Source: Gammaproteobacteria bacterium (lineage in GTDB: Bacteria > Pseudomonadota > Gammaproteobacteria > Eutrophobiales > Eutrophobiaceae). From it: a DNA stretch of 64,000 nucleotides. Positions 1-64,000 of this stretch are shown here, in pieces. The DNA is taken from contig JBFIJV010000001.1 of NCBI GenBank assembly GCA_041600575.1, positions 33 through 64,032 of the forward strand. The letters run 5' to 3'. Below the pieces are notes generated by a model. That model was given only the letters and a program-made list of their open reading frames with translations. It was not told where the DNA came from and made no database searches. The stretch's first letter is position 1; each line of letters opens with the position of its first letter. Both the position numbers and the translations under genes were made by a program.

Positions 1-979
1 AGGCTCAGGTGGTAATGCGGTTACAGGTGCAGCGTTCACTCCCGACCTTACTTGGATTAAAAATCGTGATGCAGCAGATTCACATCAATGGACTGACATT
101 GTTCGCGGGGTCACTAAGAATTTAAGTAGTGACTCAACAGCAGTAGAAGGAACAGACACCGAAGGATTAACGTCTTTTACGTCAGGCGGTTTTACTGTCG
201 GCTCAGACGTTTCCTACAACACCAACACCGAAGATTATTGGGCTATGTGTCTCAAAGCTGACAACACAAGTGGCGCATCTAACACCGATGGTACTGAGAC
301 AACGACAGTCTCGGCGGGGGATTTCTTTTCGATTGTTACTTACACAGGAACAGCAGCAGTCGATACTTTTGGTCACGGCTTGGGAAAAACGCCTGATTTA
401 ATTCTGATAAAACATCGCTCTGGCACGTTTGGCTGGATGGTTTATCATTCAAGTAATACGTCTGCGCCTGAAACAGATTATTTGCAGTTAAACACTACAG
501 CAGCAACCGCAGATTTAGCTGGATTTTTAAATGACACCGCACCAACGTCAAGTGTATTTACACTAGGAACTAATACGACAGCTAATACCAGTGGTGGCAC
601 CTATGTCGCCTATTGTTTCGTGTTCGACACAACAGCCGGAGCAGAGGGTTCACCATTTTGCGGGGGCGTTTACACGGGGAATGGGGCAGATGATGGGACG
701 ATGATAGTAAGTGATTCATTGTTGATGCACTGTATCAAGCGAACTGACGCAGCAAGCAACTGGTGGTTGTTTGACCAACTACGCGCACCAACATACAACC
801 CAACAAGCACAAGAATCAATCCCGATAGTAGTGGTGCAGAGTCAACGCTGACCGGACTAGAGCAAGATTATTTGAGCAACGGGTTCAAACAACGGAAGGG
901 GACATCCAATACAAACGTAAGTGCCGCAACTTACATCTGGTGGGGCATCAAAAAGAACGGTGGACAACTATGGGCTTAA
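1..979 (+). CDS. C-terminal part of the junction-spanning tail fibre-like protein. Same gene as 62508-64000
   Basis: Open frame from nt 2 to the stop at 977-979. Bases 1-72 duplicate 63929-64000. Internal repeats occur ('FTPDLTWIKNRD...HQWTDIVRG' and 'KTPDLILIKHRSGTFGWMVYH'). Confidence 0.6.
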   Translation, partial: GSGGNAVTGAAFTPDLTWIKNRDAADSHQWTDIVRGVTKNLSSDSTAVEGTDTEGLTSFTSGGFTVGSDVSYNTNTEDYWAMCLKADNTSGASNTDGTETTTVSAGDFFSIVTYTGTAAVDTFGHGLGKTPDLILIKHRSGTFGWMVYHSSNTSAPETDYLQLNTTAATADLAGFLNDTAPTSSVFTLGTNTTANTSGGTYVAYCFVFDTTAGAEGSPFCGGVYTGNGADDGTMIVSDSLLMHCIKRTDAASNWWLFDQLRAPTYNPTSTRINPDSSGAESTLTGLEQDYLSNGFKQRKGTSNTNVSAATYIWWGIKKNGGQLWA

Positions 980-994
980 TAAAGGAAATAAATT

Positions 995-1570
995 ATGTGG
1001 CATAACGAAACTTCATTAATAAAATCACCTCGTGCTTTAGCTGTTGGTGATGTGCAATACCCTGCTTCAATCTTTACAAAGTGGTCAGAGGCAGACCTTA
1101 ACGCTATCGGGATTTACAAAGTCACCGAGATTAAGCCGAGTATTACTGACACGCAGAAATACGGTAACGCAATATTAGATATTGTGGCGCACACTTACAC
1201 GCATCCTGTGGTTGATATTCCTCAAGAAGTATTAGATAGGAAAGCACAAGAAGCAGCAGTAGCTTACATCACGGCAGTTAAAACAGAAGCGGGTAGACGT
1301 ATCTTGTCTTTCCTGCCCGAATGGAAGCAACGTAACTTGACTGCACGAATGACGGAATTACTTGAGATAGGTAAAGCTAATTGGACTATCGAGCAGCAAG
1401 AAGAAGTAGATACGATGAAAGCTATTTGGAAGCAAGTTAAGGTAATAAGGAAGCTCTCAGATACGTTAGAGGCAACACCTGTTGACAACCCAAATGATTA
1501 CAATAACTGGCCTGAGTTTACATGGTCAGATGCGGAAGTTGAGTTAAGCGAGGAAGTTGTACCTGAATGA
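995..1570 (+). CDS. Hypothetical protein (191 aa). Possible fibre assembly or accessory protein
   Basis: ORF with AGGAAA-type spacer directly after the fibre gene. No recognisable motifs. Confidence 0.45.
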   Translation: MWHNETSLIKSPRALAVGDVQYPASIFTKWSEADLNAIGIYKVTEIKPSITDTQKYGNAILDIVAHTYTHPVVDIPQEVLDRKAQEAAVAYITAVKTEAGRRILSFLPEWKQRNLTARMTELLEIGKANWTIEQQEEVDTMKAIWKQVKVIRKLSDTLEATPVDNPNDYNNWPEFTWSDAEVELSEEVVPE

Positions 1571-2133
1571 TTCAGCCATACGACTTATTCCTTTATGGCG
1601 CGTTAGCCGCCTTGCTCTGGATGCTGCGCGGCGGGATGTGGTACGACCGATTGCCCGATTGGTATCGGAACCCTTTCAACGGGAAAAAGCTCTCACTCAA
1701 AATACCAGCCACTTCAACAGTGGCTTTTTTGTATGTGTGGATTATTGGTTACAACCACTGGTGTTTGATATTCGTGGCTTGGTTGCCCGCGCTAACACAG
1801 ATAATGGGAACCGGCGATTACATGGGCAAGATGGCAGTAGGCCATGCGCCCTATCCTAAAGATGGTACAGGCTGGGAAAAATTCCAATGGACGAATAACG
1901 CGTGGTGGACTGGCGCAACTGCCGGTGCTATCTGGTCATTCCCGTGCTTATGGTTCGGTTACTTTATTGATACAAACTGGTATATCGCGTTTGCTTCAAT
2001 AGTCATCGCTGTTCCACTAGGCGGCATATTAAGCCGCACGATTTTCGACAAAGAGGACAGGTGGCTTGCAACTGAAGGTTTGCTTGCTGGTATAGCAATA
2101 TCACTAACTAATCTCTGGGTGACTTCCCAATGA
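1567..2133 (+). CDS. Integral membrane protein (about 4 TM, Trp-rich, 188 aa)
   Basis: ATGA overlap with the upstream gene. Several hydrophobic segments. Lies at the head of the lysis region. Confidence 0.5.
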   Translation: MIQPYDLFLYGALAALLWMLRGGMWYDRLPDWYRNPFNGKKLSLKIPATSTVAFLYVWIIGYNHWCLIFVAWLPALTQIMGTGDYMGKMAVGHAPYPKDGTGWEKFQWTNNAWWTGATAGAIWSFPCLWFGYFIDTNWYIAFASIVIAVPLGGILSRTIFDKEDRWLATEGLLAGIAISLTNLWVTSQ

Positions 2134-2405
2134 CATATGAACAACAAAATAAAGAGCAGCAAAACCAATCACGCAATAACGACGAATTAATACTGTATAA
2201 GCTCGATGAAATGAGTAACAAGATAGATGCTCAATCAAAAAAGATGGATGAGTACACCACCAAAACTGATTATCTTTTATTTGGCAATGGCACACCGGGC
2301 TTAAAGACAATCGTTGAGGTGCTTAAAACGCGAGTTACTATTATTAGTCTATTCCTGTTTGGCGCGTGGTCTGCACTTCTAACCAGTTTTTTTAAGGGCA
2401 ATTAA
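2130..2405 (+). CDS. Small protein with a polar N-terminus and one C-terminal TM helix (91 aa). Possible holin, antiholin or lysis regulator
   Basis: ATGA overlap. C-terminal 'IISLFLFGAWSALLTSFF' TM segment. Confidence 0.45.
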   Translation: MTYEQQNKEQQNQSRNNDELILYKLDEMSNKIDAQSKKMDEYTTKTDYLLFGNGTPGLKTIVEVLKTRVTIISLFLFGAWSALLTSFFKGN

Positions 2406-2846
2406 ATGAAACTTCTTCTTAAACGAAAGGCATCCAGCGCTAATCACATGCATGGAGATCTGTTTGATGGAGAGGGGCAATGGATATGCCACACCCTCGA
2501 AGATGAAAAAAGAAAAGTAAAGATTAAAGGTGAGACCGCTATTCCAGCAGGGGTCTACGAAATAAAGTTACGGCCTCTCGGCGAATCGAGGCTGGATGAA
2601 AAATACGCTGAACGTTTTGACTTTTACAAAGGCCAGTTGTGGCTGCAAGACGTTCCGAACTTCACGTACATTTATATACATTGTGGCAACACAGAGAAAC
2701 ACACTGACGGTTGTCCTTTGATTGGGCTGAAACGTTTCGCTACAACAATCGGCAATAGTCGTGATGCATACCGTAAATTTTACCCGATGGTAATAGCCGC
2801 ATTAGACGCGGGTGAGGAAATTTTTATCCACGTGGTGGACGCTTAA
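2406..2846 (+). CDS. Candidate endolysin with a YkuD/L,D-transpeptidase-like catalytic signature (146 aa)
   Basis: 'IYIHCGNTEKHTDGCPLIG' resembles the YkuD active-site pattern (x-I-H-G-T ... S/T-x-G-C-[IV]). It is the only soluble enzyme-like ORF in the lysis cassette. Confidence 0.4.
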   Translation: MKLLLKRKASSANHMHGDLFDGEGQWICHTLEDEKRKVKIKGETAIPAGVYEIKLRPLGESRLDEKYAERFDFYKGQLWLQDVPNFTYIYIHCGNTEKHTDGCPLIGLKRFATTIGNSRDAYRKFYPMVIAALDAGEEIFIHVVDA

Positions 2847-3065
2847 ATGATTAAGTGGCTGCTTTGTCTCGCAGTCCTTACACCACAAGACGGGAACTTA
2901 CTAATCCCATTTAAAGATGTGAAGGTTAGTAACACACGCGCCGAGTGCGAAGAATTAAAGAAAGACCCTAAGTGGGTCAGAATAAAATACACATACGAGA
3001 AATTTTCAGGCGCTGTTGCTGTTGTGGTTTGTGCCGGGTTTCCTGACTCAGAGGTGGAGACTTGA
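2847..3065 (+). CDS. Small protein with a hydrophobic N-terminus (72 aa)
   Basis: ORF abuts its neighbours. Signal-like N-terminus 'MIKWLLCLAVLT'. Confidence 0.4.
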   Translation: MIKWLLCLAVLTPQDGNLLIPFKDVKVSNTRAECEELKKDPKWVRIKYTYEKFSGAVAVVVCAGFPDSEVET

Positions 3066-3427
3066 TGACTGAATTTGTAATAGCTTACTGGTGGGCGATT
3101 ATGGCAATAGGTGTTTCACCTTTATTTGGCTATGCCGTTGCCCAGAGGGTCAAGGCTGTACGACCCAAACCTTCGAACGCAGTCATTATTAACGCGGCAG
3201 GGTTATCAACGACAATATCAGCCTTTGGCTTTTGGATGGAATACAGTGGTGTTTTATCTCAGTCGATAATGATGGCGGTCACTATAGGCATGATGCAGTT
3301 GTTGATGGTACGTGCCATATTCGGGCTAATGGAAAGATTCTTCCCGAAGGTGGCCAAAAGAATTGAAGAAGGCACTGACGATACAAGCACGATTCTTCCT
3401 TGGAAAAACAAATCAAATGATGATTAA
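3062..3427 (+). CDS. Class I-like holin candidate (3 TM, charged C-terminus, 121 aa)
   Basis: Three hydrophobic helices and a charged tail 'EEGTDDTS...KNKSNDD'. Sits immediately upstream of Rz/Rz1. Confidence 0.55.
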   Translation: MMTEFVIAYWWAIMAIGVSPLFGYAVAQRVKAVRPKPSNAVIINAAGLSTTISAFGFWMEYSGVLSQSIMMAVTIGMMQLLMVRAIFGLMERFFPKVAKRIEEGTDDTSTILPWKNKSNDD

Positions 3428-3842
3428 GGTAGTGGCAATACTTGTGTTGATTTTAGCGTCAGTATCATTTGGGTTATACAAGTCTGTTCAAGCGAATGGA
3501 GAGCTGAAGCAGCGCGAAGTGCAAATGGAGCAGGCGCTATCGGAGGCCAATAACGAAATCATTGCAATGGTCGAAACTGAAAAAGTTAACCAGCGTATTG
3601 CAGCAAAAAACATACAAACACGAAACACCATTATCAATACGTTGCGCAAGCAAGTCGCTCAGTTGAGTGAAATTGAAAACGGAGACCCCAATGTTAAAGA
3701 GTTTCTTGATATACCTATTCCTGACTCTGTTGTTGACTGGTTGCCAAAACCAGCCGGTGAAGACAAGGATAGTGAAGCAGTTCCCGCCGATGCAGTACAT
3801 GGAGCCGACTCCGATACCGTACCTGCAGGACAGAACGGTTAG
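3417..3842 (+). CDS. Rz: Inner-membrane spanin (i-spanin, Rz-like)
   Basis: N-terminal TM 'MMIKVVAILVLILASV', a coiled-coil periplasmic domain and an acidic C-terminus. Contains an out-of-frame lipoprotein gene. Confidence 0.7.
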   Translation: MMIKVVAILVLILASVSFGLYKSVQANGELKQREVQMEQALSEANNEIIAMVETEKVNQRIAAKNIQTRNTIINTLRKQVAQLSEIENGDPNVKEFLDIPIPDSVVDWLPKPAGEDKDSEAVPADAVHGADSDTVPAGQNG

Positions 3843-3945
3843 AGGTATGGCGATTTTAATTAAGGAACAACACGCGGCATTACTACAATGTAATGGCGAT
3901 AAAAAATCATTACAGGAGTGGGCTAAAGATGCCAACAACAACTGA
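3691..3945 (+). CDS. Rz1: Outer-membrane lipoprotein spanin (o-spanin, Rz1-like). Starts inside Rz in the +1 frame and extends past it
   Basis: 'MLKSFLIYLFLTLLLTGC' signal with an LTGC lipobox, followed by a Pro-rich short mature peptide. Confidence 0.7.
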   Translation: MLKSFLIYLFLTLLLTGCQNQPVKTRIVKQFPPMQYMEPTPIPYLQDRTVRGMAILIKEQHAALLQCNGDKKSLQEWAKDANNN

Positions 3946-4855
3946 GTACGATCCAACAACCGCTGCGACAACGCTTCCTCCAGCGCCAACTGACACGACC
4001 ATCACAGCAACTGGAGCAGACTCTCCTCCGATGGTCGGAGGGAACGATGCTATTACTCAAACAGTGGATCCTAACTCAACAGTTAGAACCCAAATGGAAG
4101 GGCTATTGGCTGAAGACAGTCAGTTCCTTCAACTGGCCAAGCAGGGAGCAAAAGAAGAAGCCAGCTCCAGAGGACTACTAAACTCCTCTATCGCGGCCGG
4201 AGCAGGACAGCGTGCTGCCATACAATCAGCCCTGCCTATTGCTCAGCAAGATGCCCAAACCTACGGCAACCAGCAGATAGCAAACCAGAAATATCAGAAT
4301 GACTATGGCCTACAAGAAAACCAAGCCAACTATACAAACGAGATGGCTGACAACGAAGTTGCTCGACAAGAGCAGCTCGCAATAACAAAGACAGAGCTGA
4401 ATAAAGACGCTGCTCAGTACGCAGCGGAACTCGACATGCTGAAGCAAAACGATGCACAGGCTTACCAGACGTTTTTAACTAACTTAAACACAAGTAATCA
4501 ACAGGAATTAATGGCGGCGGAAGCGCATATTAAGAATGAATTGGCTTCGATTCAGCAGGATTATGCAGTTCAGTTGGAAAAGATAAAAACCAATCTCGCT
4601 ATACAAGGCAATATTGATTCGCAGGTGGGTGCGTTATACGCTGATAACATCAAATCAATAGGAACTATTTTGGCCAGCCCTGACATATTAGCCGCAGATA
4701 AAAACAGCTTGGTCGATATTATGATGAGCAATATGAACACCATGTCCACATACTTAAACGCTATAAAGCAAACGAGCGTGACAAATCAGGCCACAGCAGA
4801 AGCTGACACCGTTGACACCTCGATAGACCTTTACCAGCCTAATTACGCTGCATGA
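3929..4855 (+). CDS. Virion/internal protein (Thr/Ala/Gln-rich, coiled-coil)
   Basis: GGAG RBS before ATG 3929. Low-complexity N-terminus and Q/N-rich coiled-coil segments. Confidence 0.5.
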   Translation: MPTTTEYDPTTAATTLPPAPTDTTITATGADSPPMVGGNDAITQTVDPNSTVRTQMEGLLAEDSQFLQLAKQGAKEEASSRGLLNSSIAAGAGQRAAIQSALPIAQQDAQTYGNQQIANQKYQNDYGLQENQANYTNEMADNEVARQEQLAITKTELNKDAAQYAAELDMLKQNDAQAYQTFLTNLNTSNQQELMAAEAHIKNELASIQQDYAVQLEKIKTNLAIQGNIDSQVGALYADNIKSIGTILASPDILAADKNSLVDIMMSNMNTMSTYLNAIKQTSVTNQATAEADTVDTSIDLYQPNYAA

Positions 4856-5301
4856 AGTTATTTATAAGGGAGACTGAGTTATCAGATTGGCTTCCTGTAA
4901 AAGAACTCCTTACCCGGCTACACGATAAAGCGCCTTACAGTAAAGTTCCAATAAATTACCCGGACATGAAGCGAACGTTTGCGACAACAGCTCGCAGCAA
5001 GAACGCACTTTCTATGGTGGTGGCTGATAAAAAACACAGAATTTACGGTGTGTGTATTTGTATTACGCAACCAAATTGGTGGGGAGCCACTTGCTCATTA
5101 GAGCTAGTCACATATTGCGAGGCTCCGGGTTGGCAAGATAAGTTGATCAGGCGTTATGTAAAGTGGGCAAAAGAAAGAAATATTCAAGTAATCACGGTTG
5201 TTAATTCTGCTGGAGAGAATCCACGTTATGACAATCTCATTCAAAAAATTAATTTTCAAAAGACAGGTAGCGTACACATGATGCTACCGGAGGGTGAATA
5301 A
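4852..5301 (+). CDS. Hypothetical protein (149 aa)
   Basis: ATGA-coupled ORF. GNAT-like fold is not supportable from motifs alone. Confidence 0.45.
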   Translation: MKLFIRETELSDWLPVKELLTRLHDKAPYSKVPINYPDMKRTFATTARSKNALSMVVADKKHRIYGVCICITQPNWWGATCSLELVTYCEAPGWQDKLIRRYVKWAKERNIQVITVVNSAGENPRYDNLIQKINFQKTGSVHMMLPEGE

Positions 5302-6143
5302 TGGGTTTTATAGCTGATGTGTTCTCAGGCATTTTCGACTTTATCGGAGACGTTATAGGGAAAGTAGTTGATGTTGTTGGGAAGGCAATTAAGTTTGCTA
5401 TGGACAATCCACTGATACTTGTCGCAGCGGGGATAGGTATTGCTGCCTACGCAGGCTCGATAGCCGCCGCCGGTGCAGGGGCGGGAGCTGCCGGTGGTAC
5501 TGGCGGAGCTACTTTCGGAGGTTTTGTGAGTCAAGGCGCTACCGTAGCGGCTACAACAGCAGGGTCATCAGGAGCGTCAGTTTTAGCCGGCGCAACAGGT
5601 TTTTCTCAGGCTGGTGTAGCTGCTGCAAACACAGCCGCTGGCCTCGGAACGACGGCTGCGGGTGTTGGTGCAGCAGCCGCACCGGGCGCAATGGCCGCAG
5701 CAGGAAGCGCTGTCGGGGGAGCTGTGGCCGGCGCTGCTGGAAACGGTTTTTTATCAGGCATTGTTAAGTCAGGCAAAGGTTTGCTTAACTGGGCTGAGAA
5801 CAATCAGATGTTGGCAAGTACGGCTTTTCAGAGCGTCGCAGGTGGCTTAAACAATCTAAGACAAGATGAGATACTTAAAGACCAGCGTGCGTTTGAACTC
5901 GACTACATGGATAAAAAATACAACAAAGAGTATGACACTGCAGTAGCCCTCGAAGAAGAGAAGCGTCGCATGAACGATGAAGAGCAGATGCAGGCTTATG
6001 GCGGCTTATTGGACATACAGGGCGCAACAGGACAAACCAACCAACAATTGATTGGTGAAGCAGGATTACTCAACTATCAACCTCGATTAGAAGGCTCTCA
6101 GAATGAGGGCTACGCAGAAACAATGCAGGGTGTTTACTCATGA
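5301..6143 (+). CDS. Gly/Ala-rich internal virion/ejection protein
   Basis: Hydrophobic N-terminus, then a long (G/A)n tract, then a charged C-terminus. Confidence 0.5.
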   Translation: MGFIADVFSGIFDFIGDVIGKVVDVVGKAIKFAMDNPLILVAAGIGIAAYAGSIAAAGAGAGAAGGTGGATFGGFVSQGATVAATTAGSSGASVLAGATGFSQAGVAAANTAAGLGTTAAGVGAAAAPGAMAAAGSAVGGAVAGAAGNGFLSGIVKSGKGLLNWAENNQMLASTAFQSVAGGLNNLRQDEILKDQRAFELDYMDKKYNKEYDTAVALEEEKRRMNDEEQMQAYGGLLDIQGATGQTNQQLIGEAGLLNYQPRLEGSQNEGYAETMQGVYS

Positions 6144-6673
6144 ACGAACAAATGGCGCAACAGCAATCTCCCGAAATAGGAGGTCAGCCACAATCTGCCG
6201 GGATGCAAAAAAGCCCTCAGTTCTTGGACGAGTTTAAAGGCCGTATGGATATGGCTAAAGACATGCTCTACGACAAAGGCTTTGAGCAAATGGTTGAGTT
6301 GTTCCAAAAAAGCGGCAAACAGGGTTTTGCTGACGCAATGGGAATGATTGTGCCAACGACCATCGAGCAGATGGAAGAACAAGGTGGTGAGATGAATCCT
6401 AATGTCATCATGATGACGATGGTTGGTATGGTTGCCATGATAGGTTCTGACATGATTTCAGGCGGCGTTGTTCCTGACGCTGACCAAGAAGACATTCAAT
6501 TGGCAATCAGTAACTGCATGGCAAAGTGGGCGGAAGCAAATGAAGATCGCGCTGACTTAGGTGGCGCGGTAGAACAAATGAACAAAGAAGCGATGAAGCA
6601 GAAACAAGGCGGAGGCGCGGAAGGCATGGGTTTGATTGCGCAACAATCACAGTCCTCTGGTATGGGAGTTTAA
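6140..6673 (+). CDS. Met/Gln-rich internal virion protein (177 aa)
   Basis: ATGA overlap. Unusual Met-rich composition. Confidence 0.45.
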   Translation: MNEQMAQQQSPEIGGQPQSAGMQKSPQFLDEFKGRMDMAKDMLYDKGFEQMVELFQKSGKQGFADAMGMIVPTTIEQMEEQGGEMNPNVIMMTMVGMVAMIGSDMISGGVVPDADQEDIQLAISNCMAKWAEANEDRADLGGAVEQMNKEAMKQKQGGGAEGMGLIAQQSQSSGMGV

Positions 6674-6675
6674 TT

Positions 6676-7956
6676 ATGAGTTTTTTATCTTTCGCAGCAG
6701 GCGCGACAGACCGAGGCGCTAACGAATATTCCAAGTTTGCGAATCGTAACCACACAGCTTCATTGCAAGAAATACGCGACAACCGATTGGCTGGCATGGA
6801 AAGCAAAGAATGGAAGAAGCGTTACGACACGCAACGCACTGACAAGGTTGCTGATGACACTAAAGCATCAAAGGCTGCTGTAGGCATGAAGTTATTGGAA
6901 TACAGCCATGATTTTGCTATCGAAGAAATGAAAGCAAACGGCAAGAGCAAAGAGCAAATGATTGATCTTTATTCTGACCAATCAAAAAACTTAACGTCAC
7001 AATTAGAAGACGCTGAGTATGACGCTGACTTAAGGGAGGCATTAACAAAACAAATTGCAGAAATTGACGGCAAGCGTGCGGCATTAATTAAATTTGGCGC
7101 TCCGAATATTGATTACGGTAGTGGGAAGGGTGGGACGGACAAAAGTTCAACTTCAATCTCATTCGGCGCTTTCGATACTAGCGATTCAGCACAGTTCGCA
7201 AGCTCCGTTCAGAAAGCATTAAGTAACGGGGAGATAAAGTCAGAAGAAGCGAGGCAGTTGCGTGATGAATGGATAAACAAATATGGCAACCCTAACGCAG
7301 TCGAAAAAAAGGCAACTCAAAAAACATCCACTCAAACACCTAGTCAAGAAGAGACTGCTATCAATGAAGATCCGATACCAACAATGGGTGAAGAATCAAT
7401 GGATATTCGCGCTAAGATTGAAGGCTTGTATGGGAAAGGAAGCGAGATGGCAGGGAACCTATGGGATATGCTTCGTGATGAAGAATCGCAGGGTGAAATG
7501 AAGACAGGTCTTATTGATTCTGTAAAAACTAGCGGCAAAGGACTTCTTACCGTAGCAGATGAGGCGTGGGAGGGTGGCAAAGATGTACTCAAAGCATCTA
7601 CTGAAGCTGTGGGTGGAGTCACTAAAGATCTTGTCACTTCGGCATCCGGAGCAACATCAGAATTATTTAAAGATTACGCAAAAACTTTCGATGGCGCGAG
7701 TAAGGGAGCGACTTTCGCTAACAATAAAAAATCAATAGTTAGAGCAGAGCGGATTGCCTCGCGTGTCGCATTAGAGACCGGCGTTGATGCTGCAGCTTTA
7801 GAACAAATGCTTAAGAACCAAATCTCAGGGAAGGAAAAAATTGGGGGTTCTGAAGCCGAAGTAATCGCAATGTACCAAGAGAGGTTTGATTTAAATGGCG
7901 CACAAGCAAAAGCACTATTTAATAAACTTATTGTAGCCGCCAAACGAGGAAATTAA
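6676..7956 (+). CDS. Virion structural/internal protein (426 aa)
   Basis: ORF inside a coupled operon. Confidence 0.5.
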   Translation: MSFLSFAAGATDRGANEYSKFANRNHTASLQEIRDNRLAGMESKEWKKRYDTQRTDKVADDTKASKAAVGMKLLEYSHDFAIEEMKANGKSKEQMIDLYSDQSKNLTSQLEDAEYDADLREALTKQIAEIDGKRAALIKFGAPNIDYGSGKGGTDKSSTSISFGAFDTSDSAQFASSVQKALSNGEIKSEEARQLRDEWINKYGNPNAVEKKATQKTSTQTPSQEETAINEDPIPTMGEESMDIRAKIEGLYGKGSEMAGNLWDMLRDEESQGEMKTGLIDSVKTSGKGLLTVADEAWEGGKDVLKASTEAVGGVTKDLVTSASGATSELFKDYAKTFDGASKGATFANNKKSIVRAERIASRVALETGVDAAALEQMLKNQISGKEKIGGSEAEVIAMYQERFDLNGAQAKALFNKLIVAAKRGN

Positions 7957-10856
7957 TGAAAGACTTTTGGACAACTGACTTCGGGTCGGTTAGCTCTGAG
8001 GAAAGTGTATCGCCTAGTGAAACCACACAACCTGCCGATGATTTTTGGTCGAGAGATTTTGGTGGTGGAGCCAATAGTGTTTCAGGCGGCAATCCTGTAG
8101 AAAAACCCGGATTTTTAGAAAACACATACGATAGTTTTGCTGACGGCTTTGAGGACTTGCAGTCGTTCATGTCGGTAACGTCAGCCCTTTCTGGCGCAAC
8201 AGATAAGAGTGATGCTGCAAACTCTGTGGCAAATTACTTCTCAAGAGCTTCAACAAGAGAAGACCCTCAATACAGGACTGACTTTAATTCAGACTTAAAG
8301 ACGGCTACTGACAGAGTTGGGCAGATGGAGTCTTATTCTGACAAGGGCTGGGCAATGCTTGATGTTGTTAAAGAGATCGCCATGAACCCAAAAGGAGCTG
8401 TTGACCTCGCGGCAGAAAGTGGCGCTACTTTTATCCCTTCAGCAATACTTGGTTTTGCTGGTGGTGTTGGTGGTGGCGCGGCTGGATCGGTAATTCCCGG
8501 TGTAGGCTCTGTCGTAGGCGCTGGTCTTGGCGCAAAAACAGGCATGGCGGCTGGTTCAATGGCTGTTGAGACAGGCTCAAAAGTGATTGAGTTGATTGGT
8601 GAAGAGGCTCGCAACAAAGGTCTTGACCCATCAAACCCAGCCGATGTAAACACCATACTTAATGATGAAGATTTTTTGGCTTCAGCGACTAAGGCTGGTT
8701 TAATTAAAGGCTCTACTATTGCCGCCTTGAACTTCATGACTATCCCTGTTGCCGGCAAGATGCTTAACGCTCCACGAAGGGCTGCTGACTCAAAGATTAA
8801 AAAAATATTAACCAATAAAAATATTGACGCAAAAGACCCTGCCGCTATCAAGAAAGCTATGTTAGATCCGGAGGTCAATACCAGTATAAGAAAAGTTTAC
8901 AGTGATTTAGACAAATCATTAGCCTCAAAAACTGGGAAAGTTGCGCGAGGAACTGCAGCAGGAACGATAGAGACTGTTAGTGAAGGTGCTGGCGAATACC
9001 TTGGTGAAGAATTCTCTGGTGGAGAAGGCTCTCTCTATGAATCAGTCCTTGAAAGCGTAGGAGCATTAGTTCAGTCAACTGTGCACGCTGGTGCTGGTTA
9101 TGCAATCGAGAGATCTAAAGCAAGTATCACAGACATTCTCGCAGCCGACAATGTTGGTGACGCAACAAAAGTAATGGACGAAGCTGCTGGCTCCGTCAAC
9201 GGAAAAGTAAAAACACGTCCCAAAGGATCTGTGCTTAACTTCGACTTCGATGATAATGGAGTCGGCACACCAGACCTCTCCCCTATTAAGTCTTTCGATG
9301 ACGCTGATAGCGCTCTACGCAAACTCTATGATTCAAATCCCGAAGGTATAAACCCAAAAAGCTATGAAGCTGTTGAGGAGAATGTCCTCAAAAAAGAACG
9401 CCTCAAACTACGAAACCAAGAATACACTGAGCAAGGTATAAATTATTTTGATACTGAAGAAGAATTTGCTGACGCTGATTCTCGACTTCAGCGATTAGCT
9501 AAAGCAGAAGCAGAAAGCAATGGCTACGAATATGATGCAAGCGACTTCGAAGTAGGCACTGCCGACAAAGAATTAAAACCACTGGTAAAAGCTATTGAGC
9601 AAATCGGTGGGCTGAAGGTTGTTTTCTTGCGTGACAATCGGACAGACAAGGGCTTTGCTTTTAATGGAGCAGTATTAAGCCAAGACTCGAACACAATCTT
9701 TATTAATGAAGATACCGAGACCCCTCACCTTGCTGTTTTAGGGCACGAGCTGTCTCACATTATTGAAAAGAAAGACGCGAAAGTTTATGAGTTTTTTAGA
9801 AGTGAGGCCATGAAGCTCGTAAGGAATGAGCAATCATACCAGCAGCGGTTGTCACAACAAATGATGAAGGAGACACGGGACGCTTTAGATAAGGGTGTCG
9901 TGGCCAAGATAGAGTCGCAGGAAAAAGCAATTAAAGCCTCACAAGGAAGGATTAACCAACTTGAGACAGGCATAAAGTCAGCCGAGAAAAAAGGCGACGC
10001 TAAAACGATGGCATCACGTCAGGAAAAATTAGCAACAGAACAAGCTACATTATCTGAACTCCAGTCAAAACGCGCAGAAATGGAAGATGCACAGTCTGTT
10101 GATATGGATGTGGTAAACAAAGAGTTACTGGCTGATATTCAGGGCGACATGTTTTTGAACCCGGAATTTTACACCAACCTATCGAAGAAGAACCCTACCT
10201 TGTTCAAGAAGTTTGCTGATATGACGCTTGAAATCATAGACAAACTCCTTGGTGTGTTCGGAGTTCAGAAGGATGTTGATGGTTATAGCGCCAAAGGCTA
10301 CGGAACAGAGAAATACGTCTCCGATATTCAAGCAATGCGCGACCTGATTGTTCAGACAATGGACTCATTTAGCAATAATGAGCAAGACCGTCAGAAAGAG
10401 CAAGCCTCTCAGGACGTTCAAGCGGAAGCTGTCGCAGCAGAAAACACTGACGCGGTTAATCAGCAAGCGCCACCAGAAAAATCTGAAAAGGACTCTTCTG
10501 ACAGGGAGTTGCCACAAGCCAAAGAAGCTGCAAACACACCAGAACCAGTTGTCAATAGTGGGCAGCCGAAAAAAGAAACTAAAAAACAAATGGAGAGTTC
10601 TCAGAAGAACTCACCACCTAAAAGCAGGAAGAATAAGAACAAGTCTGGCTTGCAGGAAGTGATTGACAAATATAAAAATCCTGATAACCAATACAAGAGG
10701 AAAGTTGATAAGTTAAGAACAGTGTTAATCGACGTTGAGTACGAGGTAGACGGGGAAGTTTTTGCCGAGAAAGAAAATGCAGCAAAATTAATTGAAGGTA
10801 CTGACTCTCAGATTGACGAAATAAAACAATTAATATCATGTTTAAAGGCAGGTTGA
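7956..10856 (+). CDS. Large virion protein (966 aa) with an HExxH zincin-like motif and a C-terminal coiled-coil/K-rich tail
   Basis: 'LAVLGHELSHIIEK' (HExxH) motif. Size and position fit an ejection or internal protein. Confidence 0.5.
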   Translation: MKDFWTTDFGSVSSEESVSPSETTQPADDFWSRDFGGGANSVSGGNPVEKPGFLENTYDSFADGFEDLQSFMSVTSALSGATDKSDAANSVANYFSRASTREDPQYRTDFNSDLKTATDRVGQMESYSDKGWAMLDVVKEIAMNPKGAVDLAAESGATFIPSAILGFAGGVGGGAAGSVIPGVGSVVGAGLGAKTGMAAGSMAVETGSKVIELIGEEARNKGLDPSNPADVNTILNDEDFLASATKAGLIKGSTIAALNFMTIPVAGKMLNAPRRAADSKIKKILTNKNIDAKDPAAIKKAMLDPEVNTSIRKVYSDLDKSLASKTGKVARGTAAGTIETVSEGAGEYLGEEFSGGEGSLYESVLESVGALVQSTVHAGAGYAIERSKASITDILAADNVGDATKVMDEAAGSVNGKVKTRPKGSVLNFDFDDNGVGTPDLSPIKSFDDADSALRKLYDSNPEGINPKSYEAVEENVLKKERLKLRNQEYTEQGINYFDTEEEFADADSRLQRLAKAEAESNGYEYDASDFEVGTADKELKPLVKAIEQIGGLKVVFLRDNRTDKGFAFNGAVLSQDSNTIFINEDTETPHLAVLGHELSHIIEKKDAKVYEFFRSEAMKLVRNEQSYQQRLSQQMMKETRDALDKGVVAKIESQEKAIKASQGRINQLETGIKSAEKKGDAKTMASRQEKLATEQATLSELQSKRAEMEDAQSVDMDVVNKELLADIQGDMFLNPEFYTNLSKKNPTLFKKFADMTLEIIDKLLGVFGVQKDVDGYSAKGYGTEKYVSDIQAMRDLIVQTMDSFSNNEQDRQKEQASQDVQAEAVAAENTDAVNQQAPPEKSEKDSSDRELPQAKEAANTPEPVVNSGQPKKETKKQMESSQKNSPPKSRKNKNKSGLQEVIDKYKNPDNQYKRKVDKLRTVLIDVEYEVDGEVFAEKENAAKLIEGTDSQIDEIKQLISCLKAG

Positions 10857-10857
10857 A

Positions 10858-11202
10858 ATGGTCTTAAAAAAGAAAGCGTCAAAGTCCAAAGCTGAGTTGC
10901 TAAGGGCAAAAAAACACACGGCGACAAAAGAAAGTTTAGATTCTGTTGATTCGCGCCAAATGATGGAGCTAGTCTCTAAGTCTGTGTCAGATGCTGTTGA
11001 TAAGGCAGTGGCCAAAGGCATTCTTGAGACTCAATTAATTGCTAAGGCAATACAGGATAGGCCGCAGCCTGAGACTCAAGTTCAGTTGGTTCAAAACCAA
11101 GCGCCAGCAATTAAAAACATTAAAGTCACGAACATTAGTCGTGACTCACGCGGATTAATTAAGGACATGGATATGAAGGTTGAGAGGGAGAGTATTCACT
11201 AG
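10858..11202 (+). CDS. Hypothetical protein (114 aa)
   Basis: ORF followed by an intrinsic terminator. Confidence 0.45.
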   Translation: MVLKKKASKSKAELLRAKKHTATKESLDSVDSRQMMELVSKSVSDAVDKAVAKGILETQLIAKAIQDRPQPETQVQLVQNQAPAIKNIKVTNISRDSRGLIKDMDMKVERESIH

Positions 11203-11226
11203 GGGTAATTTTGTTACACATATTAA

Positions 11227-11250
11227 CCGCTTTGGGCGGTATTTTTTTTG
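11227..11250 (+). terminator. Rho-independent terminator
   Basis: ACCGC-tttg-GGCGGT followed by T9. Confidence 0.6.
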
Positions 11251-11266
11251 ATTTAGGAGAAACAAA

Positions 11267-13450
11267 ATGGCAATGGTAGACGCAGACTGGAGCATTGATC
11301 GTGCGACAGGCAATATTAGATATATAGGTGATGATCATACACTCTCAGGAGGCTCGCCCTCGTATGCGACGGTCATTCAATTTCACAGATGGATAGCAGC
11401 GTTCTCGGATAACGAGGCGTATGACTCAGGCGGTGTTGCTACTGATAACATCGAGGTCGATATCATCGACAAAGAAGTTTCTACCCGGTCAACTGATAAC
11501 ATTGTCAATCTCATTAATGGGTATAATGTCACAGAAACAGAAATCGAGCATCTCTATGATGGTACGATTGTTCAAGGCTCTGGCATAACTGAAGAGCGAT
11601 GGGATGGTATTGTTAACTTTGGTAATCCAAGTGCGCACATTCAGGTACAGCAAGACGGTGCGACTCTAACCGATGATTTTTGGAATTTTGGTTACGAAGC
11701 AGGCACACATACTCCTGCTGGTGGTAGCGCAACAGTATTAACAGATACTACGCTTGCAGCGACAACGGATGAGTTTATTGGTTACACCATAGTCAATATC
11801 ACTGATGGATCTCGCGGCATTATTACTGCTAACACTACAACCACTGTTACTGTTGCGGCATTATATGGCGGAACGACTGACGCGTGGGCACAAAACGATG
11901 TTTACCATATTGCAGTGCCGCTTAATGGTGATGCTGGACAGGGTATATCACATCGCTTCATGGTTAAGACCAGAGAGAATGGTGTTGATATAGACCGAAG
12001 ACGTTTAGTGGGTACTACCAGAAGGTATGGCAATACCTATGGCGAGTTTAAGATTAATGGTACTTCACAGGGTAACAACGTATTTGCACTATCCGATACA
12101 GGCGATTTGAATAACAACACGGATTTTGCAACGATTGATGCGATTGCCGATATTCTTAATACCGAAGGCTTACGGGCCATTGATATTTCTGGTGATGGTG
12201 CCACTGAGGATTACTATTCAGAATGGGATCGTGGTGCTAACTCAATTAATGTCTTTTATGAAAGACTTAAATTACTTTCAGCCGACTCAACTGCAGAAAC
12301 ACTTCACGGTGTAAGTGGCGAGTTTTTCCGAGGCGTTACTCATTCTGGCCCTTATGATACAGAGACAGGTGCACCAACAACTGCAACCAATGACAAGCAT
12401 GTCTATGGTACGTTAGTTGATACGGGTGTTGTCACAGGCGGCCCATTTGTTGTGGGTGAGGTTGTTCGTGAAACTGGGTCGGATAACTGGAGAGGTCGTG
12501 TACTTGGTGTAGACGCTACAAACACCACTCTTATTGTTGATGTAGAGGTTGGTAGTGTAACTACTGGTGAAGCAATTATCGGTGACACGTCAGGTGCAAC
12601 GGCGACAACTTCTGCAACGCCAACAGGTGAAGAAATTCAAAACGCAGCGGGAGAGGTGCTTGTATTAGCATTTGACGATAATGGTGCCGCTGGTAGTTTT
12701 TATGGCCAGGTTACAAAGGGTGTTGGTTGGTTAAACAATACTCGTCTTTATGATGCAACTGATCATACTGACTACTACACCATGAGTGCGGCATCAACGG
12801 AACGCGCAATATCTACACCTTTCGTTGGTGTATCTACTGGCTCGGCGTTGATTGGTGCTTACGGCATAGGGTTGCAAGCTAATGATACAGCGGCTGCTGA
12901 CACCTACTTTGACTTAAGTAATACAGCTATTAACCCGCCAAACACGGTGACGTTTACAGCGTCTGGATTTATCTCAGGCGATTATGTGTTATGTACAGAA
13001 GATAGTGGCGGTGATATTAACTTCACTCAAATGGCGACTACAGGTGCGACAATTACGGGTGCGGCAGTAACGGAAATACCCGTTGTTGCTATACCTTCTG
13101 ATACACCGCTAACGTCTGGGACAAAAGGTGGTATTCGAGTGCAGCGTGATGATGGATTGTACAGTTTGCATCGTTACACGGCCTTGGATCTAACCACTGA
13201 TATATTCACTATTCCTTCATTTGACTTTAGTTCCAATAACGTCACTTCAGGCAATAATGTGTTTGTGTCTTATCTTGACCTTGTAACATCAGGAACGTCT
13301 GAAATATTTCAGTATGTATACAGTTCAGACAGAACTCACTTCTTGCGAGTTCGTGACGGAGGTGTAACGCCAATTAAAACGGCAGAAGGTACGGGTATAA
13401 TGGGAACGAACGGCGGTAGTGGTTCTATCAACCGAGTGTCTGACGCATAA
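11267..13450 (+). CDS. Tail fibre/tailspike-like protein (727 aa)
   Basis: GGAGAAA RBS. Thr/Gly/Ser-rich beta-type composition. Confidence 0.55.
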   Translation: MAMVDADWSIDRATGNIRYIGDDHTLSGGSPSYATVIQFHRWIAAFSDNEAYDSGGVATDNIEVDIIDKEVSTRSTDNIVNLINGYNVTETEIEHLYDGTIVQGSGITEERWDGIVNFGNPSAHIQVQQDGATLTDDFWNFGYEAGTHTPAGGSATVLTDTTLAATTDEFIGYTIVNITDGSRGIITANTTTTVTVAALYGGTTDAWAQNDVYHIAVPLNGDAGQGISHRFMVKTRENGVDIDRRRLVGTTRRYGNTYGEFKINGTSQGNNVFALSDTGDLNNNTDFATIDAIADILNTEGLRAIDISGDGATEDYYSEWDRGANSINVFYERLKLLSADSTAETLHGVSGEFFRGVTHSGPYDTETGAPTTATNDKHVYGTLVDTGVVTGGPFVVGEVVRETGSDNWRGRVLGVDATNTTLIVDVEVGSVTTGEAIIGDTSGATATTSATPTGEEIQNAAGEVLVLAFDDNGAAGSFYGQVTKGVGWLNNTRLYDATDHTDYYTMSAASTERAISTPFVGVSTGSALIGAYGIGLQANDTAAADTYFDLSNTAINPPNTVTFTASGFISGDYVLCTEDSGGDINFTQMATTGATITGAAVTEIPVVAIPSDTPLTSGTKGGIRVQRDDGLYSLHRYTALDLTTDIFTIPSFDFSSNNVTSGNNVFVSYLDLVTSGTSEIFQYVYSSDRTHFLRVRDGGVTPIKTAEGTGIMGTNGGSGSINRVSDA

Positions 13451-13824
13451 TGATTACTCTCTTAACAATGTTGGAGGACGGCTATTCAAGTTCGTTTGAA
13501 CACTTAGCCTTTCGCCAACTTAAAGGGGCGTATGGAATTAATCTAATTTCAATCCCGCATGATTACGCAACAATGCAGGAAGGGTTAGATGTGGCTATCG
13601 GTACTAAAGTGTTTATGTGCCCACCCGGAAGGGTGGGGCATAGCACTGAAATGAAAGACTCCACATTGCCTACGGGTGATGTGGTATTCATTTTAGGTTC
13701 GCCACAAAACGATCTCCATTCATACATCACAGAATCAGAAATTGTCTACCATATAACTACGCCACAACCAGTAGATATTATGGCGATTTCAGTGGCTGGA
13801 ATAGTATTGAATGAGTACGGATAA
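13450..13824 (+). CDS. Hypothetical protein (124 aa)
   Basis: ATGA-coupled ORF. Confidence 0.4.
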   Translation: MITLLTMLEDGYSSSFEHLAFRQLKGAYGINLISIPHDYATMQEGLDVAIGTKVFMCPPGRVGHSTEMKDSTLPTGDVVFILGSPQNDLHSYITESEIVYHITTPQPVDIMAISVAGIVLNEYG

Positions 13825-15736
13825 CAGGCGCAAAGTAAACAACTGTGAAAACAGCACTGGTTGGACTGGTGATGATACCGCAAATGCTATAACTACGGAT
13901 GGCTCATTTATTGAAGGGTCTACAGGACTAGCTACGCAGTTATCAAATGCTGACGAGCAGATGTCTACCACACAAGACACGACTAGCGCGGGGGCATATT
14001 CTACTGATTGGTCTGATACCACTTTGTATATGAACATCAAAGATAATCTCATGGCAGGTTATTCAGCAGGTGGTGTTCAGTTTGTTGTCGGTGACGCAGC
14101 AGATTTAGTTGGTTACTTTGTGGCAGGTAATGATGCGGTAGGTATGCCGGGACAATTATTCTTCTCAGCTTACAAGCTCGATGTTTCAGTAGTAGTTGCT
14201 TCACCCGGTACTGTTAATGTTGATTACACAAACTTTGCAGGGTCGGAGGGTTCTCTAGATCATACAGCGTGTACTCGATTAGGTTACGGCACTATCCATC
14301 TAGCCAAAGCAGTAGGCTCGATTGATAACATCATTATGGATGGATTTTATTCCATTGCTAACGGTTCTTACGCTTTAACGATTAATGCAGGAACATCAGG
14401 TACGCCTGAGACTACGGCAGATGTTTCTGGTGATGATGTAACTAATGGATGGAACTTAGTTACTAATCCTCGCGGTACATTATATAACTTCTTCTCTCCT
14501 ACCGAGTGGGGGGAATCAACTGCATCCGCAGACCATTACTTTACTGCGGATGGTGAGCAATGGTTTTGGATTGGTGACAACTCAGGAGGTCACGCTATTG
14601 GCGCAGGGAACTTCCCTTTTAGAGTGGTCGGCAACGCAACGGACACAGGCAGTTTTGTTATATCGAATGTCGCTATTATTAACACAGGCACAGCAGCAGA
14701 CTTTGATTGTTCAAGCACAAATGTTAATACTTTAGAGATAAACGGTTGCTCAATGACAGGGTTAGCTACGTTCAACGCGCCAAGCTCAGGCGGTACTAGT
14801 AGATTCTGCACTAACACTATTTTCTCAGGATGCGGTTTGGTTACACATAATGGCGCATCATTAAATGAGTCAAGTATTTTACTTTCTACTGTCGCAGCAG
14901 ATACAGGGGCGTTACTTTACAACTCCGCAACCGATCCAGATGGTTTAATAGATGGAATGACGTTCTCGCAAGGCACTAATGCACATCACGCAATAGACTT
15001 TGGAACATTGGTCACATCAGATATTACTATTAGAGATTGTGAGTTTACTGGCTTCTCAGGCTCAGAAAATGTTAATGGTTCAACTTTTAGATTCTTAGCT
15101 ACAACAGGTTCACTAAATCTTAACTTAATTAATTGCACCGTTGGTGGCGCAGCAGCGAGTCAAGCCAACATCGGTGTTGATGATGCAGCAGGAATAACCG
15201 TTACAGTTGTTATCTCGCCCGTTACTGAAACCATTAATGTGAAGGGCGGCGGAGCAAATATAGAAAACGCGAGAGTTTTAATAGAAACAGCATCCACGAT
15301 TACTGGCGGCGAAATGTTTGAGGCTGCGACAACTTCTTTAACGTCATTAACAGGAACAGCCACTTGCACGACAACCGGAGTACATGGGTTGGTGACAGGT
15401 GACTACGTTGTTATTCGAGGAGCGCAACCAGACGAGTACAACAGGGTTGCCTTAGTGACAGTAACTAGCACAACCGTATTTACATACGCTGTATCAACAG
15501 GCATAGCCACGACAGCAACAGGAACACCAGTTGTGTCCTTTGTTGCAATAAGTGGGTTAACAGACGCTAGTGGCAATATATCAGCGACACGGACTTGGGG
15601 TGCTGCACAAGAAATGAAAGGCTGGGCGAGAAAGGTGAACTCAGTATCGCCTTTCTGGAAGCAGGCAGAGATTTCGTACACAATAGACAGCAATAACGGT
15701 AATACAGTTAACGCAGTCCTACAACCAGACGAGTAA
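13811..15736 (+). CDS. Tailspike-like protein (641 aa). Possibly a beta-helix
   Basis: Repetitive G/T/N-rich segments typical of right-handed beta-helix spikes. Confidence 0.5.
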   Translation: MSTDNRRKVNNCENSTGWTGDDTANAITTDGSFIEGSTGLATQLSNADEQMSTTQDTTSAGAYSTDWSDTTLYMNIKDNLMAGYSAGGVQFVVGDAADLVGYFVAGNDAVGMPGQLFFSAYKLDVSVVVASPGTVNVDYTNFAGSEGSLDHTACTRLGYGTIHLAKAVGSIDNIIMDGFYSIANGSYALTINAGTSGTPETTADVSGDDVTNGWNLVTNPRGTLYNFFSPTEWGESTASADHYFTADGEQWFWIGDNSGGHAIGAGNFPFRVVGNATDTGSFVISNVAIINTGTAADFDCSSTNVNTLEINGCSMTGLATFNAPSSGGTSRFCTNTIFSGCGLVTHNGASLNESSILLSTVAADTGALLYNSATDPDGLIDGMTFSQGTNAHHAIDFGTLVTSDITIRDCEFTGFSGSENVNGSTFRFLATTGSLNLNLINCTVGGAAASQANIGVDDAAGITVTVVISPVTETINVKGGGANIENARVLIETASTITGGEMFEAATTSLTSLTGTATCTTTGVHGLVTGDYVVIRGAQPDEYNRVALVTVTSTTVFTYAVSTGIATTATGTPVVSFVAISGLTDASGNISATRTWGAAQEMKGWARKVNSVSPFWKQAEISYTIDSNNGNTVNAVLQPDE

Positions 15737-15739
15737 GAG

Positions 15740-16126
15740 GTGAATATGAGCATTGGAGCAACAACAGGTAAAGAGCCAGACCATGTAGCGGACGGTGATT
15801 TAAAGTCACTTGAGGAGTTGAGAGGCGCTTATAAAGATATGCACAAAGCGAAACTCTCACTTAATGAACGCGCCTCCTATCAAAGTGTTATGACTGAGCT
15901 TAGTGTAGTCAAACAGCAGATGGAAATGACGCACGAACAAATGCGTAGACTGATAGGTATGTACTCAACCTTGTCAGACGAGTTTAATGATTATAGAAGC
16001 CAACGTGTTAGAGAGCTGAATATCCGGGTTAATGGTGGTTCTACGACTTCAGTAGATCAGGATTATTTAGCGCGTTCGGCCAACGGCTCTACTTCACCAG
16101 AGGATTACGATGACCATAATAACTAG
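15740..16126 (+). CDS. Hypothetical protein (128 aa)
   Basis: ORF. Confidence 0.4.
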   Translation: MNMSIGATTGKEPDHVADGDLKSLEELRGAYKDMHKAKLSLNERASYQSVMTELSVVKQQMEMTHEQMRRLIGMYSTLSDEFNDYRSQRVRELNIRVNGGSTTSVDQDYLARSANGSTSPEDYDDHNN

Positions 16127-16814
16127 ATCAGGAAAAGGGTCGCAATTAACCCACACTGAGTTAGATACTAACTTCACTGATTTGCGTGATGGCCTTAATG
16201 CAAGACTCCCAAAAACCAGTGGCACAGGCATAAAGATCGGTGGCGAAGGTGATGACACTTTTGGTTGGCATGATTTAACAGGCCCACTCCAGATCGATAG
16301 CGATGATGCTAATAGAGCACTAATGCAGACATATCGTGGAGTGCTTAAGCAGAGGCAATTCATAGAAGCGGTAAGCGAGGCTTATGTAGACTTTCATATA
16401 CCACACGATTATTTGCCGGGGAGTGCAATTTATATCCACGCTCACTGGTCGCATAATAGCGCGTTAGTCACTGGTGGCTCCGTTACTTGGAAGTTTGATG
16501 CTATGTACGCCAAAGGGCACACTCAGCAAGCATTCTCTGCCCCAGTCCCTATTACCGTTGCGCAGAGCGCAAACACTACCCAATATATGCACATGATTGC
16601 TGAAACCGCAGCTTCAACGCCGGGCGGTAGCGCAGGACAGTTAGACACAGATCTAATGGAAGTAGATGGCATTATTCAATGCCTTGTATCACTGGATAGC
16701 AACGACATAACAAGTAGTGGTGCAGTGCCCGATCCTTTTGTTCACCAAGTTGATATTCATTACCAATCAATAGGTGCACCAACTAAACAACGCGCACCAG
16801 ACTTCTATACCTAA
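16110..16814 (+). CDS. Hypothetical structural protein (234 aa)
   Basis: ORF. Confidence 0.45.
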   Translation: MTIITRSGKGSQLTHTELDTNFTDLRDGLNARLPKTSGTGIKIGGEGDDTFGWHDLTGPLQIDSDDANRALMQTYRGVLKQRQFIEAVSEAYVDFHIPHDYLPGSAIYIHAHWSHNSALVTGGSVTWKFDAMYAKGHTQQAFSAPVPITVAQSANTTQYMHMIAETAASTPGGSAGQLDTDLMEVDGIIQCLVSLDSNDITSSGAVPDPFVHQVDIHYQSIGAPTKQRAPDFYT

Positions 16815-17392
16815 TGGCCACAATAACCGAATATGTAGATGCTGACTATGTAGACAGCGGCTACTACCAGACTTCGATGGAGGTCATCTGGGGAACGAGG
16901 GTAATATTTATTCCACGCCTTTACTTGACGCTAGTCCAGTCAGTCCCAACAGTTATTTACGATCTTGATTTAGATCAGTTTAGGCTTGATTTAAGGGCGT
17001 TAGAAGCAACCGAAGAAGGCTCGCCTTTCCCCGATACACACAGCCACAATACATCCGTTACTCTTGGTGGTATTGACTATGCGCGATTAGTCGAAATTAT
17101 TAACGGCTATACAGTTACATTCGAAGATGGTCAATACGCTGTTAACTTGATTGGCGCTAATAGTAACGTGGGTGACGTAGTAAACGTAAACCAAGTGTCT
17201 ATCCGGCCCCAGAACTCAGCGGGTAACATTTCACAAGCTGCGATACTCGAAAAGATTACCGAGTTATGGCAGGAGCGTGGACTAGACCCTGAAAACCCAA
17301 CAACCTACTCACTCACATCAACAAGCAATGGCGCGTTAACCTTAACGCATGATGGCGACCCAGAAAACAGCATAACAACCACACGACAATGA
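16814..17392 (+). CDS. Hypothetical structural protein (192 aa)
   Basis: ORF. Confidence 0.45.
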   Translation: MATITEYVDADYVDSGYYQTSMEVIWGTRVIFIPRLYLTLVQSVPTVIYDLDLDQFRLDLRALEATEEGSPFPDTHSHNTSVTLGGIDYARLVEIINGYTVTFEDGQYAVNLIGANSNVGDVVNVNQVSIRPQNSAGNISQAAILEKITELWQERGLDPENPTTYSLTSTSNGALTLTHDGDPENSITTTRQ

Positions 17393-17616
17393 GTGCTTTA
17401 TGTAGAGCAACAGGAGGCAGGGTTCCGCTTTCTGTTATCTCTTCAACAACAGAGGGCAGACTTTGCGCCTCACTTACTTATGATCTTGGTGGCAGCAGTG
17501 GCGGGACAGGAAAGTCAAAGAAATACCTAAAATTACAGCGCAACCTCCAAATTGAAGAACGCGACATACAAGAAATAACAACAATACTTATTGCATCAGG
17601 AATCCTAGACGAATGA
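17389..17616 (+). CDS. Small hypothetical protein (75 aa)
   Basis: Coupled ORF. Confidence 0.35.
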   Translation: MSALCRATGGRVPLSVISSTTEGRLCASLTYDLGGSSGGTGKSKKYLKLQRNLQIEERDIQEITTILIASGILDE

Positions 17617-20600
17617 GCCTAACAAATTGTTTAAAAAGTTTAGACATCAGCAAAGATACTGCTAAAGACGTAAAACGTATTGCACGTTCTTACCGAGAAG
17701 ATGACGGAATGAGTCCCAACGACGCAAGCCTTGCCGCAGCAAAAGACATTCTCTCCGATCTTATTGATTACAGAAATCAAATCTCAGAAGAAATTGAAAG
17801 CAAAGGGCATGAAGCCCCTCGTAGGTCAGAAGCAGCAGTCAAGGCAGACTTGACAGAAGGAGGCAGGACGGCTAAATTAAGCCGTAAGTGGCCTATTGAT
17901 CCCAGTGATGATATCCCTACCGCCTTGGTTAAAACGATTGGCGCGGATATGGATAACTTTGTAACAGAGCTGTCCGACAAGAAGTCGATGGCAGACATAG
18001 CGAACGACGTTGCTAAGCAAGTTAAGGTGCAGGAAGCTGCACCATTACCTAATCCAGACCAGACTCCTCAGACAGCGCAAGCAGCGTTTCTAGAAAAGAG
18101 GCGCAACAAGCCAGATATGCCTTATGAATACTGGCTGACAATGACGGATGAAAACGGCAAAGAGATTGTGGATGATTTGCATGTCCCGATGACGGCGACT
18201 GTTCTTGAGTTCAAGCGCGAAGGTGTTATTGAGATTGACATAAGCTCCTTTAAGAAAGGGAATGGCGGCAATGTCATATATCAAGTTGTTGCTAACTACG
18301 CGCTTAATAACGGTTTAAGATTTCAAGGTGATAGGCAGGGCTTGTCTCCGATAGCACGAATTAGACGTACTGAGCAGATGTTAGCGGCGGCAGCAAAAGC
18401 TGGAACAACTACCCATTTACTGCCGCACCATTGGCAGTATCAAGGCGAAACCGGAACTGAAAATGTTGAAGGTGTTGTTAGGCTAGACTGGAGAAGAGAC
18501 GAAGACAACCACAACTTAAAAGAAATGGTTAACTCGCTGACAGACACATGGCACAATTTAGTGCCTTCACTGAACGAGATGACCTACAATTTTGAAACGG
18601 AGAGGTTTGAGAATGAAGAAGGACAACTTATCGAAGACGGTGTATTCGAAGACGCAGCCGAGTCTGCACGAGCTAATGAACTCCAGAAAGAAGGAGGGGG
18701 AAGCCTTGGTTACACAGATGAACAAGGCATACCAGCAGGGAGCGGCTCGCTTAAAAGAGCTGTATATTTCAAAGCAGCCAGAGGTTTACAAGGACAAGCC
18801 GCTGAGCTACTTTCGGGGCAAGATGATAGGCTCGCCAAATATGTTCGGGGATTTAAAAAGAATACAAAAGACGGAAAAATAAGTTACTCCCGCAAAATCA
18901 CTCCTGAAAAAACAGAAGTCATACCTAACTTCTCTATTATCACTCCATCAATTGTCAGTCAGTCGTCACAAGACGTACAGCAGGTTGATGGTTGGTTGAA
19001 GTATCTGCAGAACAAAGGCGTTAAGAAGGAAGAAATGGAAGCGCTCGGACTGACTGCTGAGGAACTATCGTCACTTTCTTTGGAATTATTTAAAAACAAT
19101 AAAAAATACAAAAACCCAAAGCAACTATCTAAAGAAGATCTGCTTGAGTATATTGACAATCAGTCAAATCAACTCAAATTTATCGAGGAGTTTAGAGTTG
19201 GGAACAGATCTTCTTATTCCAATATGATTCTTCCAGAAGATTACGGTAAAAAAACCGGATATTTTGTCTCTGTGGTTGACTCACCTAAAGCGCCTTGGCA
19301 AAAATTGCCCACTTTTACAGAGCATTTTATTGGCGAAAACGATGATAGTTATAATAATTTTGCTCATTACAGAGCAACAATTAGGGAGGATGCTAACAGC
19401 AAGCGGTTTCTATTAATAGAGGAGCTGCAATCTGACGGACACCAACGCGCACGAAAGAACGGTTATGAGGATAGAGACCTCTCATCGGAAGATGCAGACC
19501 TCACCAGCAAAATGACAGCGGTTGGCGAAAACATACAAGACATTGATGTGTTTCTGGAAGACACGCACAACCAATTAGATTCGCTGATTGATAGCGCTAC
19601 GAATGATTTTGATTTTGAATTAAAAAAAATGTCCCTTAAGTTTGTTTCTGGATTAAAAAAGAATGATAGCTACAACGAAAAGGTTCAGAAAGTATTCAAA
19701 AACAGAAGCCTTCCGGACGACGAAGGGCTGTTTAATTTAATGAAGGAATATCTTGATACCTTAGATAAAGCGACTAAAAAAATTGATGAGGCGTTCAATA
19801 AGGCAGGTATAGACCTAAGAGTTGCAACTTCTAACAACAGCAGATCCATGACCCATAAACCAGAACTATTTGGTTTAATGCCTTTAGAAACAGAAGCCAT
19901 TTTAACCCAAGGCAGTATCTGGGATATAACGTCTCTCACCGAGATATCAAAAGCTATTTCTGGTGCTACTGAGAGCGCTAACTTAAATATGCGCAAAGTT
20001 CCGTATATGCCAATGAAGGTTGGTTGGGAAATGTTTTTGATAAAGAAGGCGATGGTATTTGCCAAGAAAAACGGATTAAAACAAATACGCTTCCCTGCTA
20101 CTTATGAGCAAGTTGATCTCATAGAAAAATGGGGGGGCACCGAACTCCCCGGAATGGAAACTATAGCCAAAAGATACACTGAAAAACTACCCCGACAAAT
20201 AAACAGTCTTATTAAAAAGTATGGAAGCAAGGTTGAAAAAACAGAATTCAAAGTAAAAGAAAAAGACAGTATATTGAAGAAACGTCAGGCTGAAGATATT
20301 ACCTTGATATATCAGAGCGCTGATCCTGTGATAATTAAAGTCCCAATAAGAGCAACAAGTATTATTCATTCAATCGAAGGTGACAGTTTAGTCCCTATGA
20401 CAGTGCAGGAGTATGACGAAACCGAAATTGGAGAAGAGGTTTATGTTGTTGGATATACAACCAAGGATTCTCAAACGAATGGCAGTACATCAAGAGCTAT
20501 AAAAAGGCACTTCTCTAACACCACTACATCAAACAATATACGAGATATTGTCGGTTACGATCTGTATGAGCAAAGCCTCTTCGCAGAAGATAGGAGTAGT

Positions 20601-23423
20601 GCAGAGAATTTAATGGTTCACCTTAAGCGTGACATGGAAGAAGAATATCAGCGGGCACTTGATTTAATAAATAATCCACCAAAGAAAACAGACGAACTAA
20701 ACTCATTCGAGATAACACCTGAGCTTGAAGAGTACATCGACAACATGACGATGTTCTCTCGTAAGATGAATGAAGGAACGTCTTATGACAGGAATAACCA
20801 AGTTGAGCCTGAAGTTTTCTACCACGACACAAGCCAGCCTACTGCATCAGAAAGCGCGTCAATAACTTCACGAGTAAAAGAGTTTATTGATGGCTTCCGC
20901 TACGAAATGCAGGATAAGCATATCTATTTGAAGCGTGCTCAAGAATTAGCTGGCGACGTATCTGAGTCAGAAGATGCTTATGGAGCAGAGTCACTCTGGC
21001 AGGGCAAAGCCGGTGAAGTTATTGGTCAGTTTGGTAAATCACAAGCCGAGCCAATCATGAAGAAGATCGGTGAGACTGGCATGGAACTAGAAGAGGTTGA
21101 GCGTTGGTTGCACGCACGCCACGCTGAAGAAGCTAACCGCTATCTTCGTGGTATAAACCCTAACCGTAACGATAACGATGCATTGTCAGGTATGACTGAC
21201 CAAGAAGCATTGCAAATACTGGCCACTAATCAAGGGAATGAGGCATTACAAGAAGTGGGCAGCATGATTGATAATTTAAACAACAGTCGTCTCGATATGA
21301 TGCTGGAATACGGACTGGTTGATGCAGATTCTGTTGCCGCATGGCGAGCGACTTATGAGCATTACGTTCCATTGCGACGCGAGGAGCAGGAAGATCTGAT
21401 CTCCGCACGTGCATCCGGTTTTAATATTCGTGGCAAAGAAAGTCGTGAGCGTTTAGGTTCCACGCTGCCTGTTACTAATATACTGGCACACACCTTTGCT
21501 CAGTACGAGAACAGCATTGTTCGTGGTGAAAAGAACATTGTTGGTCAGGCGCTGTTTAATTTTGCGCAGGCCAATAACTCTTCTGGCTGGTGGACTATCG
21601 ATGAATTGAAACAGGTCGGCAAAGTTAAAGACGGTGAGGTGCAGTGGTTTAATGATCCGCGTGAGACCGACGAAGAACTGAATGTTAAAATAAACGGCAC
21701 AACCCATCGTATTCGTTTTAACAGGAATAATAAGAGCGCTATTCGCATACTCAAGGCAATGAAAAATCTTGAGAGCAAGGAGATGAATCCATTCATCAAG
21801 ACGTTGCTGGGTATTAACAGGTTCCTGAGTAGCATTAATACATCTTTCTCACCTGAGTTTATTATCTCCAACTTTACGCGTGACTTGCAGACAGCCGGCT
21901 ACAATCTGGGCGACACTGAATTATCCAGTATGGAACTAAGTGTCATGAAAAATGTACCGGGCGCAATTAAAGGCTTGAAACAGAATATTCGTGGTGACAG
22001 GACTGATACCGCGTGGTCTCAGTGGGCAGAGCGATTCCGTTTGGCTGGAGGCAAGACCGGTTGGATAGACAATATGAACAATATTGAAGACCGTCACTCA
22101 AAATTAGAGAAGCAATTACAGCGAATCAGAAAAGGCAAAGCGCCTCGAAGTGTATTTATGTCTTTTATTCACATGGTTGAGGACTACAACTCTATTGCTG
22201 AGAACGCAGTGCGTCTCGCCGCATTTAAGACAGCCGTAGAAAACGGCGTATCAGAGCAAAAAGCAGCGATTTTAGCCAAGAATTTGACCGTAAACTTTAA
22301 TCGCAAGGGAATGTCAGGCTCGACAATGAACGCGCTGTATCTCTTCTATAATGCCTCTATTCAGGGTTCTACGCGTATGCTACAAGCAATGGTCAAATCA
22401 AAGAAAGGCCGTATGTTGGCAGCGGCCACGATAGGTCTCTCAGTGGGCTTGGATATTATGAACCGCGCTATGTCTGGAGACGACGATGATGGTGAAAACA
22501 TCTATGACCAGATACCGGATTACGTGAAAAGCCGTAACTGGATAATAATGGGTGAGAAAGAGCCGATAGTTAAGATCCCATTGCCTTGGGGTTACAACGT
22601 TCTTCATATCATAGGACAACAGATTGGCAAGGGATTCACAGGAAAGGACTTCAATGCGCTGGACTCCACCGGTGTTGTCATGAAAGGCATAATCGATTCG
22701 TTCAACCCGGTAGGTAGCGGCACGTTGTTACAAACCGTATCTCCGACAATTGGTGACCCTGCTGTGATGATAGCTGAAAACAAGAACTGGGCAGGTCAAC
22801 CACTTAAACCAGACCAATTGCCGTTCGGAGTTAATAAACCTGAGTACCAAATGCATTGGCGCAAACACAACGACACTATTATGAAAGACGTGTCGAAGTT
22901 CCTCAACGACTTGTCAGGTGGCGACAGTGTGCGGCCGGGCGCGATAAACATCTCGCCAGAATGGATCGAGGTCTTTAGTGACTTCGCAACAGGTTCTGCT
23001 GGCCGGGTAGTATCAAACACATTTTCAACAGCACGCAAAGCCGTTGCTGGTGAAGAGTTGCCTACTCAGGAAATCCCTTTTATACGCAAAGTGACCGGGT
23101 TTGATTCAGAGCGACAGTTACAGTCTCGCTACTACGAACGCGTTGAGGATATTCAATATCACCGTAAACAGCTTGATGCGGCCAAGGTTAGCAGGGATAA
23201 AGAGGTTTCTAAGCAGTTACTGTCAAATCCACGCACTCAATTACTTAAGCTGGAAAAAGACGTGTCAAAGGCGCTCAAGAAGCTAAGTCAAAACAAACGT
23301 AAGATTGAGCAGTCCAGCCTGTCAGATAAAGACAAAGAGAAGCGTGTCGAAAAAATCGACAGCATAATTCGAATGTACCAAGCGCGATTTAGCCGGCTGT
23401 ACTCTGAACGCGTCAAGTCTTAG
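17613..23423 (+). CDS. Giant protein (1936 aa) of unknown function. Likely a virion-associated or injected protein
   Basis: Uninterrupted 5.8-kb ORF at the distal end of the late operon. No Walker A and no T7/N4-type RNAP motifs found. Confidence 0.6.
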   Translation: MSLTNCLKSLDISKDTAKDVKRIARSYREDDGMSPNDASLAAAKDILSDLIDYRNQISEEIESKGHEAPRRSEAAVKADLTEGGRTAKLSRKWPIDPSDDIPTALVKTIGADMDNFVTELSDKKSMADIANDVAKQVKVQEAAPLPNPDQTPQTAQAAFLEKRRNKPDMPYEYWLTMTDENGKEIVDDLHVPMTATVLEFKREGVIEIDISSFKKGNGGNVIYQVVANYALNNGLRFQGDRQGLSPIARIRRTEQMLAAAAKAGTTTHLLPHHWQYQGETGTENVEGVVRLDWRRDEDNHNLKEMVNSLTDTWHNLVPSLNEMTYNFETERFENEEGQLIEDGVFEDAAESARANELQKEGGGSLGYTDEQGIPAGSGSLKRAVYFKAARGLQGQAAELLSGQDDRLAKYVRGFKKNTKDGKISYSRKITPEKTEVIPNFSIITPSIVSQSSQDVQQVDGWLKYLQNKGVKKEEMEALGLTAEELSSLSLELFKNNKKYKNPKQLSKEDLLEYIDNQSNQLKFIEEFRVGNRSSYSNMILPEDYGKKTGYFVSVVDSPKAPWQKLPTFTEHFIGENDDSYNNFAHYRATIREDANSKRFLLIEELQSDGHQRARKNGYEDRDLSSEDADLTSKMTAVGENIQDIDVFLEDTHNQLDSLIDSATNDFDFELKKMSLKFVSGLKKNDSYNEKVQKVFKNRSLPDDEGLFNLMKEYLDTLDKATKKIDEAFNKAGIDLRVATSNNSRSMTHKPELFGLMPLETEAILTQGSIWDITSLTEISKAISGATESANLNMRKVPYMPMKVGWEMFLIKKAMVFAKKNGLKQIRFPATYEQVDLIEKWGGTELPGMETIAKRYTEKLPRQINSLIKKYGSKVEKTEFKVKEKDSILKKRQAEDITLIYQSADPVIIKVPIRATSIIHSIEGDSLVPMTVQEYDETEIGEEVYVVGYTTKDSQTNGSTSRAIKRHFSNTTTSNNIRDIVGYDLYEQSLFAEDRSSAENLMVHLKRDMEEEYQRALDLINNPPKKTDELNSFEITPELEEYIDNMTMFSRKMNEGTSYDRNNQVEPEVFYHDTSQPTASESASITSRVKEFIDGFRYEMQDKHIYLKRAQELAGDVSESEDAYGAESLWQGKAGEVIGQFGKSQAEPIMKKIGETGMELEEVERWLHARHAEEANRYLRGINPNRNDNDALSGMTDQEALQILATNQGNEALQEVGSMIDNLNNSRLDMMLEYGLVDADSVAAWRATYEHYVPLRREEQEDLISARASGFNIRGKESRERLGSTLPVTNILAHTFAQYENSIVRGEKNIVGQALFNFAQANNSSGWWTIDELKQVGKVKDGEVQWFNDPRETDEELNVKINGTTHRIRFNRNNKSAIRILKAMKNLESKEMNPFIKTLLGINRFLSSINTSFSPEFIISNFTRDLQTAGYNLGDTELSSMELSVMKNVPGAIKGLKQNIRGDRTDTAWSQWAERFRLAGGKTGWIDNMNNIEDRHSKLEKQLQRIRKGKAPRSVFMSFIHMVEDYNSIAENAVRLAAFKTAVENGVSEQKAAILAKNLTVNFNRKGMSGSTMNALYLFYNASIQGSTRMLQAMVKSKKGRMLAAATIGLSVGLDIMNRAMSGDDDDGENIYDQIPDYVKSRNWIIMGEKEPIVKIPLPWGYNVLHIIGQQIGKGFTGKDFNALDSTGVVMKGIIDSFNPVGSGTLLQTVSPTIGDPAVMIAENKNWAGQPLKPDQLPFGVNKPEYQMHWRKHNDTIMKDVSKFLNDLSGGDSVRPGAINISPEWIEVFSDFATGSAGRVVSNTFSTARKAVAGEELPTQEIPFIRKVTGFDSERQLQSRYYERVEDIQYHRKQLDAAKVSRDKEVSKQLLSNPRTQLLKLEKDVSKALKKLSQNKRKIEQSSLSDKDKEKRVEKIDSIIRMYQARFSRLYSERVKS

Positions 23424-23760
23424 AGGTGAGCGTCTCGGCTACTGCGAAAGCTATTGAGGTTTCGAGTATCTGTTCTGAATTATTGATTGCAGCCACCTCG
23501 CTCATTATCTCAGCAGGGATAAGGTCAAGGTCAAGAGGCAATCCGTAGAAGGCGCAAAAACAAGCTGCACAGTAATTTTGCTTTTTTCTTAAAGACATGT
23601 TGTGAACAACAGACGGAATGACAGGGGTGAATCTATTGATAAATTGCGTGCTAAACCATTCAAAATAATATTTGTATTTAAGTGGAATACGCACGTCAGC
23701 GTAATCGCCAAAAGTGATTCCTTTTGTTATGTCACTAACATTCTTATCTGTATTAATCAT
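23413..23760 (-). CDS. Hypothetical protein (115 aa)
   Basis: ORF between the late operon end and attP. Confidence 0.35.
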   Translation of the reverse strand: MINTDKNVSDITKGITFGDYADVRIPLKYKYYFEWFSTQFINRFTPVIPSVVHNMSLRKKQNYCAACFCAFYGLPLDLDLIPAEIMSEVAAINNSEQILETSIAFAVAETLTSKT

Positions 23761-23801
23761 GGGAAAGCCGTAGCTAATTTATTGTTTTATATAGTAATCC
23801 A

Positions 23802-23851
23802 CAGCACTCATAACGCTGGGGTCGGTGGTTCAAGTCCACCCATAGCCACCA
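23802..23851 (+). tRNA. Partial tRNA from anticodon stem to CCA end (anticodon CAT, Met/Ile2-like). Putative attP core
   Basis: Anticodon loop ctCATaa, T-arm GGTGG-TTCAAGT-CCACC, then CATAGCC-A-CCA acceptor 3' strand. No 5' acceptor partner is found upstream. Lies 11 bp from the integrase stop. Confidence 0.55.
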
Positions 23852-23861
23852 ATACCAACCG

Positions 23862-24791
23862 TTACAGCGATAGTGGTCGCAAACTTACACTCTTCGCTGA
23901 GCCTAGCACAGCACGGCGGACTTTATCGACCTTACTTGGCGCATAAATCGCTTCTGTAGTAGACTTGTCTGCATGGCCGAGCTGGGATTGAGCTGTCTCC
24001 AAGTCATAGTCTTGGCGAAGCCTGTTACCGCATGTTCTGCGTAAATCATGCAAACGTAAGTCCGGGGAGCCAATGGTGTTTCGTAATGTTCGCCATTGGT
24101 TCCTCAACCACCAGTACGATACTGGTTTCCCGTCTTTACTGAACGCATAATCACTTAACGGTTGACGACGAATAATCTCCAGTGCCTGCGCACTGAGGTA
24201 ACGACACTCCCATCGACCCGACTTATTATCGTCCGGGGCGAGCATAGCTTCGTCACCATGAATATTGCATTGCTTCAACGTTAACGCTTCGCGTGCGCGA
24301 AACCCGGTCTCCAAATAGAACATCACCAAATCTTTCAACAGGCCGCTACTGTTTTCAAGCAGCAACACGTTCTCCTCTGGTGTCAATATCCTTCTGCGCG
24401 GCTGCTGCTGTTTGCGGTCTGCCTTTGAATATTGTCTATCGAAGAAAGGGTTTCGTAGTTCCCAGTCGAGTTCCTTATTGCAGTAACGAATCGCGGAAGA
24501 CGCAACTGTGATTTCACGCGCAATCGTCGCCGGCGCAATGCCTTTGGTTTTACGCCACTCACGGTATTGTCTTACATCCTCGCCCACAATCATCCCTCGT
24601 ATTTTCATTTCAGCCAACTTCTTGCTCTTAAAATAATCTTTTAATGGCAGTGAACACGTTCCGTCGCGCTGTTGCGAACTGAACTTATTCTCTTTATTGC
24701 CCTGTCGTAAGTACAACGTTATTACTTCACTGAATGTTTTCACCATAGCAATTTCTCCTACGCTACGGCTTCCCACATCAAATGTTTTCAT
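23862..24791 (-). CDS. int: Tyrosine integrase (P4-like)
   Basis: C-terminal 'HDLRRTCG' (HxxR) and 'AIYAPS' catalytic Tyr. 'FRAREAL' box Arg. Adjacent to the attP tRNA fragment. Confidence 0.85.
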   Translation of the reverse strand: MKTFDVGSRSVGEIAMVKTFSEVITLYLRQGNKENKFSSQQRDGTCSLPLKDYFKSKKLAEMKIRGMIVGEDVRQYREWRKTKGIAPATIAREITVASSAIRYCNKELDWELRNPFFDRQYSKADRKQQQPRRRILTPEENVLLLENSSGLLKDLVMFYLETGFRAREALTLKQCNIHGDEAMLAPDDNKSGRWECRYLSAQALEIIRRQPLSDYAFSKDGKPVSYWWLRNQWRTLRNTIGSPDLRLHDLRRTCGNRLRQDYDLETAQSQLGHADKSTTEAIYAPSKVDKVRRAVLGSAKSVSLRPLSL

Positions 24792-24912
24792 AATCTCTCC
24801 ATAATTTCAATTGTAATTTACCGAGAACGTCTATTCTGATAACACGACAACCTGTTGTGACGTGTTAACCAATTCTCTTTCCTGATCTTGCGTTTGCACA
24901 CTTTTAGCTTCC

Positions 24913-25335
24913 TCATTGATCGTGATAAATTCTTGCGTACTCTTGCCATTGAACCCAGCCTTCCTCAGTCCAAAAACCCCACTCTCTTATTTTTCTGCTT
25001 GTGAAGACAAGTGAGATACAGCCGCCTTCTTTAACCTCAACAATACGATGACTGTCTTCGGCTTTAATGATGTTGAGCCAACGTCTTCTTATGTAATAAC
25101 CACTTCTATTTTCAATGTAATTACCTTTTAAGATAAACGAGATGAAGCTGGCTGGATGGTCGTGACTGTGACGCTGTTTATCAGGGTGATAAAACATGTT
25201 GGCCATAATGGTAAACAACGGACAGTGAAAAAAATAAAGGCGACGCATATAAAGCACGCCATCAGTTTCTATATCTTTCCAGCGCCAGAAAGCAAACTTA
25301 CTGCCGTGAGTATATTCGCGTCTTTTTTTATTCAT
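24913..25335 (-). CDS. Hypothetical protein (140 aa) with an HxD...H pattern
   Basis: ORF upstream of int. Contains 'YHPDKQRHSHDHP'. Confidence 0.4.
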   Translation of the reverse strand: MNKKRREYTHGSKFAFWRWKDIETDGVLYMRRLYFFHCPLFTIMANMFYHPDKQRHSHDHPASFISFILKGNYIENRSGYYIRRRWLNIIKAEDSHRIVEVKEGGCISLVFTSRKIREWGFWTEEGWVQWQEYARIYHDQ

Positions 25336-25607
25336 GCATAACCTTCTTTACTGTTCGGTATAATTTTTAAATGTTGTGCTTTAAATAGTGGTTTTTGTAC
25401 CGTACTGAAAATATTCCATCACTCATACAACACCCATCCTGATAAACACTATTAATGTCAATACACTTATACATTAACCCCCTTTAATGCTTTTTTAATG
25501 GCAATAGTTGCCTCTACTAATGCCTCGATAGATTTCATTATCTGAGAAATTACAAAGATAAACACCTTCTTCATCAGTCAACCTATCGTTTACACTTATC
25601 CATTCGC

Positions 25608-25838
25608 TCATACATCACCCTCTTCAATCTCGGTTATTAATCTATTGCCTGCCCTTAGTGCAGCGCCAGATATGCGGTTTAATATTCCGCCAGTTCGTTC
25701 GTTAATACTTGTCAACGCGTCTTCGTACATAGTGGCTTTTCTTAAAACACGAAGATGCGCCTCCGATAGAGTTGTGTTCTGCTCTTTTAATATTCGCAGC
25801 TCTTCTTTGTAATCGACTTCAGTTTTAATTTTAGCCAT
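25608..25838 (-). CDS. Hypothetical coiled-coil protein (76 aa)
   Basis: ORF. Confidence 0.4.
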   Translation of the reverse strand: MAKIKTEVDYKEELRILKEQNTTLSEAHLRVLRKATMYEDALTSINERTGGILNRISGAALRAGNRLITEIEEGDV

Positions 25839-26242
25839 CTAGTTGTTCCTGTTATTCATGTTAGAGAGAAGCGCCCAGCCCAAGTAAGTTACACAGCAAA
25901 CATTAACAAAAGTTAATTTAAGGGCTGGGTGCTTCATTTATTAACCAACACGCTGTCAGGTATAACAACATGCTCATCATCAATCTTTATAACAATATCA
26001 ATATCCACCTGCGCCAGACCGTAAGCGATAGCCACCGACAGGACACACCTACCCATGAAGCTAGCTAACGCTTCCATGAGAAACTCCTCCACTTACCTCT
26101 GAGTTATCAACTGTAAACGCTTTAAGTTCTTTCACTTGAGCTAAAAAAGAAAGCAGCTCTGGTGAATACTCATCAAATCTTGACGTGTCGATAAAACGCG
26201 TCATTTCGTAGGCAAGACCCATGTAGTCGTTCTCACTAGCAC

Positions 26243-26554
26243 TCACCATAATGTCTTTCTCGCTATTTCACCCTTATCTTCCATAACAGGAATAACCATT
26301 GAGCCTTTCTTGTGTTCGCTGAGTGCTGACTTGTAATTGTCGTCGTTAGCATAAAACTCCAACGTGTCACGCAGCGCCATTATTTCCTTGTCTTTATCAA
26401 CAAGCTGTTCTCTGCAAACGTTGGTCAATGACTTGCGCAAGCAAATATTTTCTCGCTCCAAGTGTCGCGCAAAATCAGCGCTAACAACGGAGTTGTTTGG
26501 CCAGTTGTTTATTTCTGGATGACTTTCTTTGTCTGTCAATGGTGTATCGCTCAT
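26243..26554 (-). CDS. Hypothetical protein (103 aa)
   Basis: ORF. Confidence 0.4.
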   Translation of the reverse strand: MSDTPLTDKESHPEINNWPNNSVVSADFARHLERENICLRKSLTNVCREQLVDKDKEIMALRDTLEFYANDDNYKSALSEHKKGSMVIPVMEDKGEIARKTLW

Positions 26555-26754
26555 GAGTTAGTAAACCTCCGCTCTTTTTTTATTTTTTGACTCTCGACAT
26601 ACACCTTACTGCAGCCTTTGCATTTAGTGCCTTTGCCCATCACGCCACCACAGACCCACGCAAATTCATCGAGTGACTTCTCTATCTCGCACGTAATGCA
26701 AGTACGAAGACGTGACCTTAAATAATCCTTTTTAGCTGGTCTCTTGGCTCTCAT
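26551..26754 (-). CDS. Small zinc-ribbon protein (67 aa)
   Basis: CxxC...CxxC pattern. Overlaps the csrA-like stop in another frame. Confidence 0.4.
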   Translation of the reverse strand: MRAKRPAKKDYLRSRLRTCITCEIEKSLDEFAWVCGGVMGKGTKCKGCSKVYVESQKIKKERRFTNS

Positions 26755-26905
26755 TTCTTGCCTTTACCTCCTCTCGTAAAATGTTTACGTCTTTAGGTGC
26801 ATCAAAACCTAGCTTGACTTGATTCTTGTCAATTGAAATAACAGTAACTGTCATGTCGTCTCCGATATGAACTGACTTGCCTAACTTAACGCCTAGTAAC
26901 AACAT
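26732..26905 (-). CDS. csrA: CsrA/RsmA-family RNA-binding protein homologue (57 aa). Absent from the ORF track
   Basis: Translation is MLLLGVKLGKSVHIGDDMTVTVISIDKNQVKLGFDAPKDVNILREEVKARNESQETS. It aligns along its whole length with CsrA (ML.L....G....IGD.VTVTV......NQV.+G..APK.V...REE+). AGAGGAAG RBS 8 nt upstream. Starts 18 nt after the helicase stop. Confidence 0.7.
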   Translation of the reverse strand: MLLLGVKLGKSVHIGDDMTVTVISIDKNQVKLGFDAPKDVNILREEVKARNESQETS

Positions 26906-26922
26906 AATTATTCTTCCTCTTA

Positions 26923-28509
26923 TTAAAATTTATAATCAACAACGTTCTCATGCTTTCCGTTTCTTACTATTTTTATTTGCTTCGGTTTATTTAATAAACG
27001 TGTTTGCATTAGCGACTCCGATACAGTTGCAGGCGCGTAAAGCCCTCCGTGAGTCGCCCACCATTGTTCTGCTTTCTTGCGTGCGTAACCGGTGTGCTCA
27101 ACACAAACCCATTCGTTTATTTTTCTAAGGCCGCAACTGTAAATAACGCGCAACGTGTTCTTCTTTGTTTTCTTCGAAACGTGTGGCATATAATCGATGC
27201 GCTGAATGTCATGCCACTCAGGTTTAATGTCGTCAGATAACAGTGCCGACTCTGAGGCGTAAGCGTTATGATTTATTTCGCGCTCAAGTGTTGGGTACTC
27301 AAAGCCGCACACACATTCTTTAAGCTGAATAGGATTAATTGTTTGGCACTCAGGACATTCTCTTGTTGGCGCAACGCCCGGCCTGCCGCTTTTGCCGTCA
27401 GGGACTGACAAGTTATCAATGCAACCGTGTGTTGAAACATTGCCGGCAAAGTCCATAATCAAACAGTCTGTTTTACCCGCTGCTTTTCTAAGACCTCGAC
27501 CAACCATTTGATAGTACAACCCCACCGACTTCGTGGGTCGAAGTAACGCAATCAAATCTATGTGGGGAGCATCAAAACCTTCCGTCAAAATATTGACGTT
27601 GATTAAACAGCGTAATTTCTTGGCCTTGAAGTCTGCAATATACTGGGCACGCAAATCACTTGATGTGTCGTCGGTCAATACTTCCGCGTGAATACTGTGG
27701 TCACTAATTAAGCTGTTTTTGACGTACTCAGCGTGCAACTTGTTGACACAAAAAATAACCCACCCTTCTCTCGGCTTATTAAAGTCAAGACCAACATGCG
27801 CTATCTCTTTGCACGCTGACATGGTGATTGCATGGTCGTGAGCGATAATACTTAACGAACCCTGTGTGTAATCACCCTTGCCATTAGCAACAAGATTAGA
27901 TGTGTCTATTTTTTGTTTGCCACCACGAGCAACAACGCGAGACAAGTACCCCTCGTCGATAAGTCGTTTAACACTCGCTTCGTAAGCAACGTTTTGAAAC
28001 ATTTTTCTCGCGCCATATATTTTCCCGCTACCCATACGGTAAGGCGTGGCAGTGAAGCCGATGACGCGCAAGTTCGGATTAACCAGCATCAGTTTACTGA
28101 TAAGCTGTTGGTACATGCTGCTCTCTTCTTGGCTCACCCTGTGAGCCTCATCGATAAACAGCAGATCGTAGTGGCCAAGGTTGCTAGCGCGGTAAACACT
28201 CTGAACCCCAGCGAACACAATATTGGCGTGCAGTTCTTTTGCGCCTAGCCCAGCAGAGTAGGTTGCTATATCCCCATCGTAGGCGCTCTTTAGTTCGTCT
28301 CGGTTTTGTTCTACCAACTCCTTGGTGTGTACAGCGTTCATGATGCGCGTGTCAGACCACAGCGAAGTGTATTTACGAATTATCTCGGCCATGATGTAGC
28401 TCTTGCCGCCGCCAGTAGGAATAACCACCAACGGGTTGCCGGTCTCTTGCCGTAAATAAGCATCTACTGCTGTGAGTGCTTCCTGTTGGTATTTACGTGA
28501 CTCCATCAA
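26923..28509 (-). CDS. SF2 DEAD/DEAH-box DNA helicase with a C-terminal zinc finger
   Basis: Walker A 'PTGGGKS', 'FIDEAH' DEAH box, 'GFTATP' motif III, 'QMVGRGLR' motif VI, C-terminal CPEC...CVCG. Confidence 0.8.
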   Translation of the reverse strand: MMESRKYQQEALTAVDAYLRQETGNPLVVIPTGGGKSYIMAEIIRKYTSLWSDTRIMNAVHTKELVEQNRDELKSAYDGDIATYSAGLGAKELHANIVFAGVQSVYRASNLGHYDLLFIDEAHRVSQEESSMYQQLISKLMLVNPNLRVIGFTATPYRMGSGKIYGARKMFQNVAYEASVKRLIDEGYLSRVVARGGKQKIDTSNLVANGKGDYTQGSLSIIAHDHAITMSACKEIAHVGLDFNKPREGWVIFCVNKLHAEYVKNSLISDHSIHAEVLTDDTSSDLRAQYIADFKAKKLRCLINVNILTEGFDAPHIDLIALLRPTKSVGLYYQMVGRGLRKAAGKTDCLIMDFAGNVSTHGCIDNLSVPDGKSGRPGVAPTRECPECQTINPIQLKECVCGFEYPTLEREINHNAYASESALLSDDIKPEWHDIQRIDYMPHVSKKTKKNTLRVIYSCGLRKINEWVCVEHTGYARKKAEQWWATHGGLYAPATVSESLMQTRLLNKPKQIKIVRNGKHENVVDYKF

Positions 28510-28543
28510 GCCACTTCTTCCCAGTCAAGATTGTGTTTTTTCA

Positions 28544-28750
28544 TTAGTTGCTCTCAAACGTTGCGTGCTGCTTTCCGCAGTAGCACTCGAATTTAGGATA
28601 GCCGCATGAGTCACACAAGCCGCAGTACGCATGTCCTAAAGTGCCTGCTTCATGGCAGTTAGCTCTATCCAAATCATCATCAACAGGGTCGCGCCCTGTT
28701 AACTTTTTAAACTCAGACTCATTCATCGTCTTCTTTTTTCTCCACTGCAA
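28544..28750 (-). CDS. Small Cys-rich protein (68 aa)
   Basis: Eight Cys/His in 40 aa. Confidence 0.35.
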   Translation of the reverse strand: MQWRKKKTMNESEFKKLTGRDPVDDDLDRANCHEAGTLGHAYCGLCDSCGYPKFECYCGKQHATFESN

Positions 28751-29834
28751 TCGTAGCGTCGAACCCTTTTAATAAGTTGTGAAACTCTTCATCATCAAGC
28801 ATCAACAGGTTGTCAATTGCATACAGCTCTTCGCTGGTGAAACACCTGCTGCCATCGTGATTGCTGTTATAAAATACTTTTCCTGATGGCAGTTTGTAGC
28901 CGACATAATTATCTTCATCACTACCCTCTTCAACAGGGAGATTAATTATGTCGGGGATAAATACATGGTCGGCGCAGCCTTTGCGTTGCGCGGTACGTGA
29001 CAAGACCTTCTCGTGCATTGAGCAAGACCACGAACCCTTATCTTCTTCTTCGTTAACAATTGGTGTGCTATGTGCACACGTACGGCAATTCATTTGCGGT
29101 GCTTTTTCTGTGTGACACAAATCTTTATAGTCACACCAACCACAAATATAATAATTAGGATCTTCCGACACTCGATCTAACGGCACAGGCGATTCAATAA
29201 TTTTCTTAGCGCGTGACAATGTGTCGTCAATTGCGTTCTGCTCTGGCTCAAGCAACTCTGTTATGCAGCTTATGTACTCACGACCACCGGGAGAACTAAC
29301 GGTTAGATAGTGCTTCGACATGCCACTGTATTTCATGTACAGCACAGCCTGTATATAATATGTCCAGTCCCACGCAGCTAAAGCAAATTGCTCTCCCTTT
29401 TCTTCAACAAGTTTTTCAAGTTTATTTAACTTCTTTAAGTCAACTTGCTTGTGCTCCCAAACGTACCAACCACGCGGGTCTTGGACGAGGCCACTAATTG
29501 CGCCATCCATGTGGCCAAGAAAATGACCGCTAACATCCTTATACTCGAACTGGTAGCCTGTACCGTAATCAACCGTATGTAACTCAATACCCGGCAACAT
29601 CTTGAGACGTGATGCCATTATATCTTCGCCTAAATGACCATCAGCAAAACGTCTTAATGTTGCTGCGTTGAAGTTTGATTTTTCTACCCATCGAAATTCA
29701 TACCACAACTTCCTGCGACAAGGATGCCCAACACCCGACATGCCCAAGTAGGCACGCTTACGCTCTGCGTTTTCTTTTTTCTCTATCGCAGCATCGACTG
29801 CTAACAATGTTGGATCTAGTCTTGGTAATTTCAT
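28719..29834 (-). CDS. PD-(D/E)XK nuclease (YqaJ/Cas4-like) with a C-terminal Cys cluster
   Basis: 'GHMDG' ... 'WEHK' (D...ExK) core. C-terminal CGWC...C...C..C Cys-rich tail. Recombination-module context. Confidence 0.6.
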   Translation of the reverse strand: MKLPRLDPTLLAVDAAIEKKENAERKRAYLGMSGVGHPCRRKLWYEFRWVEKSNFNAATLRRFADGHLGEDIMASRLKMLPGIELHTVDYGTGYQFEYKDVSGHFLGHMDGAISGLVQDPRGWYVWEHKQVDLKKLNKLEKLVEEKGEQFALAAWDWTYYIQAVLYMKYSGMSKHYLTVSSPGGREYISCITELLEPEQNAIDDTLSRAKKIIESPVPLDRVSEDPNYYICGWCDYKDLCHTEKAPQMNCRTCAHSTPIVNEEEDKGSWSCSMHEKVLSRTAQRKGCADHVFIPDIINLPVEEGSDEDNYVGYKLPSGKVFYNSNHDGSRCFTSEELYAIDNLLMLDDEEFHNLLKGFDATIAVEKKEDDE

Positions 29835-30256
29835 AATGACTGCCTATAGTGTTTATCTAGCTTTAAATGGATGGGTTTTCTTAATACTAATTTGTTCATG
29901 ATTTTTTCATTGATAAATTCACTATCACTTACATCGCAAAGAAGTCCCGAACGACTGTCATACCAAGCACGCAGAATATTGCTTGCTCCTTCCACAAACA
30001 GGTATTGGTCTTGATGTACTTGCACGTAAGTGGGCATCACTCCGCCAAACATGTTTGAGAACTTCATGTATAAGCATTTTGGAAAGTGACCAGACTCTTT
30101 GTATATAGGGTTTTCTTGAATTTCAAGGAAGAACTGTTCAATCAGTACACCACGAACAACTTCTCTCATGTCGGTAGGTTTATTCACGATTGCTGAGTCT
30201 CTAGGCATAGCGACACCATCATAAGATTGACAAAATGTGCCGCTATGCCTAGACAA
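29831..30256 (-). CDS. Hypothetical protein (141 aa)
   Basis: ORF. Confidence 0.4.
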   Translation of the reverse strand: MSRHSGTFCQSYDGVAMPRDSAIVNKPTDMREVVRGVLIEQFFLEIQENPIYKESGHFPKCLYMKFSNMFGGVMPTYVQVHQDQYLFVEGASNILRAWYDSRSGLLCDVSDSEFINEKIMNKLVLRKPIHLKLDKHYRQSL

Positions 30257-30310
30257 AGACTCCTCCTGTAGTTTGTTGTCATTTCCTTTTCCCTTTCATG
30301 CTTTAGCGAT

Positions 30311-30805
30311 CTACTTCTGCCAAGGTTTCTTTGCTGGAGTGGTTGCAGTGTTACTTGGTTCTGCAGCAGGCTGTGCTTCACCCAGTGCAGGCACGCTATG
30401 CATAACTGCGTCAACAGCCTTGTAACCTTTCACTTCATTCTGGTCGCCGTAATCTGCTGAGCTACGAACAGCCAGCTTGACTTGTATGGGTCGGTTATGA
30501 AGCTGCGCAGAGTCTTGCACCGCACCCAAACCTACTGCTGTGCAAATAGACTTCAAATCACGCTGTGCAATCTCTGCCGCTTTTGGGTTAGAGTTCCACA
30601 GGTTTAAATTAGTCCACACTTTTCGGTTGGCGAACTTGCCGCTTTGAATGGTGAGTTCCAACTTCAAATATTCGTTGTTAGAATTTGCCTGCGAAACTTT
30701 CTTTTCGCTGTTTGATATATAAGCTGAATACCAGCCTGCCGGTACTACATCAAACGACTCCGATTCTTGCACTTGTGATAAGTCGAATCCTGCCAAGTTT
30801 GTCAT
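30311..30805 (-). CDS. Putative ssDNA-binding protein (DUF669-like) partnered with Sak4
   Basis: Acidic or Pro-rich disordered C-terminal tail. Immediately downstream of the Sak4-like ATPase. Confidence 0.4.
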   Translation of the reverse strand: MTNLAGFDLSQVQESESFDVVPAGWYSAYISNSEKKVSQANSNNEYLKLELTIQSGKFANRKVWTNLNLWNSNPKAAEIAQRDLKSICTAVGLGAVQDSAQLHNRPIQVKLAVRSSADYGDQNEVKGYKAVDAVMHSVPALGEAQPAAEPSNTATTPAKKPWQK

Positions 30806-31527
30806 TAGTTATCTTCTCCTTGTGGTTTAGGATTTTGCGTTGCTGACGTGATTTTATTTACAATCATGCCAAGGTTGGGTTCTTCGAACTGATTCAAACA
30901 ACCGCTTCTATCTTTGCAGTTGTATTGCGGGTCAGCCGATGTTTGTAACCAACGAGTTGACACACCTTCGGGGTCTTGCTCCATGCGTAAAGCAAATACT
31001 TCATCAAACATGTATGGAATAGACTGTCCGAGTTTTGCGCCGGGCATCATTGGTTGGTATAAAATCATCCCTGACAATTCATCCTTTTCCTTCGCCATTT
31101 TCGCCGCCATATACACATGACGTTCGGGCAAGTCACGAAACGCACGTAACAAATCACCCATTTCCTCCTGCAGCTTTCCGTATGCTTGTCGCGGGTCGGC
31201 TGACTTTTTCTTTTCACTGGATAGCAATGCTTCTGCAATCTCGGTGATAGAATCGATGTTAACGAAATCATATTGTTTACCTTCCGCAGAATCTGCGAGA
31301 AAGGAATAGGCTTCATAAACCTCTTCAATATTGTTCACTGAAATAACTGGCAAGTCGTAGTCACGTAATGACATAAGTCCTGACTCGGCAGAAATAATAA
31401 TCGGGTTGCAGCCTTGTGGCGGCGTAGCACATAACGTGGTCTTTCCTGCGCCAGCCAATCCGTAAACTAATATCTTCACGCCTTGGTTTGTGACCGCGTT
31501 CTTTGTGCTTGATAACTGTATAGCCAT
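30805..31527 (-). CDS. Sak4-like RecA-fold ATPase (single-strand annealing/recombination)
   Basis: Walker A 'GLAGAGKTT' near the N-terminus. About 240 aa. Neighbourhood of SSB, nuclease and helicase. Confidence 0.6.
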   Translation of the reverse strand: MAIQLSSTKNAVTNQGVKILVYGLAGAGKTTLCATPPQGCNPIIISAESGLMSLRDYDLPVISVNNIEEVYEAYSFLADSAEGKQYDFVNIDSITEIAEALLSSEKKKSADPRQAYGKLQEEMGDLLRAFRDLPERHVYMAAKMAKEKDELSGMILYQPMMPGAKLGQSIPYMFDEVFALRMEQDPEGVSTRWLQTSADPQYNCKDRSGCLNQFEEPNLGMIVNKITSATQNPKPQGEDN

Positions 31528-31543
31528 GATTACTCCTTTTTGT

Positions 31544-32092
31544 TTATTCGTATTTTGTATCGTTGTCGAAAATCTGTACCTTTACTGTTGGCCTGTCGGG
31601 TTTAACCTCAAACACGCCATCAAGAAATTCTCTTCTTTGTGCTGAACTCAGTTGCTGCATTGCTTTCTCATAGCCGCGCTTACTGACGTTGCGTTTTTGT
31701 GGTAGCACGCAGTCAGACATTAATCGCGCTAACCGTTCGTCATCACGTGCCTTTTCAAGACGTTCAAAAAACAACTTTTCATCCATGCTGATTTTTTCGT
31801 TTTCTTTTATCGTGACAACATAATCATCCCCATGAGCGTGTGTTGTTCGTGATATATCGGGGATGGCCTTCTTGATGTGTTTCACAACTTCTTCTTGGAT
31901 GTTTCTTTTTTCGTTTTGCAAGTGTTTCAACTGCTCGTCGATGGCCATAATCTGTCTGCCGGCCTCGTCTATCAGCACAGCAGAAACATCTTTCTGAAAC
32001 TGGTTCTGGTTAGTTGACTGGTCTACCGCTTCCTTTGCTTTTGCGAGCGCCGCAATCTCGTCAATCATCATGACCTGCCGTGTGAGTCGCAC
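31544..32092 (-). CDS. Hypothetical coiled-coil protein. The start may be the internal Met at 32071
   Basis: First gene of the leftward operon. Confidence 0.4.
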   Translation of the reverse strand: MRLTRQVMMIDEIAALAKAKEAVDQSTNQNQFQKDVSAVLIDEAGRQIMAIDEQLKHLQNEKRNIQEEVVKHIKKAIPDISRTTHAHGDDYVVTIKENEKISMDEKLFFERLEKARDDERLARLMSDCVLPQKRNVSKRGYEKAMQQLSSAQRREFLDGVFEVKPDRPTVKVQIFDNDTKYE

Positions 32093-32394
32093 ACAAAAAA
32101 ATACCCGCGAAACAAGTCACAGAGGGTGCGACTCGTTAAGCGGGATAAAAGTAGGAGATAACCAAATACAACATGCAATAAATAAAACACCGTCCATCGA
32201 ACAGGATTAGGCGCATCAGACACAACAGCAACGTGCACACAGCGGCATTGGCTTTCCGCGATGGCAAGTAGGGGAGTTTGGGGATTACTTCTATGTTGAT
32301 GCAGCATCTAATTTCCTTCTCCTGTTGATGAACGGTACAGGACGGATATTAGACTACCGACTTTCGGGTGTCAAGCCTATGTTGCTATTAAGTG

Positions 32395-32418
32395 TAAGGC
32401 TTGCTCGAAAGCAAGCCA
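32395..32418 (-). terminator. Strong hairpin just downstream of the cI stop. Possible terminator or processing site
   Basis: GGCTTGCT-cgaa-AGCAAGCC perfect 8-bp stem. Only a weak T-tract follows. Confidence 0.35.
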
Positions 32419-32427
32419 AACACTGGG

Positions 32428-33066
32428 TTACAGCAAACTGGTTGTTTTGAATACAGCAGTACCGACGATAGCTTCCTCCTCCATCATGGGTCGGGTTTTG
32501 TTAGGCATTGACTCGCTTTGGTGAGAAACGAATTCAGTTCCAGCGTCTTCCGAGTACAACCGAAGCGCAAACGAACCTTTAGCCTTGTTATAAAGAAGCA
32601 CTATATCGCCTGACGCATAATCATGGTCAGGATCGACATACACACAATCACCTTTCTCAACTGTAGGCGACAACATGTTGTCGTGCGCAATAATTGCAAA
32701 CGCATTACTCCCTATAGTGCTGGGACAAATCACATTATTATTGTTATTGGTGGCCATATACTTTTCTAGATACCCCGGAAGCTCCGAAAGTGTGAGCAGC
32801 GGAACATAAAAAACCCCCTCTGTTATATCCTTGAAATCATCATTAATGTTGCTTTCATCATCGACCAGCCACTTGAGTGGCGCACCGGTTAACTCGGCTA
32901 GTTTTTTAAGTTGTGCAATGTTTGGGTTTGTTCGAACAGAAGCGTTCGATTGTTCCCACAATGAGATTGCCGCACGCGTGCACCCCATTTGATCCGCAAT
33001 GTCCGTTTGCGAAACATCCGCTGCTTTACGAGCAGCTTTAATCCTTTGCCATAGCTCTGATGGCAT
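32428..33066 (-). CDS. cI: CI-like repressor: N-terminal XRE HTH plus C-terminal S24 (LexA-like) autopeptidase
   Basis: 'VSQTDIADQMGCTRAAISLWE' HTH. C-terminal S24-like segment with candidate Ser ('HDNMLSP') and Lys ('YNKAKG'). GAGAGG RBS before ATG 33066. The track's upstream extension to 33138 was rejected. Confidence 0.75.
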   Translation of the reverse strand: MPSELWQRIKAARKAADVSQTDIADQMGCTRAAISLWEQSNASVRTNPNIAQLKKLAELTGAPLKWLVDDESNINDDFKDITEGVFYVPLLTLSELPGYLEKYMATNNNNNVICPSTIGSNAFAIIAHDNMLSPTVEKGDCVYVDPDHDYASGDIVLLYNKAKGSFALRLYSEDAGTEFVSHQSESMPNKTRPMMEEEAIVGTAVFKTTSLL

Positions 33067-33130
33067 AACGAATACCTCTCTGGTTACATGGAACGTATTT
33101 ATTTCCTCTTTAAAGTCACTACAAAGCGAA

Positions 33131-33177
33131 ATTGACAACCGAAAAATAAAAGCGTAGCTTTCGGCCTGTCAATATAA
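33131..33177. promoter_or_regulatory. Divergent cI/cro switch: back-to-back promoters embedded in a long inverted repeat (operator)
   Basis: TTGACAACCGAAA ...15 nt... TTTCGGCCTGTCAA. Each arm supplies a TTGACA -35 for one direction. Rightward -10 is TAGCTT and leftward -10 is TTATTT. Confidence 0.5.
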
Positions 33178-33202
33178 ACTTTCACCCCATAGGATATAGA
33201 TC

Positions 33203-33412
33203 ATGCTTGACGGTTCAGTAGAAGTTAAAAATACACTTCTCCATTTTTTCCCCTCCATCAATTGGTTGTCTAAACAACCGGGACTACCTTCTCGACAAGC
33301 CATCGCGCAGTGGGAAAAAATTCCCGCAAAACACGTTATCAGACTTGAGAAATTATCAGGGAAACTACTCTCGCGTCATGATATGCGGTCAGACCTCTAT
33401 CCGAGAGAGTGA
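33203..33412 (+). CDS. cro: Cro-like or YdaS-family HTH regulator (69 aa)
   Basis: Divergent from cI. 'LSKQPGLPSRQAIAQWEKIP' HTH. Confidence 0.55.
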   Translation: MLDGSVEVKNTLLHFFPSINWLSKQPGLPSRQAIAQWEKIPAKHVIRLEKLSGKLLSRHDMRSDLYPRE

Positions 33413-33494
33413 CTTGTACACAAAGGGTAGACCCGAAGGTGGTCTTTGTCAAGGTTAGGTTGCATAGGATAGGGGGATATAGGTGGTAGAGGAC

Positions 33495-35810
33495 ATGAAG
33501 CAATACGCAGAATTATATATTAATAAGGGCTGGAAAGTGTTGCCACTACACAGTGTCAGCGATACCGGTAAATGCACATGCGGTGATGAAAAGTGTACAT
33601 CAGCCGGCAAACACCCCATCCACGATAAGCAGCTTTGTCCATCGGGCGTGCATAGCGCAAGCGACAATATCAATGTGATCTACAAGTGGCTTTCGAAGTA
33701 CCCTTTTATGAATATCGGAATTGCCACCGGGCAAGATTCGAACTTAACCGTGCTAGATGTGGACGGTCGCAAGGGCGGTATCGGGACAGTTGAGCATTTG
33801 TACGGGGATGATGGCGAAGACTTACTCGACACCTCAGAACTCGTTGTCAGAACCGGTGATGGGTTTCATTTGTTTTACAGCTACGACCCCATTGCAAAGA
33901 ACGGCAGTAACCGCATGGTCGGTGTAGACATACGCAGTACCGGCGGTTACATCGTCGCACCCCCATCACGACATGCCTCTGGCAAACAGTACGAATTTAT
34001 CGACGAAGAATACTTGGACGAAACAACCCAGGGCGCATTACCCCAATCAATCCTCAAGCTGTTGTCACAATCCAGCAATAGCACGAAGGTCGCTTCTTCA
34101 GCCACAGCATCCCAGCCCTCCCCGGCCAAACCAGCAATCCCTTTATCAGATACAGAAAAAGAAGACATAGCCGGCGCAATTAAACATATCCCGGCAGACG
34201 AACGCGACACATGGATTCGCGTGGGCATGGCATTACACAGCACTGGGGCGGGACACGAAGCCTTTGAGATTTGGGACACGTGGTCACAGACCACCAAAAG
34301 CGGTAATTACCGGTACAAGGACGCGCTGATTAATTGGCGTAGTTTCAAGGATGGCGACGTGACAATCGCCAGCTTGTTCGGGTTAGCGCAGGAACACGGT
34401 TACATGTACGCACCGCAGGCTGGTACGCGCATACAGTTACAGCAGTCTAGCGAAGAGCCGTCTAGCGAATACACAGCGGAAGAGCTGGACTTACAAGACC
34501 TGACTGGCGTAGGCCACAAGCGCAAAGCCATCCCGGCCAAGTTACTGCAGCTCAACGGCACCATGCAGGACATTATGAACCATATTTTACAAGCCTCAGT
34601 GAGACCTCAACCTGTGCTGGCGTTAGCCAGCACGCTGTCATGTTTCGGGACAATCATCGGTCGGCGTTATTCCACCGGGTACGGCGGTGAAGAAACACGC
34701 AGCAACGTGTTTGTCGTAGGTTTAGCACCCAGCGGCGCAGGTAAAGATATCACAATGAAGATGACCACCAAGATTTTAGAAGCCGGGAACCTGTTTGACC
34801 GCGTGGGCGCAAGCAAGATAGGCAGTGGCAGCGGGTTGCTGCATGACTTAGGGACGAATCACTGTCAGCAGTACCAGCTAGACGAATTTGGTTTGGCCTT
34901 ACAAAGCATGACCAGTTCAGGCAGTTCGCAGCACACGAAGGAAGTGATTAGTACGCTAATGGAATTGTACTCGTGCGCGGCAGGAACCTACCAAGGCGGC
35001 GCGTACGCCACCAAGCAGCGTGTGCGTATCGAGCAACCGCACTGTTGCGTATACGGCGTGAGCACGCCAGAGGAATATTACAAGGCATTTAACAGCGGGT
35101 TTGGTAACAACGGCTTTTTCGGGCGCTGGCTCGCGTTTGAAGTTATGGAAGATGTGCCGAAACGCCGCGTCCCGAAGGGCGCGGGGGATATTGATCCGCA
35201 GTTGGCCAAGCGGATTGAGACGTACGCGATGTACGAGAACATGCCAGTCAACGGCAACATGACGCATTACGTGCATGACGTGCCAATGACTCCGGATGCA
35301 GAACTCTTGTTTGATGGTTTTGCCGACTACGCAGAGCAGCAATCAAAGAGACACGAGTTGCGTGGTGATAGCGTGGGCACACGAATCTGGGCACGCGCTG
35401 TTGAGAACTCTCGAAAGCTAGCGCTTTTATGGGCGTGCAGTGAGCGAGCGAAAGACCCGGAAATTACCATTACCGCGATTGAGTGGGCGACAGCATTAAT
35501 CACCCATTTAGTTGAAGACCAAATTATCGCAATGGAGAACCATGTCTCCGATACCGAGAACGAATCACTCCACCAAATGTTAATGAATGTTATCTCGATA
35601 GGTGGGGCGCGAGGGATTCCAGCAGCACAATTTAAACGAAAATATGTACGCAAGTTAGGAGCAAGACGTTTCAACGAAATCATGCGGGAATTGATTGATT
35701 TGAACGTTATTGAAATGTTCAAAGTAAAGGGAGAGGTGAAAACACTGCTCGATAAGCCAGTAACCCGGTATCGACTAAGTGTGTACACACCGTCGGGGGA
35801 AGATAAGTGA
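33495..35810 (+). CDS. Bifunctional primase-polymerase (prim-pol) with a D5/P4-type helicase or NTPase C-terminal domain
   Basis: N-terminal 'VLDVDGRKGG', 'GGYIVAPPSRH' prim-pol motifs with a Cys4 cluster. Walker A 'GLAPSGAGKD'. A GTG at 33483 is an alternative start. Confidence 0.7.
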   Translation: MKQYAELYINKGWKVLPLHSVSDTGKCTCGDEKCTSAGKHPIHDKQLCPSGVHSASDNINVIYKWLSKYPFMNIGIATGQDSNLTVLDVDGRKGGIGTVEHLYGDDGEDLLDTSELVVRTGDGFHLFYSYDPIAKNGSNRMVGVDIRSTGGYIVAPPSRHASGKQYEFIDEEYLDETTQGALPQSILKLLSQSSNSTKVASSATASQPSPAKPAIPLSDTEKEDIAGAIKHIPADERDTWIRVGMALHSTGAGHEAFEIWDTWSQTTKSGNYRYKDALINWRSFKDGDVTIASLFGLAQEHGYMYAPQAGTRIQLQQSSEEPSSEYTAEELDLQDLTGVGHKRKAIPAKLLQLNGTMQDIMNHILQASVRPQPVLALASTLSCFGTIIGRRYSTGYGGEETRSNVFVVGLAPSGAGKDITMKMTTKILEAGNLFDRVGASKIGSGSGLLHDLGTNHCQQYQLDEFGLALQSMTSSGSSQHTKEVISTLMELYSCAAGTYQGGAYATKQRVRIEQPHCCVYGVSTPEEYYKAFNSGFGNNGFFGRWLAFEVMEDVPKRRVPKGAGDIDPQLAKRIETYAMYENMPVNGNMTHYVHDVPMTPDAELLFDGFADYAEQQSKRHELRGDSVGTRIWARAVENSRKLALLWACSERAKDPEITITAIEWATALITHLVEDQIIAMENHVSDTENESLHQMLMNVISIGGARGIPAAQFKRKYVRKLGARRFNEIMRELIDLNVIEMFKVKGEVKTLLDKPVTRYRLSVYTPSGEDK

Positions 35811-35869
35811 TTGATTTAAAAGGAAATCCTTGGAAACGTGAAATATGGTCAGGGCACTGTAAGTCTTTG

Positions 35870-35925
35870 ATTTATATAATAATATATATAATATATATAC
35901 ATATATATATAGTTATATATAAAAA
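35870..35925. repeat. AT-rich (TA)n/(ATATAT) tract. Candidate DNA-unwinding element or origin
   Basis: 'ataatatatataatatatatacatatatatatagttatatataaaaata' lies 60 bp after the primase gene, in a 255-bp non-coding gap. Confidence 0.4.
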
Positions 35926-36065
35926 TACTCTATTTACCTTGTTTTCACGCTTTCATACTACGACGCTGTTTTTGTACGTTCAGAGGTGTATTTCCTTTTT
36001 AAATCATTAGGTTATCGTGCCACCAAAGAAAAACACGTTTGGTCAACTTTTAGCGAGGATATGAA

Positions 36066-36512
36066 ATGAGACAGAGAACAAAAAGAGAACTTTCTGATTT
36101 AATCACCCGAATGAAGGACGTTAAATTTGAAATTGATGGCCGCGAGTATGAATACGGTAAAGCCAATGTGTTGTCTTCGGATTTGATCGATGAACACATG
36201 GTTCCGTTAATGGCCAACGCGTTGGGTGTTAAATTGTCACTCAGTGACGACACTTATGATGCGGTGAAGTTAGGCATTGGGTTGTTTGGTTTGATGATGC
36301 AATCGACTTTCTTTTTAATGGATATGGGTGTTGAGATTGACGAGGGGTTGGAGCGTTTATTTGACGTGTACCGGACTCACGCCAAGCACGATGAAGATTC
36401 CGATGAAATGGGTGAAGTTACCCAGCAGTTCGGTGAATGGCTGGCCAACAACCTTGATGTGCCAGAGACGGAGACTGTCGCCAGAGGTGACGAGCCGAGA
36501 ACAATCCATTGA
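36066..36512 (+). CDS. Hypothetical acidic protein (148 aa)
   Basis: GAGG RBS. ORF. Confidence 0.45.
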   Translation: MRQRTKRELSDLITRMKDVKFEIDGREYEYGKANVLSSDLIDEHMVPLMANALGVKLSLSDDTYDAVKLGIGLFGLMMQSTFFLMDMGVEIDEGLERLFDVYRTHAKHDEDSDEMGEVTQQFGEWLANNLDVPETETVARGDEPRTIH

Positions 36513-36760
36513 AAACACGTATACACGTAAACCAACATGTTATTCGTGCCAATGTAAAGCATGGTAGAGACGACCCTTGTATTACTGTTAAGCAAGGGAA
36601 ATCAAACCGGTACACGAAGCACGTTGAGATCCGATGTTGTGACTGCGAAGAGGTGGTAGCCGAGGTTATACAATCAATCGACAATCCGTTGTCCTGTGGT
36701 GCAAGAATCTGGATAGAGGTTGACGGGGCTGTTGGAGTTAGCCTAGAGGAGAAAGAATAA
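36509..36760 (+). CDS. Hypothetical Cys-containing protein (83 aa)
   Basis: ATGA-coupled ORF. Confidence 0.4.
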   Translation: MKTRIHVNQHVIRANVKHGRDDPCITVKQGKSNRYTKHVEIRCCDCEEVVAEVIQSIDNPLSCGARIWIEVDGAVGVSLEEKE

Positions 36761-36914
36761 TGATACGTCTGACTGTTCTTGCTATTGCTTGTTACGTTAT
36801 CTGGTTCTTGATTGTTCCATCAATTCTCATTTTACTCATAATCAGTTTTTGGACTGGTGGGTTGGCGATGGTGATGGAATCGATTGAGAAAAAAATAAGA
36901 GAGGTGAAGAAATG
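36760..36914 (+). CDS. Small hydrophobic membrane peptide (51 aa). Not in the ORF track
   Basis: TAATG coupling to the upstream gene and ATGA coupling to ruvC. Two TM-like segments. Confidence 0.35.
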
Positions 36915-37379
36915 AATATACTTGCGCTCGACCCGGCAACGCATTGTGGGTGGGCACATACTTGTGGTGCGTCAGGCGACTGGGACTTAAGTGTTCGCCG
37001 TGACGAATCCGGAGGTATGCGACTCATTCGACTTAATTCGAAGTTAAAAGAAATACACGAATCATTTGGTATCAGCCTGTTGGTGTATGAAGCAGCAAGA
37101 CACGCCATGCCCAAGATGCAAGGTGCGTTAGTGGTTCAATCCGAGTTACAGGGTTGTATCAAGTTGTTCTGTGAAACCAACGGTGTTGAATATCGTGGCT
37201 ACTCACCATCTGAAATCAAAAAGTTTGCAACAGGTAAAGGCAACGCCAATAAGAAGTTAATGGTTCAAGCTGCGCACGAACGATTTGGCAACGTGTCGTC
37301 AGATAATGAAGCTGATGCATTGTGGTTACTGGAGTTGGCCAAAAAGGAGTACGCGAAAGATGAACTACAAGAAAATTAA
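36912..37379 (+). CDS. RuvC-family Holliday junction resolvase
   Basis: 'ILALDPATHCGWA' (Asp 1), 'YEAA', 'SPSEIKKFATGKGNANKKLM', 'NEADALWL' (last acidic residue). Matches the phage RuvC-like fold. Confidence 0.7.
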   Translation: MNILALDPATHCGWAHTCGASGDWDLSVRRDESGGMRLIRLNSKLKEIHESFGISLLVYEAARHAMPKMQGALVVQSELQGCIKLFCETNGVEYRGYSPSEIKKFATGKGNANKKLMVQAAHERFGNVSSDNEADALWLLELAKKEYAKDELQEN

Positions 37380-37392
37380 TTAGAGGCTAACT

Positions 37393-37950
37393 ATGAATCC
37401 AGAAAAAGCACTCAGCAGATTGACAGCAAAGACCGGCGGCCTTGATGTGAATGTGCGTTCAACTGACAACACGTCTCTCAGTGGTTCAGATATTGCGTAC
37501 GCCTTGGGCGGTCTTAACCAGTTTGAGTCAAATTTAATATTGTATAAGTATGCGCAGGCTGATGATTCGTTATATGCCAGGCTGTTGCCCGACTGGTACG
37601 AACGTGTGCGTGTTGCGTGTTTGCGCGAGGGCTGGGGTAAGCATAGGAAAATACCTGACAACAGGTTGGTGTTACTTGCTCAAGCAACACTGGATGAATT
37701 TGTGGGTGATAGTCTTTGCAGGAAATGCAATGGAATTGGATCTGTAAGAACCTTAGATAAGATAGAGGTGTGTAGGACATGTGAAGGGAATCGAATACAG
37801 GCGTGGTCGTCTGCGCGTAGAGCGCGAAGTTGTGCAATGGATAGCCATAACTTTCGCAAGCTATGGAAGACACGTTACCGTTCGACGCTTGGCCGTCTAA
37901 TCAATATAGAACAGTACGCGTTATCGGAGGTTAAAAGGAGGCTGGGTTAA
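37393..37950 (+). CDS. Zinc-finger protein. Possible Q-like late antiterminator
   Basis: CRKC-x15-CRTC zinc ribbon in the C-terminal half. Position matches lambdoid Q except for the inserted minus-strand block. Confidence 0.3.
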   Translation: MNPEKALSRLTAKTGGLDVNVRSTDNTSLSGSDIAYALGGLNQFESNLILYKYAQADDSLYARLLPDWYERVRVACLREGWGKHRKIPDNRLVLLAQATLDEFVGDSLCRKCNGIGSVRTLDKIEVCRTCEGNRIQAWSSARRARSCAMDSHNFRKLWKTRYRSTLGRLINIEQYALSEVKRRLG

Positions 37951-38119
37951 CAGGTTGTCAGTTGGTTGCACATTAAAAATATGAACCCTAGAAGATACTT
38001 TTTGATACTTACCGCACGTGACAATAAGTTGGGACAGGGTGGTCATCACTCCACAGCACCACAACCTTCCGAGGAAGACTTTTTTATGCTCTCAAGAATG
38101 AGCCTGTCCCGATTTAATT

Positions 38120-38668
38120 TTACCATATAATTTCAGTGGGTGAGTCATCGCCTTTGCTGGCTTTTAGTTTGTCCGTGACCATACGTGCAACGTCTTGATT
38201 AATTTTATCCATTGCAACAGCTTTGTCAGTGCAATAGAACTCATGCGTAAAGTCGTCACCATCTTTGCGTACACCCTTGTATACTTGCGAAGTCAAGTAA
38301 GTATCTCGCTCAATCGAGACATGAAATACATCAAGCAACAACAGCTCGTGGTGTGTTGACTTAAACACGGTCTTAAAATCCAGAGCTGCCGACATATAAT
38401 TACGGTACATCGTGGGAATTATCCTGCAATACTGCGTTCCAAATAAAGCACCAACACGAACCAATATCTTTCTATGCTTCACGTCTTTTGTGATGCAGTA
38501 TTCTTGCCCGAATCTTACGGGCGAGAACTCAACTGTAAACAAAGCACAACGTGTATTTAAATAATCTTCAAGACGCTGCGTGAAGTCTTTACCGATTCGG
38601 TCGTCACCGCTTCCCAAATAATGCTCCCACTTAGTGGACTCAGACCATCTGGGCTTGTCCAGTCTCAT
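38120..38668 (-). CDS. Hypothetical protein (182 aa). Start placed at the Met preceded by the conserved box
   Basis: Conserved hairpin, box and RBS sit before ATG 38668. The ORF-track start at 38752 would include the regulatory box in its coding region. Confidence 0.5.
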   Translation of the reverse strand: MRLDKPRWSESTKWEHYLGSGDDRIGKDFTQRLEDYLNTRCALFTVEFSPVRFGQEYCITKDVKHRKILVRVGALFGTQYCRIIPTMYRNYMSAALDFKTVFKSTHHELLLLDVFHVSIERDTYLTSQVYKGVRKDGDDFTHEFYCTDKAVAMDKINQDVARMVTDKLKASKGDDSPTEIIW

Positions 38669-38674
38669 AATAAT

Positions 38675-38723
38675 ATCTCCTCTGTTGGTTGTATGATGTA
38701 ATGGGTAACTTAAATACCCATTA
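38675..38723 (-). promoter_or_regulatory. Conserved box plus hairpin, copy 1
   Basis: Minus strand reads hairpin(TAATGGGTA...TACCCATTA)-CATCATACAACCAACAGAGGAGATattattATG. Confidence 0.5.
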
Positions 38724-38758
38724 GGATTGACTCTCTTTCGAGAGCCAATCACTAATGA

Positions 38759-39289
38759 CTACTCAGCTTTTAATTTAGCCAGTAACTTCAAGGTAGGTTT
38801 GCGACACGTCTTACCTTGTGCCGTTCGTGTGTCAACACGTTCCTGTAAGTATGCGATAACCGCTTGCTTACCCACGAAACCCTCGTCAAGCATTTCTTCC
38901 AACCGCTTCGCAGATAGGCCAACGCCCAACTCCACTTCGTCACGCTTAACGTCTTCGCTTGATTTGCTGACAACAGGTTGCTCTGTCTTTTCGATTGCTA
39001 GTTCCATTGTACTAATCTCCTCTTTTGGTTGTGATTGATGTTCGACTGACTGTAACAGTTTGATTGCGCCTTGGGTAATTCCATTGCGCTCACCAACTGA
39101 CAACAGACTGTCAATTGCTTTCCTTAATGGGTAGTCAAGTGGTTTGCAATTGCGGTATTCTGCAATTGGAATCTTCTTGATTGCCACATCAGGATTGACG
39201 ACAACTAAACGTACGAACTTGTGCCCCTTAAAGGCGACACATGTTCGTATGCCATCGTTGAAGTGATAACGACACACTTCGGCTTGCAT
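38759..39289 (-). CDS. Hypothetical protein (176 aa). The in-frame internal start at 39007 carries its own conserved box, so there may be two products
   Basis: The TAATG-like overlap with the upstream gene supports the long form. The full box and RBS before Met 39007 support a nested 82-aa C-terminal product. Confidence 0.45.
   Translation of the reverse strand: MQAEVCRYHFNDGIRTCVAFKGHKFVRLVVVNPDVAIKKIPIAEYRNCKPLDYPLRKAIDSLLSVGERNGITQGAIKLLQSVEHQSQPKEEISTMELAIEKTEQPVVSKSSEDVKRDEVELGVGLSAKRLEEMLDEGFVGKQAVIAYLQERVDTRTAQGKTCRKPTLKLLAKLKAE
39013..39040 (-). promoter_or_regulatory. Conserved box copy 2, internal to ORF 38759-39289
   Basis: CATCAATCACAACCAAAAGAGGAGATtagtacaATG, in frame. Confidence 0.45.
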
Positions 39290-39290
39290 A

Positions 39291-40061
39291 TTACTTGCCT
39301 CCCATGAGTCTAGCAGTTACGTGCTTGGTCGCTGATTTCTTAAATGATGCTTTCAGACCACGCATAGTTTTGCTGCATACAACGTAACGATTAGTGCCAC
39401 CATTGCCGAATATCTTGGCATACACTTTTTCAACGTTATAAGATCTCCCATCACCGGGAATGAGTAACGCTAAGTGAAAATGGTTGTCATCAAGTTTCTT
39501 GCCGCTTACCACAACACGTTGTCCGTTCTTGTATTCAACGCTCAGACCACGCAATTGCTCTTTAAGTTTATGCAAGTTAAAGGTGATGCTTATTCCTTCC
39601 TCGCTAAAACGCACATCATCAATAGACTTGACCGACTGCACATAATTTCCACGATTAATGCATCGGGCAATGATACGGCCAAGGTTATCAACTTCCTTGC
39701 CATAACCGGACTCATCACCCCATTCAGCCTCATAAATAGCATGAGCGTTGCGGCTAATCTTGGCCAAGTATCTGTACATAGTATTTCCCATAAACCGGGG
39801 GAATATATGTTTTCTTCCTCTTGGCTTGCGTGACTCAAGCAAAATACGCGCCCTTCTGGTAATCGCTAAATCATGTAGCGTTGTAATTACACTCCATATC
39901 GACTCTGAATTACAATCCGGTCTGCCACCACGAGACTTCGTTTCATCGAAGTAAGCGATGTAAGTTTCTGGACTGTAATCGTAAGCCGCTTTCAGTAACG
40001 ACTTAGGTAGCGTATTAGCTGCCGGGTTAATAACCATGTCTATAACTTCTGCTCTTTCCAT
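39291..40061 (-). CDS. Protein with a HUH-like 'HFHLAL' motif and downstream Tyr. Possible rolling-circle Rep or relaxase-like nuclease
   Basis: 'NHFHLALLIPG' fits the HUHUUU pattern, followed by 'EKVYAKIF'. Conserved box before ATG 40061. Confidence 0.35.
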   Translation of the reverse strand: MERAEVIDMVINPAANTLPKSLLKAAYDYSPETYIAYFDETKSRGGRPDCNSESIWSVITTLHDLAITRRARILLESRKPRGRKHIFPRFMGNTMYRYLAKISRNAHAIYEAEWGDESGYGKEVDNLGRIIARCINRGNYVQSVKSIDDVRFSEEGISITFNLHKLKEQLRGLSVEYKNGQRVVVSGKKLDDNHFHLALLIPGDGRSYNVEKVYAKIFGNGGTNRYVVCSKTMRGLKASFKKSATKHVTARLMGGK

Positions 40062-40065
40062 AACA

Positions 40066-40152
40066 TAATCTCCTCTGTATTGGTTGTGGATTGTTTGGCG
40101 GTAGAGTACCCACCACACAACGTACTGTGATGTTCGTAGAACTCACATCACA
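40066..40152 (-). promoter_or_regulatory. Conserved box plus hairpin, copy 3
   Basis: hairpin(GTGATGT..ACATCAC)...CAAACAATCCACAACCAATACAGAGGAGATtatgttATG. Confidence 0.5.
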
Positions 40153-40172
40153 ATACGTTGTAGGGTTTGCAC

Positions 40173-40367
40173 TTATGAAAATTCATACTCAGGGTGATTG
40201 ACCTCGACCTTGTAACCAAGGCTCCGGATATGCCCCAGCGCATCTTTTGTGAGCGTCTTCGTGTTAGTTAATCGAGCAAAGACAAACGCATCTTTGTTAT
40301 CGGGGTAAAATCTTGCTTCACCATAAGTGTATTTGACTGTGACCTTGACTGTCATTTCGTTATTCAT
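40173..40367 (-). CDS. Small hypothetical protein (64 aa)
   Basis: Conserved box and hairpin immediately upstream. Confidence 0.45.
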   Translation of the reverse strand: MNNEMTVKVTVKYTYGEARFYPDNKDAFVFARLTNTKTLTKDALGHIRSLGYKVEVNHPEYEFS

Positions 40368-40371
40368 AACG

Positions 40372-40417
40372 TAATCTCCTCATAATAGGTTGGTGGATGT
40401 TGGTAGTAATACCTACC
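40372..40417 (-). promoter_or_regulatory. Conserved box plus hairpin, copy 4
   Basis: hairpin(GGTAG..CTACC)-CAACATCCACCAACCTATTATGAGGAGATtacgttATG. Confidence 0.5.
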
Positions 40418-40462
40418 AGTGAGAGGACTCTTGCGAATCCCCTCTAGCTAGGTACTAGCTTG

Positions 40463-41731
40463 TTACATGTCTACCATGTCGTGAGCATGGATGACTTCAC
40501 CAATATCTGGTGAACCTTGTGGCAACGACTTGTCACCACATGACAACCACACCACCGGATAGTCCGGCACTGTCGAAGGTATGTCATTGCTAGAAACGTA
40601 CAGGTCAGTGATATAGATAAAACAATCAGGCCGAATACCCTTCTTGGCAACATATTCAAACGCCGGTTTCAAACAAGTACCGCCTCGACCACTATACTTA
40701 AAGGTCAAGTCTTCGCCTTGTTCGAACTCGTGAACACAGTCCTCGTTAACATCACCATAATCGTTATAAATAACGGTTATTTTCCGAGGTCGTGTATCGT
40801 CTGCGATGGCCTGTATTTCGGAGGCAGATTGCTGCAACTGCTCGTCAGATACTGAACCACTGGTGTCAACTGCCAGAACTAATTCCCCTGTTTCTTCACC
40901 ATCTGGTGAAGGTAGGAGAACGTCGTCCAGTGAGTTACGGCGATTGAACCGTCTATATGACCAGTCGTCACGTGCTGGCTGCATGAAGTCACGCAGCAGG
41001 CTTCGCCAGTCCTGTTGAGGTTTCAATAGCTCGTCAATTTCTCCAGTGATACCACCTTTGCTATTGCCGGATAAACGTTCAGCCATATCAGCTTGACGAA
41101 TGTCAAGGTCATCAACTGCTTGGACTGGAACGTTACCGTTCAAGTCTTTAGTACCTACGACCTTGCCAGATTTCGGCTTGTCACCGTCGGCAATCTTAGG
41201 AGCGTCTATTACGCCACCGCAACCGCCGGGGTCGCCACCATCTGACAATCCGTTGTCACCAGATTGACTATTGTCACCTCCGCCTTCACTCTCACCTTCA
41301 CCCTCACCCTCACCTTTCGGTGGTTTTTCCATGTGGATGATTTTGTATATGTCCTCAACGGACATACCGCTGAATTTAGGTTCAAGCATGGCGCTAGCTG
41401 GTAAAGCACAACCCGATTTCTTACAAATCGGATTGATTGCGTAGTCACATGCCACGTTCCAATCATGTGGATCACGTTCGCCACGTCTAAGCGTATGCTT
41501 AAATGCTACGTGGGCAATTTCATGAGCCAACACACCAGCAAATTCATCAACCGGTAAATTTGAAACAAATTCACGGTTGTAATAAATCTTTACGCCATCG
41601 GTTGCACATGTATCAAAATCATTACGTTCTACCAAAGGTAGTTTCATAATGAGCGAACCAAAAAACGGCTGGCCTGTCATGAGTCGAATTCGAGCACGTT
41701 CTATATGCTTTTTTAACTCTGAATCATTCAT
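40463..41731 (-). CDS. Zincin metallopeptidase-like plus von Willebrand A (vWA, MIDAS) protein. Partner of the MoxR ATPase
   Basis: 'LAHEIAHVAFKH' HExxH. Gly/Asp/Glu-rich linker. 'LVLAVDTSGSV' DxSxS MIDAS. Start set at the Met preceded by the conserved box. Confidence 0.65.
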   Translation of the reverse strand: MNDSELKKHIERARIRLMTGQPFFGSLIMKLPLVERNDFDTCATDGVKIYYNREFVSNLPVDEFAGVLAHEIAHVAFKHTLRRGERDPHDWNVACDYAINPICKKSGCALPASAMLEPKFSGMSVEDIYKIIHMEKPPKGEGEGEGESEGGGDNSQSGDNGLSDGGDPGGCGGVIDAPKIADGDKPKSGKVVGTKDLNGNVPVQAVDDLDIRQADMAERLSGNSKGGITGEIDELLKPQQDWRSLLRDFMQPARDDWSYRRFNRRNSLDDVLLPSPDGEETGELVLAVDTSGSVSDEQLQQSASEIQAIADDTRPRKITVIYNDYGDVNEDCVHEFEQGEDLTFKYSGRGGTCLKPAFEYVAKKGIRPDCFIYITDLYVSSNDIPSTVPDYPVVWLSCGDKSLPQGSPDIGEVIHAHDMVDM

Positions 41732-41737
41732 TTTGTA

Positions 41738-41782
41738 AATCTCCTCTATGTTGGTCTGTGGATGGTGGTAGAAAATATCTAC
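41738..41782 (-). promoter_or_regulatory. Conserved box plus hairpin, copy 5
   Basis: hairpin(GGTAGATATTTTCTACC)-ACCATCCACAGACCAACATAGAGGAGATttacaaaATG. Confidence 0.5.
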
Positions 41783-41886
41783 CAACATGCTGTCGGGATT
41801 AACTGACAACATGTTGCTAAATACTCGCATTAAAAAGTTGGGGAGAGTACGCAGTCCTAAGACTACGCACCCTCCACCACAGGTGG

Positions 41887-42738
41887 TTACGACTTGATAC
41901 CCAGTTGCTTATCAATATCAGCCAATAATGCTTTAGCATCATTAGCTGCCTCGATTCTGCGTTCTGGATAATTTCGTAATTCGCTTGCTGTACGGCTACC
42001 GATTGACTCCATCAATCGTTTTGCCATATCGTTAAGCAATGGGTCGTTGTTGATATTCAACAAAGGCAGGATTTCAGCCAGTTCCTTGATATTCCCTATA
42101 AGTGAATCTCTAAAAATTGACTCAACGTCCTGCAGTTTATCAACTGCATGACTGACAGCTTTATGTAGACGCTGCCATACCTCGGCCAATGCTGCAGTTT
42201 CTGCAGATTTCACCTTCGACTCAACGCTATCAGCTATTGCTGATATTTCATCGTCATTCAGTGAAACACGAAAGTCACCGCCATCAGGCACTGGCAATAA
42301 TTCAACGTTGAAGTTGAATTTACTGGCAACATCTTGTGGGTAGTCTGCATCTTTATACAGACCGCCTAAGATGCGCTGAGCCATTGACTTCAATTCAGGA
42401 TATTTAGTAATGAAATTACTAACAGCCGAATCAAACTCATATTGCCATTTCCTCATACCGTCCCGGTATGCCTCGAATCCCACAATAGGCAATATTCTTT
42501 GCCCATTGTTGTCCCAAGGCAGTGTGTGCTCATAATGAAAATCACGAACCTGATTGACTACCTGACCGATACGACGAAAGTCGTCACCCTGAATGAGTAG
42601 CTTGTTGAATTTACCAACGTCACCAGTTGCAGAGTTGCTAACAGCAACCTGTTGTGTCGCTTTCTTATCGTATTTACGAGCTGTCCATTGACTAATGGAT
42701 AGCTGAACAAGCATTGCTTTCTCGTTTAATTTTGACAT
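41887..42738 (-). CDS. Hypothetical protein (283 aa) between the MoxR and vWA genes
   Basis: Conserved box and hairpin upstream. Confidence 0.5.
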   Translation of the reverse strand: MSKLNEKAMLVQLSISQWTARKYDKKATQQVAVSNSATGDVGKFNKLLIQGDDFRRIGQVVNQVRDFHYEHTLPWDNNGQRILPIVGFEAYRDGMRKWQYEFDSAVSNFITKYPELKSMAQRILGGLYKDADYPQDVASKFNFNVELLPVPDGGDFRVSLNDDEISAIADSVESKVKSAETAALAEVWQRLHKAVSHAVDKLQDVESIFRDSLIGNIKELAEILPLLNINNDPLLNDMAKRLMESIGSRTASELRNYPERRIEAANDAKALLADIDKQLGIKS

Positions 42739-42742
42739 GTCA

Positions 42743-42791
42743 AAATCTCCTCTATGTTGGTTTGTGGATGGTGATGTATTGAAAATACATC
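42743..42791 (-). promoter_or_regulatory. Conserved box plus hairpin, copy 6
   Basis: hairpin(GATGTATTttcaAATACATC)-ACCATCCACAAACCAACATAGAGGAGATtttgacATG. Confidence 0.5.
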
Positions 42792-42836
42792 GGGCTGCCC
42801 ACTACCTAAGTAGTGAGCAGTATCGATATATTCTCG

Positions 42837-43892
42837 CTAGAGAATTACGTCTTGATTTTCTACACACCAATTGACGTATGCTGTGGACTTAACAAAGTCC
42901 TCATACTGTCCGTTAGCCTTTTGTTTATCGGTCATTGTCTGGACTGAAAACACTTCGAACTCTTTGTCCAATCTTTTCAGGTACTGAATAAATTGGCTGA
43001 AATTGTTCTTGTCAGCGACATTAGCAATAGCTCCAGCTATTGCGTAAAGTGCTCCCATGCTGCCGTCGTCTTCTGGAATCTGAGCACCATTCGGGTCTCT
43101 CGCAATTTCATCGACATTTGGCAGCTTGCCCCAGAGACTAAGAAAAGCAGTTAAATTAACTGCTTGTTCTTCACCGACGCACCCCGATAAAGCCAAGAAT
43201 TGGTCTTTATCATCGTAGCCAAGTCCAAGCTCAGTCCCTGCATAATCCCAGTTTCTGGGATTAGGGTTGACCTTGGCAGACCTGTCGAATTGGCAAAAAG
43301 CAGGACTATTGAAGCGTAAATACGCTACAATCTGTGTTGGTATGTTGTGCTGAATAGCCCAAACACACCAACGGTCTAAGTCAGCATTGACTTCGACCTC
43401 TGATAGTCGATCAGACATTGCATTTAATGTCTTCTCGACACCAGAACCATGCTCGATGCCATTCGTTGCTAAGACAACGAACGTATCTTCTGGTAATCGG
43501 TAGTGACTACCGATACCTCGTTCATTGCTATTACCTAATTGCATTAGCACCTTTTGCATCCCTCGATTGGCCTGACCAAATTCATCTATGAAAAGAATTT
43601 GCCTTGGCTTGCTTGGTAGGATTGCGTTAGCAACCATGTCCACCGTTTTGTTGTCCCTGTCGTAGACAGGTAAAGCAAAATCGGTAGCCTCGTGCTGACT
43701 CGGACGAATCGTAATCACTTCGTCGTAGTGTTTAGAAACACTAGGAAGCGAATCAATCATCGCCGTTTTGCCGACACCCGGTTGCCCTTTCATGACAATC
43801 GTTTTTGCCCAACGCTTCGTCTGGTTGTAACTGTCCATACGAGCACCAAGAAAAGCAGGCATGTCATATATTGATTTAATTATCTGTTGCAT
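42837..43892 (-). CDS. MoxR-family AAA+ ATPase
   Basis: Walker A 'GQPGVGKT' and Walker B 'ILFIDEF'. First gene of the block, behind the conserved box. Confidence 0.7.
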   Translation of the reverse strand: MQQIIKSIYDMPAFLGARMDSYNQTKRWAKTIVMKGQPGVGKTAMIDSLPSVSKHYDEVITIRPSQHEATDFALPVYDRDNKTVDMVANAILPSKPRQILFIDEFGQANRGMQKVLMQLGNSNERGIGSHYRLPEDTFVVLATNGIEHGSGVEKTLNAMSDRLSEVEVNADLDRWCVWAIQHNIPTQIVAYLRFNSPAFCQFDRSAKVNPNPRNWDYAGTELGLGYDDKDQFLALSGCVGEEQAVNLTAFLSLWGKLPNVDEIARDPNGAQIPEDDGSMGALYAIAGAIANVADKNNFSQFIQYLKRLDKEFEVFSVQTMTDKQKANGQYEDFVKSTAYVNWCVENQDVIL

Positions 43893-43898
43893 TTGTGT

Positions 43899-43947
43899 AT
43901 CTCCTCATAATAGGTTGGTGGATAGTGCGAAATACGAATGTATTTCA
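43899..43947 (-). promoter_or_regulatory. Conserved box plus hairpin, copy 7
   Basis: hairpin(GAAATACattcGTATTTC)-GCACTATCCACCAACCTATTATGAGGAGATacacaaATG. Confidence 0.5.
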
Positions 43948-44330
43948 GTAAAGGCAAAAGCGAACTTGCGTTCGCCTTCACCTTTGGTGAAACACACTCA
44001 CCACGCCACAAGGAACACAAAGTGTTCCCTGTGACATAACCATTAAGAGGGAGATTATTTGGTGACAGGTTTACGTTCTAATCAGCCTCTAGCTGGACGC
44101 AGATTTGACCTGTCGAACCCCGACTCTACCGTCCTAATTACTAACGGTAGCCGTTACGCTGTGCCGACTCCGCAAACGAGAACTTCGTTCGCCTTATCTT
44201 TCGTGGCACTGAATGCTTCGCAGCAATCAGCAAGCTGAACCAACAGCTAATCAGTCGTCACCAACTCACTGGTTTCACCAGTTTCGGCAATTTCAGCATC
44301 CTGCTGAGCCGAGTTGGAATTGTGTATCTA

Positions 44331-44391
44331 AGTCCTTAATCTTTTTTTTCCCTTTTTCACTTTGTTCAAAAGGAAAAAAAAGTTAAGGACT
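44331..44391. repeat. Long AT-rich palindrome (about 20-bp arms, 20-nt loop)
   Basis: AGTCCTTAATCTTTTTTTTCC ...loop... GGAAAAAAAAGTTAAGGACT. Confidence 0.6.
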
Positions 44392-44488
44392 AATAGGTTG
44401 GGGAATGATAGTGGAGACAAGTTACACTTGTCAAGGTAGACTTGCAGGCCGTTATTCTCGATTGTACCAATCGAAAGTCTGGCAACGC

Positions 44489-44533
44489 GTTTCACGTGAA
44501 ACCCTTGACACACGCGAGTGATTATGGATAATA
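44489..44533 (+). promoter_or_regulatory. Sigma70-like rightward promoter with an abutting perfect 14-bp palindrome. Candidate late promoter
   Basis: GTTTCACGTGAAAC (44489-44502), TTGACA (44505-10), 17 nt, ATAATA (44528-33). Confidence 0.5.
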
Positions 44534-44562
44534 TCAATAATAGTATTGTAGACCTCCTCAAA

Positions 44563-44595
44563 AGCCAGACTGCTAAAGCAGTCAGGCTTTTTTTA
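44563..44595 (+). terminator. Rho-independent terminator 30-60 nt downstream of the candidate late promoter
   Basis: AGCCAGACTGC-taaa-GCAGTCAGGCT followed by T7. Confidence 0.6.
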
Positions 44596-44697
44596 TGCCC
44601 ATCACAAAGTGATGAACAACTGACAACCGGTTGCTCAACGTTCAAGGTCATAGACCTTGTTTGGTGGGACATACGCACAGCGTGCGTTGGTTTTAAA

Positions 44698-44739
44698 AAC
44701 CTATGGTTATTAAAACACTTGAACTTATAACCTATGGTT
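44698..44739. promoter_or_regulatory. Two copies of the palindromic site AACCTATGGTT, 31 bp apart. The second lies within TTATAACCTATGGTTATAA. Operator-like
   Basis: Direct reading. Lies in the leader upstream of the first late gene. Confidence 0.4.
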
Positions 44740-44954
44740 ATAACAGGGCTGGCATAGCATGTCCTGTGCTGTGTATCTCCTTATAAATCAAGGAGATAGG
44801 GTGGTGCGTACTAGGTTCATTGCGTTCGAGAGTGTCTACACACAGCACGTTTTCGTGTATGCAAACGCGCTCTGAGCGCGGGGGCTAACACCACTGTATA
44901 TATAGAACTCACAAAAAATATTTCACAAAATTTTAAACCTTTGTAAAGGAAAAC

Positions 44955-45614
44955 TTGCACATGGCACTATCTCCATCTGACCAGCGACGACTTGTACGAA
45001 AACTGGAAGGACGATCTCGCGCCGAGAAAGAAGCAATCATTGGCGCTACTTACGAAGCGATGAATAAGGGCATAAAAGACCCGATAATCGCTGGTATCAC
45101 CCGGGCTAAAGAAAAGATTGCGATTGCCGCTGGCTCAAGCCCTGATAATGTAAATTACAATGGTATTCAGTACGGTAACGGGGGATGGAATGTCCCGGTT
45201 AATGTGCCGGGGCGAAGAATTTATGCGTCACAATTACCGGCTGTGTTTGGAAATCTTCCACAATTTAAAAATGGATATTTTGACACGCCGGCAAGCACGC
45301 GTACCGCGTTTGTTCCAAAAAGAACTGAGGCTGATGCATGGGTGCACGGACTCAGACAATATGAAGAAGGACTTAAAAATATCGAAGGGCAATTAGTTCA
45401 AGGCAAAGATGATCAATGGAAGTCAGCACAAAAAGAAATACGACTCGCTGACCTGAGAAAAAACAGCCAGGAACTTTTGTTCAATCAAAAGCCTCGCGGC
45501 TTTCAGCCGCAACAAAAAGGCATGTTCTCTCAATTGAATGGCGGCAATAACCCTATCAATCAAATTAGTCAGGGCTTCGATAAGAAGTTCGACATGGCGA
45601 GCAAGTTACGTTAA
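44955..45614 (+). CDS. Hypothetical protein (219 aa), first gene of the late operon
   Basis: ORF. ATG 44961 is an alternative start. Confidence 0.5.
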   Translation: MHMALSPSDQRRLVRKLEGRSRAEKEAIIGATYEAMNKGIKDPIIAGITRAKEKIAIAAGSSPDNVNYNGIQYGNGGWNVPVNVPGRRIYASQLPAVFGNLPQFKNGYFDTPASTRTAFVPKRTEADAWVHGLRQYEEGLKNIEGQLVQGKDDQWKSAQKEIRLADLRKNSQELLFNQKPRGFQPQQKGMFSQLNGGNNPINQISQGFDKKFDMASKLR

Positions 45615-46105
45615 TGGCTTACAAAAAACCAGACGGCAGATCAGGTAAGCCACCCACAGAAAAGCAAAAGCATTTTGCGCGTGAGTTCATCGCTAATGGC
45701 GGCAACGCTACTGAAGCCTTTCGTCAGGCGTACACCGATAAGCACGACGCGAAAACTACGCAAAGAATGGCGTTTAAGGTTAAGCAAAGCGCGGCGATTG
45801 CAGCAGAGATTGACCGGCTACAGAAAAAGATTGACCAAAAGTTCATGATTACAATCGGAAAGATAACGCAGGAACTTGATGAAAACAGGACTCTGGCAAA
45901 AGAACTTGGCAAGCCAGAGGCTATGAATGCAGCAACAATGGGAAAAGCGAAGCTACACGGATTAATCACTGACAAGCGTGAAACAAAACACGGCTTTGCA
46001 GAGGAGTTCGTGGATGCGTTGTTGGGGAACCTTCCGGACACGACTGGCCTGCCCGGCCAGCACAGGCAGTTACCGGAAGACTCTGATGATGAAGTGCTTC
46101 ATTAA
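45614..46105 (+). CDS. terS: Terminase small subunit
   Basis: 'EKQKHFAREFIANGGNATEAFRQAY' is the classic TerS HTH N-terminus. Immediately precedes TerL. Confidence 0.8.
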   Translation: MAYKKPDGRSGKPPTEKQKHFAREFIANGGNATEAFRQAYTDKHDAKTTQRMAFKVKQSAAIAAEIDRLQKKIDQKFMITIGKITQELDENRTLAKELGKPEAMNAATMGKAKLHGLITDKRETKHGFAEEFVDALLGNLPDTTGLPGQHRQLPEDSDDEVLH

Positions 46106-47658
46106 TGGCAGCGACAGTAACTGCACCATCGAAAGTTCTTTCGATAAAAGATCCGAGCGTAATAAAAAAACTGAATCAACAGCGTCGCAATTATGCAAAC
46201 CAAAAATGGCGCTTAAATAATTTATACAAAATAAAAGACAAGGAAGGCCACGTTGTTCAGTTCATTATGAACGAGCAGCAGGAAAATTTATATGACAACC
46301 AATGGTATCTCAATGTAGTTCTTAAAGCGCGTCAGCTAGGGTTTTCTACCTTCATTGATGTGTACATTCTTGATACGTGCTTGTTTAACGACAACATTGA
46401 TGCAGGCATCATCGCTCACCATCTTGACGACGCAAAGACTATCTTCGACGACAAGATTAAGTTTCCGTATGACAGTCTGCCGGAGTGGGTGCGTGGACAA
46501 AAAGAAGCAACAACCGATAGAGCAAACGAGATTGCATTTAGTAATGGTTCCAGAATCCGAGTTAGTACGTCGTTTCGTTCGGGAACGCTGCAAATCCTGC
46601 ATGTCTCTGAGTACGGGAAAATTGCGGCTAAATTTCCGGATAAGGCGCGAGAAATTAAAACTGGTGCATTCGAATCCGTTGCCACCGGGCAAAAGATATT
46701 CGTAGAGTCAACCGCTGAAGGGCGAGACGGCGAATTTTATGAGTTGTGTGTTCGCTCACAAGCGGCCACGAAGTCAAACAAAAAGCTGTCACCGCTAGAC
46801 TTCCGTTTTCACTTCTACCCTTGGTGGAAGAACCCGCTGTACCGTTTAGACCCTGCCGGGGTTGTTATCACACAAGATGACGCAAAGTATTTTGAAAATC
46901 TGGCAGAACGCGGCATCAAGCTGGACGACGGGCAATGCGCGTGGTGGGCAAAAAAATTCCAGACGCTTGGTGTGGACATTTGGAAAGAGCACCCAAGCTA
47001 CCCTGAAGAAGCATTTAAGGCATCTATTGATGGCGCTTACTATGGCACGGTAATGACCGGCCTGCGGCAAAAAGACCGCATAGGCAACGTGCCTTGGGAA
47101 CAAAGTTTCCCGGTACACACTGCTTGGGATTTAGGTATGAACGACGCTATGTCGATTGTCTTTTTTCAGCAAATTGTAAAAGACGTACGCATTATTGATT
47201 TCATCCAAGACCAAGACCGGGGCATCCCTTACTACGCTAAATTGCTCAAGGAGAAGCCGTACAGCTACGGCAATCACTACATGCCTCACGACATTAAGGT
47301 GCGCGATTTATCGACCGATATGGAGCGCAGGATAGACGTGGCGCGTAAGCATGGCATTGTCCCTATCGTGGAAGTGGCCAAGCCGCGAAACAATCAAGAC
47401 TTGATGGATCAAATCGATATGACGCGAAAATTTTTAAGCATGGCGTGGATAGATGAGAGTAATTGCAGTCACGTCATTAAAGCCCTCGAAGCCTATTCGA
47501 AGGAGTGGGACGAAAAGCTAGGGACATTCAAAAGCAATCCAAGACACAACTGGGCATCACACCCTGCTGACGCAGTAAGGTCAGGCGCAGTTGGTTTTAA
47601 ATCGGTGGTCTACGCTGCACAGCAGATGCTGGAACCGCCTCCACTTGAGGATTATTAA
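46105..47658 (+). CDS. terL: Terminase large subunit
   Basis: Deviant Walker A 'LKARQLGFST'. C-terminal RNaseH-like nuclease with 'HTAWDLGMND' first Asp. Confidence 0.8.
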   Translation: MAATVTAPSKVLSIKDPSVIKKLNQQRRNYANQKWRLNNLYKIKDKEGHVVQFIMNEQQENLYDNQWYLNVVLKARQLGFSTFIDVYILDTCLFNDNIDAGIIAHHLDDAKTIFDDKIKFPYDSLPEWVRGQKEATTDRANEIAFSNGSRIRVSTSFRSGTLQILHVSEYGKIAAKFPDKAREIKTGAFESVATGQKIFVESTAEGRDGEFYELCVRSQAATKSNKKLSPLDFRFHFYPWWKNPLYRLDPAGVVITQDDAKYFENLAERGIKLDDGQCAWWAKKFQTLGVDIWKEHPSYPEEAFKASIDGAYYGTVMTGLRQKDRIGNVPWEQSFPVHTAWDLGMNDAMSIVFFQQIVKDVRIIDFIQDQDRGIPYYAKLLKEKPYSYGNHYMPHDIKVRDLSTDMERRIDVARKHGIVPIVEVAKPRNNQDLMDQIDMTRKFLSMAWIDESNCSHVIKALEAYSKEWDEKLGTFKSNPRHNWASHPADAVRSGAVGFKSVVYAAQQMLEPPPLEDY

Positions 47659-47840
47659 TGGGTACTAACGATATTGGAAAACGAGTTGTCTTACTTGGCC
47701 TCCCTTGGGGATTCGTATTTATCGAAGTACAGGATGACGAAGATTAATGGCCGCAAACAACAACTCAAAACCAAACGTCAGACTGAAAAAAGTTGATTGG
47801 CGAGCACTGGTCTCGGAGTCCGTTGACTTGAACGCGCCGC

Positions 47841-48278
47841 ATGACTCGTATGAGTTTAGCAAGCGCACCTTCAAAGAAACCGACGGTGATGGAGTATATG
47901 ACAGTGAGTAGTTTAGCTTTGCCCGAATCAGTTACACGTGAGTTAGAAGAGCAACAGGTCAGCTCATTAGCAAAGAATATTATCGAAGTGCTGGACAAGC
48001 ATTATCCGACCTACACCGGGACATGGCACATATTAATTAACACAGATCCAAATGCCGGCGTTGTCCAAGTACGCAACTTGCGCATCAGTGGGACGATGGG
48101 TTTTCAAATTCCTATCACGTGGTTACATGACCATGACACGATGATGAAGTTAATCAAAAACAATGGCGGCGAATTGCTTGAACGTTTCCGTCTTAGTCGT
48201 GAGAGAGGCGCTTCTGTTGAAGACCAATTGAACGATGCTAAACGAAACTTTAAAGGCGAATTAATCCACGATGAGTGA
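47841..48278 (+). CDS. Hypothetical protein (145 aa or shorter)
   Basis: ORF between terL and the portal gene. Confidence 0.4.
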   Translation: MTRMSLASAPSKKPTVMEYMTVSSLALPESVTRELEEQQVSSLAKNIIEVLDKHYPTYTGTWHILINTDPNAGVVQVRNLRISGTMGFQIPITWLHDHDTMMKLIKNNGGELLERFRLSRERGASVEDQLNDAKRNFKGELIHDE

Positions 48279-50541
48279 CAAGTTCCAGTCTGCTGGGCGT
48301 ACCACAAACCAAAACAAGAATGATGAAGAAGTAACCGTCGCGGAAAATAGCGCTCCCGAATTGATGGATGACTTTGCCGACGCAACACTTATCAACGAAG
48401 CTATTAACACCCAGAAGAGCGAAGCTGAAGATAGTGAGTGGTTAGCTTTGGCGCGTGACGCGTATCAATCATCCACTGATTACTTTGATGCAAGCATAAG
48501 GAAAGGCGTTGAGAGGAATCTCGCGCATTTCAATATTCAGCACGCACCGGGTTCGAAATACCATTCTGACTTATACAAATACCGGGCGAAAGGGTTTCGA
48601 CCTAAAACACGTTCAGTCATTCGTCAGAACGAAGCAAAAGCGGCTGTCGCCTTATTCTCAACCAGCGACGTAGCACACGTCAGCGCAGAGAATGATTCAG
48701 ACATGAACATGCAAATGAACGCGGAAATAAACGAGAAGCTATTGCAGTACCGTTTAACAAACACAATGGATTGGTTCCAGACAGCCATTGGCGCGTATCA
48801 GGACGCACTGACAACCGGTGTCTGCTTATCTCACCAGCATTGGGATTACGAGGAAATCGTAGACGAGATAGAGGAAACACAGGAGGGCTTGTTGGGTGCT
48901 GAGCCGGTAATGCGGGAAGTCAGAACTATTGTGCGTGACACTCCAGCAGTTGACTTACGCCCTATTGAAAACTTGCGCTTCAGCCCGTCGGCTGACTGGC
49001 GCGACCCGGTAGGCACATCGCCTTATCTGGTTGATTTAATGCCAATGGAAATTGGCGCGGCCAAGCAAATGATTAAGCAGGGCCAAAAAACAAACATACC
49101 TTGGAAGGAAGATTTAGGCGAAGAAGTTTGGAAGCGCGGCATGACTAACGAATACGATTCAGTTCGTAGTATGCGCGAGAGAAACAAACAGGATTCAAAA
49201 GACCAGCAACATCAAACGTCTGACTTTGATACAGTTTGGATTCATCGCAATATTATTCGCAAAGAAGGTATTGATTATATTTTTTACACGCTGGGTGTTT
49301 ACCAGTTGTTATCAGACCCTATCCCATTAGTTAAAGAGTATGGCTTTCTAAAACTGGGTGAACGTCCTTACAAAATGGGTAAGGCCGTCATTGAGACGCA
49401 CAAGGTCTACCCTGAATCGTTGGCCGGGTTGGGCGCATCGCTACAGCACGAAGCTAACGATATTAATAACCAGCGACGTGACAACGTGCAGTTGGTTCTT
49501 AATCGACGCTACTACGCACGACGCGGCGCACAGATAGACTATCGCAGCCTGGTTAAAAACATTCCCGGCTCTGTTACTGAAATGGATAACATAACGAACG
49601 ATATTCGGAGTGATGCACCACCGGAAATAACCGGTAGCGCGTACCAAGAACAAGACCGGGTGAACATGGACTTTGATGAGTTGATGGGAACCTTCTCAAC
49701 GTCGTCTATCGGAAGTAATCGTCAACTGAATGAAACGGTTGGCGGCATGGAGATGCTGTCTGGCAGCGCTAATGACGTAACGGAATATCAGCTCCGGACT
49801 TTTGTACAAACATGGGTTGAGCCTGTTTTGAAACAGGTGATACAAATGGAGCAGTTCTACGAAACCAATGAAGCTCTGTTGCAGTTGATGGGTGATAAAA
49901 TCAAATCATTGGTGCGGTATAACAAGGGTGAAATAACCGACGCGCAGTTACAAGGCAACATGCTGGTACAAATCAATGTTGGTTTTGGCGCAACGAATCC
50001 GAAGCAAAAAATCGACAAGCTGGCAATGGGTTTGAATTACGTCATGCAAATGCCCGGCATGTCAGCACGCTTGAACAGTGACGAAGTAGGTAAGGAAGTA
50101 TTTGGCGCAATGGGTTATGACACCCACGAACGCTTCTTCCCACAATTAACCGAAGAACAAAAGCAAGCAGCTCAGCAACCACAAGACCCGAAGGTTATGG
50201 TTGAGCAAATGCGTGCACAAGCGAAGATGGCCGAACTCGAAAAACAACATGCAATGGACATGAAGCGCATGGAAGTCGAGGCCGCAATGAAGCTGCGCTC
50301 AATGCAACAGCAAAAAGCTATGTCGGACACAGACCATCAGGTGAAGATGGCATTGGCCGAGATGGACAAGGAAAAAGAAATGATGAATCTTGCTGCACGA
50401 CAGGAAATGTCACTGCAATCCATCAAGGCTCAGTTAGCGCAAAAGGCTATGTCCGAACGCGGCACGAACGAACGTTTCGTGGCCGAGAAAGAGTTCGCGC
50501 AGCAGCAGCCTGATGGAAATGGTTTTAGCAGCAAAACATAA
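48271..50541 (+). CDS. Portal protein (P22-like, with a long C-terminal coiled-coil barrel)
   Basis: 756 aa. Downstream of terL. C-terminal 120 aa is a Met/Gln/Ala/Lys-rich heptad coiled coil. Confidence 0.7.
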   Translation: MSDKFQSAGRTTNQNKNDEEVTVAENSAPELMDDFADATLINEAINTQKSEAEDSEWLALARDAYQSSTDYFDASIRKGVERNLAHFNIQHAPGSKYHSDLYKYRAKGFRPKTRSVIRQNEAKAAVALFSTSDVAHVSAENDSDMNMQMNAEINEKLLQYRLTNTMDWFQTAIGAYQDALTTGVCLSHQHWDYEEIVDEIEETQEGLLGAEPVMREVRTIVRDTPAVDLRPIENLRFSPSADWRDPVGTSPYLVDLMPMEIGAAKQMIKQGQKTNIPWKEDLGEEVWKRGMTNEYDSVRSMRERNKQDSKDQQHQTSDFDTVWIHRNIIRKEGIDYIFYTLGVYQLLSDPIPLVKEYGFLKLGERPYKMGKAVIETHKVYPESLAGLGASLQHEANDINNQRRDNVQLVLNRRYYARRGAQIDYRSLVKNIPGSVTEMDNITNDIRSDAPPEITGSAYQEQDRVNMDFDELMGTFSTSSIGSNRQLNETVGGMEMLSGSANDVTEYQLRTFVQTWVEPVLKQVIQMEQFYETNEALLQLMGDKIKSLVRYNKGEITDAQLQGNMLVQINVGFGATNPKQKIDKLAMGLNYVMQMPGMSARLNSDEVGKEVFGAMGYDTHERFFPQLTEEQKQAAQQPQDPKVMVEQMRAQAKMAELEKQHAMDMKRMEVEAAMKLRSMQQQKAMSDTDHQVKMALAEMDKEKEMMNLAARQEMSLQSIKAQLAQKAMSERGTNERFVAEKEFAQQQPDGNGFSSKT

Positions 50542-50571
50542 ATTGGGGTTTGGCATACACAAGAGGATGTT

Positions 50572-50895
50572 ATGAGCGACAACCCGACAGACGATGTACT
50601 GAAAGATTTTAATGAACAAGAGCAGCAGGAAATACGCCGAGCGAATTTAGGGATGGAAGCTGAAAGTTTTATGAGCAGCAACCTTTACCGATATATCGCA
50701 AGTAGAGCACAAATGGAATTTGAAGAAAAAATGAAAGAGTTAGTTACTTGCCCTGCTGACGACGTAAGTGAAAACACGCGTTTACGCAGCGAGATAAAAG
50801 TCTATATCGCCTTTGAAGACTGGCTTAAGGAAGCTGTGTCTTCCGGCAAAAATGCTGAGCAAAGTTTAAACGCAATGGATGCGACGGATAAGTAG
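50572..50895 (+). CDS. Hypothetical acidic protein (107 aa)
   Basis: GAGG RBS. Followed by a terminator. Confidence 0.45.
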   Translation: MSDNPTDDVLKDFNEQEQQEIRRANLGMEAESFMSSNLYRYIASRAQMEFEEKMKELVTCPADDVSENTRLRSEIKVYIAFEDWLKEAVSSGKNAEQSLNAMDATDK

Positions 50896-50913
50896 GGGAG
50901 TCTATTTATCAAC

Positions 50914-50937
50914 AAACCCGCTAACGCGGGTTTTTTT
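50914..50937 (+). terminator. Rho-independent terminator
   Basis: AAACCCGC-taac-GCGGGTTT followed by T7. Confidence 0.65.
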
Positions 50938-50968
50938 ACGCCTATCAAAAGACGGCGAGGAGCAATAA

Positions 50969-52099
50969 ATGAATACCAAAACAGCAGAAGCAAAAAAAGA
51001 AGATGGCTCGGCCACTGAGTTTAAAGCAGAAGAGAAAGCTATCTCCGAGGTAATGGAGCAAAAAGGCGTTGAAGAAGATGTGTCAGATGACTCACCTAAA
51101 AGCCGCCGGGAAGAAATTGCAGCGAAGTTTGCTAAAGAGCAGCGCGGCTACGACGGGGAAGAGGAAGTCGAAGACGAAGCTGACGATAAAGATAAGGATG
51201 ATGATTCAGAACGCAGCAAAGATGTGGAATCAACTGACGATGAGTTGCCAGATGATGACACTAAAGCTGATGAGCCTGATGAAGAATCTGAAATTATGGT
51301 TCAAGTCAAAATCAACGGCAGAACACGCGACGTTGAAAAATCAAAGATTGACGCGGTAGGTGGTGTAACCAACTACCAGAAAATTGTAGCTGCTGACGAA
51401 CAGTTTCGTGAAGCAGCAGAAAACAGAAAGATTTTAGATGAACAAGCAGAAGCCTTGCAAAGAATGGAGGCCGAGCTTGCTGAAAGAGAAAAAGCACTAT
51501 CGAAAGGACGTGCACAAGATACAGATGAACCACCCCTCAGTGGCGTTCAAATAAAAGAGGTTCGTGAGCAGGCAAAGAAGTACCGCGAAGCTCTTTTTAA
51601 TGGCGACGAAGATGCGGCAGACGAGGCTTTGGCTAACTTGATGGCAACGAAGCAGGATGCTTCTACTGGCAACAATGTAGACGAAATAATCGAAACAGCA
51701 GCAGGTCGCGCCATTCAGGTAATCGAACAGCAACGTTATCGACAGGAACTGACTCAAGCAGTTGAATCGTTCAATAAAGAGTACCAAGACATTACCGCAG
51801 ACCCTCGCCTCTATCAGATGGCCGATGCAGAAAGCGCAATTGTCAAAAAGGAACACCCTAATTGGACACCAGAGCAGATCCTGACAGAAGCAGGTGAGCG
51901 TATTCGGACATGGCATGGCAAAGACATTAAAAAGCCAGAGCCAGTGAACACCTCTATCGCGGACAAGAAAGCGGAAAAGCAACGATTATCAAACGTCAAG
52001 GCAGGCACGGTGCGTCAGCCTGCACCGCAAGGCAAGCCAAAAACAATCTCCAACTCTGAATACATTACGAATCTTCGTAAGCAACGCGGATTGGAATAA
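50969..52099 (+). CDS. Scaffolding protein
   Basis: Highly acidic. Long coiled coils. Lies between the portal and coat genes. Confidence 0.6.
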   Translation: MNTKTAEAKKEDGSATEFKAEEKAISEVMEQKGVEEDVSDDSPKSRREEIAAKFAKEQRGYDGEEEVEDEADDKDKDDDSERSKDVESTDDELPDDDTKADEPDEESEIMVQVKINGRTRDVEKSKIDAVGGVTNYQKIVAADEQFREAAENRKILDEQAEALQRMEAELAEREKALSKGRAQDTDEPPLSGVQIKEVREQAKKYREALFNGDEDAADEALANLMATKQDASTGNNVDEIIETAAGRAIQVIEQQRYRQELTQAVESFNKEYQDITADPRLYQMADAESAIVKKEHPNWTPEQILTEAGERIRTWHGKDIKKPEPVNTSIADKKAEKQRLSNVKAGTVRQPAPQGKPKTISNSEYITNLRKQRGLE

Positions 52100-52128
52100 T
52101 TTTAATTTAAATCATTGAGGTAATAACA

Positions 52129-53076
52129 ATGGCAGGACAAGTTTGGGAAACGAGCGCTGCTGGTGGGTATATGTATAGTGGGGAACTTTCACAAGTCCTT
52201 CGTAATGCACTCCAGCCGATGACTCGATTCGTACAGCATTGTGACGCAGATGATTTCACAGACAAAGGTCTTCACGCAGGTGAAGCCTTTCAGTGGAACA
52301 TTTATAGCGATGTAAGTGCACAAGGTGGGCGTTTAACGGAAAACGTTAGAATGCCTGAAACAAGTTTTACGATCACACAAGGCTCAGGCACTGTGTATGA
52401 GTTTGGTAATTCAGTTCCTTACTCTGGTTTGCTGGATGACCGTTCAGCTCACCCCGTAAAACAAATAATCCATAAGGCGCTTAAGAATGACTGCGTAAAG
52501 GCTTTTGAATCAGAAGCTCACGCTCAGTTTGCAGCAACGCCTTTAACCGTCACACCGGACAGTGGTAGCAGTGCAACAGCGATTGCATTTGAAACCACTG
52601 GCACACCAGCGGCGACAAACGCACTAGCGATGAACAACGTTCACGTTAAGTTGATCTCTGATCAGATGAAGGAACGTAATATTCCTGTCTATGAAGATGG
52701 CAACTATCGTTGTATTGGTCGTCCAAGCACGTTCCGTGATTTTAAAGATGACTTGGAAGCGATACATCAGTATCAAGACCAAGGCTTCAGTTTGATTATC
52801 AACGGTGAAATTGGTCGTTCGTACGAAGGTATTCGTTTCTTCGAGCAGACTGCAATTGCTTCACAGGGTTGGTCTGGTGGTTTATCTGATCAAGCCTTCT
52901 TCTTCGGTAGTGATACCGTTTTGGAAGCTATTGTTGTTCCGCCTGAAATACGCGGAAAACTTCCGGGTGACTTTGGTCGTGACAAGGGCGTTGCATGGTA
53001 TGCGCAAGAAGGTTTTGCATTAGTTCATACCATTGCAGCAGACGCAAGAATCGTTGAATGGGCATCAGCAGCTTAA
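52129..53076 (+). CDS. Major capsid protein (HK97-fold)
   Basis: 315 aa. Position after the scaffold. GAGG RBS. Confidence 0.65.
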   Translation: MAGQVWETSAAGGYMYSGELSQVLRNALQPMTRFVQHCDADDFTDKGLHAGEAFQWNIYSDVSAQGGRLTENVRMPETSFTITQGSGTVYEFGNSVPYSGLLDDRSAHPVKQIIHKALKNDCVKAFESEAHAQFAATPLTVTPDSGSSATAIAFETTGTPAATNALAMNNVHVKLISDQMKERNIPVYEDGNYRCIGRPSTFRDFKDDLEAIHQYQDQGFSLIINGEIGRSYEGIRFFEQTAIASQGWSGGLSDQAFFFGSDTVLEAIVVPPEIRGKLPGDFGRDKGVAWYAQEGFALVHTIAADARIVEWASAA

Positions 53077-53089
53077 TAGGAGGTATGTT

Positions 53090-53452
53090 ATGAGTTACTC
53101 AGAAAATGGTTTAACCGCGCATCGCTTCTCAGCTTTGACGCTTTCAGCAGCCGCTGAAATTGGTCGCATCTATGGTGTGGCCGGTTCAAAAGCAGAAATT
53201 GTCGATGTTGCAGTTATCGAAACCACTGATATTACAGTCGCAGACTGTACTGTCAAAATCGGTTCTGCTGCTGACGATAATGCGTATGGAACCTTAACAG
53301 TTCCTTTCGCTGGGTCTGTTGGTGACGGTGTAAATGGCATGGTGGCAGGCGTAGCAGATGCAGTTCCTGCTGATACTGAGATCGTTATTACTGCTGGTGG
53401 TGAATGCACTGCTGGCGCTGGTGACGTGATCGTTTATGTACGTTGGTCATAA
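53090..53452 (+). CDS. Head-associated or decoration-like protein (121 aa)
   Basis: AGGAGG RBS before ATG 53090. The ORF-track upstream extension overlaps the MCP gene. Confidence 0.45.
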   Translation: MSYSENGLTAHRFSALTLSAAAEIGRIYGVAGSKAEIVDVAVIETTDITVADCTVKIGSAADDNAYGTLTVPFAGSVGDGVNGMVAGVADAVPADTEIVITAGGECTAGAGDVIVYVRWS

Positions 53453-53463
53453 GGAGGCTAATT

Positions 53464-53658
53464 ATGCAAGGATATAAAGGTGGCGACAAAGCCAAAGTAG
53501 CAGGCGATTCGGTAAAGGACTTGGGCATAAGCTCGCAGTCTCGCATCGAGGGCGGCACGAAAATGAAACTTCGTGGCGAAACTTCTTTAGCTACTCAGCG
53601 CCCTACTCTCGCAAAGAGCAAGGTGTCGAGTGACCGAGGCAGTTTTACCTGTAAGTAA
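53464..53658 (+). CDS. Small hypothetical protein (64 aa)
   Basis: AAGGAGG RBS. Confidence 0.4.
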   Translation: MQGYKGGDKAKVAGDSVKDLGISSQSRIEGGTKMKLRGETSLATQRPTLAKSKVSSDRGSFTCK

Positions 53659-53660
53659 AA

Positions 53661-54029
53661 ATGAAGGGTGGGACAGAAATGTCCTGCCCTTTTTTTATGA
53701 TTGAAAAATGCCCAATCTGCAAAGTCAATAACCGCGCCTCTAACGGGCACGGCGCAAGGAAGGCACTATGCAATTCTTGCACACGGAAACCTTACACTAG
53801 ACACAAGAAAGAATACTGCGAGGAATGCAGCTTCGTAGCAAAGCACCGGGTTCAGCTTGATGTTGACCATGTTGATGGCAACAAGAAAAACAATGACCTA
53901 TCAAATTTAAAAACTCTCTGCGCTAACTGCCACAGACTTAAAACTCTGGAGAGTGGCGACGCATGGAATATCGGCCATAAGAAACATTTCGAAGATACGA
54001 AAATAACTTACATCGGAGAAGATGAATGA
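53661..54029 (+). CDS. HNH endonuclease
   Basis: CPIC...C..C zinc knuckle. 'DVDHVDGNKKNN...LCANCH' is the HNH core. Confidence 0.75.
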   Translation: MKGGTEMSCPFFMIEKCPICKVNNRASNGHGARKALCNSCTRKPYTRHKKEYCEECSFVAKHRVQLDVDHVDGNKKNNDLSNLKTLCANCHRLKTLESGDAWNIGHKKHFEDTKITYIGEDE

Positions 54030-54214
54030 GAAACAAAGTAATGAGCACTTTAAGGACTGATGTTGTTAAAGAAAAAGAAGGAAACAAAATGTCTGGCGGA
54101 AGAGACTGGTCTATTGGCAGTTACGGCATGAACGGCCGCCCCAGCCCACAGGAAGAAACGTGGTCAAAAAAAGATGCAATGGAAACAGGTCTTAACAGCA
54201 GGAAGCCGCTCTAA
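54026..54214 (+). CDS. Small hypothetical protein (62 aa)
   Basis: ATGA-coupled ORF. Confidence 0.35.
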   Translation: MRNKVMSTLRTDVVKEKEGNKMSGGRDWSIGSYGMNGRPSPQEETWSKKDAMETGLNSRKPL

Positions 54215-54534
54215 TGATGATCAATAAAAAAGAAAGTCACGCTGTTATCAGCGGCAAGACCAGTGATGGTGCGCGATATATTCAAGGCGGCATTCGGTTC
54301 AAGCCTAACGGCCACCCTGTTGCCGGACAAGAGATCCCAGAGCCAATTGTCGCTGCTCCAGAAAACGTTTTGCCACGCCCTGATATCGATAACCTAGAGT
54401 CCTCGCAGTTAAACGTGAAGTCTGCAAGAGAGATTCAAAAAATGGTTGAGCGTCTCGGTGGTGAATACACTAACAAGAGAGAAGGTATTGAATTCATTAT
54501 TCAGGAAAGTTTGAAGGCTAATGACATTTCTTGA
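54214..54534 (+). CDS. Hypothetical head-tail region protein (106 aa)
   Basis: Coupled ORF. Confidence 0.4.
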   Translation: MMINKKESHAVISGKTSDGARYIQGGIRFKPNGHPVAGQEIPEPIVAAPENVLPRPDIDNLESSQLNVKSAREIQKMVERLGGEYTNKREGIEFIIQESLKANDIS

Positions 54535-55405
54535 ATTAACGCAAGAACTTTGTGATAGAGCAAATATACCAAGAGACCAGTTAACGACTGTTACCGGACT
54601 GTCCGGCGAATTAAATGTTGCAACTAACTGGATCGTCCAAGCGTACATCGATATTCAGCGTTCATATTTTGGTAGATGGAGATACTTGCATACGGAATTT
54701 TTACGCAACACTCGCGCAGCAACATTGCTGGATGCAGCGCCAGCAGTAGACGCTGGCGGCGGCTTGGTCACTATTCCAGTCACAGGGCACGCTTATTCCG
54801 CGAGTGACTACATTACTATTCGTGGAACAGGCAATTACGACGGCACTTATTTAATTGCCTCTGTCGTTGCAGCCACAAGCATTAATATTACGACAACTTA
54901 TGTTTCGGAAACATTCGCAGGAACTGAAAGAGCATTTGTTCGTGACTACGAATTTAGAACAGCAAACGCTATCAAATCTTTTGATGAAGGCTCTTTAATG
55001 TTTTATCGCAAATCTGACGGGGCAAATGAATCACAACCTTTGTTTTTTCTTGATTACGAAGAATTTAAGAAGAAAAGCGTTGATTATAGCTCCCCAGATC
55101 AGCCCGCTTATATAACGATAACACCTAGTGATAAGCTGCGATGCCATCCTGCTCCCGATGCTGTTTACACCATCGAAGCCGATGCATTTATTATCCCGGA
55201 AACCCTGTCTGTTGACTCAGACGTACCTTTATTGCCTAGTGAATTTCACATGCTTATTGTATGGAAAGCGCTTATCGACTATGCCGGATTTGAAGAGGCA
55301 GCGCCTGTATTGACGTACGCCAAAGCACGTCACGACGAACTCTATAGTGACTTACTGTGGCAGCAGAAGTTTGATAACAAACAAATGGTTGTCAGAGCAG
55401 AATAA
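54521..55405 (+). CDS. Structural protein (294 aa)
   Basis: ORF in the morphogenesis operon. Confidence 0.45.
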   Translation: MTFLELTQELCDRANIPRDQLTTVTGLSGELNVATNWIVQAYIDIQRSYFGRWRYLHTEFLRNTRAATLLDAAPAVDAGGGLVTIPVTGHAYSASDYITIRGTGNYDGTYLIASVVAATSINITTTYVSETFAGTERAFVRDYEFRTANAIKSFDEGSLMFYRKSDGANESQPLFFLDYEEFKKKSVDYSSPDQPAYITITPSDKLRCHPAPDAVYTIEADAFIIPETLSVDSDVPLLPSEFHMLIVWKALIDYAGFEEAAPVLTYAKARHDELYSDLLWQQKFDNKQMVVRAE

Positions 55406-57513
55406 TGTTTGAAATGGATTCTCGTTCATTAAAGGGTTGGGGTAGAGGGGAAAAATTAGACTTCATCCCGTTCCAAGGAGGCTACGACGAAATAACGCCG
55501 CCTTATCAGATGAAGCCGGGTAAGCTGCGTTCTTCTGAGAATTTCGAGGTTGGTATTGCTGGCGGCTATAATAGAGCAGTTGGTTATGAGCGCTTTGATG
55601 GAAGAACAAAGCCGTCAAGTGCAACTTATTCAATTATGAGTATCACTATCAGTGGATCGTTCTCTGCCGGTGATTCAATTACTGGGGCAACAAGCTCTGC
55701 TACAGCCGAAGTTCTTGCTGTTGTAACAACCACAACACCAAATTACTTGGCACTAACAAAAGTAGTTGGCACTTTCGTGGCCGAGAACATACAGGTTAGT
55801 GCAGTTACTCAAGGCGTGATAACTTTAACTCCTTTTTCAAACGCTGCAACAACGCCACTGCTAAACGCAGCGTACAACAATTTGGCAGCAGACGAATATC
55901 GTAGTGACATTGGCGCTGTTACGGGTTCTGGCAATATATTAGGTGTTGTTTACTATAACGACGTGGCTTACGCTTTTCGCAACAACGTTGGCGGTACAGC
56001 GGCAAACCTGTATAAATCTACAACGTCCGGCTGGACGCAAGTTACGCTCGGCGAAGAACTTACATTCACGTCCGGATCAACCGAACCTGATGAGGGCGAC
56101 GCTATTCAGGGTCAAACTTCTAGCGCGACAGCGACTGTCGCAAGAGTTGTGCTCACATCAGGCACGTTCGCTGGTGGCGATGCCGCAGGGAAATTAATTT
56201 TATCAGGTGTATCAGGCACGTTTAACGCTAGCGAGTTGATTGATAACACTACTGACACAGCAACCAACGTTCTAACAACTACAGCGACCAACGCTGCTAT
56301 AACATTAGCGCCGAATGGTCGATATGAATTTGATATTCATAACTTCGGCAGCCAATTAGGCACACGAAGAATCTACGGTTGTGACGGCGTTAATCGTGGT
56401 TTTGAGTTTAATGGAACCGTCTTTGTTCCAATAGATACTGGTATGTCAGTAAGTGTCGTTGGAGACAAACCAAGTCACGTACGCGTACACAAAGGCCATT
56501 TGTTTTTTTCATTTGGCTCGTCAATACAAAATTCAAGCCTTGGCTTTCCTTATCTTTGGTCTGCCGTGTTCGGCGCAAGTGAGATTGGTCTGGGGGATGT
56601 AGTTACCTCTATGATAACCCAGCCGGGTTCAGAGAGTGGTGGCGCATTAACTATAACAACAAGAAACACTTCTTTTGTTTTGTACGGCTCAACCGTATCA
56701 GATTTTAATCTTGTTAAGTACCGCGAAGAAATTGGTGGCGCTGCTTATACCGTTCAGGATATGGGTATGACAGTCATGCTTGACGATAGAGGAGTAACCA
56801 CCCTTGTAGCGGCCCAAGAATTTGGCAACTTCACCGATGCCACAATAACCAGTGATATTAAAAACTTTATAAACAGCAAACGAAATCTTGCTGTTGCCTC
56901 ATGTATCGTCAGAGAGAAAAATCAATATAGATTATTCTTTTCGGATAAAAGCGCCCTATACATTACCTTTGATAATAAGCGAGTCACCGGCATTATGCCT
57001 CAGTCACTTACTCACTCAGTAACATGCTGTTTTAGCACAGAAGACAGCTCTGGCGCTGAAGTAATACTTTTTGGCTCAGGTGATGGTTATGTTTACCAAA
57101 TGGAAAAAGGCACTTCATTTGATGGCGAGAACGTAAACGCCTTTATGGTGTTGCATTATATATTTTCTAAATCTCCTCAAGTCATGAAGAACTATAAGCA
57201 GTGCACACTTGAGGTTGGCGGTAACGGCTACGCTGAGTTTGATTTTGGTTACGAAATAAATTATGGAGTCCTTAATACAGCGCAACCATCAACAACTGAA
57301 AGCAATATTGTTAACTTCGCCGTCACTCGCTGGGATGCTTTCACATGGGACTCTTTTTACTGGGACGGCAAAACGTTATCACCAAACAGGCTGCGAGTTA
57401 AAGGCTCCGGGGAAAACATATCATTAACTATTCGTACAAATAGTGACTCCCATGAATCAATTAAATTCACAGGCGCAGTATTGCGCTATCAACAACGCAG
57501 GATTAAACGCTAA
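55405..57513 (+). CDS. Large tail structural protein (702 aa)
   Basis: ATGA-coupled ORF. Confidence 0.5.
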   Translation: MFEMDSRSLKGWGRGEKLDFIPFQGGYDEITPPYQMKPGKLRSSENFEVGIAGGYNRAVGYERFDGRTKPSSATYSIMSITISGSFSAGDSITGATSSATAEVLAVVTTTTPNYLALTKVVGTFVAENIQVSAVTQGVITLTPFSNAATTPLLNAAYNNLAADEYRSDIGAVTGSGNILGVVYYNDVAYAFRNNVGGTAANLYKSTTSGWTQVTLGEELTFTSGSTEPDEGDAIQGQTSSATATVARVVLTSGTFAGGDAAGKLILSGVSGTFNASELIDNTTDTATNVLTTTATNAAITLAPNGRYEFDIHNFGSQLGTRRIYGCDGVNRGFEFNGTVFVPIDTGMSVSVVGDKPSHVRVHKGHLFFSFGSSIQNSSLGFPYLWSAVFGASEIGLGDVVTSMITQPGSESGGALTITTRNTSFVLYGSTVSDFNLVKYREEIGGAAYTVQDMGMTVMLDDRGVTTLVAAQEFGNFTDATITSDIKNFINSKRNLAVASCIVREKNQYRLFFSDKSALYITFDNKRVTGIMPQSLTHSVTCCFSTEDSSGAEVILFGSGDGYVYQMEKGTSFDGENVNAFMVLHYIFSKSPQVMKNYKQCTLEVGGNGYAEFDFGYEINYGVLNTAQPSTTESNIVNFAVTRWDAFTWDSFYWDGKTLSPNRLRVKGSGENISLTIRTNSDSHESIKFTGAVLRYQQRRIKR

Positions 57514-58313
57514 TGGCTAATGATTTTTTTACTCCATCAGGCTACCCATCAAACAGCGCGTTCGGCACCTCAAGTGATGCGCGGTCTGAGTTCAATTTAA
57601 TCGAGGATGGCTTTGATAAGCTCCCTGCATTAGCAGGCAACAGCAATAAGTTGGTCAGGGTCAATGCAGCGGAGACAGGCCAAACAGTAAGTTTAATAAC
57701 TGATGATGGCGTTAATGTCACGATTAACGGCTCCATTATTTCAACAGGCGGTATAACGCTTGGCACCACATTGGCTATCGCTGATGGTGGTACTGGTGCA
57801 ATAACCGCCCCACTAGCAAGAGTTAGTTTAGGCGTTGATATCGGGGTAGACGTTCAAGCCCATTCAGCCGTTTTAGATGCAACTACCGCATCATTCTTGA
57901 TAGCAGACGAAACAAAACTGGATGGCATCGAAACATTGGCGACAGCAGATCAGACTGGGGCTGAAATTAAAACCCTTTATGAAGCTGAGTCTAATGCTTT
58001 TACTGATGCTCAATTCACTAAGCTGGCCGGTATCGAAACATTGGCGACAGCAGATCAAACGGGCGTTGAGATAAAAGCCGCTTACGAGTTAGAGGCTAAC
58101 GCCTTTACCGACGCACAGTTTACAAAACTTTCTAATATCGAAACGTTAGCTGATGTAACCGACGCAACCAACGTCGCAGCAGCAGGCGCGTTAATGGCAT
58201 CTAACGACCTTTCGGACGTTACGACACCCGCGACAGCATTAAACAACATAGGCGGATCAACCGTCGCAGAAATCAATTCAATCGCACTCAAGAAAGTGCT
58301 GGTATTCGGATAG
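57513..58313 (+). CDS. Tail fibre protein with 35-aa tandem repeats
   Basis: 2.3 copies of 'IETLATADQTG(A/V)EIK..YE.E.NAFTDAQFTKL'. Confidence 0.6.
   Translation: MANDFFTPSGYPSNSAFGTSSDARSEFNLIEDGFDKLPALAGNSNKLVRVNAAETGQTVSLITDDGVNVTINGSIISTGGITLGTTLAIADGGTGAITAPLARVSLGVDIGVDVQAHSAVLDATTASFLIADETKLDGIETLATADQTGAEIKTLYEAESNAFTDAQFTKLAGIETLATADQTGVEIKAAYELEANAFTDAQFTKLSNIETLADVTDATNVAAAGALMASNDLSDVTTPATALNNIGGSTVAEINSIALKKVLVFG
57927..58160 (+). repeat. 105-bp tandem repeat (about 2.3 copies) inside the fibre gene
   Basis: 'atcgaaacattggcgacagcagatca' at 57927 and again at 58032. A degenerate third copy is at 58137. Confidence 0.6.
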
Positions 58314-58322
58314 GGGTAAAAC

Positions 58323-58646
58323 ATGGCGCTAACAGACAACAACGCAAACGGATCATTAACGGGTGGCACTGACACGCTAATAACGGGCAATGCCGCTGGA
58401 ACGTTAATTAAAAAAGGCACGTTACGCATTACAAACAACACGACCAGCACAGTAGGTGACTTGCAATTAATTTTTGATATTGGCGCAACATCGAAAGACT
58501 TATTTAATAGCACGATTAATCCAGGCGCGTCTTGGATTAACGATGGTGACATAATTCTGAAAGATGCTACTGATTCTATTCAGGCAATCGGCACGGTATC
58601 GGTGTTTGATTATACCTGTTCATTCTTTGACGACTTCTTGAGTTAA
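58323..58646 (+). CDS. Tail protein (107 aa)
   Basis: N-terminal 'MALTD' shared with the 60816 gene. Confidence 0.4.
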   Translation: MALTDNNANGSLTGGTDTLITGNAAGTLIKKGTLRITNNTTSTVGDLQLIFDIGATSKDLFNSTINPGASWINDGDIILKDATDSIQAIGTVSVFDYTCSFFDDFLS

Positions 58647-58650
58647 GACT

Positions 58651-58962
58651 ATGGCTATCGTAGACGATTCAGTAGACACCACGGGCGTATTAAAAGCGTC
58701 TCAAGCCGAAGCCGAAGCGGGTGTTATTGATACAAAGTATTTAACGCCGTTAACAGGCAGCCAAGCAATCGCGTCGTTAGCATCAGGCGGAGAAAAAGAT
58801 TCCGGTAATAATGTTATTGGTGTTGCTAACAAGAAAACAACAGCGGGTAACTACACAACAGACGCAACCGAAAACTTAGTTACTGGCGGTGATTTTACAA
58901 TCGCAAGTGGACACACCATTACTGTCACTAGTGGTTCGTCATGGACAATAGTGGGGTCTTAA
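58651..58962 (+). CDS. Short tail fibre-like protein with the conserved N-terminal fibre motif
   Basis: 'ASQAEAEAGVIDTKYLTPLTGSQAI' parallels the 62050 gene N-terminus. Confidence 0.5.
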   Translation: MAIVDDSVDTTGVLKASQAEAEAGVIDTKYLTPLTGSQAIASLASGGEKDSGNNVIGVANKKTTAGNYTTDATENLVTGGDFTIASGHTITVTSGSSWTIVGS

Positions 58963-58963
58963 C

Positions 58964-59473
58964 ATGAGTACGATAAAAGTAGATACGATTCAAGACAGTG
59001 ATGGTCTTTACAATAAGCAGCAAGTTGTTCAGGTTGTTAATGTTACTGATGGTGCGGTTGCTACAGGTACAACAGCAATAGTAAACGATGACACGATAGG
59101 CCAGAACACAGAGGGCGACCAGTACATGTCGCGTGCTATCACTCCTAAGTCAGCAACGAATATTTTAAAGATTGAAGTGGTTATTATTGTGTCTCATTCC
59201 ATCCTAACAGCACGTAATGTAACGTATTTATTTCAAGATTCAACAGCAAACGCATTGGCTTGTGCATATAACCTCACAACGACTGCGACTGTTCCGCAGA
59301 CCACTGCTTTTTCTCATTACATGGTTGCAGGGACAACATCCGCCACGACCTTTAAGGTGAGGGCGGGGTCAAATGTGGGTGGCACGATGACTTTTAATGG
59401 TCAATCAGGCAGTCGAACACAAGGGGGTGTACTCGCATCATCAATTACCATCACGGAGTACCAACCATCATGA
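58964..59473 (+). CDS. Tail fibre/receptor-binding paralogue 1 (169 aa)
   Basis: Conserved N-terminus 'KQQVVQVVNVTDGAVATGTT' and C-terminus '...SSITITEYQPS'. Confidence 0.6.
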   Translation: MSTIKVDTIQDSDGLYNKQQVVQVVNVTDGAVATGTTAIVNDDTIGQNTEGDQYMSRAITPKSATNILKIEVVIIVSHSILTARNVTYLFQDSTANALACAYNLTTTATVPQTTAFSHYMVAGTTSATTFKVRAGSNVGGTMTFNGQSGSRTQGGVLASSITITEYQPS

Positions 59474-59979
59474 GTATCGTAAATGTAGATGACATATATG
59501 ACCGTACTGGCACATATAAAAAACAGCAAGTTGTTCAGGTTGTTAATGTTACTGATGGTGCGGTTGCTACTGGAACTACTGTTGTTGGTGCGTCTGATGC
59601 GATTATGCAGAATACGCAAGGAGATCAATATATGTCTCTGGCTATCACCCCTAAATCAGCAACAAATATATTAAGAATTGAGTCTATTATCCATTGCGCT
59701 CATTCTGTTGCTACTGCTTTTATCCTTGCAGGGATATTCCAAGACAGTATCGCGGATAACCTCGCGGTTGGGTGGGAATACTCTCACGCTGTAAATTATA
59801 ACAAGCAACTCCAAGTTGAGCATTATATGGTGGCAGGAACAACAAGTTCTACTACTTTCAAAATAAGGGTTGGCTCAAATCAAGTTGGAACAACAACCTT
59901 TAATGGTCAGGCATCATCGAGGCGGCAAGGTGGAAAACTGTGTTCCTCAATCACAATCACGGAGTACCAGCCATCATGA
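59470..59979 (+). CDS. Tail fibre/receptor-binding paralogue 2 (169 aa)
   Basis: ATGA overlap. Same conserved termini and a divergent centre. Confidence 0.6.
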   Translation: MSIVNVDDIYDRTGTYKKQQVVQVVNVTDGAVATGTTVVGASDAIMQNTQGDQYMSLAITPKSATNILRIESIIHCAHSVATAFILAGIFQDSIADNLAVGWEYSHAVNYNKQLQVEHYMVAGTTSSTTFKIRVGSNQVGTTTFNGQASSRRQGGKLCSSITITEYQPS

Positions 59980-60479
59980 GTGGATTGAATGTAGGTGACA
60001 TATATGATGTTGGTGGTGTTTATAAAAAGCAACAGGTGGTACAGGTTGTTAATGTTACTGATGGTGCTGTAGCCACTGGCACAACCGTTCTGCCTTATGA
60101 TGATACTGTCCCACAAATTACTGAGGGTGATCAATATATGACAAGGACTATCACGCCCAAGTCAGCAACTAATATATTAAAAATAGAAGTTAATTTATTG
60201 GGTACTCATACGGTCGCGAGTTTTTGGACAACTGCACTCTTTCAAGATTCTACGGCGAGCGCATTAGCTGCAACGGGGTACTATGGGGCTTCCGCAGAAC
60301 TCACGCAATGGGTTATTACGCATTACATGGCGGCGGGCACAACTTCTGAGACAACTTTTCGAGTTCGGGCGGGATGCTCTGCGGCGGGCACATTCACCTT
60401 CAATGGTGATACAGGCGTAAGAAAGTACGGTGGCGTTGCTTCTTCATCAATAACAATCACGGAATATCAACCTTCATAA
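59976..60479 (+). CDS. Tail fibre/receptor-binding paralogue 3 (167 aa)
   Basis: ATGA overlap. Same conserved termini. Confidence 0.6.
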   Translation: MSGLNVGDIYDVGGVYKKQQVVQVVNVTDGAVATGTTVLPYDDTVPQITEGDQYMTRTITPKSATNILKIEVNLLGTHTVASFWTTALFQDSTASALAATGYYGASAELTQWVITHYMAAGTTSETTFRVRAGCSAAGTFTFNGDTGVRKYGGVASSSITITEYQPS

Positions 60480-60494
60480 TCGGAGAATAGAATT

Positions 60495-60812
60495 ATGAGT
60501 ATCACAGTAAACAATCCAGAAGCATTAACTTTCAAACATGAAGGTGTAGGTGGTATCAGTACACGAGGCGGTGTCATTACTGGATGGCCTGACTCTTTGC
60601 CAGCACTGACACAAGAATTGATAGACAGTTACGATGCTGAGTACCAAGCGCATTTAGATGCGACAGCTTACGCTGATAAACGCAAAGCCGAGTACCCAGA
60701 GATAGGCGACCAGTTAGATGCGTTATGGAAAGACCGACAGGGTGATACAGCAGATGCAGATGCAATAGCGGCTGATATTGCTGCGGTTAAAGTTAAATAT
60801 CCGAAGGGGTAA
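60495..60812 (+). CDS. Hypothetical protein (105 aa). Possible fibre assembly or chaperone
   Basis: Acidic small ORF after the fibre genes. Confidence 0.4.
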   Translation: MSITVNNPEALTFKHEGVGGISTRGGVITGWPDSLPALTQELIDSYDAEYQAHLDATAYADKRKAEYPEIGDQLDALWKDRQGDTADADAIAADIAAVKVKYPKG

Positions 60813-60815
60813 ATC

Positions 60816-61760
60816 ATGGCATTAACAGACCAAGGCGACATACTACTACCGTATGGCAGTCCAACGGGCGCGGGACAGATATTAGTCAGTCAAAGCACAA
60901 GCACACATGACTGGGCGAGCAGAGGACTAAGCGGCAGACAGCCTTCGGGTCGATTAACATTAACGTCTGGAACGCCAGTTACAACTGCCGATGTAAGCGC
61001 GGCTGGAACTATTTATTTTACGCCGCATCTTGGCAACACTATTCCGCTTTACACTGGAACAGACTGGGTAATGTATGCGTTCACTGAGTTATCAGTAGCA
61101 GTATCAACCAGTGCAAACAAAGTATTCGATATATTCCTCGATTATAACGCAGGGACACCACAATTAGTTACTACTGATTGGACGAACGACACGACCAGAG
61201 CAACAGCACTTGTTTATCAGGACGGTGTGCTTGTTCAAACAGGCAATACCGATTGGCGATATTTAGGTACTGCACGAACTAAAACAGTAAGCCAAGTTGA
61301 TGATGCAGAAGCATTTAGACATCTGTGGAATTATTACAACCGTGTTGATAAGAATATGCTTGTTGAAGAACCAGCCGATACATGGACGTATACAATAGCA
61401 ACAATAAGACAGGCTAACGGAAACACAGCCAACCAATTAGATTTTGTTATCGGGGTGGCAGAAGATGTGGTTGTTGCTACTGTCAATGCAACTGCAACAA
61501 ATGCGTCGACAAATGTTTCTTATGGTGTTGGGATTGGGCTTGATAGCACGACAACGTTTAGCCAATTACACGCTAGAGTTTCATCTCCCGCTGATGGCTA
61601 TCTGCAATTTGCAGCAAACTATAAAGCACAAGTCGCAGCAGGTCGCCATTACCTGTCTTGGAATGAGTGGGCGCAAGCTGTCGGAACAACAACTTGGGTT
61701 GGTGATAACGGAGCACCACTAACTGTCCAAGCAGGTATTCAAGGGAGTATCAAATGTTAA
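60816..61760 (+). CDS. Tail protein (314 aa)
   Basis: ORF. The N-terminus resembles the 58323 gene. Confidence 0.45.
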   Translation: MALTDQGDILLPYGSPTGAGQILVSQSTSTHDWASRGLSGRQPSGRLTLTSGTPVTTADVSAAGTIYFTPHLGNTIPLYTGTDWVMYAFTELSVAVSTSANKVFDIFLDYNAGTPQLVTTDWTNDTTRATALVYQDGVLVQTGNTDWRYLGTARTKTVSQVDDAEAFRHLWNYYNRVDKNMLVEEPADTWTYTIATIRQANGNTANQLDFVIGVAEDVVVATVNATATNASTNVSYGVGIGLDSTTTFSQLHARVSSPADGYLQFAANYKAQVAAGRHYLSWNEWAQAVGTTTWVGDNGAPLTVQAGIQGSIKC

Positions 61761-62053
61761 TACATTTATTAGACCAAGCAATCAAACAAGCCTGCCCCAT
61801 TGATGGTATTTCTATCGGACGTAAAGATGACAAATCAACATGGCGTATCGACTTCAAATCTAAAGCAACACAAGCCCAAAAAGACGCTGCTCAACTTGTT
61901 GTTGATAACTTTGACATTAACGCGAAAGACCCTATTGAAGAACGCATCAAAGAATACGGCACTCCCTCAGAACAGCTTGAACGCATTATTGAAAATGGAC
62001 TTGACGCTGAACAGACAAGAGTGGCAGAGATAAAAGCGAGGCATCCTAAATGA
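61754..62053 (+). CDS. Hypothetical protein (99 aa)
   Basis: Coupled ORF. Confidence 0.4.
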   Translation: MLIHLLDQAIKQACPIDGISIGRKDDKSTWRIDFKSKATQAQKDAAQLVVDNFDINAKDPIEERIKEYGTPSEQLERIIENGLDAEQTRVAEIKARHPK

Positions 62054-62508
62054 TTAGCAACAACGGCGGTATATCAAGAGCAGCGCAGGCCGATGCAGAG
62101 GCGGGAACATCTGATAGTGCGTGGATGAGTCCTTTAAAAACGAAACAAGCCGTTGAGAATGTAGCGCATGAATACAGCGGCACACAGAACTTCAACGCAA
62201 CGACATTGACAAGCACAACCAACGCAGTCGCATGGGATGCTAGTGCCAATCAGGTTGTTTCACACACTCTAACAGAGAACACAACCTTCTCCGCACCAAC
62301 TAACTTAGTTGACGGGGCTTTCTATTCGTTAGCCATAATACAAGACTCAGGTGCAAGTGGGTACACGGTAGCTTTTAATTCCGTATTCAAATTTATCGGT
62401 GGAACAGCACCGACATGGACAACGACTGCGAGTGCAAGAGACTACATATCTTTCCGCTCTAATGGCACTAACTTGTATGAAGTTGGTCACGCTTTGGACG
62501 TAAGTTAA
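62050..62508 (+). CDS. Tail fibre-like protein with the conserved N-terminal fibre motif (152 aa)
   Basis: 'AAQADAEAGTSDSAWMSPLKTKQAV'. Confidence 0.5.
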   Translation: MISNNGGISRAAQADAEAGTSDSAWMSPLKTKQAVENVAHEYSGTQNFNATTLTSTTNAVAWDASANQVVSHTLTENTTFSAPTNLVDGAFYSLAIIQDSGASGYTVAFNSVFKFIGGTAPTWTTTASARDYISFRSNGTNLYEVGHALDVS

Positions 62509-64000
62509 TGTTAGGAATAGAAGGAAGTACATTTACAGTTGATGGCATCGACAGGGGTACTTACGGTGGAAAATCGTTGGTGCTTGATGGTGGGTACGCA
62601 ACAAGAACACTTAGTGCAGGTGATAGGCAGGAGTGGATTTTCGGCACTAGCATGAAGTGGTCTGCTGATAGTGGTCAACGCTATTTATTGTCAGTTGCAA
62701 ATGGTGGGACAGACACAACGTCCATGTTTATAGGTGATAACTCTGGTGATGGTTCTTTAGCGATACTTGGTCAATCCACAATATTTTTACAGACAAACGC
62801 AAAATACCGCGACCCGAATAAACATATAGATATTATAATATCTTGTTATACGCCTGATGCGACAGCTAACAATAGGTTTAGGCTGTGGGTGGACGGTGAG
62901 GAAGTAACATCCTTTGTCACTCGTAACAACCCGTCTATAAGTGCATCACTTGCTATCAATCAAGCTACTCGACACGCGCTTTTTACAAATGAAAACTCAC
63001 CCGGTGCGTCCTTGGCAAAAGGCTATGCCTCAAAAACATTTTTAATATCAGGCAAGAGTATTCAGCAGGGTGATTACGCGATAACAGACTTTGTTTATCA
63101 GTCAGCCGATACTGGCAAATATGTGCCGAAAGATATTAGTGGTCTAGCAGAGTCAGGAACTAATTCGTTTTATCTGGACTATAATGACGACAGGTCAGGC
63201 ACTCCTGACACGACCACAGTTTTATATGACCAATGGAACAGCAATAACTGGACAGGTAACTCATTAGTAGCGGGGAGTTTTACGTCAGATAGGTCAGTTG
63301 ATAATTATGCGACGTTAAATGCGCTTTCAGGTGGGATTGATGCGTCATTGCTTGGTAACGGTAATTTAACAATTAGCGCACCCGCTAGTGCTTCACGTTG
63401 TTTTGTGGGTAATTCATGGGCTAAAGAAGGCAAACATGTTTTTGAAGGTAAGTTTACAAGTGCGCCTACTGTTAATGGTGGCATTGGTTTATATGATGTT
63501 GATTCAACTTATACAGCAAACAATCTGCCAGATTCAGGAACAGGCGTTGATTACAATCCTGTTACTGGTAGCGTTGATAGAGTTGATAATGGTTCAGCAA
63601 CAAACATAGGCACTTATGCAACTTATGGCAGTGGTGATGTTATCCGCTACGAGTGGGATTGTGATGCGGGAACGGTGGAGATATTTAAAAACAATGTTTC
63701 GATTGTTTCATTTACTCATTCATCATTAGCAGGGGTGAACCTTACATTTTATGGTTACACCTATAATGCTTCAATGGAGTTTATTAATGGTGCAAAAGGA
63801 TTTACACATACACCAACAACAGGGTTCTTGCCTTTATCATCAGCCAATCTCCCAGTACCCGATGCACTCTATCGCAAGCCTCAGAATTTCGCTGACATAC
63901 TCTTATACACAGGTGATGGTGTTGCGATAGGCTCAGGTGGTAATGCGGTTACAGGTGCAGCGTTCACTCCCGACCTTACTTGGATTAAAAATCGTGATGC
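62508..64000 (+). CDS. Large tail fibre/structural protein, N-terminal part. The ORF runs off the window end and continues at 1-979, about 799 aa in total
   Basis: ATG at 62508 right after the stop of the upstream gene. The frame stays open to the window end. The last 72 nt are identical to nt 1-72 and the frame continues without a stop to 979. Thr/Ser/Gly-rich and beta-rich, with repeated 'PDL(T/I)WIKNRD / HQWTD' motifs, in a fibre gene neighbourhood. Confidence 0.6.
   Translation, partial: MLGIEGSTFTVDGIDRGTYGGKSLVLDGGYATRTLSAGDRQEWIFGTSMKWSADSGQRYLLSVANGGTDTTSMFIGDNSGDGSLAILGQSTIFLQTNAKYRDPNKHIDIIISCYTPDATANNRFRLWVDGEEVTSFVTRNNPSISASLAINQATRHALFTNENSPGASLAKGYASKTFLISGKSIQQGDYAITDFVYQSADTGKYVPKDISGLAESGTNSFYLDYNDDRSGTPDTTTVLYDQWNSNNWTGNSLVAGSFTSDRSVDNYATLNALSGGIDASLLGNGNLTISAPASASRCFVGNSWAKEGKHVFEGKFTSAPTVNGGIGLYDVDSTYTANNLPDSGTGVDYNPVTGSVDRVDNGSATNIGTYATYGSGDVIRYEWDCDAGTVEIFKNNVSIVSFTHSSLAGVNLTFYGYTYNASMEFINGAKGFTHTPTTGFLPLSSANLPVPDALYRKPQNFADILLYTGDGVAIGSGGNAVTGAAFTPDLTWIKNRD

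Follow-up and report, generated by a model that had tools for sequence, protein, structure and literature searches.

The gene at positions 2406-2846 of the window, a stretch of 64,000 nucleotides of phage DNA that was analysed over its full length, probably encodes the endolysin of a temperate phage with an SU10-type portal, and this endolysin is predicted to be a holin-dependent L,D-peptidase of the Cys-His type. The closest characterised relatives of its product, a member of the DUF5675 family, appear from profile comparisons to be the Tlde1/DUF2778 effectors, which are L,D-carboxypeptidases/transpeptidases. The endolysin role, the dependence on a holin and the nature of the cleaved bond constitute the most likely reading of the family to which the protein belongs, of its position within a lysis cassette and of the absence of a recognised rival enzyme in the genome. 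An earlier note on the same DNA had proposed that a YkuD-fold L,D-peptidase serves here as an endolysin of an uncommon class. The present data support this interpretation as essentially right, with two corrections, as the nearest relatives are of the Tlde1 type and the class is both common and already predicted.

The gene and its family

The open reading frame carrying the His/Cys motif quoted in the earlier note is indeed found on the forward strand at 2406-2846. It encodes 146 aa, among which the predicted active-site motif IYIHCGNTEKHTDGCPLIG occupies residues 89-107 (2670-2726, forward strand), with the His92 codon (cat) at 2679-2681 and the Cys103 codon (tgt) at 2712-2714. Neither a transmembrane (TM) segment nor a signal peptide is predicted in the protein. 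It matches the Pfam family PF18925 (DUF5675) with 82.7 bits (cutoff 26.7; E 2.2e-23), residues 5-128 covering positions 2-111 of the 114 positions of the profile, and it also matches PHROG 1501, labelled 'unknown function' (E 5.6e-26). PF18925 is present in all of the detected homologues (161/161).

In an alignment of 52 sequences sharing 27-73% identity, which takes in proteins of crAss-like, Campylobacter and Salinibacter phages, Arg7, Glu32, His92, Gly102, Cys103 and Ser118 are invariant. The same holds for His92, Gly102 and Cys103 among 48 close homologues, and Leu105, located two residues after the cysteine (Cys+2), is near-invariant among DUF5675 relatives. Thus, the His/Cys pair picked by the earlier note is the conserved core of DUF5675, since both residues are invariant in the 52 sequences, and the strength of the PF18925 match combined with the invariance of His92, Gly102 and Cys103 indicates that the motif is not due to chance. 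The second cysteine of the motif, Cys93, is unconserved among homologues and was discarded as the catalytic residue. Another gene caller began the protein (P0001) at the ATG in 2448, corresponding to Met15. This start was rejected in favour of the one at 2406 because the homologues align from residue 1 and because Arg7 is invariant.

The lysis cassette

Upstream of the cassette stand a tail-fibre gene, extending to 979, and the gene of a 191-aa acidic protein (995-1570). The putative cassette opens with a gene (1567-2133, forward strand) for a 188-aa membrane protein with at least two predicted TM segments (residues 52-70 and 138-156), for which no Pfam or PHROG match was found, and this gene overlaps the following one by 4 nt. 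The latter (2130-2405, forward strand) encodes a 91-aa protein made of a polar N-terminal part and one C-terminal TM segment (residues 69-87), which may be a holin, an antiholin or a regulator of lysis. The stop codon of this gene abuts the start of the DUF5675 gene (junction 'taaATG'), whose own stop is coupled in the same way (TAAATG) to a 72-aa ORF with a short hydrophobic N-terminus, MIKWLLCLAVL (2847-3065, forward strand), without family match in Pfam or PHROG. As the DUF5675 ATG abuts the upstream TAA and its TAA abuts the downstream ATG, these genes are tightly coupled.

The product of the next gene (3062-3427, forward strand), some 120 aa long, is holin-like, with two or more TM segments (5-23 and 69-87) and a charged C-terminal tail, KVAKRIEEGTDD...KNKSNDD. 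No family match was obtained for this protein, so the holin-like assignment is based on its topology and position. It is followed by a Rz-like i-spanin (3417-3842, forward strand; longest ORF from 3363), composed of an N-terminal TM segment (2-20) and a long periplasmic domain and matching PHROG 214/89/5151 'Rz-like spanin' (E 2.8e-9). The Rz1/LysC-like o-spanin (3667-3945, forward strand), a lipoprotein with the lipobox LLLTGC, is encoded in a different frame overlapping the 3' end of Rz and is recognised by Pfam LysC (E 1e-15) and PHROG 456 (E 2.3e-18). These TM predictions and spanin matches bear out the earlier description of a gene flanked by membrane proteins and lying upstream of a holin and Rz/Rz1. 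The whole cassette sits between the tail-fibre gene and the genes of large, probably internal, virion proteins.

A closed genome with no other recognised lysin

The first 72 nt of the window are identical to its last 72 nt, so that the window represents a closed genome of 63,928 bp, either circular or terminally redundant; the tail-fibre ORF spans the junction. The phage is temperate, of the SU10-portal type, and infects a Gram-negative host that is probably marine. When the first 12 kb were compared with phages by megablast, no match was returned. Pfam, applied at E<1e-3 to the 79 ORFs of 60 aa or more in the whole genome, detected no domain of the lysozyme, transglycosylase, amidase, M15/M23, CHAP or NlpC type. 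Likewise, no lysin domain was found hidden in the large virion proteins by searches with PHROGs and PDB sequences. The earlier statement that the genome holds no other lysin motif therefore stands at Pfam sensitivity, and the canonical endolysin domain in another ORF or large protein, which the earlier note had named as the observation that would speak against its proposal, was searched for and not found. More than half of the ORFs of the genome are without family assignment, and the reach of this muralytic screen is bounded by the sensitivity of the HMMs.

Relationship to Tlde1 and to canonical YkuD enzymes

The 146-aa protein reaches 14.7 bits (E 0.042) with the Tlde1_dom profile (PF10908, DUF2778), which is under the gathering cutoff of 30.1 bits. 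Independent sub-threshold matches to the same profile are found in 33 of 48 DUF5675 members, with a best score of 21.6 bits (E 3e-4), and the best of them span positions 12-103 of the 120 of the profile, catalytic stretch included. Profile-profile comparison by hhalign was carried out with Tlde1-superfamily rows taken over from Alignment_S1, published with the structure of Tlde1a (PMC9638812). The DUF5675 profile aligned with 13 of these rows at a probability of 85% (E 6e-6) and with 30 rows, Tlde1a being the master, at 90.7% (E 1.3e-6), whereas controls with reversed sequences remained at 0.2-0.3%. In this alignment, IPAGVYEI falls on IPEGNYKL, and IYIH92...DGC103 falls on FYIH121...HGC131 of Tlde1a, placing the catalytic residues in register.

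Crystallography has established an LD-transpeptidase fold with a capping subdomain for Tlde1a, an L,D-carboxypeptidase/transpeptidase in which His121 and Cys131 are essential and which cleaves the mDAP-D-Ala bond (10.1101/2020.02.18.954545; PMC9638812). The DUF5675 protein shares with Tlde1/Tae5 (Tlde1a, PDB 7UMA) a homologous core consisting of an IPxGxY strand and the H...GC motif in register, as well as a short His-Cys spacing (11 residues here, 10 in Tlde1a), the absence of an Arg at Cys+2, a single-domain organisation and a periplasmic action, which is predicted in the case of the phage protein. In contrast, neither Foldseek nor sequence searches matched the 146-aa protein to 7UMA itself. 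The two also differ in their delivery, Tlde1 being brought from outside by a T6SS and the DUF5675 protein being predicted to be released from inside the cell by a holin. T6SS genes and matches to DUF2195 (Tldi1-type immunity) were looked for among the neighbouring genes and none were found.

The resemblance to canonical YkuD enzymes (PF03734, MEROPS C82) is more distant. The 146-aa protein has no PF03734 match in Pfam and no match in NCBIfam, and only two of the 48 relatives match PF03734, at E 0.07 or weaker. Comparisons by hhalign with the single sequences of Bacillus subtilis YkuD and of Escherichia coli LdtB, LdtE, LdtD and DpaA were not significant, nor was that with a small, 5-sequence YkuD profile (probability <1%). 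A homologue search seeded with the YkuD alignment yielded near-identical enterobacterial LdtB proteins alone, with no added diversity. The motif itself departs from the canonical one, as His92 and Cys103 are 11 residues apart versus HXX14-17, a T-D pattern precedes Gly-Cys where canonical enzymes have (S/T)-H in their (S/T)HGC motif, and Cys+2 is Leu105 instead of the Arg of L,D-transpeptidases. Hydrolases of the DpaA type have been described with the YkuD fold and without Arg at Cys+2 (PMC8263019), and the DUF5675 protein resembles DpaA in the loss of this transpeptidase residue. With YkuD (1Y7M, LdtA-E), Csd6 and DpaA it also has in common the motif order, the predicted secondary structure and the Cys-His pair. 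The predicted order shared with YkuD runs from three N-terminal strands through G-x-T-x-I-P-x-G-x-Y and a strand with His at its end to a loop, Gly-Cys and, after one more strand and a helix, a last strand. Unlike canonical YkuD enzymes, the protein carries no LysM domain, PG-binding domain or signal peptide.

The structure prediction suggested in the earlier note gave an AlphaFold2 model of high confidence (pLDDT 96.3, pTM 0.89). Searched against the PDB with Foldseek, this model returned nothing significant (best E 0.054, TM at most 0.2), and neither YkuD nor Tlde1a was retrieved; searches of PDB sequences by phmmer with the single protein and by hmmsearch with family profiles also gave no match. 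Against BFVD, Foldseek found the fold in proteins annotated as 'L,D-carboxypeptidase/transpeptidase' or 'DUF5675' and weakly matched a 'Tlde1 domain-containing protein' of a phage (probability 0.98, TM about 0.5). The YkuD active-site signature that had been proposed thus holds at the superfamily level, as attested by the alignment to Tlde1, whereas membership of the canonical YkuD family does not, given the missing PF03734 match, the spacing and the Leu at Cys+2. The evidence supports, at this superfamily level, placing the protein on the Tlde1 side of the YkuD-like superfamily, yet in neither PF10908 nor PF03734.

DUF5675 in other phages

The association of DUF5675 genes with lysis functions recurs beyond this phage. 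Three Steigviridae crAss-like genomes have the homologue directly after genes for 'lysis regulatory protein/holin' and before the small terminase gene. The DUF5675 gene of Salinibacter phage M8CC-19 comes after a tail-protein gene and is followed by genes for a hypothetical protein, a TM protein and, three genes downstream, a holin. A 66%-identical relative is followed by two small ORFs and then a LysC o-spanin, and the gene of a 67%-identical one lies just upstream of the small terminase gene, with TM proteins adjoining. Small membrane proteins account for 24 of 67 immediate flanks versus 33 of 239 genes at least three positions away (Fisher p = 1.3e-4), and 23 of the 37 lineage clusters have one or more such neighbours. 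The 130 genes within two positions match 102 PHROG families, the two most recurrent of which are both holins. In addition, DUF5675 is joined in a continuous polypeptide to Amidase_3, an N-acetylmuramoyl-L-alanine amidase domain, with the catalytic motif kept (P0246), and in another continuous polypeptide to a 3-TM holin domain of gene transfer agents, GTA_holin_3TM (P0329). The predicted service of an L,D-peptidase as endolysin, as the earlier note had it, is therefore supported by context, that is, by the slot occupied in the cassette, the lack of a rival enzyme, the holin-type neighbours and the Amidase_3 fusion.

The crAss-like proteins of the PhiCrAss001 lineage (PHROG 1501) share with the present one the full-length family match, the invariant His and Cys, a small single-domain size and a holin or lysis-regulator neighbour. 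They are only 27-36% identical to it and come from phages of Bacteroides, whereas the phage described here is temperate, has an SU10-like portal and Rz/Rz1 spanins and infects a Gram-negative host.

Other placements are found as well. Structural genes surround the DUF5675 gene in cr7_1, cr50_1 and the T4-like Pseudomonas phage Cygsa01, and Foldseek against BFVD detects the fold within phage proteins of 868-1251 aa. Salinibacter phage M8CC-19 encodes a separate annotated 'cell wall hydrolase' (gp41), which led to discarding the view that DUF5675 is always the sole lysin of its phage. Taken together, these placements, the second hydrolase and the occurrence in large proteins imply that DUF5675 is not exclusively an endolysin. 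It would be a general phage module directed at peptidoglycan, frequently though not invariably found in the place of the endolysin gene.

Proposed mechanism

The DUF5675 protein would accumulate in the cytoplasm as a small soluble enzyme. As it is soluble and has no signal peptide, it would need holin-mediated permeabilisation to reach the wall, and the holin-type membrane proteins of the cassette are proposed to permeabilise the inner membrane and thereby give it access to peptidoglycan. Once the enzyme has weakened the wall enough, the Rz/Rz1 spanins would disrupt the outer membrane. As for catalysis, by analogy with Tlde1, Csd6 and DpaA, Cys103 activated by His92 would attack the L-centre carbonyl of meso-diaminopimelate (mDAP) in the stem peptide and form a thioester. 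This thioester would be resolved by water, making the protein a hydrolase and not a transpeptidase, and the missing Arg at Cys+2 also argues for hydrolysis over cross-linking.

A lytic action would have to cut load-bearing bonds, either the mDAP-D-Ala bond of donor stems in 4-3 cross-links or the mDAP-mDAP bond of 3-3 cross-links, and trimming free tetrapeptides would be insufficient. Carboxypeptidase activity alone would leave the sacculus unruptured, and lysis by this enzyme would call for endopeptidase action on cross-linked stems. The protein resembles the M15 L-alanoyl-D-glutamate peptidase of T5 and the CHAP or NlpC-P60 lysins in being a small globular, predicted peptidase encoded beside holin and spanin genes, and its predicted Cys-His chemistry is common to CHAP lysins. 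In contrast, its fold and family are unrelated to those of these lysins, and its predicted target is the L,D bond at mDAP instead of L-Ala-D-Glu or D-Glu-mDAP. We know of no characterised endolysin class that targets the L-centre mDAP carbonyl bond within cross-links. DUF5675 as a whole, with about 10,000 clusters, might form such a widespread class, composed of Tlde1/YkuD-like Cys-His L,D-endopeptidases cutting the L-centre mDAP carbonyl within cross-links (donor mDAP-D-Ala of 4-3 links, or 3-3 links) and providing phages of Proteobacteria, Bacteroidota and Campylobacterota with their only lysin; this generalisation is put forward tentatively, as a possibility that for the moment appears doubtful.

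Alternative interpretations

Spanins require prior degradation of the wall, which counts against a role of the DUF5675 enzyme as an accessory peptidoglycan trimmer, in other words an L,D-carboxypeptidase or D-amino-acid exchanger working beside a real endolysin encoded by an unrecognised ORF. This alternative is rather unlikely, considering that the closed genome displays no other Pfam muralytic domain (E<1e-3), that the gene stands where the enzyme is expected in a cassette complete with holin and spanins and that the association with holins recurs across many lineages. It would nevertheless accord with the activity of the closest characterised relative, as Tlde1 is mainly an L,D-carboxypeptidase/exchange enzyme (10.1101/2020.02.18.954545; PMC9638812), and such an activity alone should not rupture the sacculus, which also counts against the endolysin reading; carboxypeptidase-type 'endolysins' are indeed considered poorly lytic (PMC13236837). 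The co-occurrence of DUF5675 and a cell wall hydrolase in M8CC-19 points the same way. With so many ORFs lacking a family match, more than half of the total, an unrecognised lysin may lie elsewhere in the genome.

A different task at the time of lysis would be that of a DpaA-like amidase freeing outer-membrane proteins or Lpp tethered to mDAP, helping to disrupt the outer membrane rather than degrading the mesh. DpaA is a YkuD-fold hydrolase acting at the L-centre of mDAP (PMC8263019) with a short His-Cys spacing (HGDCVSIGC), and it lacks the Cys+2 Arg, as DUF5675 does. Such a function is nonetheless very unlikely, as the similarity to DpaA is not significant (hhalign probability 0.1%) and another enzyme would still have to degrade the wall. 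Furthermore, DUF5675 is also found in phages of Bacteroides, Salinibacter and Campylobacter, hosts for which Lpp-type tethers are, to our knowledge, not known. Just as improbable is a virion-associated or ejected enzyme that would penetrate the wall during infection, its position in the structural module being coincidental. The location of the cassette between the tail-fibre gene and the genes of large, probably internal, virion proteins would suit this function, and so would the presence of the fold in the 868-1251-aa proteins and of homologues among the structural genes of cr7_1, cr50_1 and Cygsa01. Here, however, the protein is a free polypeptide of 146 aa devoid of a virion-attachment domain, and its gene is coupled to those of small membrane proteins with spanins immediately downstream.

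Finally, the His/Cys pattern could be coincidental and the protein a non-peptidase with an unrelated fold. The null results of Foldseek against the PDB, of the HMM searches of PDB sequences and of hhalign against canonical YkuD do count against the L,D-peptidase reading, and the Tlde1_dom and YkuD matches are under the Pfam gathering thresholds. Coincidence is still extremely improbable in view of the invariance of both residues across 52 sequences, the hhalign match, which pairs the catalytic residues with each other and is lost in the reversed controls, and the fusion of one member to Amidase_3. An independent, structure-based assignment of DUF5675 as 'C82-like' (10.64898/2026.04.11.717860) also opposes it.

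Previous predictions and significance

The prediction of a lysis role as L,D-peptidase for DUF5675 is not new. Records of crAss-like phages are already named 'L,D-carboxypeptidase/transpeptidase [phiCrAss001]' and lie next to holins, and the PhiCrAss001 paper counted three lysis genes. The 'C82-like' classification mentioned above was given to DUF5675 (LysPd160) from its structure in a 2026 preprint, which states the function as unknown (bioRxiv 10.64898/2026.04.11.717860). No report of DUF5675 activity or of an experimentally tested YkuD-fold endolysin was found in the literature searched. The enzyme class can hardly be called uncommon, as had been suggested in the earlier note, because an exhaustive HMMER search recovered 10,679 DUF5675 clusters at 50% identity with E at most 1e-3 (4,878 with E at most 1e-10), at least 585 IMG/VR viral contigs encode relatives and crAss-like phages were already annotated accordingly.

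The value of the present case is thus one of corroboration and of a good experimental candidate, rather than of discovery. The genome offers a clean test case, being closed, with a complete holin/spanin cassette and no other candidate enzyme found. If DUF5675 proteins are true endolysins, the known endolysins would gain a large catalytic class, that of cysteine L,D-peptidases, which carbapenems, copper or thiol reagents might inhibit, and the family would be a source of new enzybiotic scaffolds. It would also account for lysis by many marine, gut (crAss-like) and Campylobacter phages that are without a recognisable lysin.

Genome ends and temperate-phage markers

The first 72 nt of the window (1-72) are identical to its last 72 (63929-64000). 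The window thus represents a closed genome, circular or terminally redundant, of 63,928 bp. Its junction is crossed in frame by an ORF of about 800 aa (62508 to 979), tail-fibre or lectin-like, carrying a DUF7483 match and SPRY/concanavalin-like matches in Pelagibacter, Methylophilales and Roseobacter phages.

The minus-strand block 23413-33138 and the stretch 48271-50541 hold between them temperate-phage markers, namely Pfam matches to Phage_integrase and to an S24 peptidase/HTH repressor that are placed by block and not by ORF, along with a portal and adaptor of the SU10 type. For the portal, the closest cultured relatives are Vibrio phages, at only 35% identity, and no phage record was matched by megablast of the first 12 kb of the window against phages.

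Genes following the candidate endolysin gene

The stop of the DUF5675 gene, which encodes the candidate endolysin, a predicted L,D-peptidase, is translationally coupled to a 72-aa ORF (2847-3065, plus strand) for which family searches returned no match. The N-terminus of its product is short, hydrophobic and signal-like (MIKWLLCLAVL). Its position next to the DUF5675 gene recalls the pairing of Tlde1, a type VI secretion L,D-carboxypeptidase/transpeptidase effector, with its periplasmic immunity protein Tldi1, although an inhibitor role is without support.

A 149-aa acetyltransferase-like ORF (4852-5301, plus strand; PHROG 1249, E 1.8e-9) lies between the spanins and the genes of large virion proteins that are probably internal. 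A 280-aa protein (5301-6143, plus strand), also encoded downstream of the lysis cassette, matched no family and has an extremely Gly/Ala-rich central region (AGAGAGAAGGTGGATFGG...). LPD37/LPD38 domains, of the "large polyvalent protein" kind, are present in a 1936-aa protein (17613-23423, plus strand). Over its C-terminal 860 aa, this protein matches PHROGs 14770 and 616, two families whose members are 2800-3400 aa long and have no assigned function, and its N-terminal 1070 aa are without any match.

DUF5675 in other phages

DUF5675 is also found in natural fusions, with Amidase_3 in P0246 (364 aa) and with GTA_holin_3TM in P0329 (367 aa). In several proteins of 510-537 aa, the domain is C-terminal and follows about 350 aa in which a Pfam match is absent. 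Salinibacter phage M8CC-19 carries DUF5675 near its holin, together with a separate "cell wall hydrolase", gp41 (L104:35186-35824), that has a signal/TM region and is encoded in the replication module. The homologue of crAss-like phage cr7_1 (NC_055895.1; L096:2501-2923), annotated "putative transpeptidase", shows an in-frame stop when read with genetic code table 11, which is consistent with stop-codon reassignment in its lineage.

In the T4-like Pseudomonas phage Cygsa01, the DUF5675 gene (L002:4001-4450) is flanked by portal and prohead-core genes. Besides, Foldseek matches place the fold as a domain within phage proteins of 868-1251 aa (BFVD A0A8S5VTR0, A0A1L7N1E2 and A0A7H0XAI4), one example being from Ralstonia phage RP31. 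Together, this structural-gene position and the occurrence in large proteins suggest that virion-associated versions of the DUF5675 enzyme exist.

What the first reader, a model, noticed from the sequence alone, without database searches (positions are those of the whole stretch)
26732..26905. A phage-encoded CsrA/RsmA homologue hidden below the ORF-size cutoff
A 57-aa minus-strand ORF starts 18 nt after the helicase stop, behind an AGAGGAAG RBS. It translates to MLLLGVKLGKSVHIGDDMTVTVISIDKNQVKLGFDAPKDVNILREEVKARNESQETS. This is collinear with bacterial CsrA across its whole length (ML-L, IGD-VTVTV, NQV-IG-APK-V, REE). The RNA-binding arginine of the 'VHREEIY' region is retained. A CsrA protein encoded inside the early/recombination operon of a temperate phage would let the phage rewire host post-transcriptional regulation during lytic growth or in the lysogen. 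It could also act as a sponge or competitor for host CsrA targets. The gene overlaps the next Zn-ribbon ORF by 23 nt in another frame.
Basis: partly seen in the sequence, partly recalled or inferred. Interest (0 to 1): 0.78.

Follow-up and report, generated by a model that had tools for sequence, protein, structure and literature searches.

The report
Phage-borne CsrA RNA-binding regulator gene
A small gene in the early operon of a novel temperate phage really does encode a CsrA-family RNA-binding regulator, but phage copies of this regulator are already catalogued, so this is a divergent new example whose one unusual trait is the loss of a normally conserved arginine.

Summary
The 57-aa ORF at 26732..26905 (-) exists exactly as described. 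It scores 70.6 bits on Pfam CsrA (cut-off 27), and its AlphaFold protomer matches solved CsrA/RsmA/RsmE chains at TM 0.82-0.93. It is a real gene under selection: a related phage contig carries a 69%-identical copy in the same place, after the helicase and before an overlapping Zn-ribbon ORF. The gene lies in the leftward early operon of an SOS-type temperate phage and has no promoter of its own. It is therefore most likely made on infection or induction, not in the lysogen. The idea is not new. Phage CsrA/RsmA genes are catalogued in the literature (2020, 2021), have a PHROG family and occur in 87 GenBank phage records. One was shown by knockdown to affect plaque size (2025). The unusual feature is Val at position 6. 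Arg6 is present in about 94% of close homologues and in 46/48 viral copies, and mutating it impairs RNA binding or regulation in several species. Arg44 and the other key residues are kept. Host, RNA targets and dimer formation could not be determined. Verdict: a new, divergent member of a known kind, of modest interest.

The parts
26732..26905 (-). csrA-like CDS, 57 aa (MLLLGVKLGK...REEVKARNESQETS)
   Evidence: ORF confirmed. Pfam CsrA 70.6 bits against a cut-off of 27. PHROG 9500 'CsrA-like regulator' at 1.5e-17. PDB sequence hits to RsmE and CsrA at 4.5e-12 and 3.4e-11. AF2 pLDDT 87.8. Foldseek TM 0.82-0.93 to CsrA chains. Orthologue 69% identical with pN 0.22 and pS 0.78.
26913..26920 (-). 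Shine-Dalgarno AGAGGAAG, 7 nt upstream of the ATG
   Evidence: Read directly. The orthologous contig has AAGAGGAA in the same position.
26923..28509 (-). Upstream SF2 DNA helicase (ResIII + Helicase_C). Its stop lies 17 nt before the csrA start, so the two genes are inferred to be co-transcribed.
   Evidence: The orthologue is 65% identical and is followed by csrA after a 13-nt gap.
26551..26754 (-). Downstream 67-aa Zn-ribbon ORF overlapping csrA by 23 nt. Its GAGGAGG ribosome-binding site is formed by the csrA codons for Arg44-Glu45-Glu46.
   Evidence: It is conserved in the orthologous contig (61% over 44 aa, also overlapping). PHROG hits to endonuclease Zn-binding regions are weak.
32346..32374 (-). 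PL-like sigma-70 promoter candidate (TTGACA-17-TAATAT) at the head of the leftward early operon that contains csrA
   Evidence: Consensus scan. The total number of promoter-like sites does not exceed the shuffle expectation, so its function is inferred only from its position just downstream of the repressor gene.
32428..33138 (-). CI/LexA-type repressor (HTH_3 + Peptidase_S24), inferred to keep the early operon, and therefore csrA, off in the lysogen
23862..24791 (-). Tyrosine integrase at the distal end of the same leftward gene string, which marks the phage as temperate
   Evidence: Phage_integrase, 47.8 bits against a cut-off of 27.1.

Best explanation
The ORF is a genuine CsrA/RsmA-family gene maintained by selection and resident in a temperate phage. 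It is translated from its own Shine-Dalgarno sequence on the long leftward early transcript, which also encodes Sak4, SSB, a Cas4-like exonuclease and the helicase. That transcript starts at a PL-like promoter and is presumably silenced by the S24-type repressor in the lysogen. The protein would therefore appear within minutes of infection or SOS induction. It most likely forms the family's interlocked homodimer and binds GGA-containing RNA sites through the beta1/beta5 surfaces, with Arg44 intact. This would change the translation or stability of host transcripts, and possibly phage transcripts, in favour of lytic development. Examples would be damping CsrA-controlled defence, motility or metabolic programmes, or shifting the balance between host CsrA and its sponge RNAs. 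Shown here: gene reality, family membership, protomer fold, operon position and conservation. Inferred: timing of expression, dimerisation, RNA binding and targets. The Val6 and Lys10 substitutions suggest that its affinity or specificity differs from that of housekeeping CsrA.
For: Family and fold. Key residues L2, L4, K7, P37, V40, I42, R44, E46 and V47 are typical of the family. Selection and synteny: the orthologue in L083 lies directly after a 65%-identical helicase, and the locus is collinear across six genes. pN is 0.22 for csrA against 0.25 for the helicase, with pS saturated at 0.78. Operon context and the lack of its own promoter or terminator. Precedent: phage RsmA/CsrA homologues are widespread and correlate with hosts that have CsrA (PMC8450108). 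30 of 2517 phages carry one (PMC7366521). Knockdown of the csrA homologue of phage PTXU04 reduced plaque size (PMC11879866). The plasmid-borne RsmQ takes over host translational control (PMC9928087, abstract).
Against: Arg6 is replaced by Val. R6A abolishes hcnA repression by RsmE, and R6H and R6L are partial loss-of-function alleles in V. cholerae. R6A is among the eight strongest RNA-binding defects in E. coli CsrA. Normal GGA binding is therefore not assured. The TIGR00202 equivalog score is just below its cut-off (69.5 against 70.1). Dimerisation could not be modelled. The host is unknown, so no targets can be named. No GGA-in-loop hairpins or sponge-like RNAs were found in the phage.
Confidence: 0.6

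Rival explanations
1. Attenuated or antagonistic CsrA. Because Arg6 is lost, the protein binds RNA weakly. It acts mainly by forming mixed dimers with host CsrA, producing dimers with one impaired RNA-binding surface, or by selectively occupying sponge RNAs. Either way it would lower or re-tune host CsrA activity rather than mimic it.
For: Val6 occurs where Arg is found in 214/227 close homologous domains and in 46/48 viral copies. Arg6 mutants lose function. Each CsrA RNA site is built from beta1 of one subunit and beta5 of the other, so a mixed dimer would have one altered site. The dimer-interface and core residues are family-typical.
Against: The syntenic orthologue keeps Arg6, so any anti-CsrA role would be specific to this lineage rather than the ancestral role of the gene. 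Lys7 and a rare Lys10 add positive charge that might compensate. A whole Clostridia-type clade has V/L/I at position 6 and persists in nature. Identity to known bacterial CsrAs is only 40-46%, which makes heterodimerisation uncertain. None of this was tested.
Confidence: 0.15
2. Regulator of the phage's own genes. The protein mainly controls translation of phage transcripts, for example the overlapping Zn-ribbon gene or the early-to-late transition, rather than host genes.
For: The downstream gene's ribosome-binding site (GAGAGGAGG, containing GGA) lies inside csrA, and the overlap is conserved in the orthologue. The gene is tightly embedded in the replication and recombination module.
Against: No conserved hairpin presents GGA at either start site. 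The window's fold (z -2.8) is not conserved in L083. ANGGA density nowhere exceeds the shuffle expectation. More distant relatives of the module do without csrA, so it is an accessory gene and not a core timing device.
Confidence: 0.15
3. Lysogenic-conversion gene (moron) expressed from the prophage to change host physiology during lysogeny.
For: The phage is temperate. CsrA homologues on plasmids and ICEs act while resident in the host.
Against: There are only 17 nt between the helicase stop and the csrA start. There is no promoter-like site just upstream and no flanking terminators. GC content matches its neighbours. The gene sits mid-operon downstream of the repressor-controlled promoter.
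Confidence: 0.08
4. Decaying or functionless passenger ORF.
For: Loss of the conserved Arg6 and rare residues at positions 3, 10 and 18.
Against: The ORF is intact in two phages whose synonymous sites are saturated. Its non-synonymous divergence is lower than that of the adjacent helicase. The SD is conserved. The fold prediction is confident.
Confidence: 0.03

Closest known systems
Bacterial CsrA/RsmA/RsmE (E. coli CsrA, PDB 1y00; P. fluorescens RsmE, PDB 2jpp; Pfam PF02599)
   Same: Collinear over residues 1-52, with 40-46% identity. Same protomer fold (TM 0.82-0.93, rmsd about 1 A). L2, L4, P37, V40, R44 and E46 are retained.
   Different: Encoded by a phage and only 57 aa long. Val6 replaces the conserved Arg6 and Lys10 replaces Glu/Gln10. 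It scores just below the NCBIfam equivalog cut-offs. No Csr-type sponge RNA is found in the phage.
Catalogued phage CsrA/RsmA homologues (PHROG 9500; Pseudomonas phage F116 group 'RsmM'; Serratia phage Parlo, Erwinia phage Pavtok, Klebsiella phage LASTA, Burkholderia phage DC1, Providencia phage PSTCR8lys; E. coli phage PTXU04 gp28)
   Same: A small CsrA-family gene in a phage genome. In temperate examples it lies in the early region near the immunity genes (PSTCR8lys). The proposed role is host manipulation. One has a measured fitness effect. The structural matches in BFVD are these proteins.
   Different: All 87 GenBank phage records match at under 60% identity. This copy sits directly after a helicase in a Sak4-SSB-Cas4-helicase module, a position shared only with one metagenomic relative. 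It lacks Arg6, which 46 of 48 sampled viral copies keep.
Plasmid RsmQ (pQBR103) and Legionella ICE CsrT
   Same: CsrA-family regulators carried by mobile elements that act on the host's post-transcriptional network.
   Different: Those are expressed from resident plasmids or ICEs. This one is in a lytic-phase operon of a phage. No functional data exist for it.
Clostridia/Lachnospiraceae CsrA-like clade (e.g. L138, L141, L157)
   Same: A hydrophobic residue (V/L/I) at position 6 together with the invariant Arg44.
   Different: Those proteins also lack Glu46 (34 of 34), whereas the phage protein keeps Glu46. They are only 33-43% identical and their function is unknown.

Membership tests
CsrA/RsmA family (Pfam PF02599) | Profile match above the curated gathering score over the full domain | tested here: met
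   70.6 bits against a cut-off of 27, E 1.1e-19, profile positions 1-50 of 53.
CsrA/RsmA family (Pfam PF02599) | Protomer topology of five beta strands plus a C-terminal helix, as in solved CsrA chains | tested here: met
   AF2 mean pLDDT 87.8, with strands at 11-14, 18-26 and 29-35 and a helix at 45-56. Beta1 and beta5 are unpaired, as expected for a lone subunit of a strand-swapped dimer. The top 15 PDB matches are all CsrA/RsmA/RsmE, the top 11 with TM 0.82-0.93.
CsrA/RsmA family (Pfam PF02599) | Interlocked homodimer forming two beta1/beta5 RNA-binding surfaces | not testable with these tools
   The structure tool rejected two-chain input. The extended protomer conformation is compatible with the dimer but does not prove it.
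CsrA/RsmA family (Pfam PF02599) | Invariant RNA-contact arginine (Arg44) and the conserved Pro37 and Leu2/Leu4 | tested here: met
   R44 and P37 are invariant in alignment A1 and present here. R44 is found in 219/223, 146/146 and 50/50 sampled domains.
CsrA/RsmA family (Pfam PF02599) | Conserved Arg6 in beta1, needed for RNA binding or regulation and reported to form a salt bridge with Glu46 | tested here: not met
   Val6 is present here. Arg occurs in 214/227, 111/145 and 46/48 sampled domains. Functional importance is documented.
CsrA/RsmA family (Pfam PF02599) | Binding to GGA motifs in RNA hairpin loops | not testable with these tools
   This needs EMSA or CLIP. Local searches for GGA hairpins gave nothing conserved.
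NCBIfam equivalog 'carbon storage regulator CsrA' (TIGR00202, NF002469) | Score at or above the equivalog cut-off, meaning the same function as housekeeping CsrA | tested here: not met
   69.5 against 70.1 for TIGR00202, and 65.9 against 73 for NF002469. The first is a marginal miss, consistent with a diverged paralogue carried on a mobile element.
PHROG 9500 'CsrA-like regulator' (phage proteins) | Significant full-length match to the phage family profile | tested here: met
   E 1.5e-17, 64.4 bits, residues 1-55 matching profile positions 1-55 of 65.
Complete Csr/Rsm system (protein plus CsrB/RsmZ-type sponge RNA) | A cognate multi-GGA sponge sRNA encoded alongside the protein | tested here: not met
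   No Rfam family reaches its gathering score in the 64-kb window. No 200-nt window has more ANGGA motifs than the shuffles. Any sponge RNA would have to be host-encoded.

The most novel reading that the evidence does not exclude
A naturally Arg6-less phage CsrA (Val6 with Glu46 retained, plus a rare Lys10) that works as an anti-CsrA or an altered-specificity CsrA. It might poison host CsrA through mixed dimers with one crippled RNA site. Alternatively it might escape the host's CsrB/C-type sponges while still repressing a subset of targets. Either would give the phage a switch-like way to override the host's global post-transcriptional programme at induction.
Probability: 0.12. Interest if true: 0.65.

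Novelty: new member of a known kind. Interest (0 to 1): 0.3.

Why it matters
CsrA controls metabolism, motility, biofilm formation, virulence and, in some bacteria, CRISPR-Cas. Phages that carry their own copy could override those programmes. The existence of such genes is established, but their mechanism is almost unstudied: the only functional evidence found here is a single knockdown phenotype. This example adds a divergent lineage with a clear lytic-phase operon position and a natural substitution at a residue known to be important for RNA binding. That makes it a convenient test case (wild type against V6R) for asking whether phage CsrAs mimic, re-tune or antagonise host CsrA. It does not change current understanding on its own.

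Tried and rejected
Host identification failed by every route.
- Megablast of 24000-30000 against phages, and of 26400-27400 against E. coli genomes, found nothing.
- tblastn of the helicase, terminase and the 1,936-aa protein gave only hits under 60% identity, spread over Vibrio, Escherichia, Synechococcus, Pseudomonas and other phages.
- The integrase matched plasmid records at no more than 33% identity.
- Both genome-contig scans and the metagenome scan gave no relative above 57% identity.
- Exact look-ups of the window's own CsrA and helicase returned no contig record, and the cluster look-up gave no accession.
- The only ecological hint is that the orthologous contig comes from a 'crustacean metagenome'. 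No paper in the library cites that project.

Other checks that led nowhere:
- The word-indexed protein search found only the query itself. The exhaustive HMMER search was needed to find relatives.
- Phage-encoded Csr sponge RNA: none found.
- CsrA-type GGA hairpins at the csrA and Zn-ribbon start sites: not conserved.
- Independent promoter or terminator for csrA: none, and site counts equal the shuffle expectation.
- The first viral scan with alignment A1 used a pattern that required Arg6, so it could not be used for position-6 statistics. It was replaced by scans whose patterns do not touch position 6.
- My initial impression that Val6 is unique in the family was wrong. A Clostridia-type clade has V/L/I at position 6, but always without Glu46.
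- The 2026 natural-variation study of CsrA says nothing about position 6 or phages.
- PADLOC gives no defence-system hit for the protein.

Full report
OBSERVATION. The upstream helicase ORF (26923..28509, -) ends with TAA at 26925..26923. Seventeen bases follow before the ATG at 26905. AGAGGAAG lies at 26920..26913, 7 nt from the start codon. The next ORF (26551..26754, -, 67 aa, two CxxC pairs) overlaps by 23 nt in another frame. All the structural details in the finding are correct. The one inaccurate detail is 'hidden': the identical protein is already in the public protein collection, from a 64,069-base NCBI contig, with Pfam PF02599 assigned. The window is therefore essentially that whole contig.

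FAMILY AND FOLD. The peptide matches Pfam CsrA at 70.6 bits against a gathering score of 27 (E 1.1e-19, profile positions 1-50 of 53). It matches PHROG 9500 'CsrA-like regulator' at 1.5e-17. It matches solved RsmE and CsrA chains at 4.5e-12 and 3.4e-11, collinear from residue 1 to 52-55. It falls just short of NCBI's equivalog cut-offs: TIGR00202 at 69.5 against 70.1, and NF002469 at 65.9 against 73. That is what one expects of a diverged copy on a mobile element rather than a housekeeping orthologue. An AlphaFold2 model built on a 53-sequence alignment has mean pLDDT 87.8, with strands at 11-14, 18-26 and 29-35 and a C-terminal helix at 45-56. The terminal strands beta1 and beta5 are unpaired, as expected for one subunit of a strand-swapped dimer. 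The top 15 Foldseek matches in the PDB are all CsrA/RsmA/RsmE chains, the top 11 with TM 0.82-0.93 and rmsd about 1 A. In the viral structure library the best matches are named phage CsrA-like regulators from Serratia phage Parlo, Erwinia phage Pavtok, Klebsiella phage LASTA and uncultured Caudovirales. The homodimer itself could not be modelled, because the tool rejected two-chain input.

IS IT A REAL, SELECTED GENE? The exhaustive HMMER search found 8,666 relatives with E up to 0.001, but none closer than about 60% identity. The closest relative of the adjacent helicase is 65% identical and lies on a 5.4-kb contig from a crustacean metagenome (L083). That helicase is followed after 13 nt by a 54-aa Pfam-CsrA gene, and then by an overlapping 62-aa Zn-ribbon ORF. 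The two loci are collinear across six genes: exonuclease 69%, small Cys-rich ORF 39%, helicase 64%, CsrA 69%, Zn-ribbon 61% and the next ORF 47%. Synonymous sites are saturated (pS 0.78). Non-synonymous divergence of csrA (pN 0.22) is lower than that of the helicase (0.25) and the Zn-ribbon ORF (0.33). This is the signature of a protein under purifying selection, not a chance or decaying ORF. More distant helicase relatives (41-43% identity) keep the Sak4-SSB-nuclease-helicase module, but DUF6511 and PrimPol follow the helicase and there is no csrA. The gene is therefore an accessory insertion specific to this small clade.

CONTEXT AND EXPRESSION. The window is a phage genome with no host flanks.
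- Structural and packaging genes: terminase, portal, major head protein and a 1,936-aa LPD5/LPD38-like virion protein.
- Lysogeny genes: a tyrosine integrase and a repressor with HTH_3 plus Peptidase_S24 domains.
- Leftward gene string: unknown ORF, Sak4, SSB, unknown ORF, Cas4-like exonuclease, small ORF, helicase, csrA, Zn-ribbon ORF, further small ORFs, and finally the integrase.
- Rightward genes: primase, a RuvC-like resolvase and a Q-like protein.
A good sigma-70 match (TTGACA-17-TAATAT) lies at 32374..32346, at the head of the leftward string. Promoter-like and terminator-like sites overall are no more frequent than in shuffled sequence, and none flanks csrA. I infer that csrA is co-transcribed with the early replication and recombination genes. 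I also infer that it is silent in the lysogen and made on infection or SOS induction. This is an inference from layout, by analogy with lambda PL, and not a measurement.

RESIDUES. Across 250 CsrA domains from the 150 best HMMER hits, the protein has the family-typical residue at L2, L4, K7, P37, V40, I42, R44, E46 and V47. Position 6 is the exception: Arg in 214 of 227 domains, and Val only in this protein. Lys10 is also rare, at 5 of 244 where Glu or Gln is usual. Arg6 is functionally important in the literature.
- R6A in RsmE abolishes hcnA repression (PMC4526715).
- R6H and R6L are partial loss-of-function suppressors in V. cholerae CsrA, and Arg6 is reported to form a salt bridge with Glu46 (PMC4526715).
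- R6A is among the eight strongest RNA-binding defects in E. coli CsrA and is also defective in C. jejuni (PMC6692469).
The syntenic orthologue keeps Arg6 (codon AGA, against GTT here), so the change is specific to this lineage. My first impression that Val6 is unique was too strong. In 146 distinct domains recovered with patterns that do not touch position 6, 34 have V, L or I there. All 34 belong to a divergent Lachnospiraceae/Clostridia-type clade, and all 34 also lack Glu46. By contrast, 107 of 108 domains with Arg6 have Glu46. The combination seen here, a hydrophobic residue 6 with Glu46 retained, occurs in 9 of 197 domains in the first sample (Ile or Cys) and in none in the second. Among viral contigs sampled independently of position 6, 46 of 48 CsrA domains have Arg6. 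This copy is thus atypical for a proteobacterial-type or phage CsrA. Natural CsrA-family proteins can nevertheless live without Arg6. What the change does to RNA binding cannot be decided here.

SEARCH FOR PARTNERS AND TARGETS. No Rfam family reaches its gathering score anywhere in the window, so no CsrB/RsmZ-type RNA is present. No 200-nt window holds more ANGGA motifs than shuffled sequence does. The csrA start region is unstructured. The Zn-ribbon start region folds better than shuffles in this phage (z -2.8), but that fold is not conserved in the orthologue, and neither region presents GGA in a conserved loop. The host could not be named. The GC content of 42-49%, the many Vibrio-phage hits and the crustacean-metagenome relative hint at an aquatic gammaproteobacterium, but that is only a guess.

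WHAT IS ALREADY KNOWN.
- Sobrero and Valverde (2020) found csrA alleles in 30 of 2,517 phage genomes (PMC7366521).
- Campa et al. (2021) searched GenBank and IMG/VR with the Pfam model and found many phage RsmA/CsrA genes. Their presence correlates with hosts that have CsrA, and the authors proposed host manipulation, including suppression of CRISPR-Cas (PMC8450108).
- Adler et al. (2025) showed that knocking down the csrA homologue of phage PTXU04 reduces plaque size. They noted that the role of CsrA in a phage life cycle had not been tested before (PMC11879866).
- In the databases searched here, 87 GenBank phage records carry a homologue, all under 60% identical to this one. At least 440 IMG/VR stretches encode one.
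- Providencia phage PSTCR8lys places its copy beside cI.
- Plasmid RsmQ and the Legionella ICE protein CsrT are functional precedents on other mobile elements.

VERDICT. The finding is correct as to what the gene is. It is a new, divergent member of an already recognised class, and not a new kind of system. The most likely mechanism is a CsrA-type dimeric RNA-binding regulator made early in lytic development that alters translation of host, and perhaps phage, transcripts (confidence about 0.6). The most interesting reading left open is that loss of Arg6 makes it an antagonist or an altered-specificity variant of host CsrA (about 0.12). Interest is modest at 0.3. The class is known but mechanistically understudied, and this copy offers a natural variant at a residue known to matter for function.

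Noticed in passing
window 17613-23423 (+): A 1,936-aa ORF. Its C-terminal ~860 aa match PHROGs 14770 and 616 (E down to 5e-175) and are 32% identical to the LPD5/LPD38 'polyvalent' proteins of Stx-converting phages. Phage PTXU04, whose csrA homologue has the only reported phenotype, also encodes a large polyvalent protein three genes away from its csrA (PMC11879866). Any link between the two genes is unexplored.
   Followed up: partly
window 26551-26754 (-); L083 4631-4819: A conserved 62-67-aa Zn-ribbon ORF (RTCIxC...GTKCKGCSxVY) overlaps the 3' end of csrA in both phages. Its GAGGAGG ribosome-binding site is formed by the csrA codons for Arg44-Glu45-Glu46. It has only weak PHROG hits to endonuclease VII/HNH Zn-binding regions (E about 1e-3). 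Function unknown.
   Followed up: partly
window 28544-28750 (-): A 68-aa Cys-rich ORF between the Cas4-like exonuclease and the helicase, with no Pfam hit. It is weakly conserved in the orthologous contig (39% over 49 aa).
   Followed up: partly
window 40463-43892 (-): A gene block on the strand opposite to the late genes. It encodes a MoxR-like AAA ATPase (351 aa), an unknown 283-aa protein and a DUF2201 protein with putative metallopeptidase and VWA-like domains (455 aa; PHROG labels it an HNH endonuclease). It has no PADLOC hits. It may be an accessory or counter-defence module.
   Followed up: partly
window 24913-25335 (-): A 140-aa ORF between the early genes and the integrase that matches PHROG 4786, annotated 'cysteine dioxygenase' (E 1.5e-28), with no Pfam hit. 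It may be a moron.
   Followed up: no
loci L124-L166 (e.g. L138 6001-6132, L127, L150): A divergent CsrA-like clade in Lachnospiraceae, Eubacterium and Clostridiales genomes (MLxLxVxxEEYLMIGDDIKIVFLGG...IMIDAPKDVNIxRS). It has V/L/I at position 6 and no Glu46 in 34 of 34 cases, which is apparent co-variation of the reported Arg6-Glu46 salt-bridge pair. There are often several copies per genome or contig. I do not know whether it has been described.
   Followed up: partly
proteins P0002, P0013, P0054 and others: Many of the highest-scoring HMMER hits are proteins with two to four tandem CsrA domains (for example P0002, 303 aa, four matched stretches), that is, covalently linked 'dimers'. Some internal domains carry Ile or Cys at position 6.
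   Followed up: no
window 33483-35810 (+) compared with L084 and L086: Distant relatives of this replication module have helicase-DUF6511-PrimPol on one strand. Here the primase lies on the opposite strand, across the immunity region, and csrA plus small ORFs occupy the position after the helicase. This points to a module rearrangement in this clade.
   Followed up: partly
window 44955-64000 and 245-23423 (+): The late-gene string runs up to the end of the window and resumes at its start, and the integrase sits mid-window with no host genes on either side. The contig therefore looks like a complete, circularly permuted phage genome rather than an integrated prophage. Terminal overlap was not checked.
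   Followed up: no

Follow-up and report, generated by a model that had tools for sequence, protein, structure and literature searches.

A start-associated unit of hairpins, C/A-rich tract and ribosome-binding site repeated through an accessory operon of a temperate, lambda-like phage

An accessory operon of a temperate, lambda-like phage, encoded on the minus strand at 38.6-43.9 kb of a 64-kb window (the whole stretch of DNA that was analysed), carries a start-associated unit before nearly every gene: hairpins in the RNA are followed by a C/A-rich tract devoid of G and then by a strong ribosome-binding site. On the basis of the directly supported motif statistics, conservation in a related phage, hairpin covariation, predicted accessibility and indel boundaries at the cassettes, we favor, with a probability of about 0.55, the reading that the units are open translation-initiation cassettes with insulating hairpins and recombination linkers on one polycistronic mRNA.

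Setting and gene content

The block is flanked on one side by a Q-like gene (phrog_127) and on the other by a divergent, plus-strand late promoter, TTGACA-16-GATAAT (44505-44532), followed by a terminator hairpin and T-run (44568-44583; the whole element 44505-44595), a layout like that of lambda PR'/tR'; these matches confirm the location between a Q-like gene and the late promoter given in an earlier note on this DNA. All on the minus strand, the genes encode a MoxR-like AAA ATPase of 351 aa (g1, 42837-43892; phrog_1297, E = 1e-50), a 283-aa protein with a weak DUF3150-like domain match (g2, 41887-42738), a 422-aa DUF2201 metallopeptidase with a VWA-like domain (g3, 40463-41731), a 64-aa ORFan (g4, 40173-40367), and proteins of 256 aa (g5, 39291-40061), 176 aa (g6, 38759-39289, the start of which overlaps the stop of g5 and lacks a cassette) and 182 aa (g7, 38120-38668). 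The rest of the genome, unlike the block, has tightly packed genes with varied Shine-Dalgarno (SD) sequences, and the earlier suggestion that the block follows its own expression logic agrees with its uniform start cassettes, its long structured spacers and a conserved sigma-70 promoter with a ~500-nt leader. In composition the block shows no trace of having been inserted recently (GC 44.2% versus 44.7%). A single relative was found, a metagenomic phage with 70% amino-acid identity that carries the block at the equivalent place, shares its layout and has eight copies of the unit.

The SD motif and the C/A-rich box

The motif GAGGAGAT occurs eight times in 64 kb, where 1.2 copies are expected, and none of 100 shuffled sequences contained eight. 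Seven copies lie on the minus strand within the block, each ending 6-7 nt before an ATG: 43899-43906 (ATG at 43892), 42745-42752 (42738), 41739-41746 (41731), 40374-40381 (40367), 40068-40075 (40061), 39015-39022 (39007) and 38675-38682 (38668); the eighth, at 57171, is unrelated. The seven copies before ATGs that the earlier note had described are thus borne out by counts and shuffles, and the near-identity of the g1 and g4 copies over 25 nt proves to be exact. The pattern ACCAA-N0-8-GAGGAGAT has seven matches in the 64-kb window, every one in the block, against 0.01 expected, and in all seven block copies a near-gapless ATCCAC-N10-11 C/A-rich box precedes the motif. The SD stands at a fixed, near-optimal distance from the ATG in 7/7 copies here and 8/8 in the relative. 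Over the 15 copies from both phages the box consists of 42% A, 44% C, 12% T and 1% G, compared with 24% G in the operon, and its sequence is unlike between the phages (ATCCACnAACC here, ATCACACCACAAC in the relative). When unpaired probability was predicted along the 6.4-kb mRNA, the boxes formed six of the 11 highest peaks and all seven lay at or above the 94th percentile, as compared with the 68th for the box-less g6 start.

One cassette is internal to g6 (39008-39043, minus strand; box 39023-39043, SD 39015-39022, ATG 39007): it lies in frame within the ORF at 38759-39289 and has no hairpin. Both phages keep GAGGAGAT-N5-7-ATGGAACT in g6, the C/A box of the window being a 15-nt (5-codon) insertion relative to the homologue; in the predicted structure, Met95 of g6 falls in a disordered linker that precedes a helical C-terminal domain.

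Promoter, leader and a box without SD

A predicted sigma-70 promoter, TTGACA-18-TATCAT (44405-44434, minus strand, 11/12 match), has a counterpart in the relative, TTGACA-17-TATGCT, within otherwise diverged sequence; on such consensus matches the proposed single transcript would depend. It is followed on the same strand by a structured untranslated leader of about 500 nt (43893-44398), predicted to form a chain of hairpins with 165 pairs, of which 31 are altered on both sides between the two lineages. The nearly invariant leader core of about 94 nt (44037-44130) is ~98% identical to the relative, compared with ~70% for the neighboring proteins. Just upstream of the first cassette stands a conserved terminator-like hairpin, GCGAAC-GCAA-GTTCGC followed by TTTTGCC (43953-43975, minus strand); since this hairpin with its U-run separates the leader from cassette 1, the leader could be an RNA in its own right, and no promoter would then be identified for the block.

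A box-like copy that lacks the SD (CACTATCATTCCCCAACCTATTA, 44391-44413, minus strand) overlaps the promoter -10 and the transcript start. Among matches to the g1 box in the window it ranks third, behind g1 itself and the g4 box, with 19/20 aligned bases identical and one 3-nt gap, although its score of 26 exceeds a background of 22 or less by a modest margin. The earlier statement that the motif occurs nowhere else accordingly holds for the SD-containing form and fails for the box. A purely translational model has no role for this copy, which counts against it.

With conserved positions for which pairing to 16S rRNA is impossible, the A after GGAG among them, the near-gapless ATCCAC-N10-11-GAGGAGAT arrangement looks like a protein-binding site. 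Such a unit of about 25 nt could define a post-transcriptional or transcriptional regulon in which a single trans-acting factor, either a protein (of the phage or the host) or a small RNA, binds the copies and switches translation or stability of all cistrons jointly, an alternative that we consider possible, though unlikely. Its nearly fixed geometry and the conservation in excess of what anti-SD pairing explains are joined by the restriction of the motif to one operon, by the uniformity of the box inside a genome and its unlikeness between the two phages, by the SD-less copy at the promoter and by the precedent of the SAS of Cluster K mycobacteriophages (PMC3203893). The copies resemble each other more inside one genome than those of orthologous genes do across genomes, which would fit gene conversion and co-evolution with a sequence-specific factor equally well. 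Against a common factor, domain searches of the block proteins (the ATPase, the DUF3150-like protein, the DUF2201 peptidase/VWA protein and the ORFans) matched no RNA- or DNA-binding domain and gave no candidate, their structure models were too poor to be informative, and the 64-kb window holds no complementary sequence able to encode an antisense RNA. Orthologous boxes have, moreover, drifted in sequence with only their C/A composition kept, so that a requirement for composition fits better than a specific site.

Spacers and hairpins

The intercistronic spacers, 90-155 nt long, are each predicted to fold into one to three stable hairpins. A short hairpin of varied sequence and without a U-tract adjoins six of the seven copies, as the earlier note had reported; its length is 5-8 bp rather than 5-9 bp, and it is not always perfect, the one before g5 requiring a G-U pair. 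A second, longer hairpin (10-18 bp), absent from that note, lies further upstream at all six hairpin-bearing copies. With the SD copies placed as above, cassette 1 (43893-43946) comprises hairpin B (43929-43946) and the box (43907-43928). The g1-g2 spacer (42739-42836) contains hairpin A (42795-42820), hairpin B (42773-42791), with which a 12-bp outer stem competes, and the box (42753-42772); the g2-g3 spacer (41732-41886), hairpin A (41842-41875; 15 bp, then a T-run), A2 (41783-41816), B (41768-41782) and the box (41747-41767); the g3-g4 spacer (40368-40462), hairpin A (about 40421-40445), B (40402-40417) and the box (40382-40401); the g4-g5 spacer (40062-40172), hairpin A (40117-40161, 18 bp), B (40100-40114, with the G-U pair) and the box (40076-40099); and the g6-g7 spacer (38669-38758), hairpin A (38725-38750), B (38700-38722) and the box (38683-38699), all on the minus strand.

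Among the 153 consensus pairs of the orthologous spacers, 31 have changed on both sides and 17 on one, counts that come from two lineages and hence from few independent events; none is broken, which is partly a product of how the consensus fold is built. The sense fold is more stable than the antisense in 11/12 spacers, with 1-7 G-U pairs per spacer and folding z-scores of -4.6 to -6.9. The hairpins are under selection, matched to the sense RNA.

Folds of this kind could also be processing sites, an endoribonuclease cutting the polycistronic RNA at or beside each spacer, whether RNase III acting on the composite helices, or else a phage nuclease or RNase E acting in or beside the box, such that the upstream mRNA would keep protective 3' hairpins and the downstream mRNA would begin with hairpin B or the box. 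Although compatible with the initiation-cassette model, and favored by the g1-g2 and g2-g3 spacers, where composite helices reach 20-23 bp and contain an internal loop, by the perfect 18-bp stem between g4 and g5, by the mutually exclusive outer stem and hairpin B of the g1-g2 spacer, both of which survive the substitutions of the relative, and by a primary transcript that would itself start with box-like sequence, this explanation appears quite unlikely. A composite helix of about 20 bp is reached in some spacers only, stems elsewhere being just 10-14 bp, short for RNase III; single-stranded tracts that are C/A-rich and U-poor make poor RNase E sites; and no hairpin is found at the gY cassette of the relative or at the internal g6 cassette.

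Mosaic boundaries in the relative

The hairpins of the relative occupy equivalent positions with different sequences, and where genes are inserted, deleted or replaced in one phage relative to the other, the change starts or stops at a cassette. In the relative, direct repeats of the box enclose an additional 55-aa gene, an unrelated gene takes the position of g4, the N-terminal half of g5 is replaced (homology is limited to the C-terminal half), two extra genes are inserted after the g6 cassette, and the last gene is 30% identical to g7. A common spacer sequence (TAGTACCTAGCTAGA...GGTAGGTATTAC..TACC) is found at different positions in the two phages, and cassettes and spacers are kept even where the flanking genes are unrelated.

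This last observation weighs against a functionless box whose copies are alike merely because ordinary ribosome-binding regions were recently duplicated or gene-converted, as do the 1% G that persists over 15 sequence-diverged copies in two lineages and the new placement of a box in a coding linker ahead of a conserved internal start. The identical g1 and g4 copies would suit inert duplication, and unrelated phages do repeat extended ribosome-binding contexts near the same gene trio (TTATTAAGGAGAAAC in L017, a hairpin with AAAGGAG in L015); we nevertheless judge it decidedly improbable.

Least plausible of all, and probably not what the units are, is a set of promoter-terminator cassettes for a phage-specific polymerase, with the box as promoter, +1 at the G of GAGGAG and the hairpins as terminators: for all the geometry fixed over ~25 nt, the A/T-rich pentamer immediately before GAGGAG, the likeness to T7-group promoters (units of ~23-25 nt with a purine-rich G(A/G)GAGA end; 11/23 positions of the T7 consensus are matched by the g2 and g3 copies), the hairpin-then-box order shared with PeSLs (PMC2839356) and a terminator-like hairpin at which a separate leader RNA could stop, neither the ORFs of at least 600 aa nor the scanned early-region ORFs yielded an RNAP or sigma domain (the 1936-aa ORF, with LPD37 and LPD38 domains, is a polyvalent protein), no spacer has sigma-70-like hexamers, the motif is confined to one 6-kb operon and missing from the other 58 kb with all structural and replication genes, one copy sits inside a gene, and an SD tied to the ATG would form the extreme 5' end of each transcript. 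The absence of a recognizable polymerase gene noted earlier holds in that scope, while the T7-like promoters proposed beside it are not supported, with the "CATAG" resemblance limited to 2/7 copies and positions -5 to -1 varying in all 15 copies of both phages.

Comparison with known systems

The closest known analogues appear to be the SAS/ESAS of Cluster K mycobacteriophages and the PeSLs of T4-like phages. SAS were described in 2011 (PMC3203893), where a role as joint regulatory sites was proposed and never tested, and their function was still untested in 2025 (PMC12699233). Like the block units, SAS/ESAS are short asymmetric repeats with an SD core a few nt upstream of mostly ATG starts, in a single orientation and before non-structural genes only, in similar number (about 10-20 per genome; 7 here and 8 in the relative), with conserved positions unable to pair with 16S rRNA, an inverted repeat just upstream of about half or more of the copies, and an upstream element that varies between sublineages. 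The SAS sequence GGGATAGGAGCCC is, however, unrelated to ATCCAC-N11-GAGGAGAT, host phylum and phage group differ, and the block repeat, limited to one operon, bears a long C/A tract free of G. The arms of ESAS keep their sequence without covariation and have therefore been judged DNA-binding sites, whereas the block hairpins are free in sequence with pairing kept, their compensatory changes and G-U pairs pointing to RNA structure.

PeSLs, the promoter-early stem-loops of T4-like phages (Arbiol et al. 2010, PMC2839356; Comeau et al. 2014, PMC4122927), are likewise intergenic composites in which a stem-loop with G-T pairs and a conserved box are combined with SD and start codon, repeated before ORFans in a plastic region and bounding insertions, deletions and replacements between related phages. 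They differ in carrying a strong sigma-70 promoter (-35, -10) with an upstream AT-rich region, hexamers that the block units lack, in belonging to T4-like myoviruses, as opposed to a temperate, lambda-like phage, and in mini-circles, of which the block gives no sign.

Ribosome standby sites (the de Smit and van Duin model; Sterk et al. 2018, PMC5934652) share the single-stranded tract immediately before the SD, next to a stable hairpin, but classical ones compensate for a structured ribosome-binding site, which in the block is itself predicted open, and one sequence family repeated across an operon lies outside that concept. The RNase III processing sites of T7 are intergenic hairpins in a phage polycistronic region too, although most stems of the block fall short of the usual length of an RNase III substrate. 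Lambdoid morons resemble the block as accessory modules between Q and the late operon, and the boundary (linker) sequences at lambdoid mosaic joints as short conserved sequences at gene boundaries; a moron usually comprises a single gene plus a promoter and a terminator for it, whereas the block is a 7-10-gene array with one promoter and one repeated cassette.

A model for the operon

In the reading that we prefer, the seven genes would form one operon, transcribed leftward by the host sigma-70 RNA polymerase from 44434-44405 through the structured leader. Downstream of the last hairpin, a G-free C/A-rich tract of ~15-20 nt, predicted to be without local pairing, would give way to an A/T-rich pentamer and the Shine-Dalgarno GAGGAG(AU), with the AUG 8-9 nt past GAGGAG. 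Unstructured 5' tracts serve as ribosome standby sites (PMC5934652), and tract and SD may together act as a permanently open landing or standby site, providing every cistron, the internal g6 start included, with the same context-independent de novo translation start. The hairpins would hold the remaining spacer double-stranded, insulating the start site and shielding the RNA from nucleases and Rho. Because the cassettes are so alike (up to 25/25 nt), they could serve as homology patches at which recombination inserts, deletes or replaces gene cassettes. We infer the single transcript, the effect on translation, the protection by hairpins and recombination as the cause of the boundaries. Most likely, the unit gives each gene its individual open translation start and marks the points at which genes are swapped.

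A repeated cassette at the gene starts of one operon

The accessory operon on the minus strand of this phage (38120–43947) comprises seven genes, named g1 to g7 in order of transcription (from g1 at 42837–43892 to g7 at 38120–38668). As the earlier note had stated, it carries seven start-associated copies of a sequence cassette, all on the minus strand between 38675 and 43906, inside 5.3 kb, with none elsewhere in the window. Each copy ends 6–7 nt before an ATG, and the resemblance that the same note had seen between the copies of the first and fourth genes proves to be identity over 25 nt. In the whole window GAGGAGAT was observed eight times, against 1.2 expected, seven of these being the minus-strand copies, and ACCAA followed after 0–8 nt by GAGGAGAT has seven matches where 0.01 would be expected, all of them within the block. 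With GAGGAG as the anchor, the copies form a near-gapless alignment, ATCCAC-N10-11-GAGGAGAT, in which the spacing from the ATCCAC anchor is near-constant at 10–11 nt. The C/A-rich box upstream of the Shine-Dalgarno sequence (SD) contains hardly any G: in the 15 copies of this phage and a relative described below, the 15-nt box consists of 42% A, 44% C, 12% T and 1% G, compared with a G content of 24% for the operon. Window genes outside the block are tightly packed and have varied SD sequences.

The cassette-bearing spacers are 90–155 nt long and follow a common order. One or two strong hairpins of 10–18 bp (hairpin A being the upstream one) stand right after the upstream stop codon; then come a short hairpin of 5–8 bp that abuts the box (hairpin B), the C/A box, an A/T-rich pentamer, the SD and the ATG. 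The g5/g6 junction, where the two genes overlap (TAATATG), is without a cassette.

Spacer hairpins and box accessibility

Consensus folds of six aligned spacer pairs, one member from the window and one from the relative, contain 153 base pairs, of which 31 are changed on both sides and 17 on one; none is broken, which follows partly from how the consensus was built. Hairpin B before g2, for example, is GATGTATT/AATACATC in the window and GATAGATT/AATCTATC in the relative. The sense-strand fold is the stabler one in 11 of 12 spacers, the spacer folds include 1–7 G-U pairs each, and their z-scores range from -4.6 to -6.9, all of which fits transcript structure rather than a DNA cruciform and suggests that the hairpins are selected at the RNA level. 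The covariation comes from two lineages, a basis that is clear for the hairpins and too thin for finer claims such as mutually exclusive helices between g1 and g2. In that spacer (42773–42836, minus strand), a 12-bp stem located 2 nt past the g1 stop codon takes the 5' arm of hairpin B, so that the two helices exclude each other; both are intact despite the relative's substitutions, and they may form a translation- or processing-dependent RNA switch. As intrinsic terminators (a GC-rich stem followed by a U-tract) the spacer hairpins were rejected, since T-runs occur at only two hairpins, that of the leader (43960–43975, then TTTT) and hairpin A of the g2–g3 spacer (41842–41875, then CCAACTTTTT), the latter run not being kept in the relative.

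When the 6.4-kb RNA was folded locally with RNAplfold and the unpaired probability was taken per 25-mer, six of the 11 top peaks fell on boxes. Each of the seven boxes is at or above the 94th percentile of predicted unpaired probability, against the 68th for the box-less start of g6. In prediction, then, the cassettes display the feature of a ribosome standby site, a single-stranded tract adjoining the SD and flanked by stable structure.

A relative with the same layout and different genes

The earlier note had proposed a search for the box in other phages. Among about 150 viral and metagenome loci, and among the matches listed, only the window and one metagenomic relative have the box in multiple copies. 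IMG/VR scans with DNA patterns (the box and others) and JGI metagenome scans gave, among the matches listed, single chance matches or none, GTDB genomes scanned with g3 and with an invariant 22-mer of the operon leader gave nothing, and protein-based locus searches of IMG/VR returned either nothing close or relatives of at most 35% identity with compact g1–g3 trios.

The relative was reconstructed from four contigs (L013, L014, L022 and L023) of two ENA assemblies, one of which is a crustacean metagenome. Its identity to the window is about 70% for the g1–g3 proteins and 72% for the Q-like protein, and its block, at the same place, reads s0-g1-g2-g3-g4*-g5-g6-gX-gY-g7, where s0, g4*, gX and gY are genes particular to it. 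Eight cassettes precede s0, g1, g2, g3, g4*, g5, gX and gY. Their box, likewise almost G-free, is ATCACACCACAAC before s0, g1, g2, g3 and gY and ATCC(G/A)(C/A)CAAC before g4*, g5 and gX. Paralogous boxes within one genome are more alike than orthologous ones, a pattern of concerted evolution.

Differences in gene content between the two phages coincide with cassettes. The additional gene s0, of 55 aa, lies between two directly repeated boxes, and exactly that unit is absent from the window; g4 and g4* are unrelated genes, and the spacers on both sides of them are homologous; g5 is homologous to its counterpart in the C-terminal half only (48% identity). The pair gX and gY is inserted directly after the conserved g6 cassette, and at the relative's g7 start a degraded cassette copy is kept inside the end of gY. 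Furthermore, a spacer of the form TAGTACCTAGCTAGA-hairpin-CACT-GGTAGGTATTAC(C)TACC stands after g3 in the window and after s0 in the relative. In this one phage pair, then, ORFan insertions, deletions and replacements are bounded by cassettes.

The phage and the genes of the block

The 64-kb window is essentially the whole genome of a temperate, lambda-like phage. It encodes an integrase, a primase, a helicase, a Cas4-type exonuclease, a CI-like repressor (HTH and S24 peptidase), a Cro-like protein, a RuvC-like resolvase and a Q-like antiterminator (37393–37950), and carries the terminase and portal genes. The phage collection contains no close relative: megablast of INPHARED with the block gave no match, and tblastn with g3 and TerL found distant phages only, below 45% identity. 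Two further features lie outside the block. At the end of the tail-gene region, a 1936-aa ORF (17613–23423, plus strand) has LPD37 and LPD38 "large polyvalent protein" domains and aligns with the C-terminal 900 aa of giant PHROGs of 2800–3900 aa. Between the primase gene and the next ORF, some 70 nt (35870–35940) are nearly all A/T, with TATATA-type repeats, and may be a replication origin or unwinding element.

Within the block, g1 encodes a MoxR-like AAA ATPase, g2 a weakly DUF3150-like protein and g3 a DUF2201 metallopeptidase/VWA protein, while g4–g7 belong to no recognisable family. Searches of the block proteins with PADLOC and NCBIfam gave nothing, g5 had no homologue but itself among 5.8 billion proteins, and no PDB sequence matched g5, g6 or g7; AlphaFold predicted g7 and g6 poorly (pLDDT 40 and 59, respectively), and Foldseek returned no significant match to the g6 model. 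The g1–g3 trio is also present, compact and lacking such spacers, in two other contigs, one from an unrelated P22-like phage and one ICE- or plasmid-like, so that the architecture described here belongs to the phage lineage and not to the gene module. In the P22-like contig (L015, 6700–7780), the ATPase and DUF3150 genes of the trio each follow a similar short unit made up of CCACTT, a hairpin (GCCG..CGGC) and AAAGGAG, and repeated start contexts may be common around it.

The seventh cassette copy is located inside g6 (38759–39289, minus strand), in frame, before Met95. The arrangement GAGGAGAT-N5-7-ATGGAACT is kept within g6 of both phages, whose g6 proteins share 49% identity, and in the window the C/A box upstream of the internal SD takes the form of a five-codon insertion (EHQSQ). 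The g6 model, of low-to-moderate confidence (mean pLDDT 59), places this insertion in a disordered linker before a three-helix C-terminal domain. The conserved internal SD and ATG, together with the linker position, make an internal start likely, which suggests a nested 82-aa product with the helical C-terminal domain; g6 itself appears from the model to be a two-domain protein.

Predicted promoter, leader and neighbouring signals

The best sigma-70 match of the region, TTGACA-18-TATCAT (44434–44405, minus strand), lies upstream of g1; at the corresponding position of the relative, where the surrounding sequence has diverged, stands TTGACA-17-TATGCT. A promoter scan found no sigma-70-like promoter in the spacers, and its one match near a cassette, at the internal g6 copy, was weak (9/12). 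An SD-less, box-like CACTATCATTCCCCAACCTATTA (44391–44413, minus strand) overlaps the -10 and the start of the predicted operon promoter; aligned to the g1 box with a single 3-nt gap, it is identical at 19 of 20 bases, and its score is only modestly above background. In the relative the promoter is followed by a parallel CCCCACAAC, which resembles that phage's own box variant. An ORF at 44328–44678 begins upstream of the predicted promoter and is probably not a gene.

The leader between promoter and g1, about 500 nt long (43893–44398, minus strand), is predicted to fold into successive hairpins, in which 31 pairs show compensatory changes from one lineage to the other. Its core of about 94 nt (44037–44130, minus strand) is non-coding and about 98% identical to the relative, compared with about 70% for the flanking proteins, and it cannot be a conserved ORF, since there is a 1-nt indel immediately past it. 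The core has no Rfam match. Shortly downstream of it, directly before the first cassette, there is a conserved hairpin that resembles a terminator and has a U-run (43953–43975); should this hairpin terminate efficiently, the leader might exist as a separate structured RNA of about 440 nt. The core could serve as a packaging site, as a binding site for a protein or as a cis-acting regulatory RNA, perhaps a put-like antiterminator. A palindrome at 44016–44040 was considered as an operator; since its place is taken by a different hairpin in the relative, it is more likely another covarying RNA stem.

On the plus strand, back to back with the block promoter, lies a near-consensus sigma-70 promoter, TTGACA-16-GATAAT (44505–44532), with a strong bidirectional terminator some 40 nt downstream (region 44505–44595); the relative retains both. 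The pair leads toward the terminase genes and resembles lambda PR'/tR', the arrangement of a Q-dependent late promoter; here the 6-kb block separates the late-type promoter from the Q-like gene.

Interpretation of the cassettes

The most economical reading is that the operon is expressed as one polycistronic mRNA in which each cistron would have a standardised, insulated translation-initiation region. The G-free C/A tract would be unable to pair locally and would adjoin a strong SD at good spacing from the AUG, the upstream hairpins would lock away the remaining spacer RNA, and the cassette repeats would double as recombination linkers. Such a unit would combine ribosome standby (PMC5934652) with the "mobile regulatory cassette" idea proposed for PeSL elements (PMC2839356, PMC4122927).

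Three features fit poorly with a purely translational model, namely the near-fixed geometry of the unit, the conserved A after GGAG, which cannot pair with 16S rRNA, and the SD-less copy at promoter positions -10/+1, and they leave room for a trans-acting factor or processing. RNase III sites, which the earlier note had also considered, are typically about two helical turns (at least 20 bp of dsRNA), often split by an internal loop; composite helices reach 20–23 bp in the g1–g2 and g2–g3 spacers and 18 bp in g4–g5, the stems of g3–g4 and g6–g7 have only 10–14 bp, and the internal g6 copy is without a stem. In a broader and, we think, improbable version, the cassettes would be cis sites of a dedicated, lineage-specific post-transcriptional control, in which a phage or host factor reads ATCCAC-N11-GAGGAGAT, including the SD-less 5' copy, and the leader of about 500 nt with its invariant 94-nt core acts in cis, for example as a put-like antiterminator or as a sensor, to let polymerase through the leader terminator. 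If this were true, factor-read cassettes and leader together would give an array of accessory genes its own self-contained, RNA-based means of expression and be a Gram-negative counterpart of the SAS/ESAS system.

The earlier note had also likened the boxes to T7-type promoters, an unlikely explanation on several grounds. No RNA polymerase gene was recognised with PHROGs and Pfam when every ORF of at least 600 aa and a number of early-region ORFs were scanned, a search not exhaustive for small or novel enzymes, and the same ORFs yielded no sigma gene. T7-type promoters are highly conserved from -17 to +6, including the -4 to -1 melting region, whereas here positions -5 to -1 vary over the 15 copies (ATTAT, ACATA, ATACA, CAAAA, CAACA and others). 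Moreover, the motif is confined to one operon rather than spread before middle and late gene classes, and it has an SD embedded in it.

Known families of start-associated elements are similar in part. Like the PeSL cassettes of T4-like phages, those described here include a stable stem-loop, end in an SD and start codon on the 3' side and bound ORFan turnover between related phages (here one pair); PeSL also contain sigma-70-like -35/-10 hexamers and an upstream AT-rich region, and the spacers here have no such hexamers. The closest descriptive match is SAS/ESAS (PMC3203893), first described in 2011, still unexplained and with its function still untested (PMC12699233). SAS of Cluster K mycobacteriophages is, like the present motif, an asymmetric repeat with an SD core, 3–8 nt before start codons, in one orientation and at non-structural genes; its sequence is GGGATAGGAGCCC with at most two mismatches, and only the AGGAG core is common to it and ATCCAC-N10-11-GAGGAGAT. 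ESAS consists of 17-bp inverted repeats of conserved sequence without RNA covariation, whereas the hairpins here differ everywhere, with compensatory changes. The cassettes therefore belong to none of the three.

Other candidates were dismissed. An integron attC array does not fit, as the spacers are without RYYYAAC/GTTRRRY cores, the stems are perfect with no extrahelical bases, and there is no IntI, the sole integrase being an ordinary phage tyrosine recombinase 14 kb away. Rfam 15 covariance models gave no gathering-level match in the window, and a permissive search of 37900–45000 only chance-level miRNA and snoRNA matches (E of at least 0.07). The motif does not represent Chi (GTTGGTGG is present on the plus strand in two copies only) or an extended pairing with the 16S rRNA 3' tail (AUCCA would have to be on the other side of the SD, and the relative lacks it), nor does it fit the consensus sequences of CsrA, Hfq and cold-shock protein sites or of sigma-54, -32, -28 and -E promoters.

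The operon represents an independent example of start-associated repeats in an unrelated temperate phage that probably infects a Gram-negative host. Its anatomy is cleaner than that of SAS/ESAS, with an obligatory G-free tract, covarying RNA hairpins and a clear link to gene-cassette turnover, and it leads to simple, testable predictions on how phages may provide genes newly acquired within an existing operon with a plug-and-play translation start. The invariant leader RNA may represent a regulatory element in its own right, and a more unusual one. In synthetic operons the cassette would make a natural insulated RBS part, and it suggests a way in which mosaicism is driven by short repeated regulatory cassettes in phages other than the T4-like ones.
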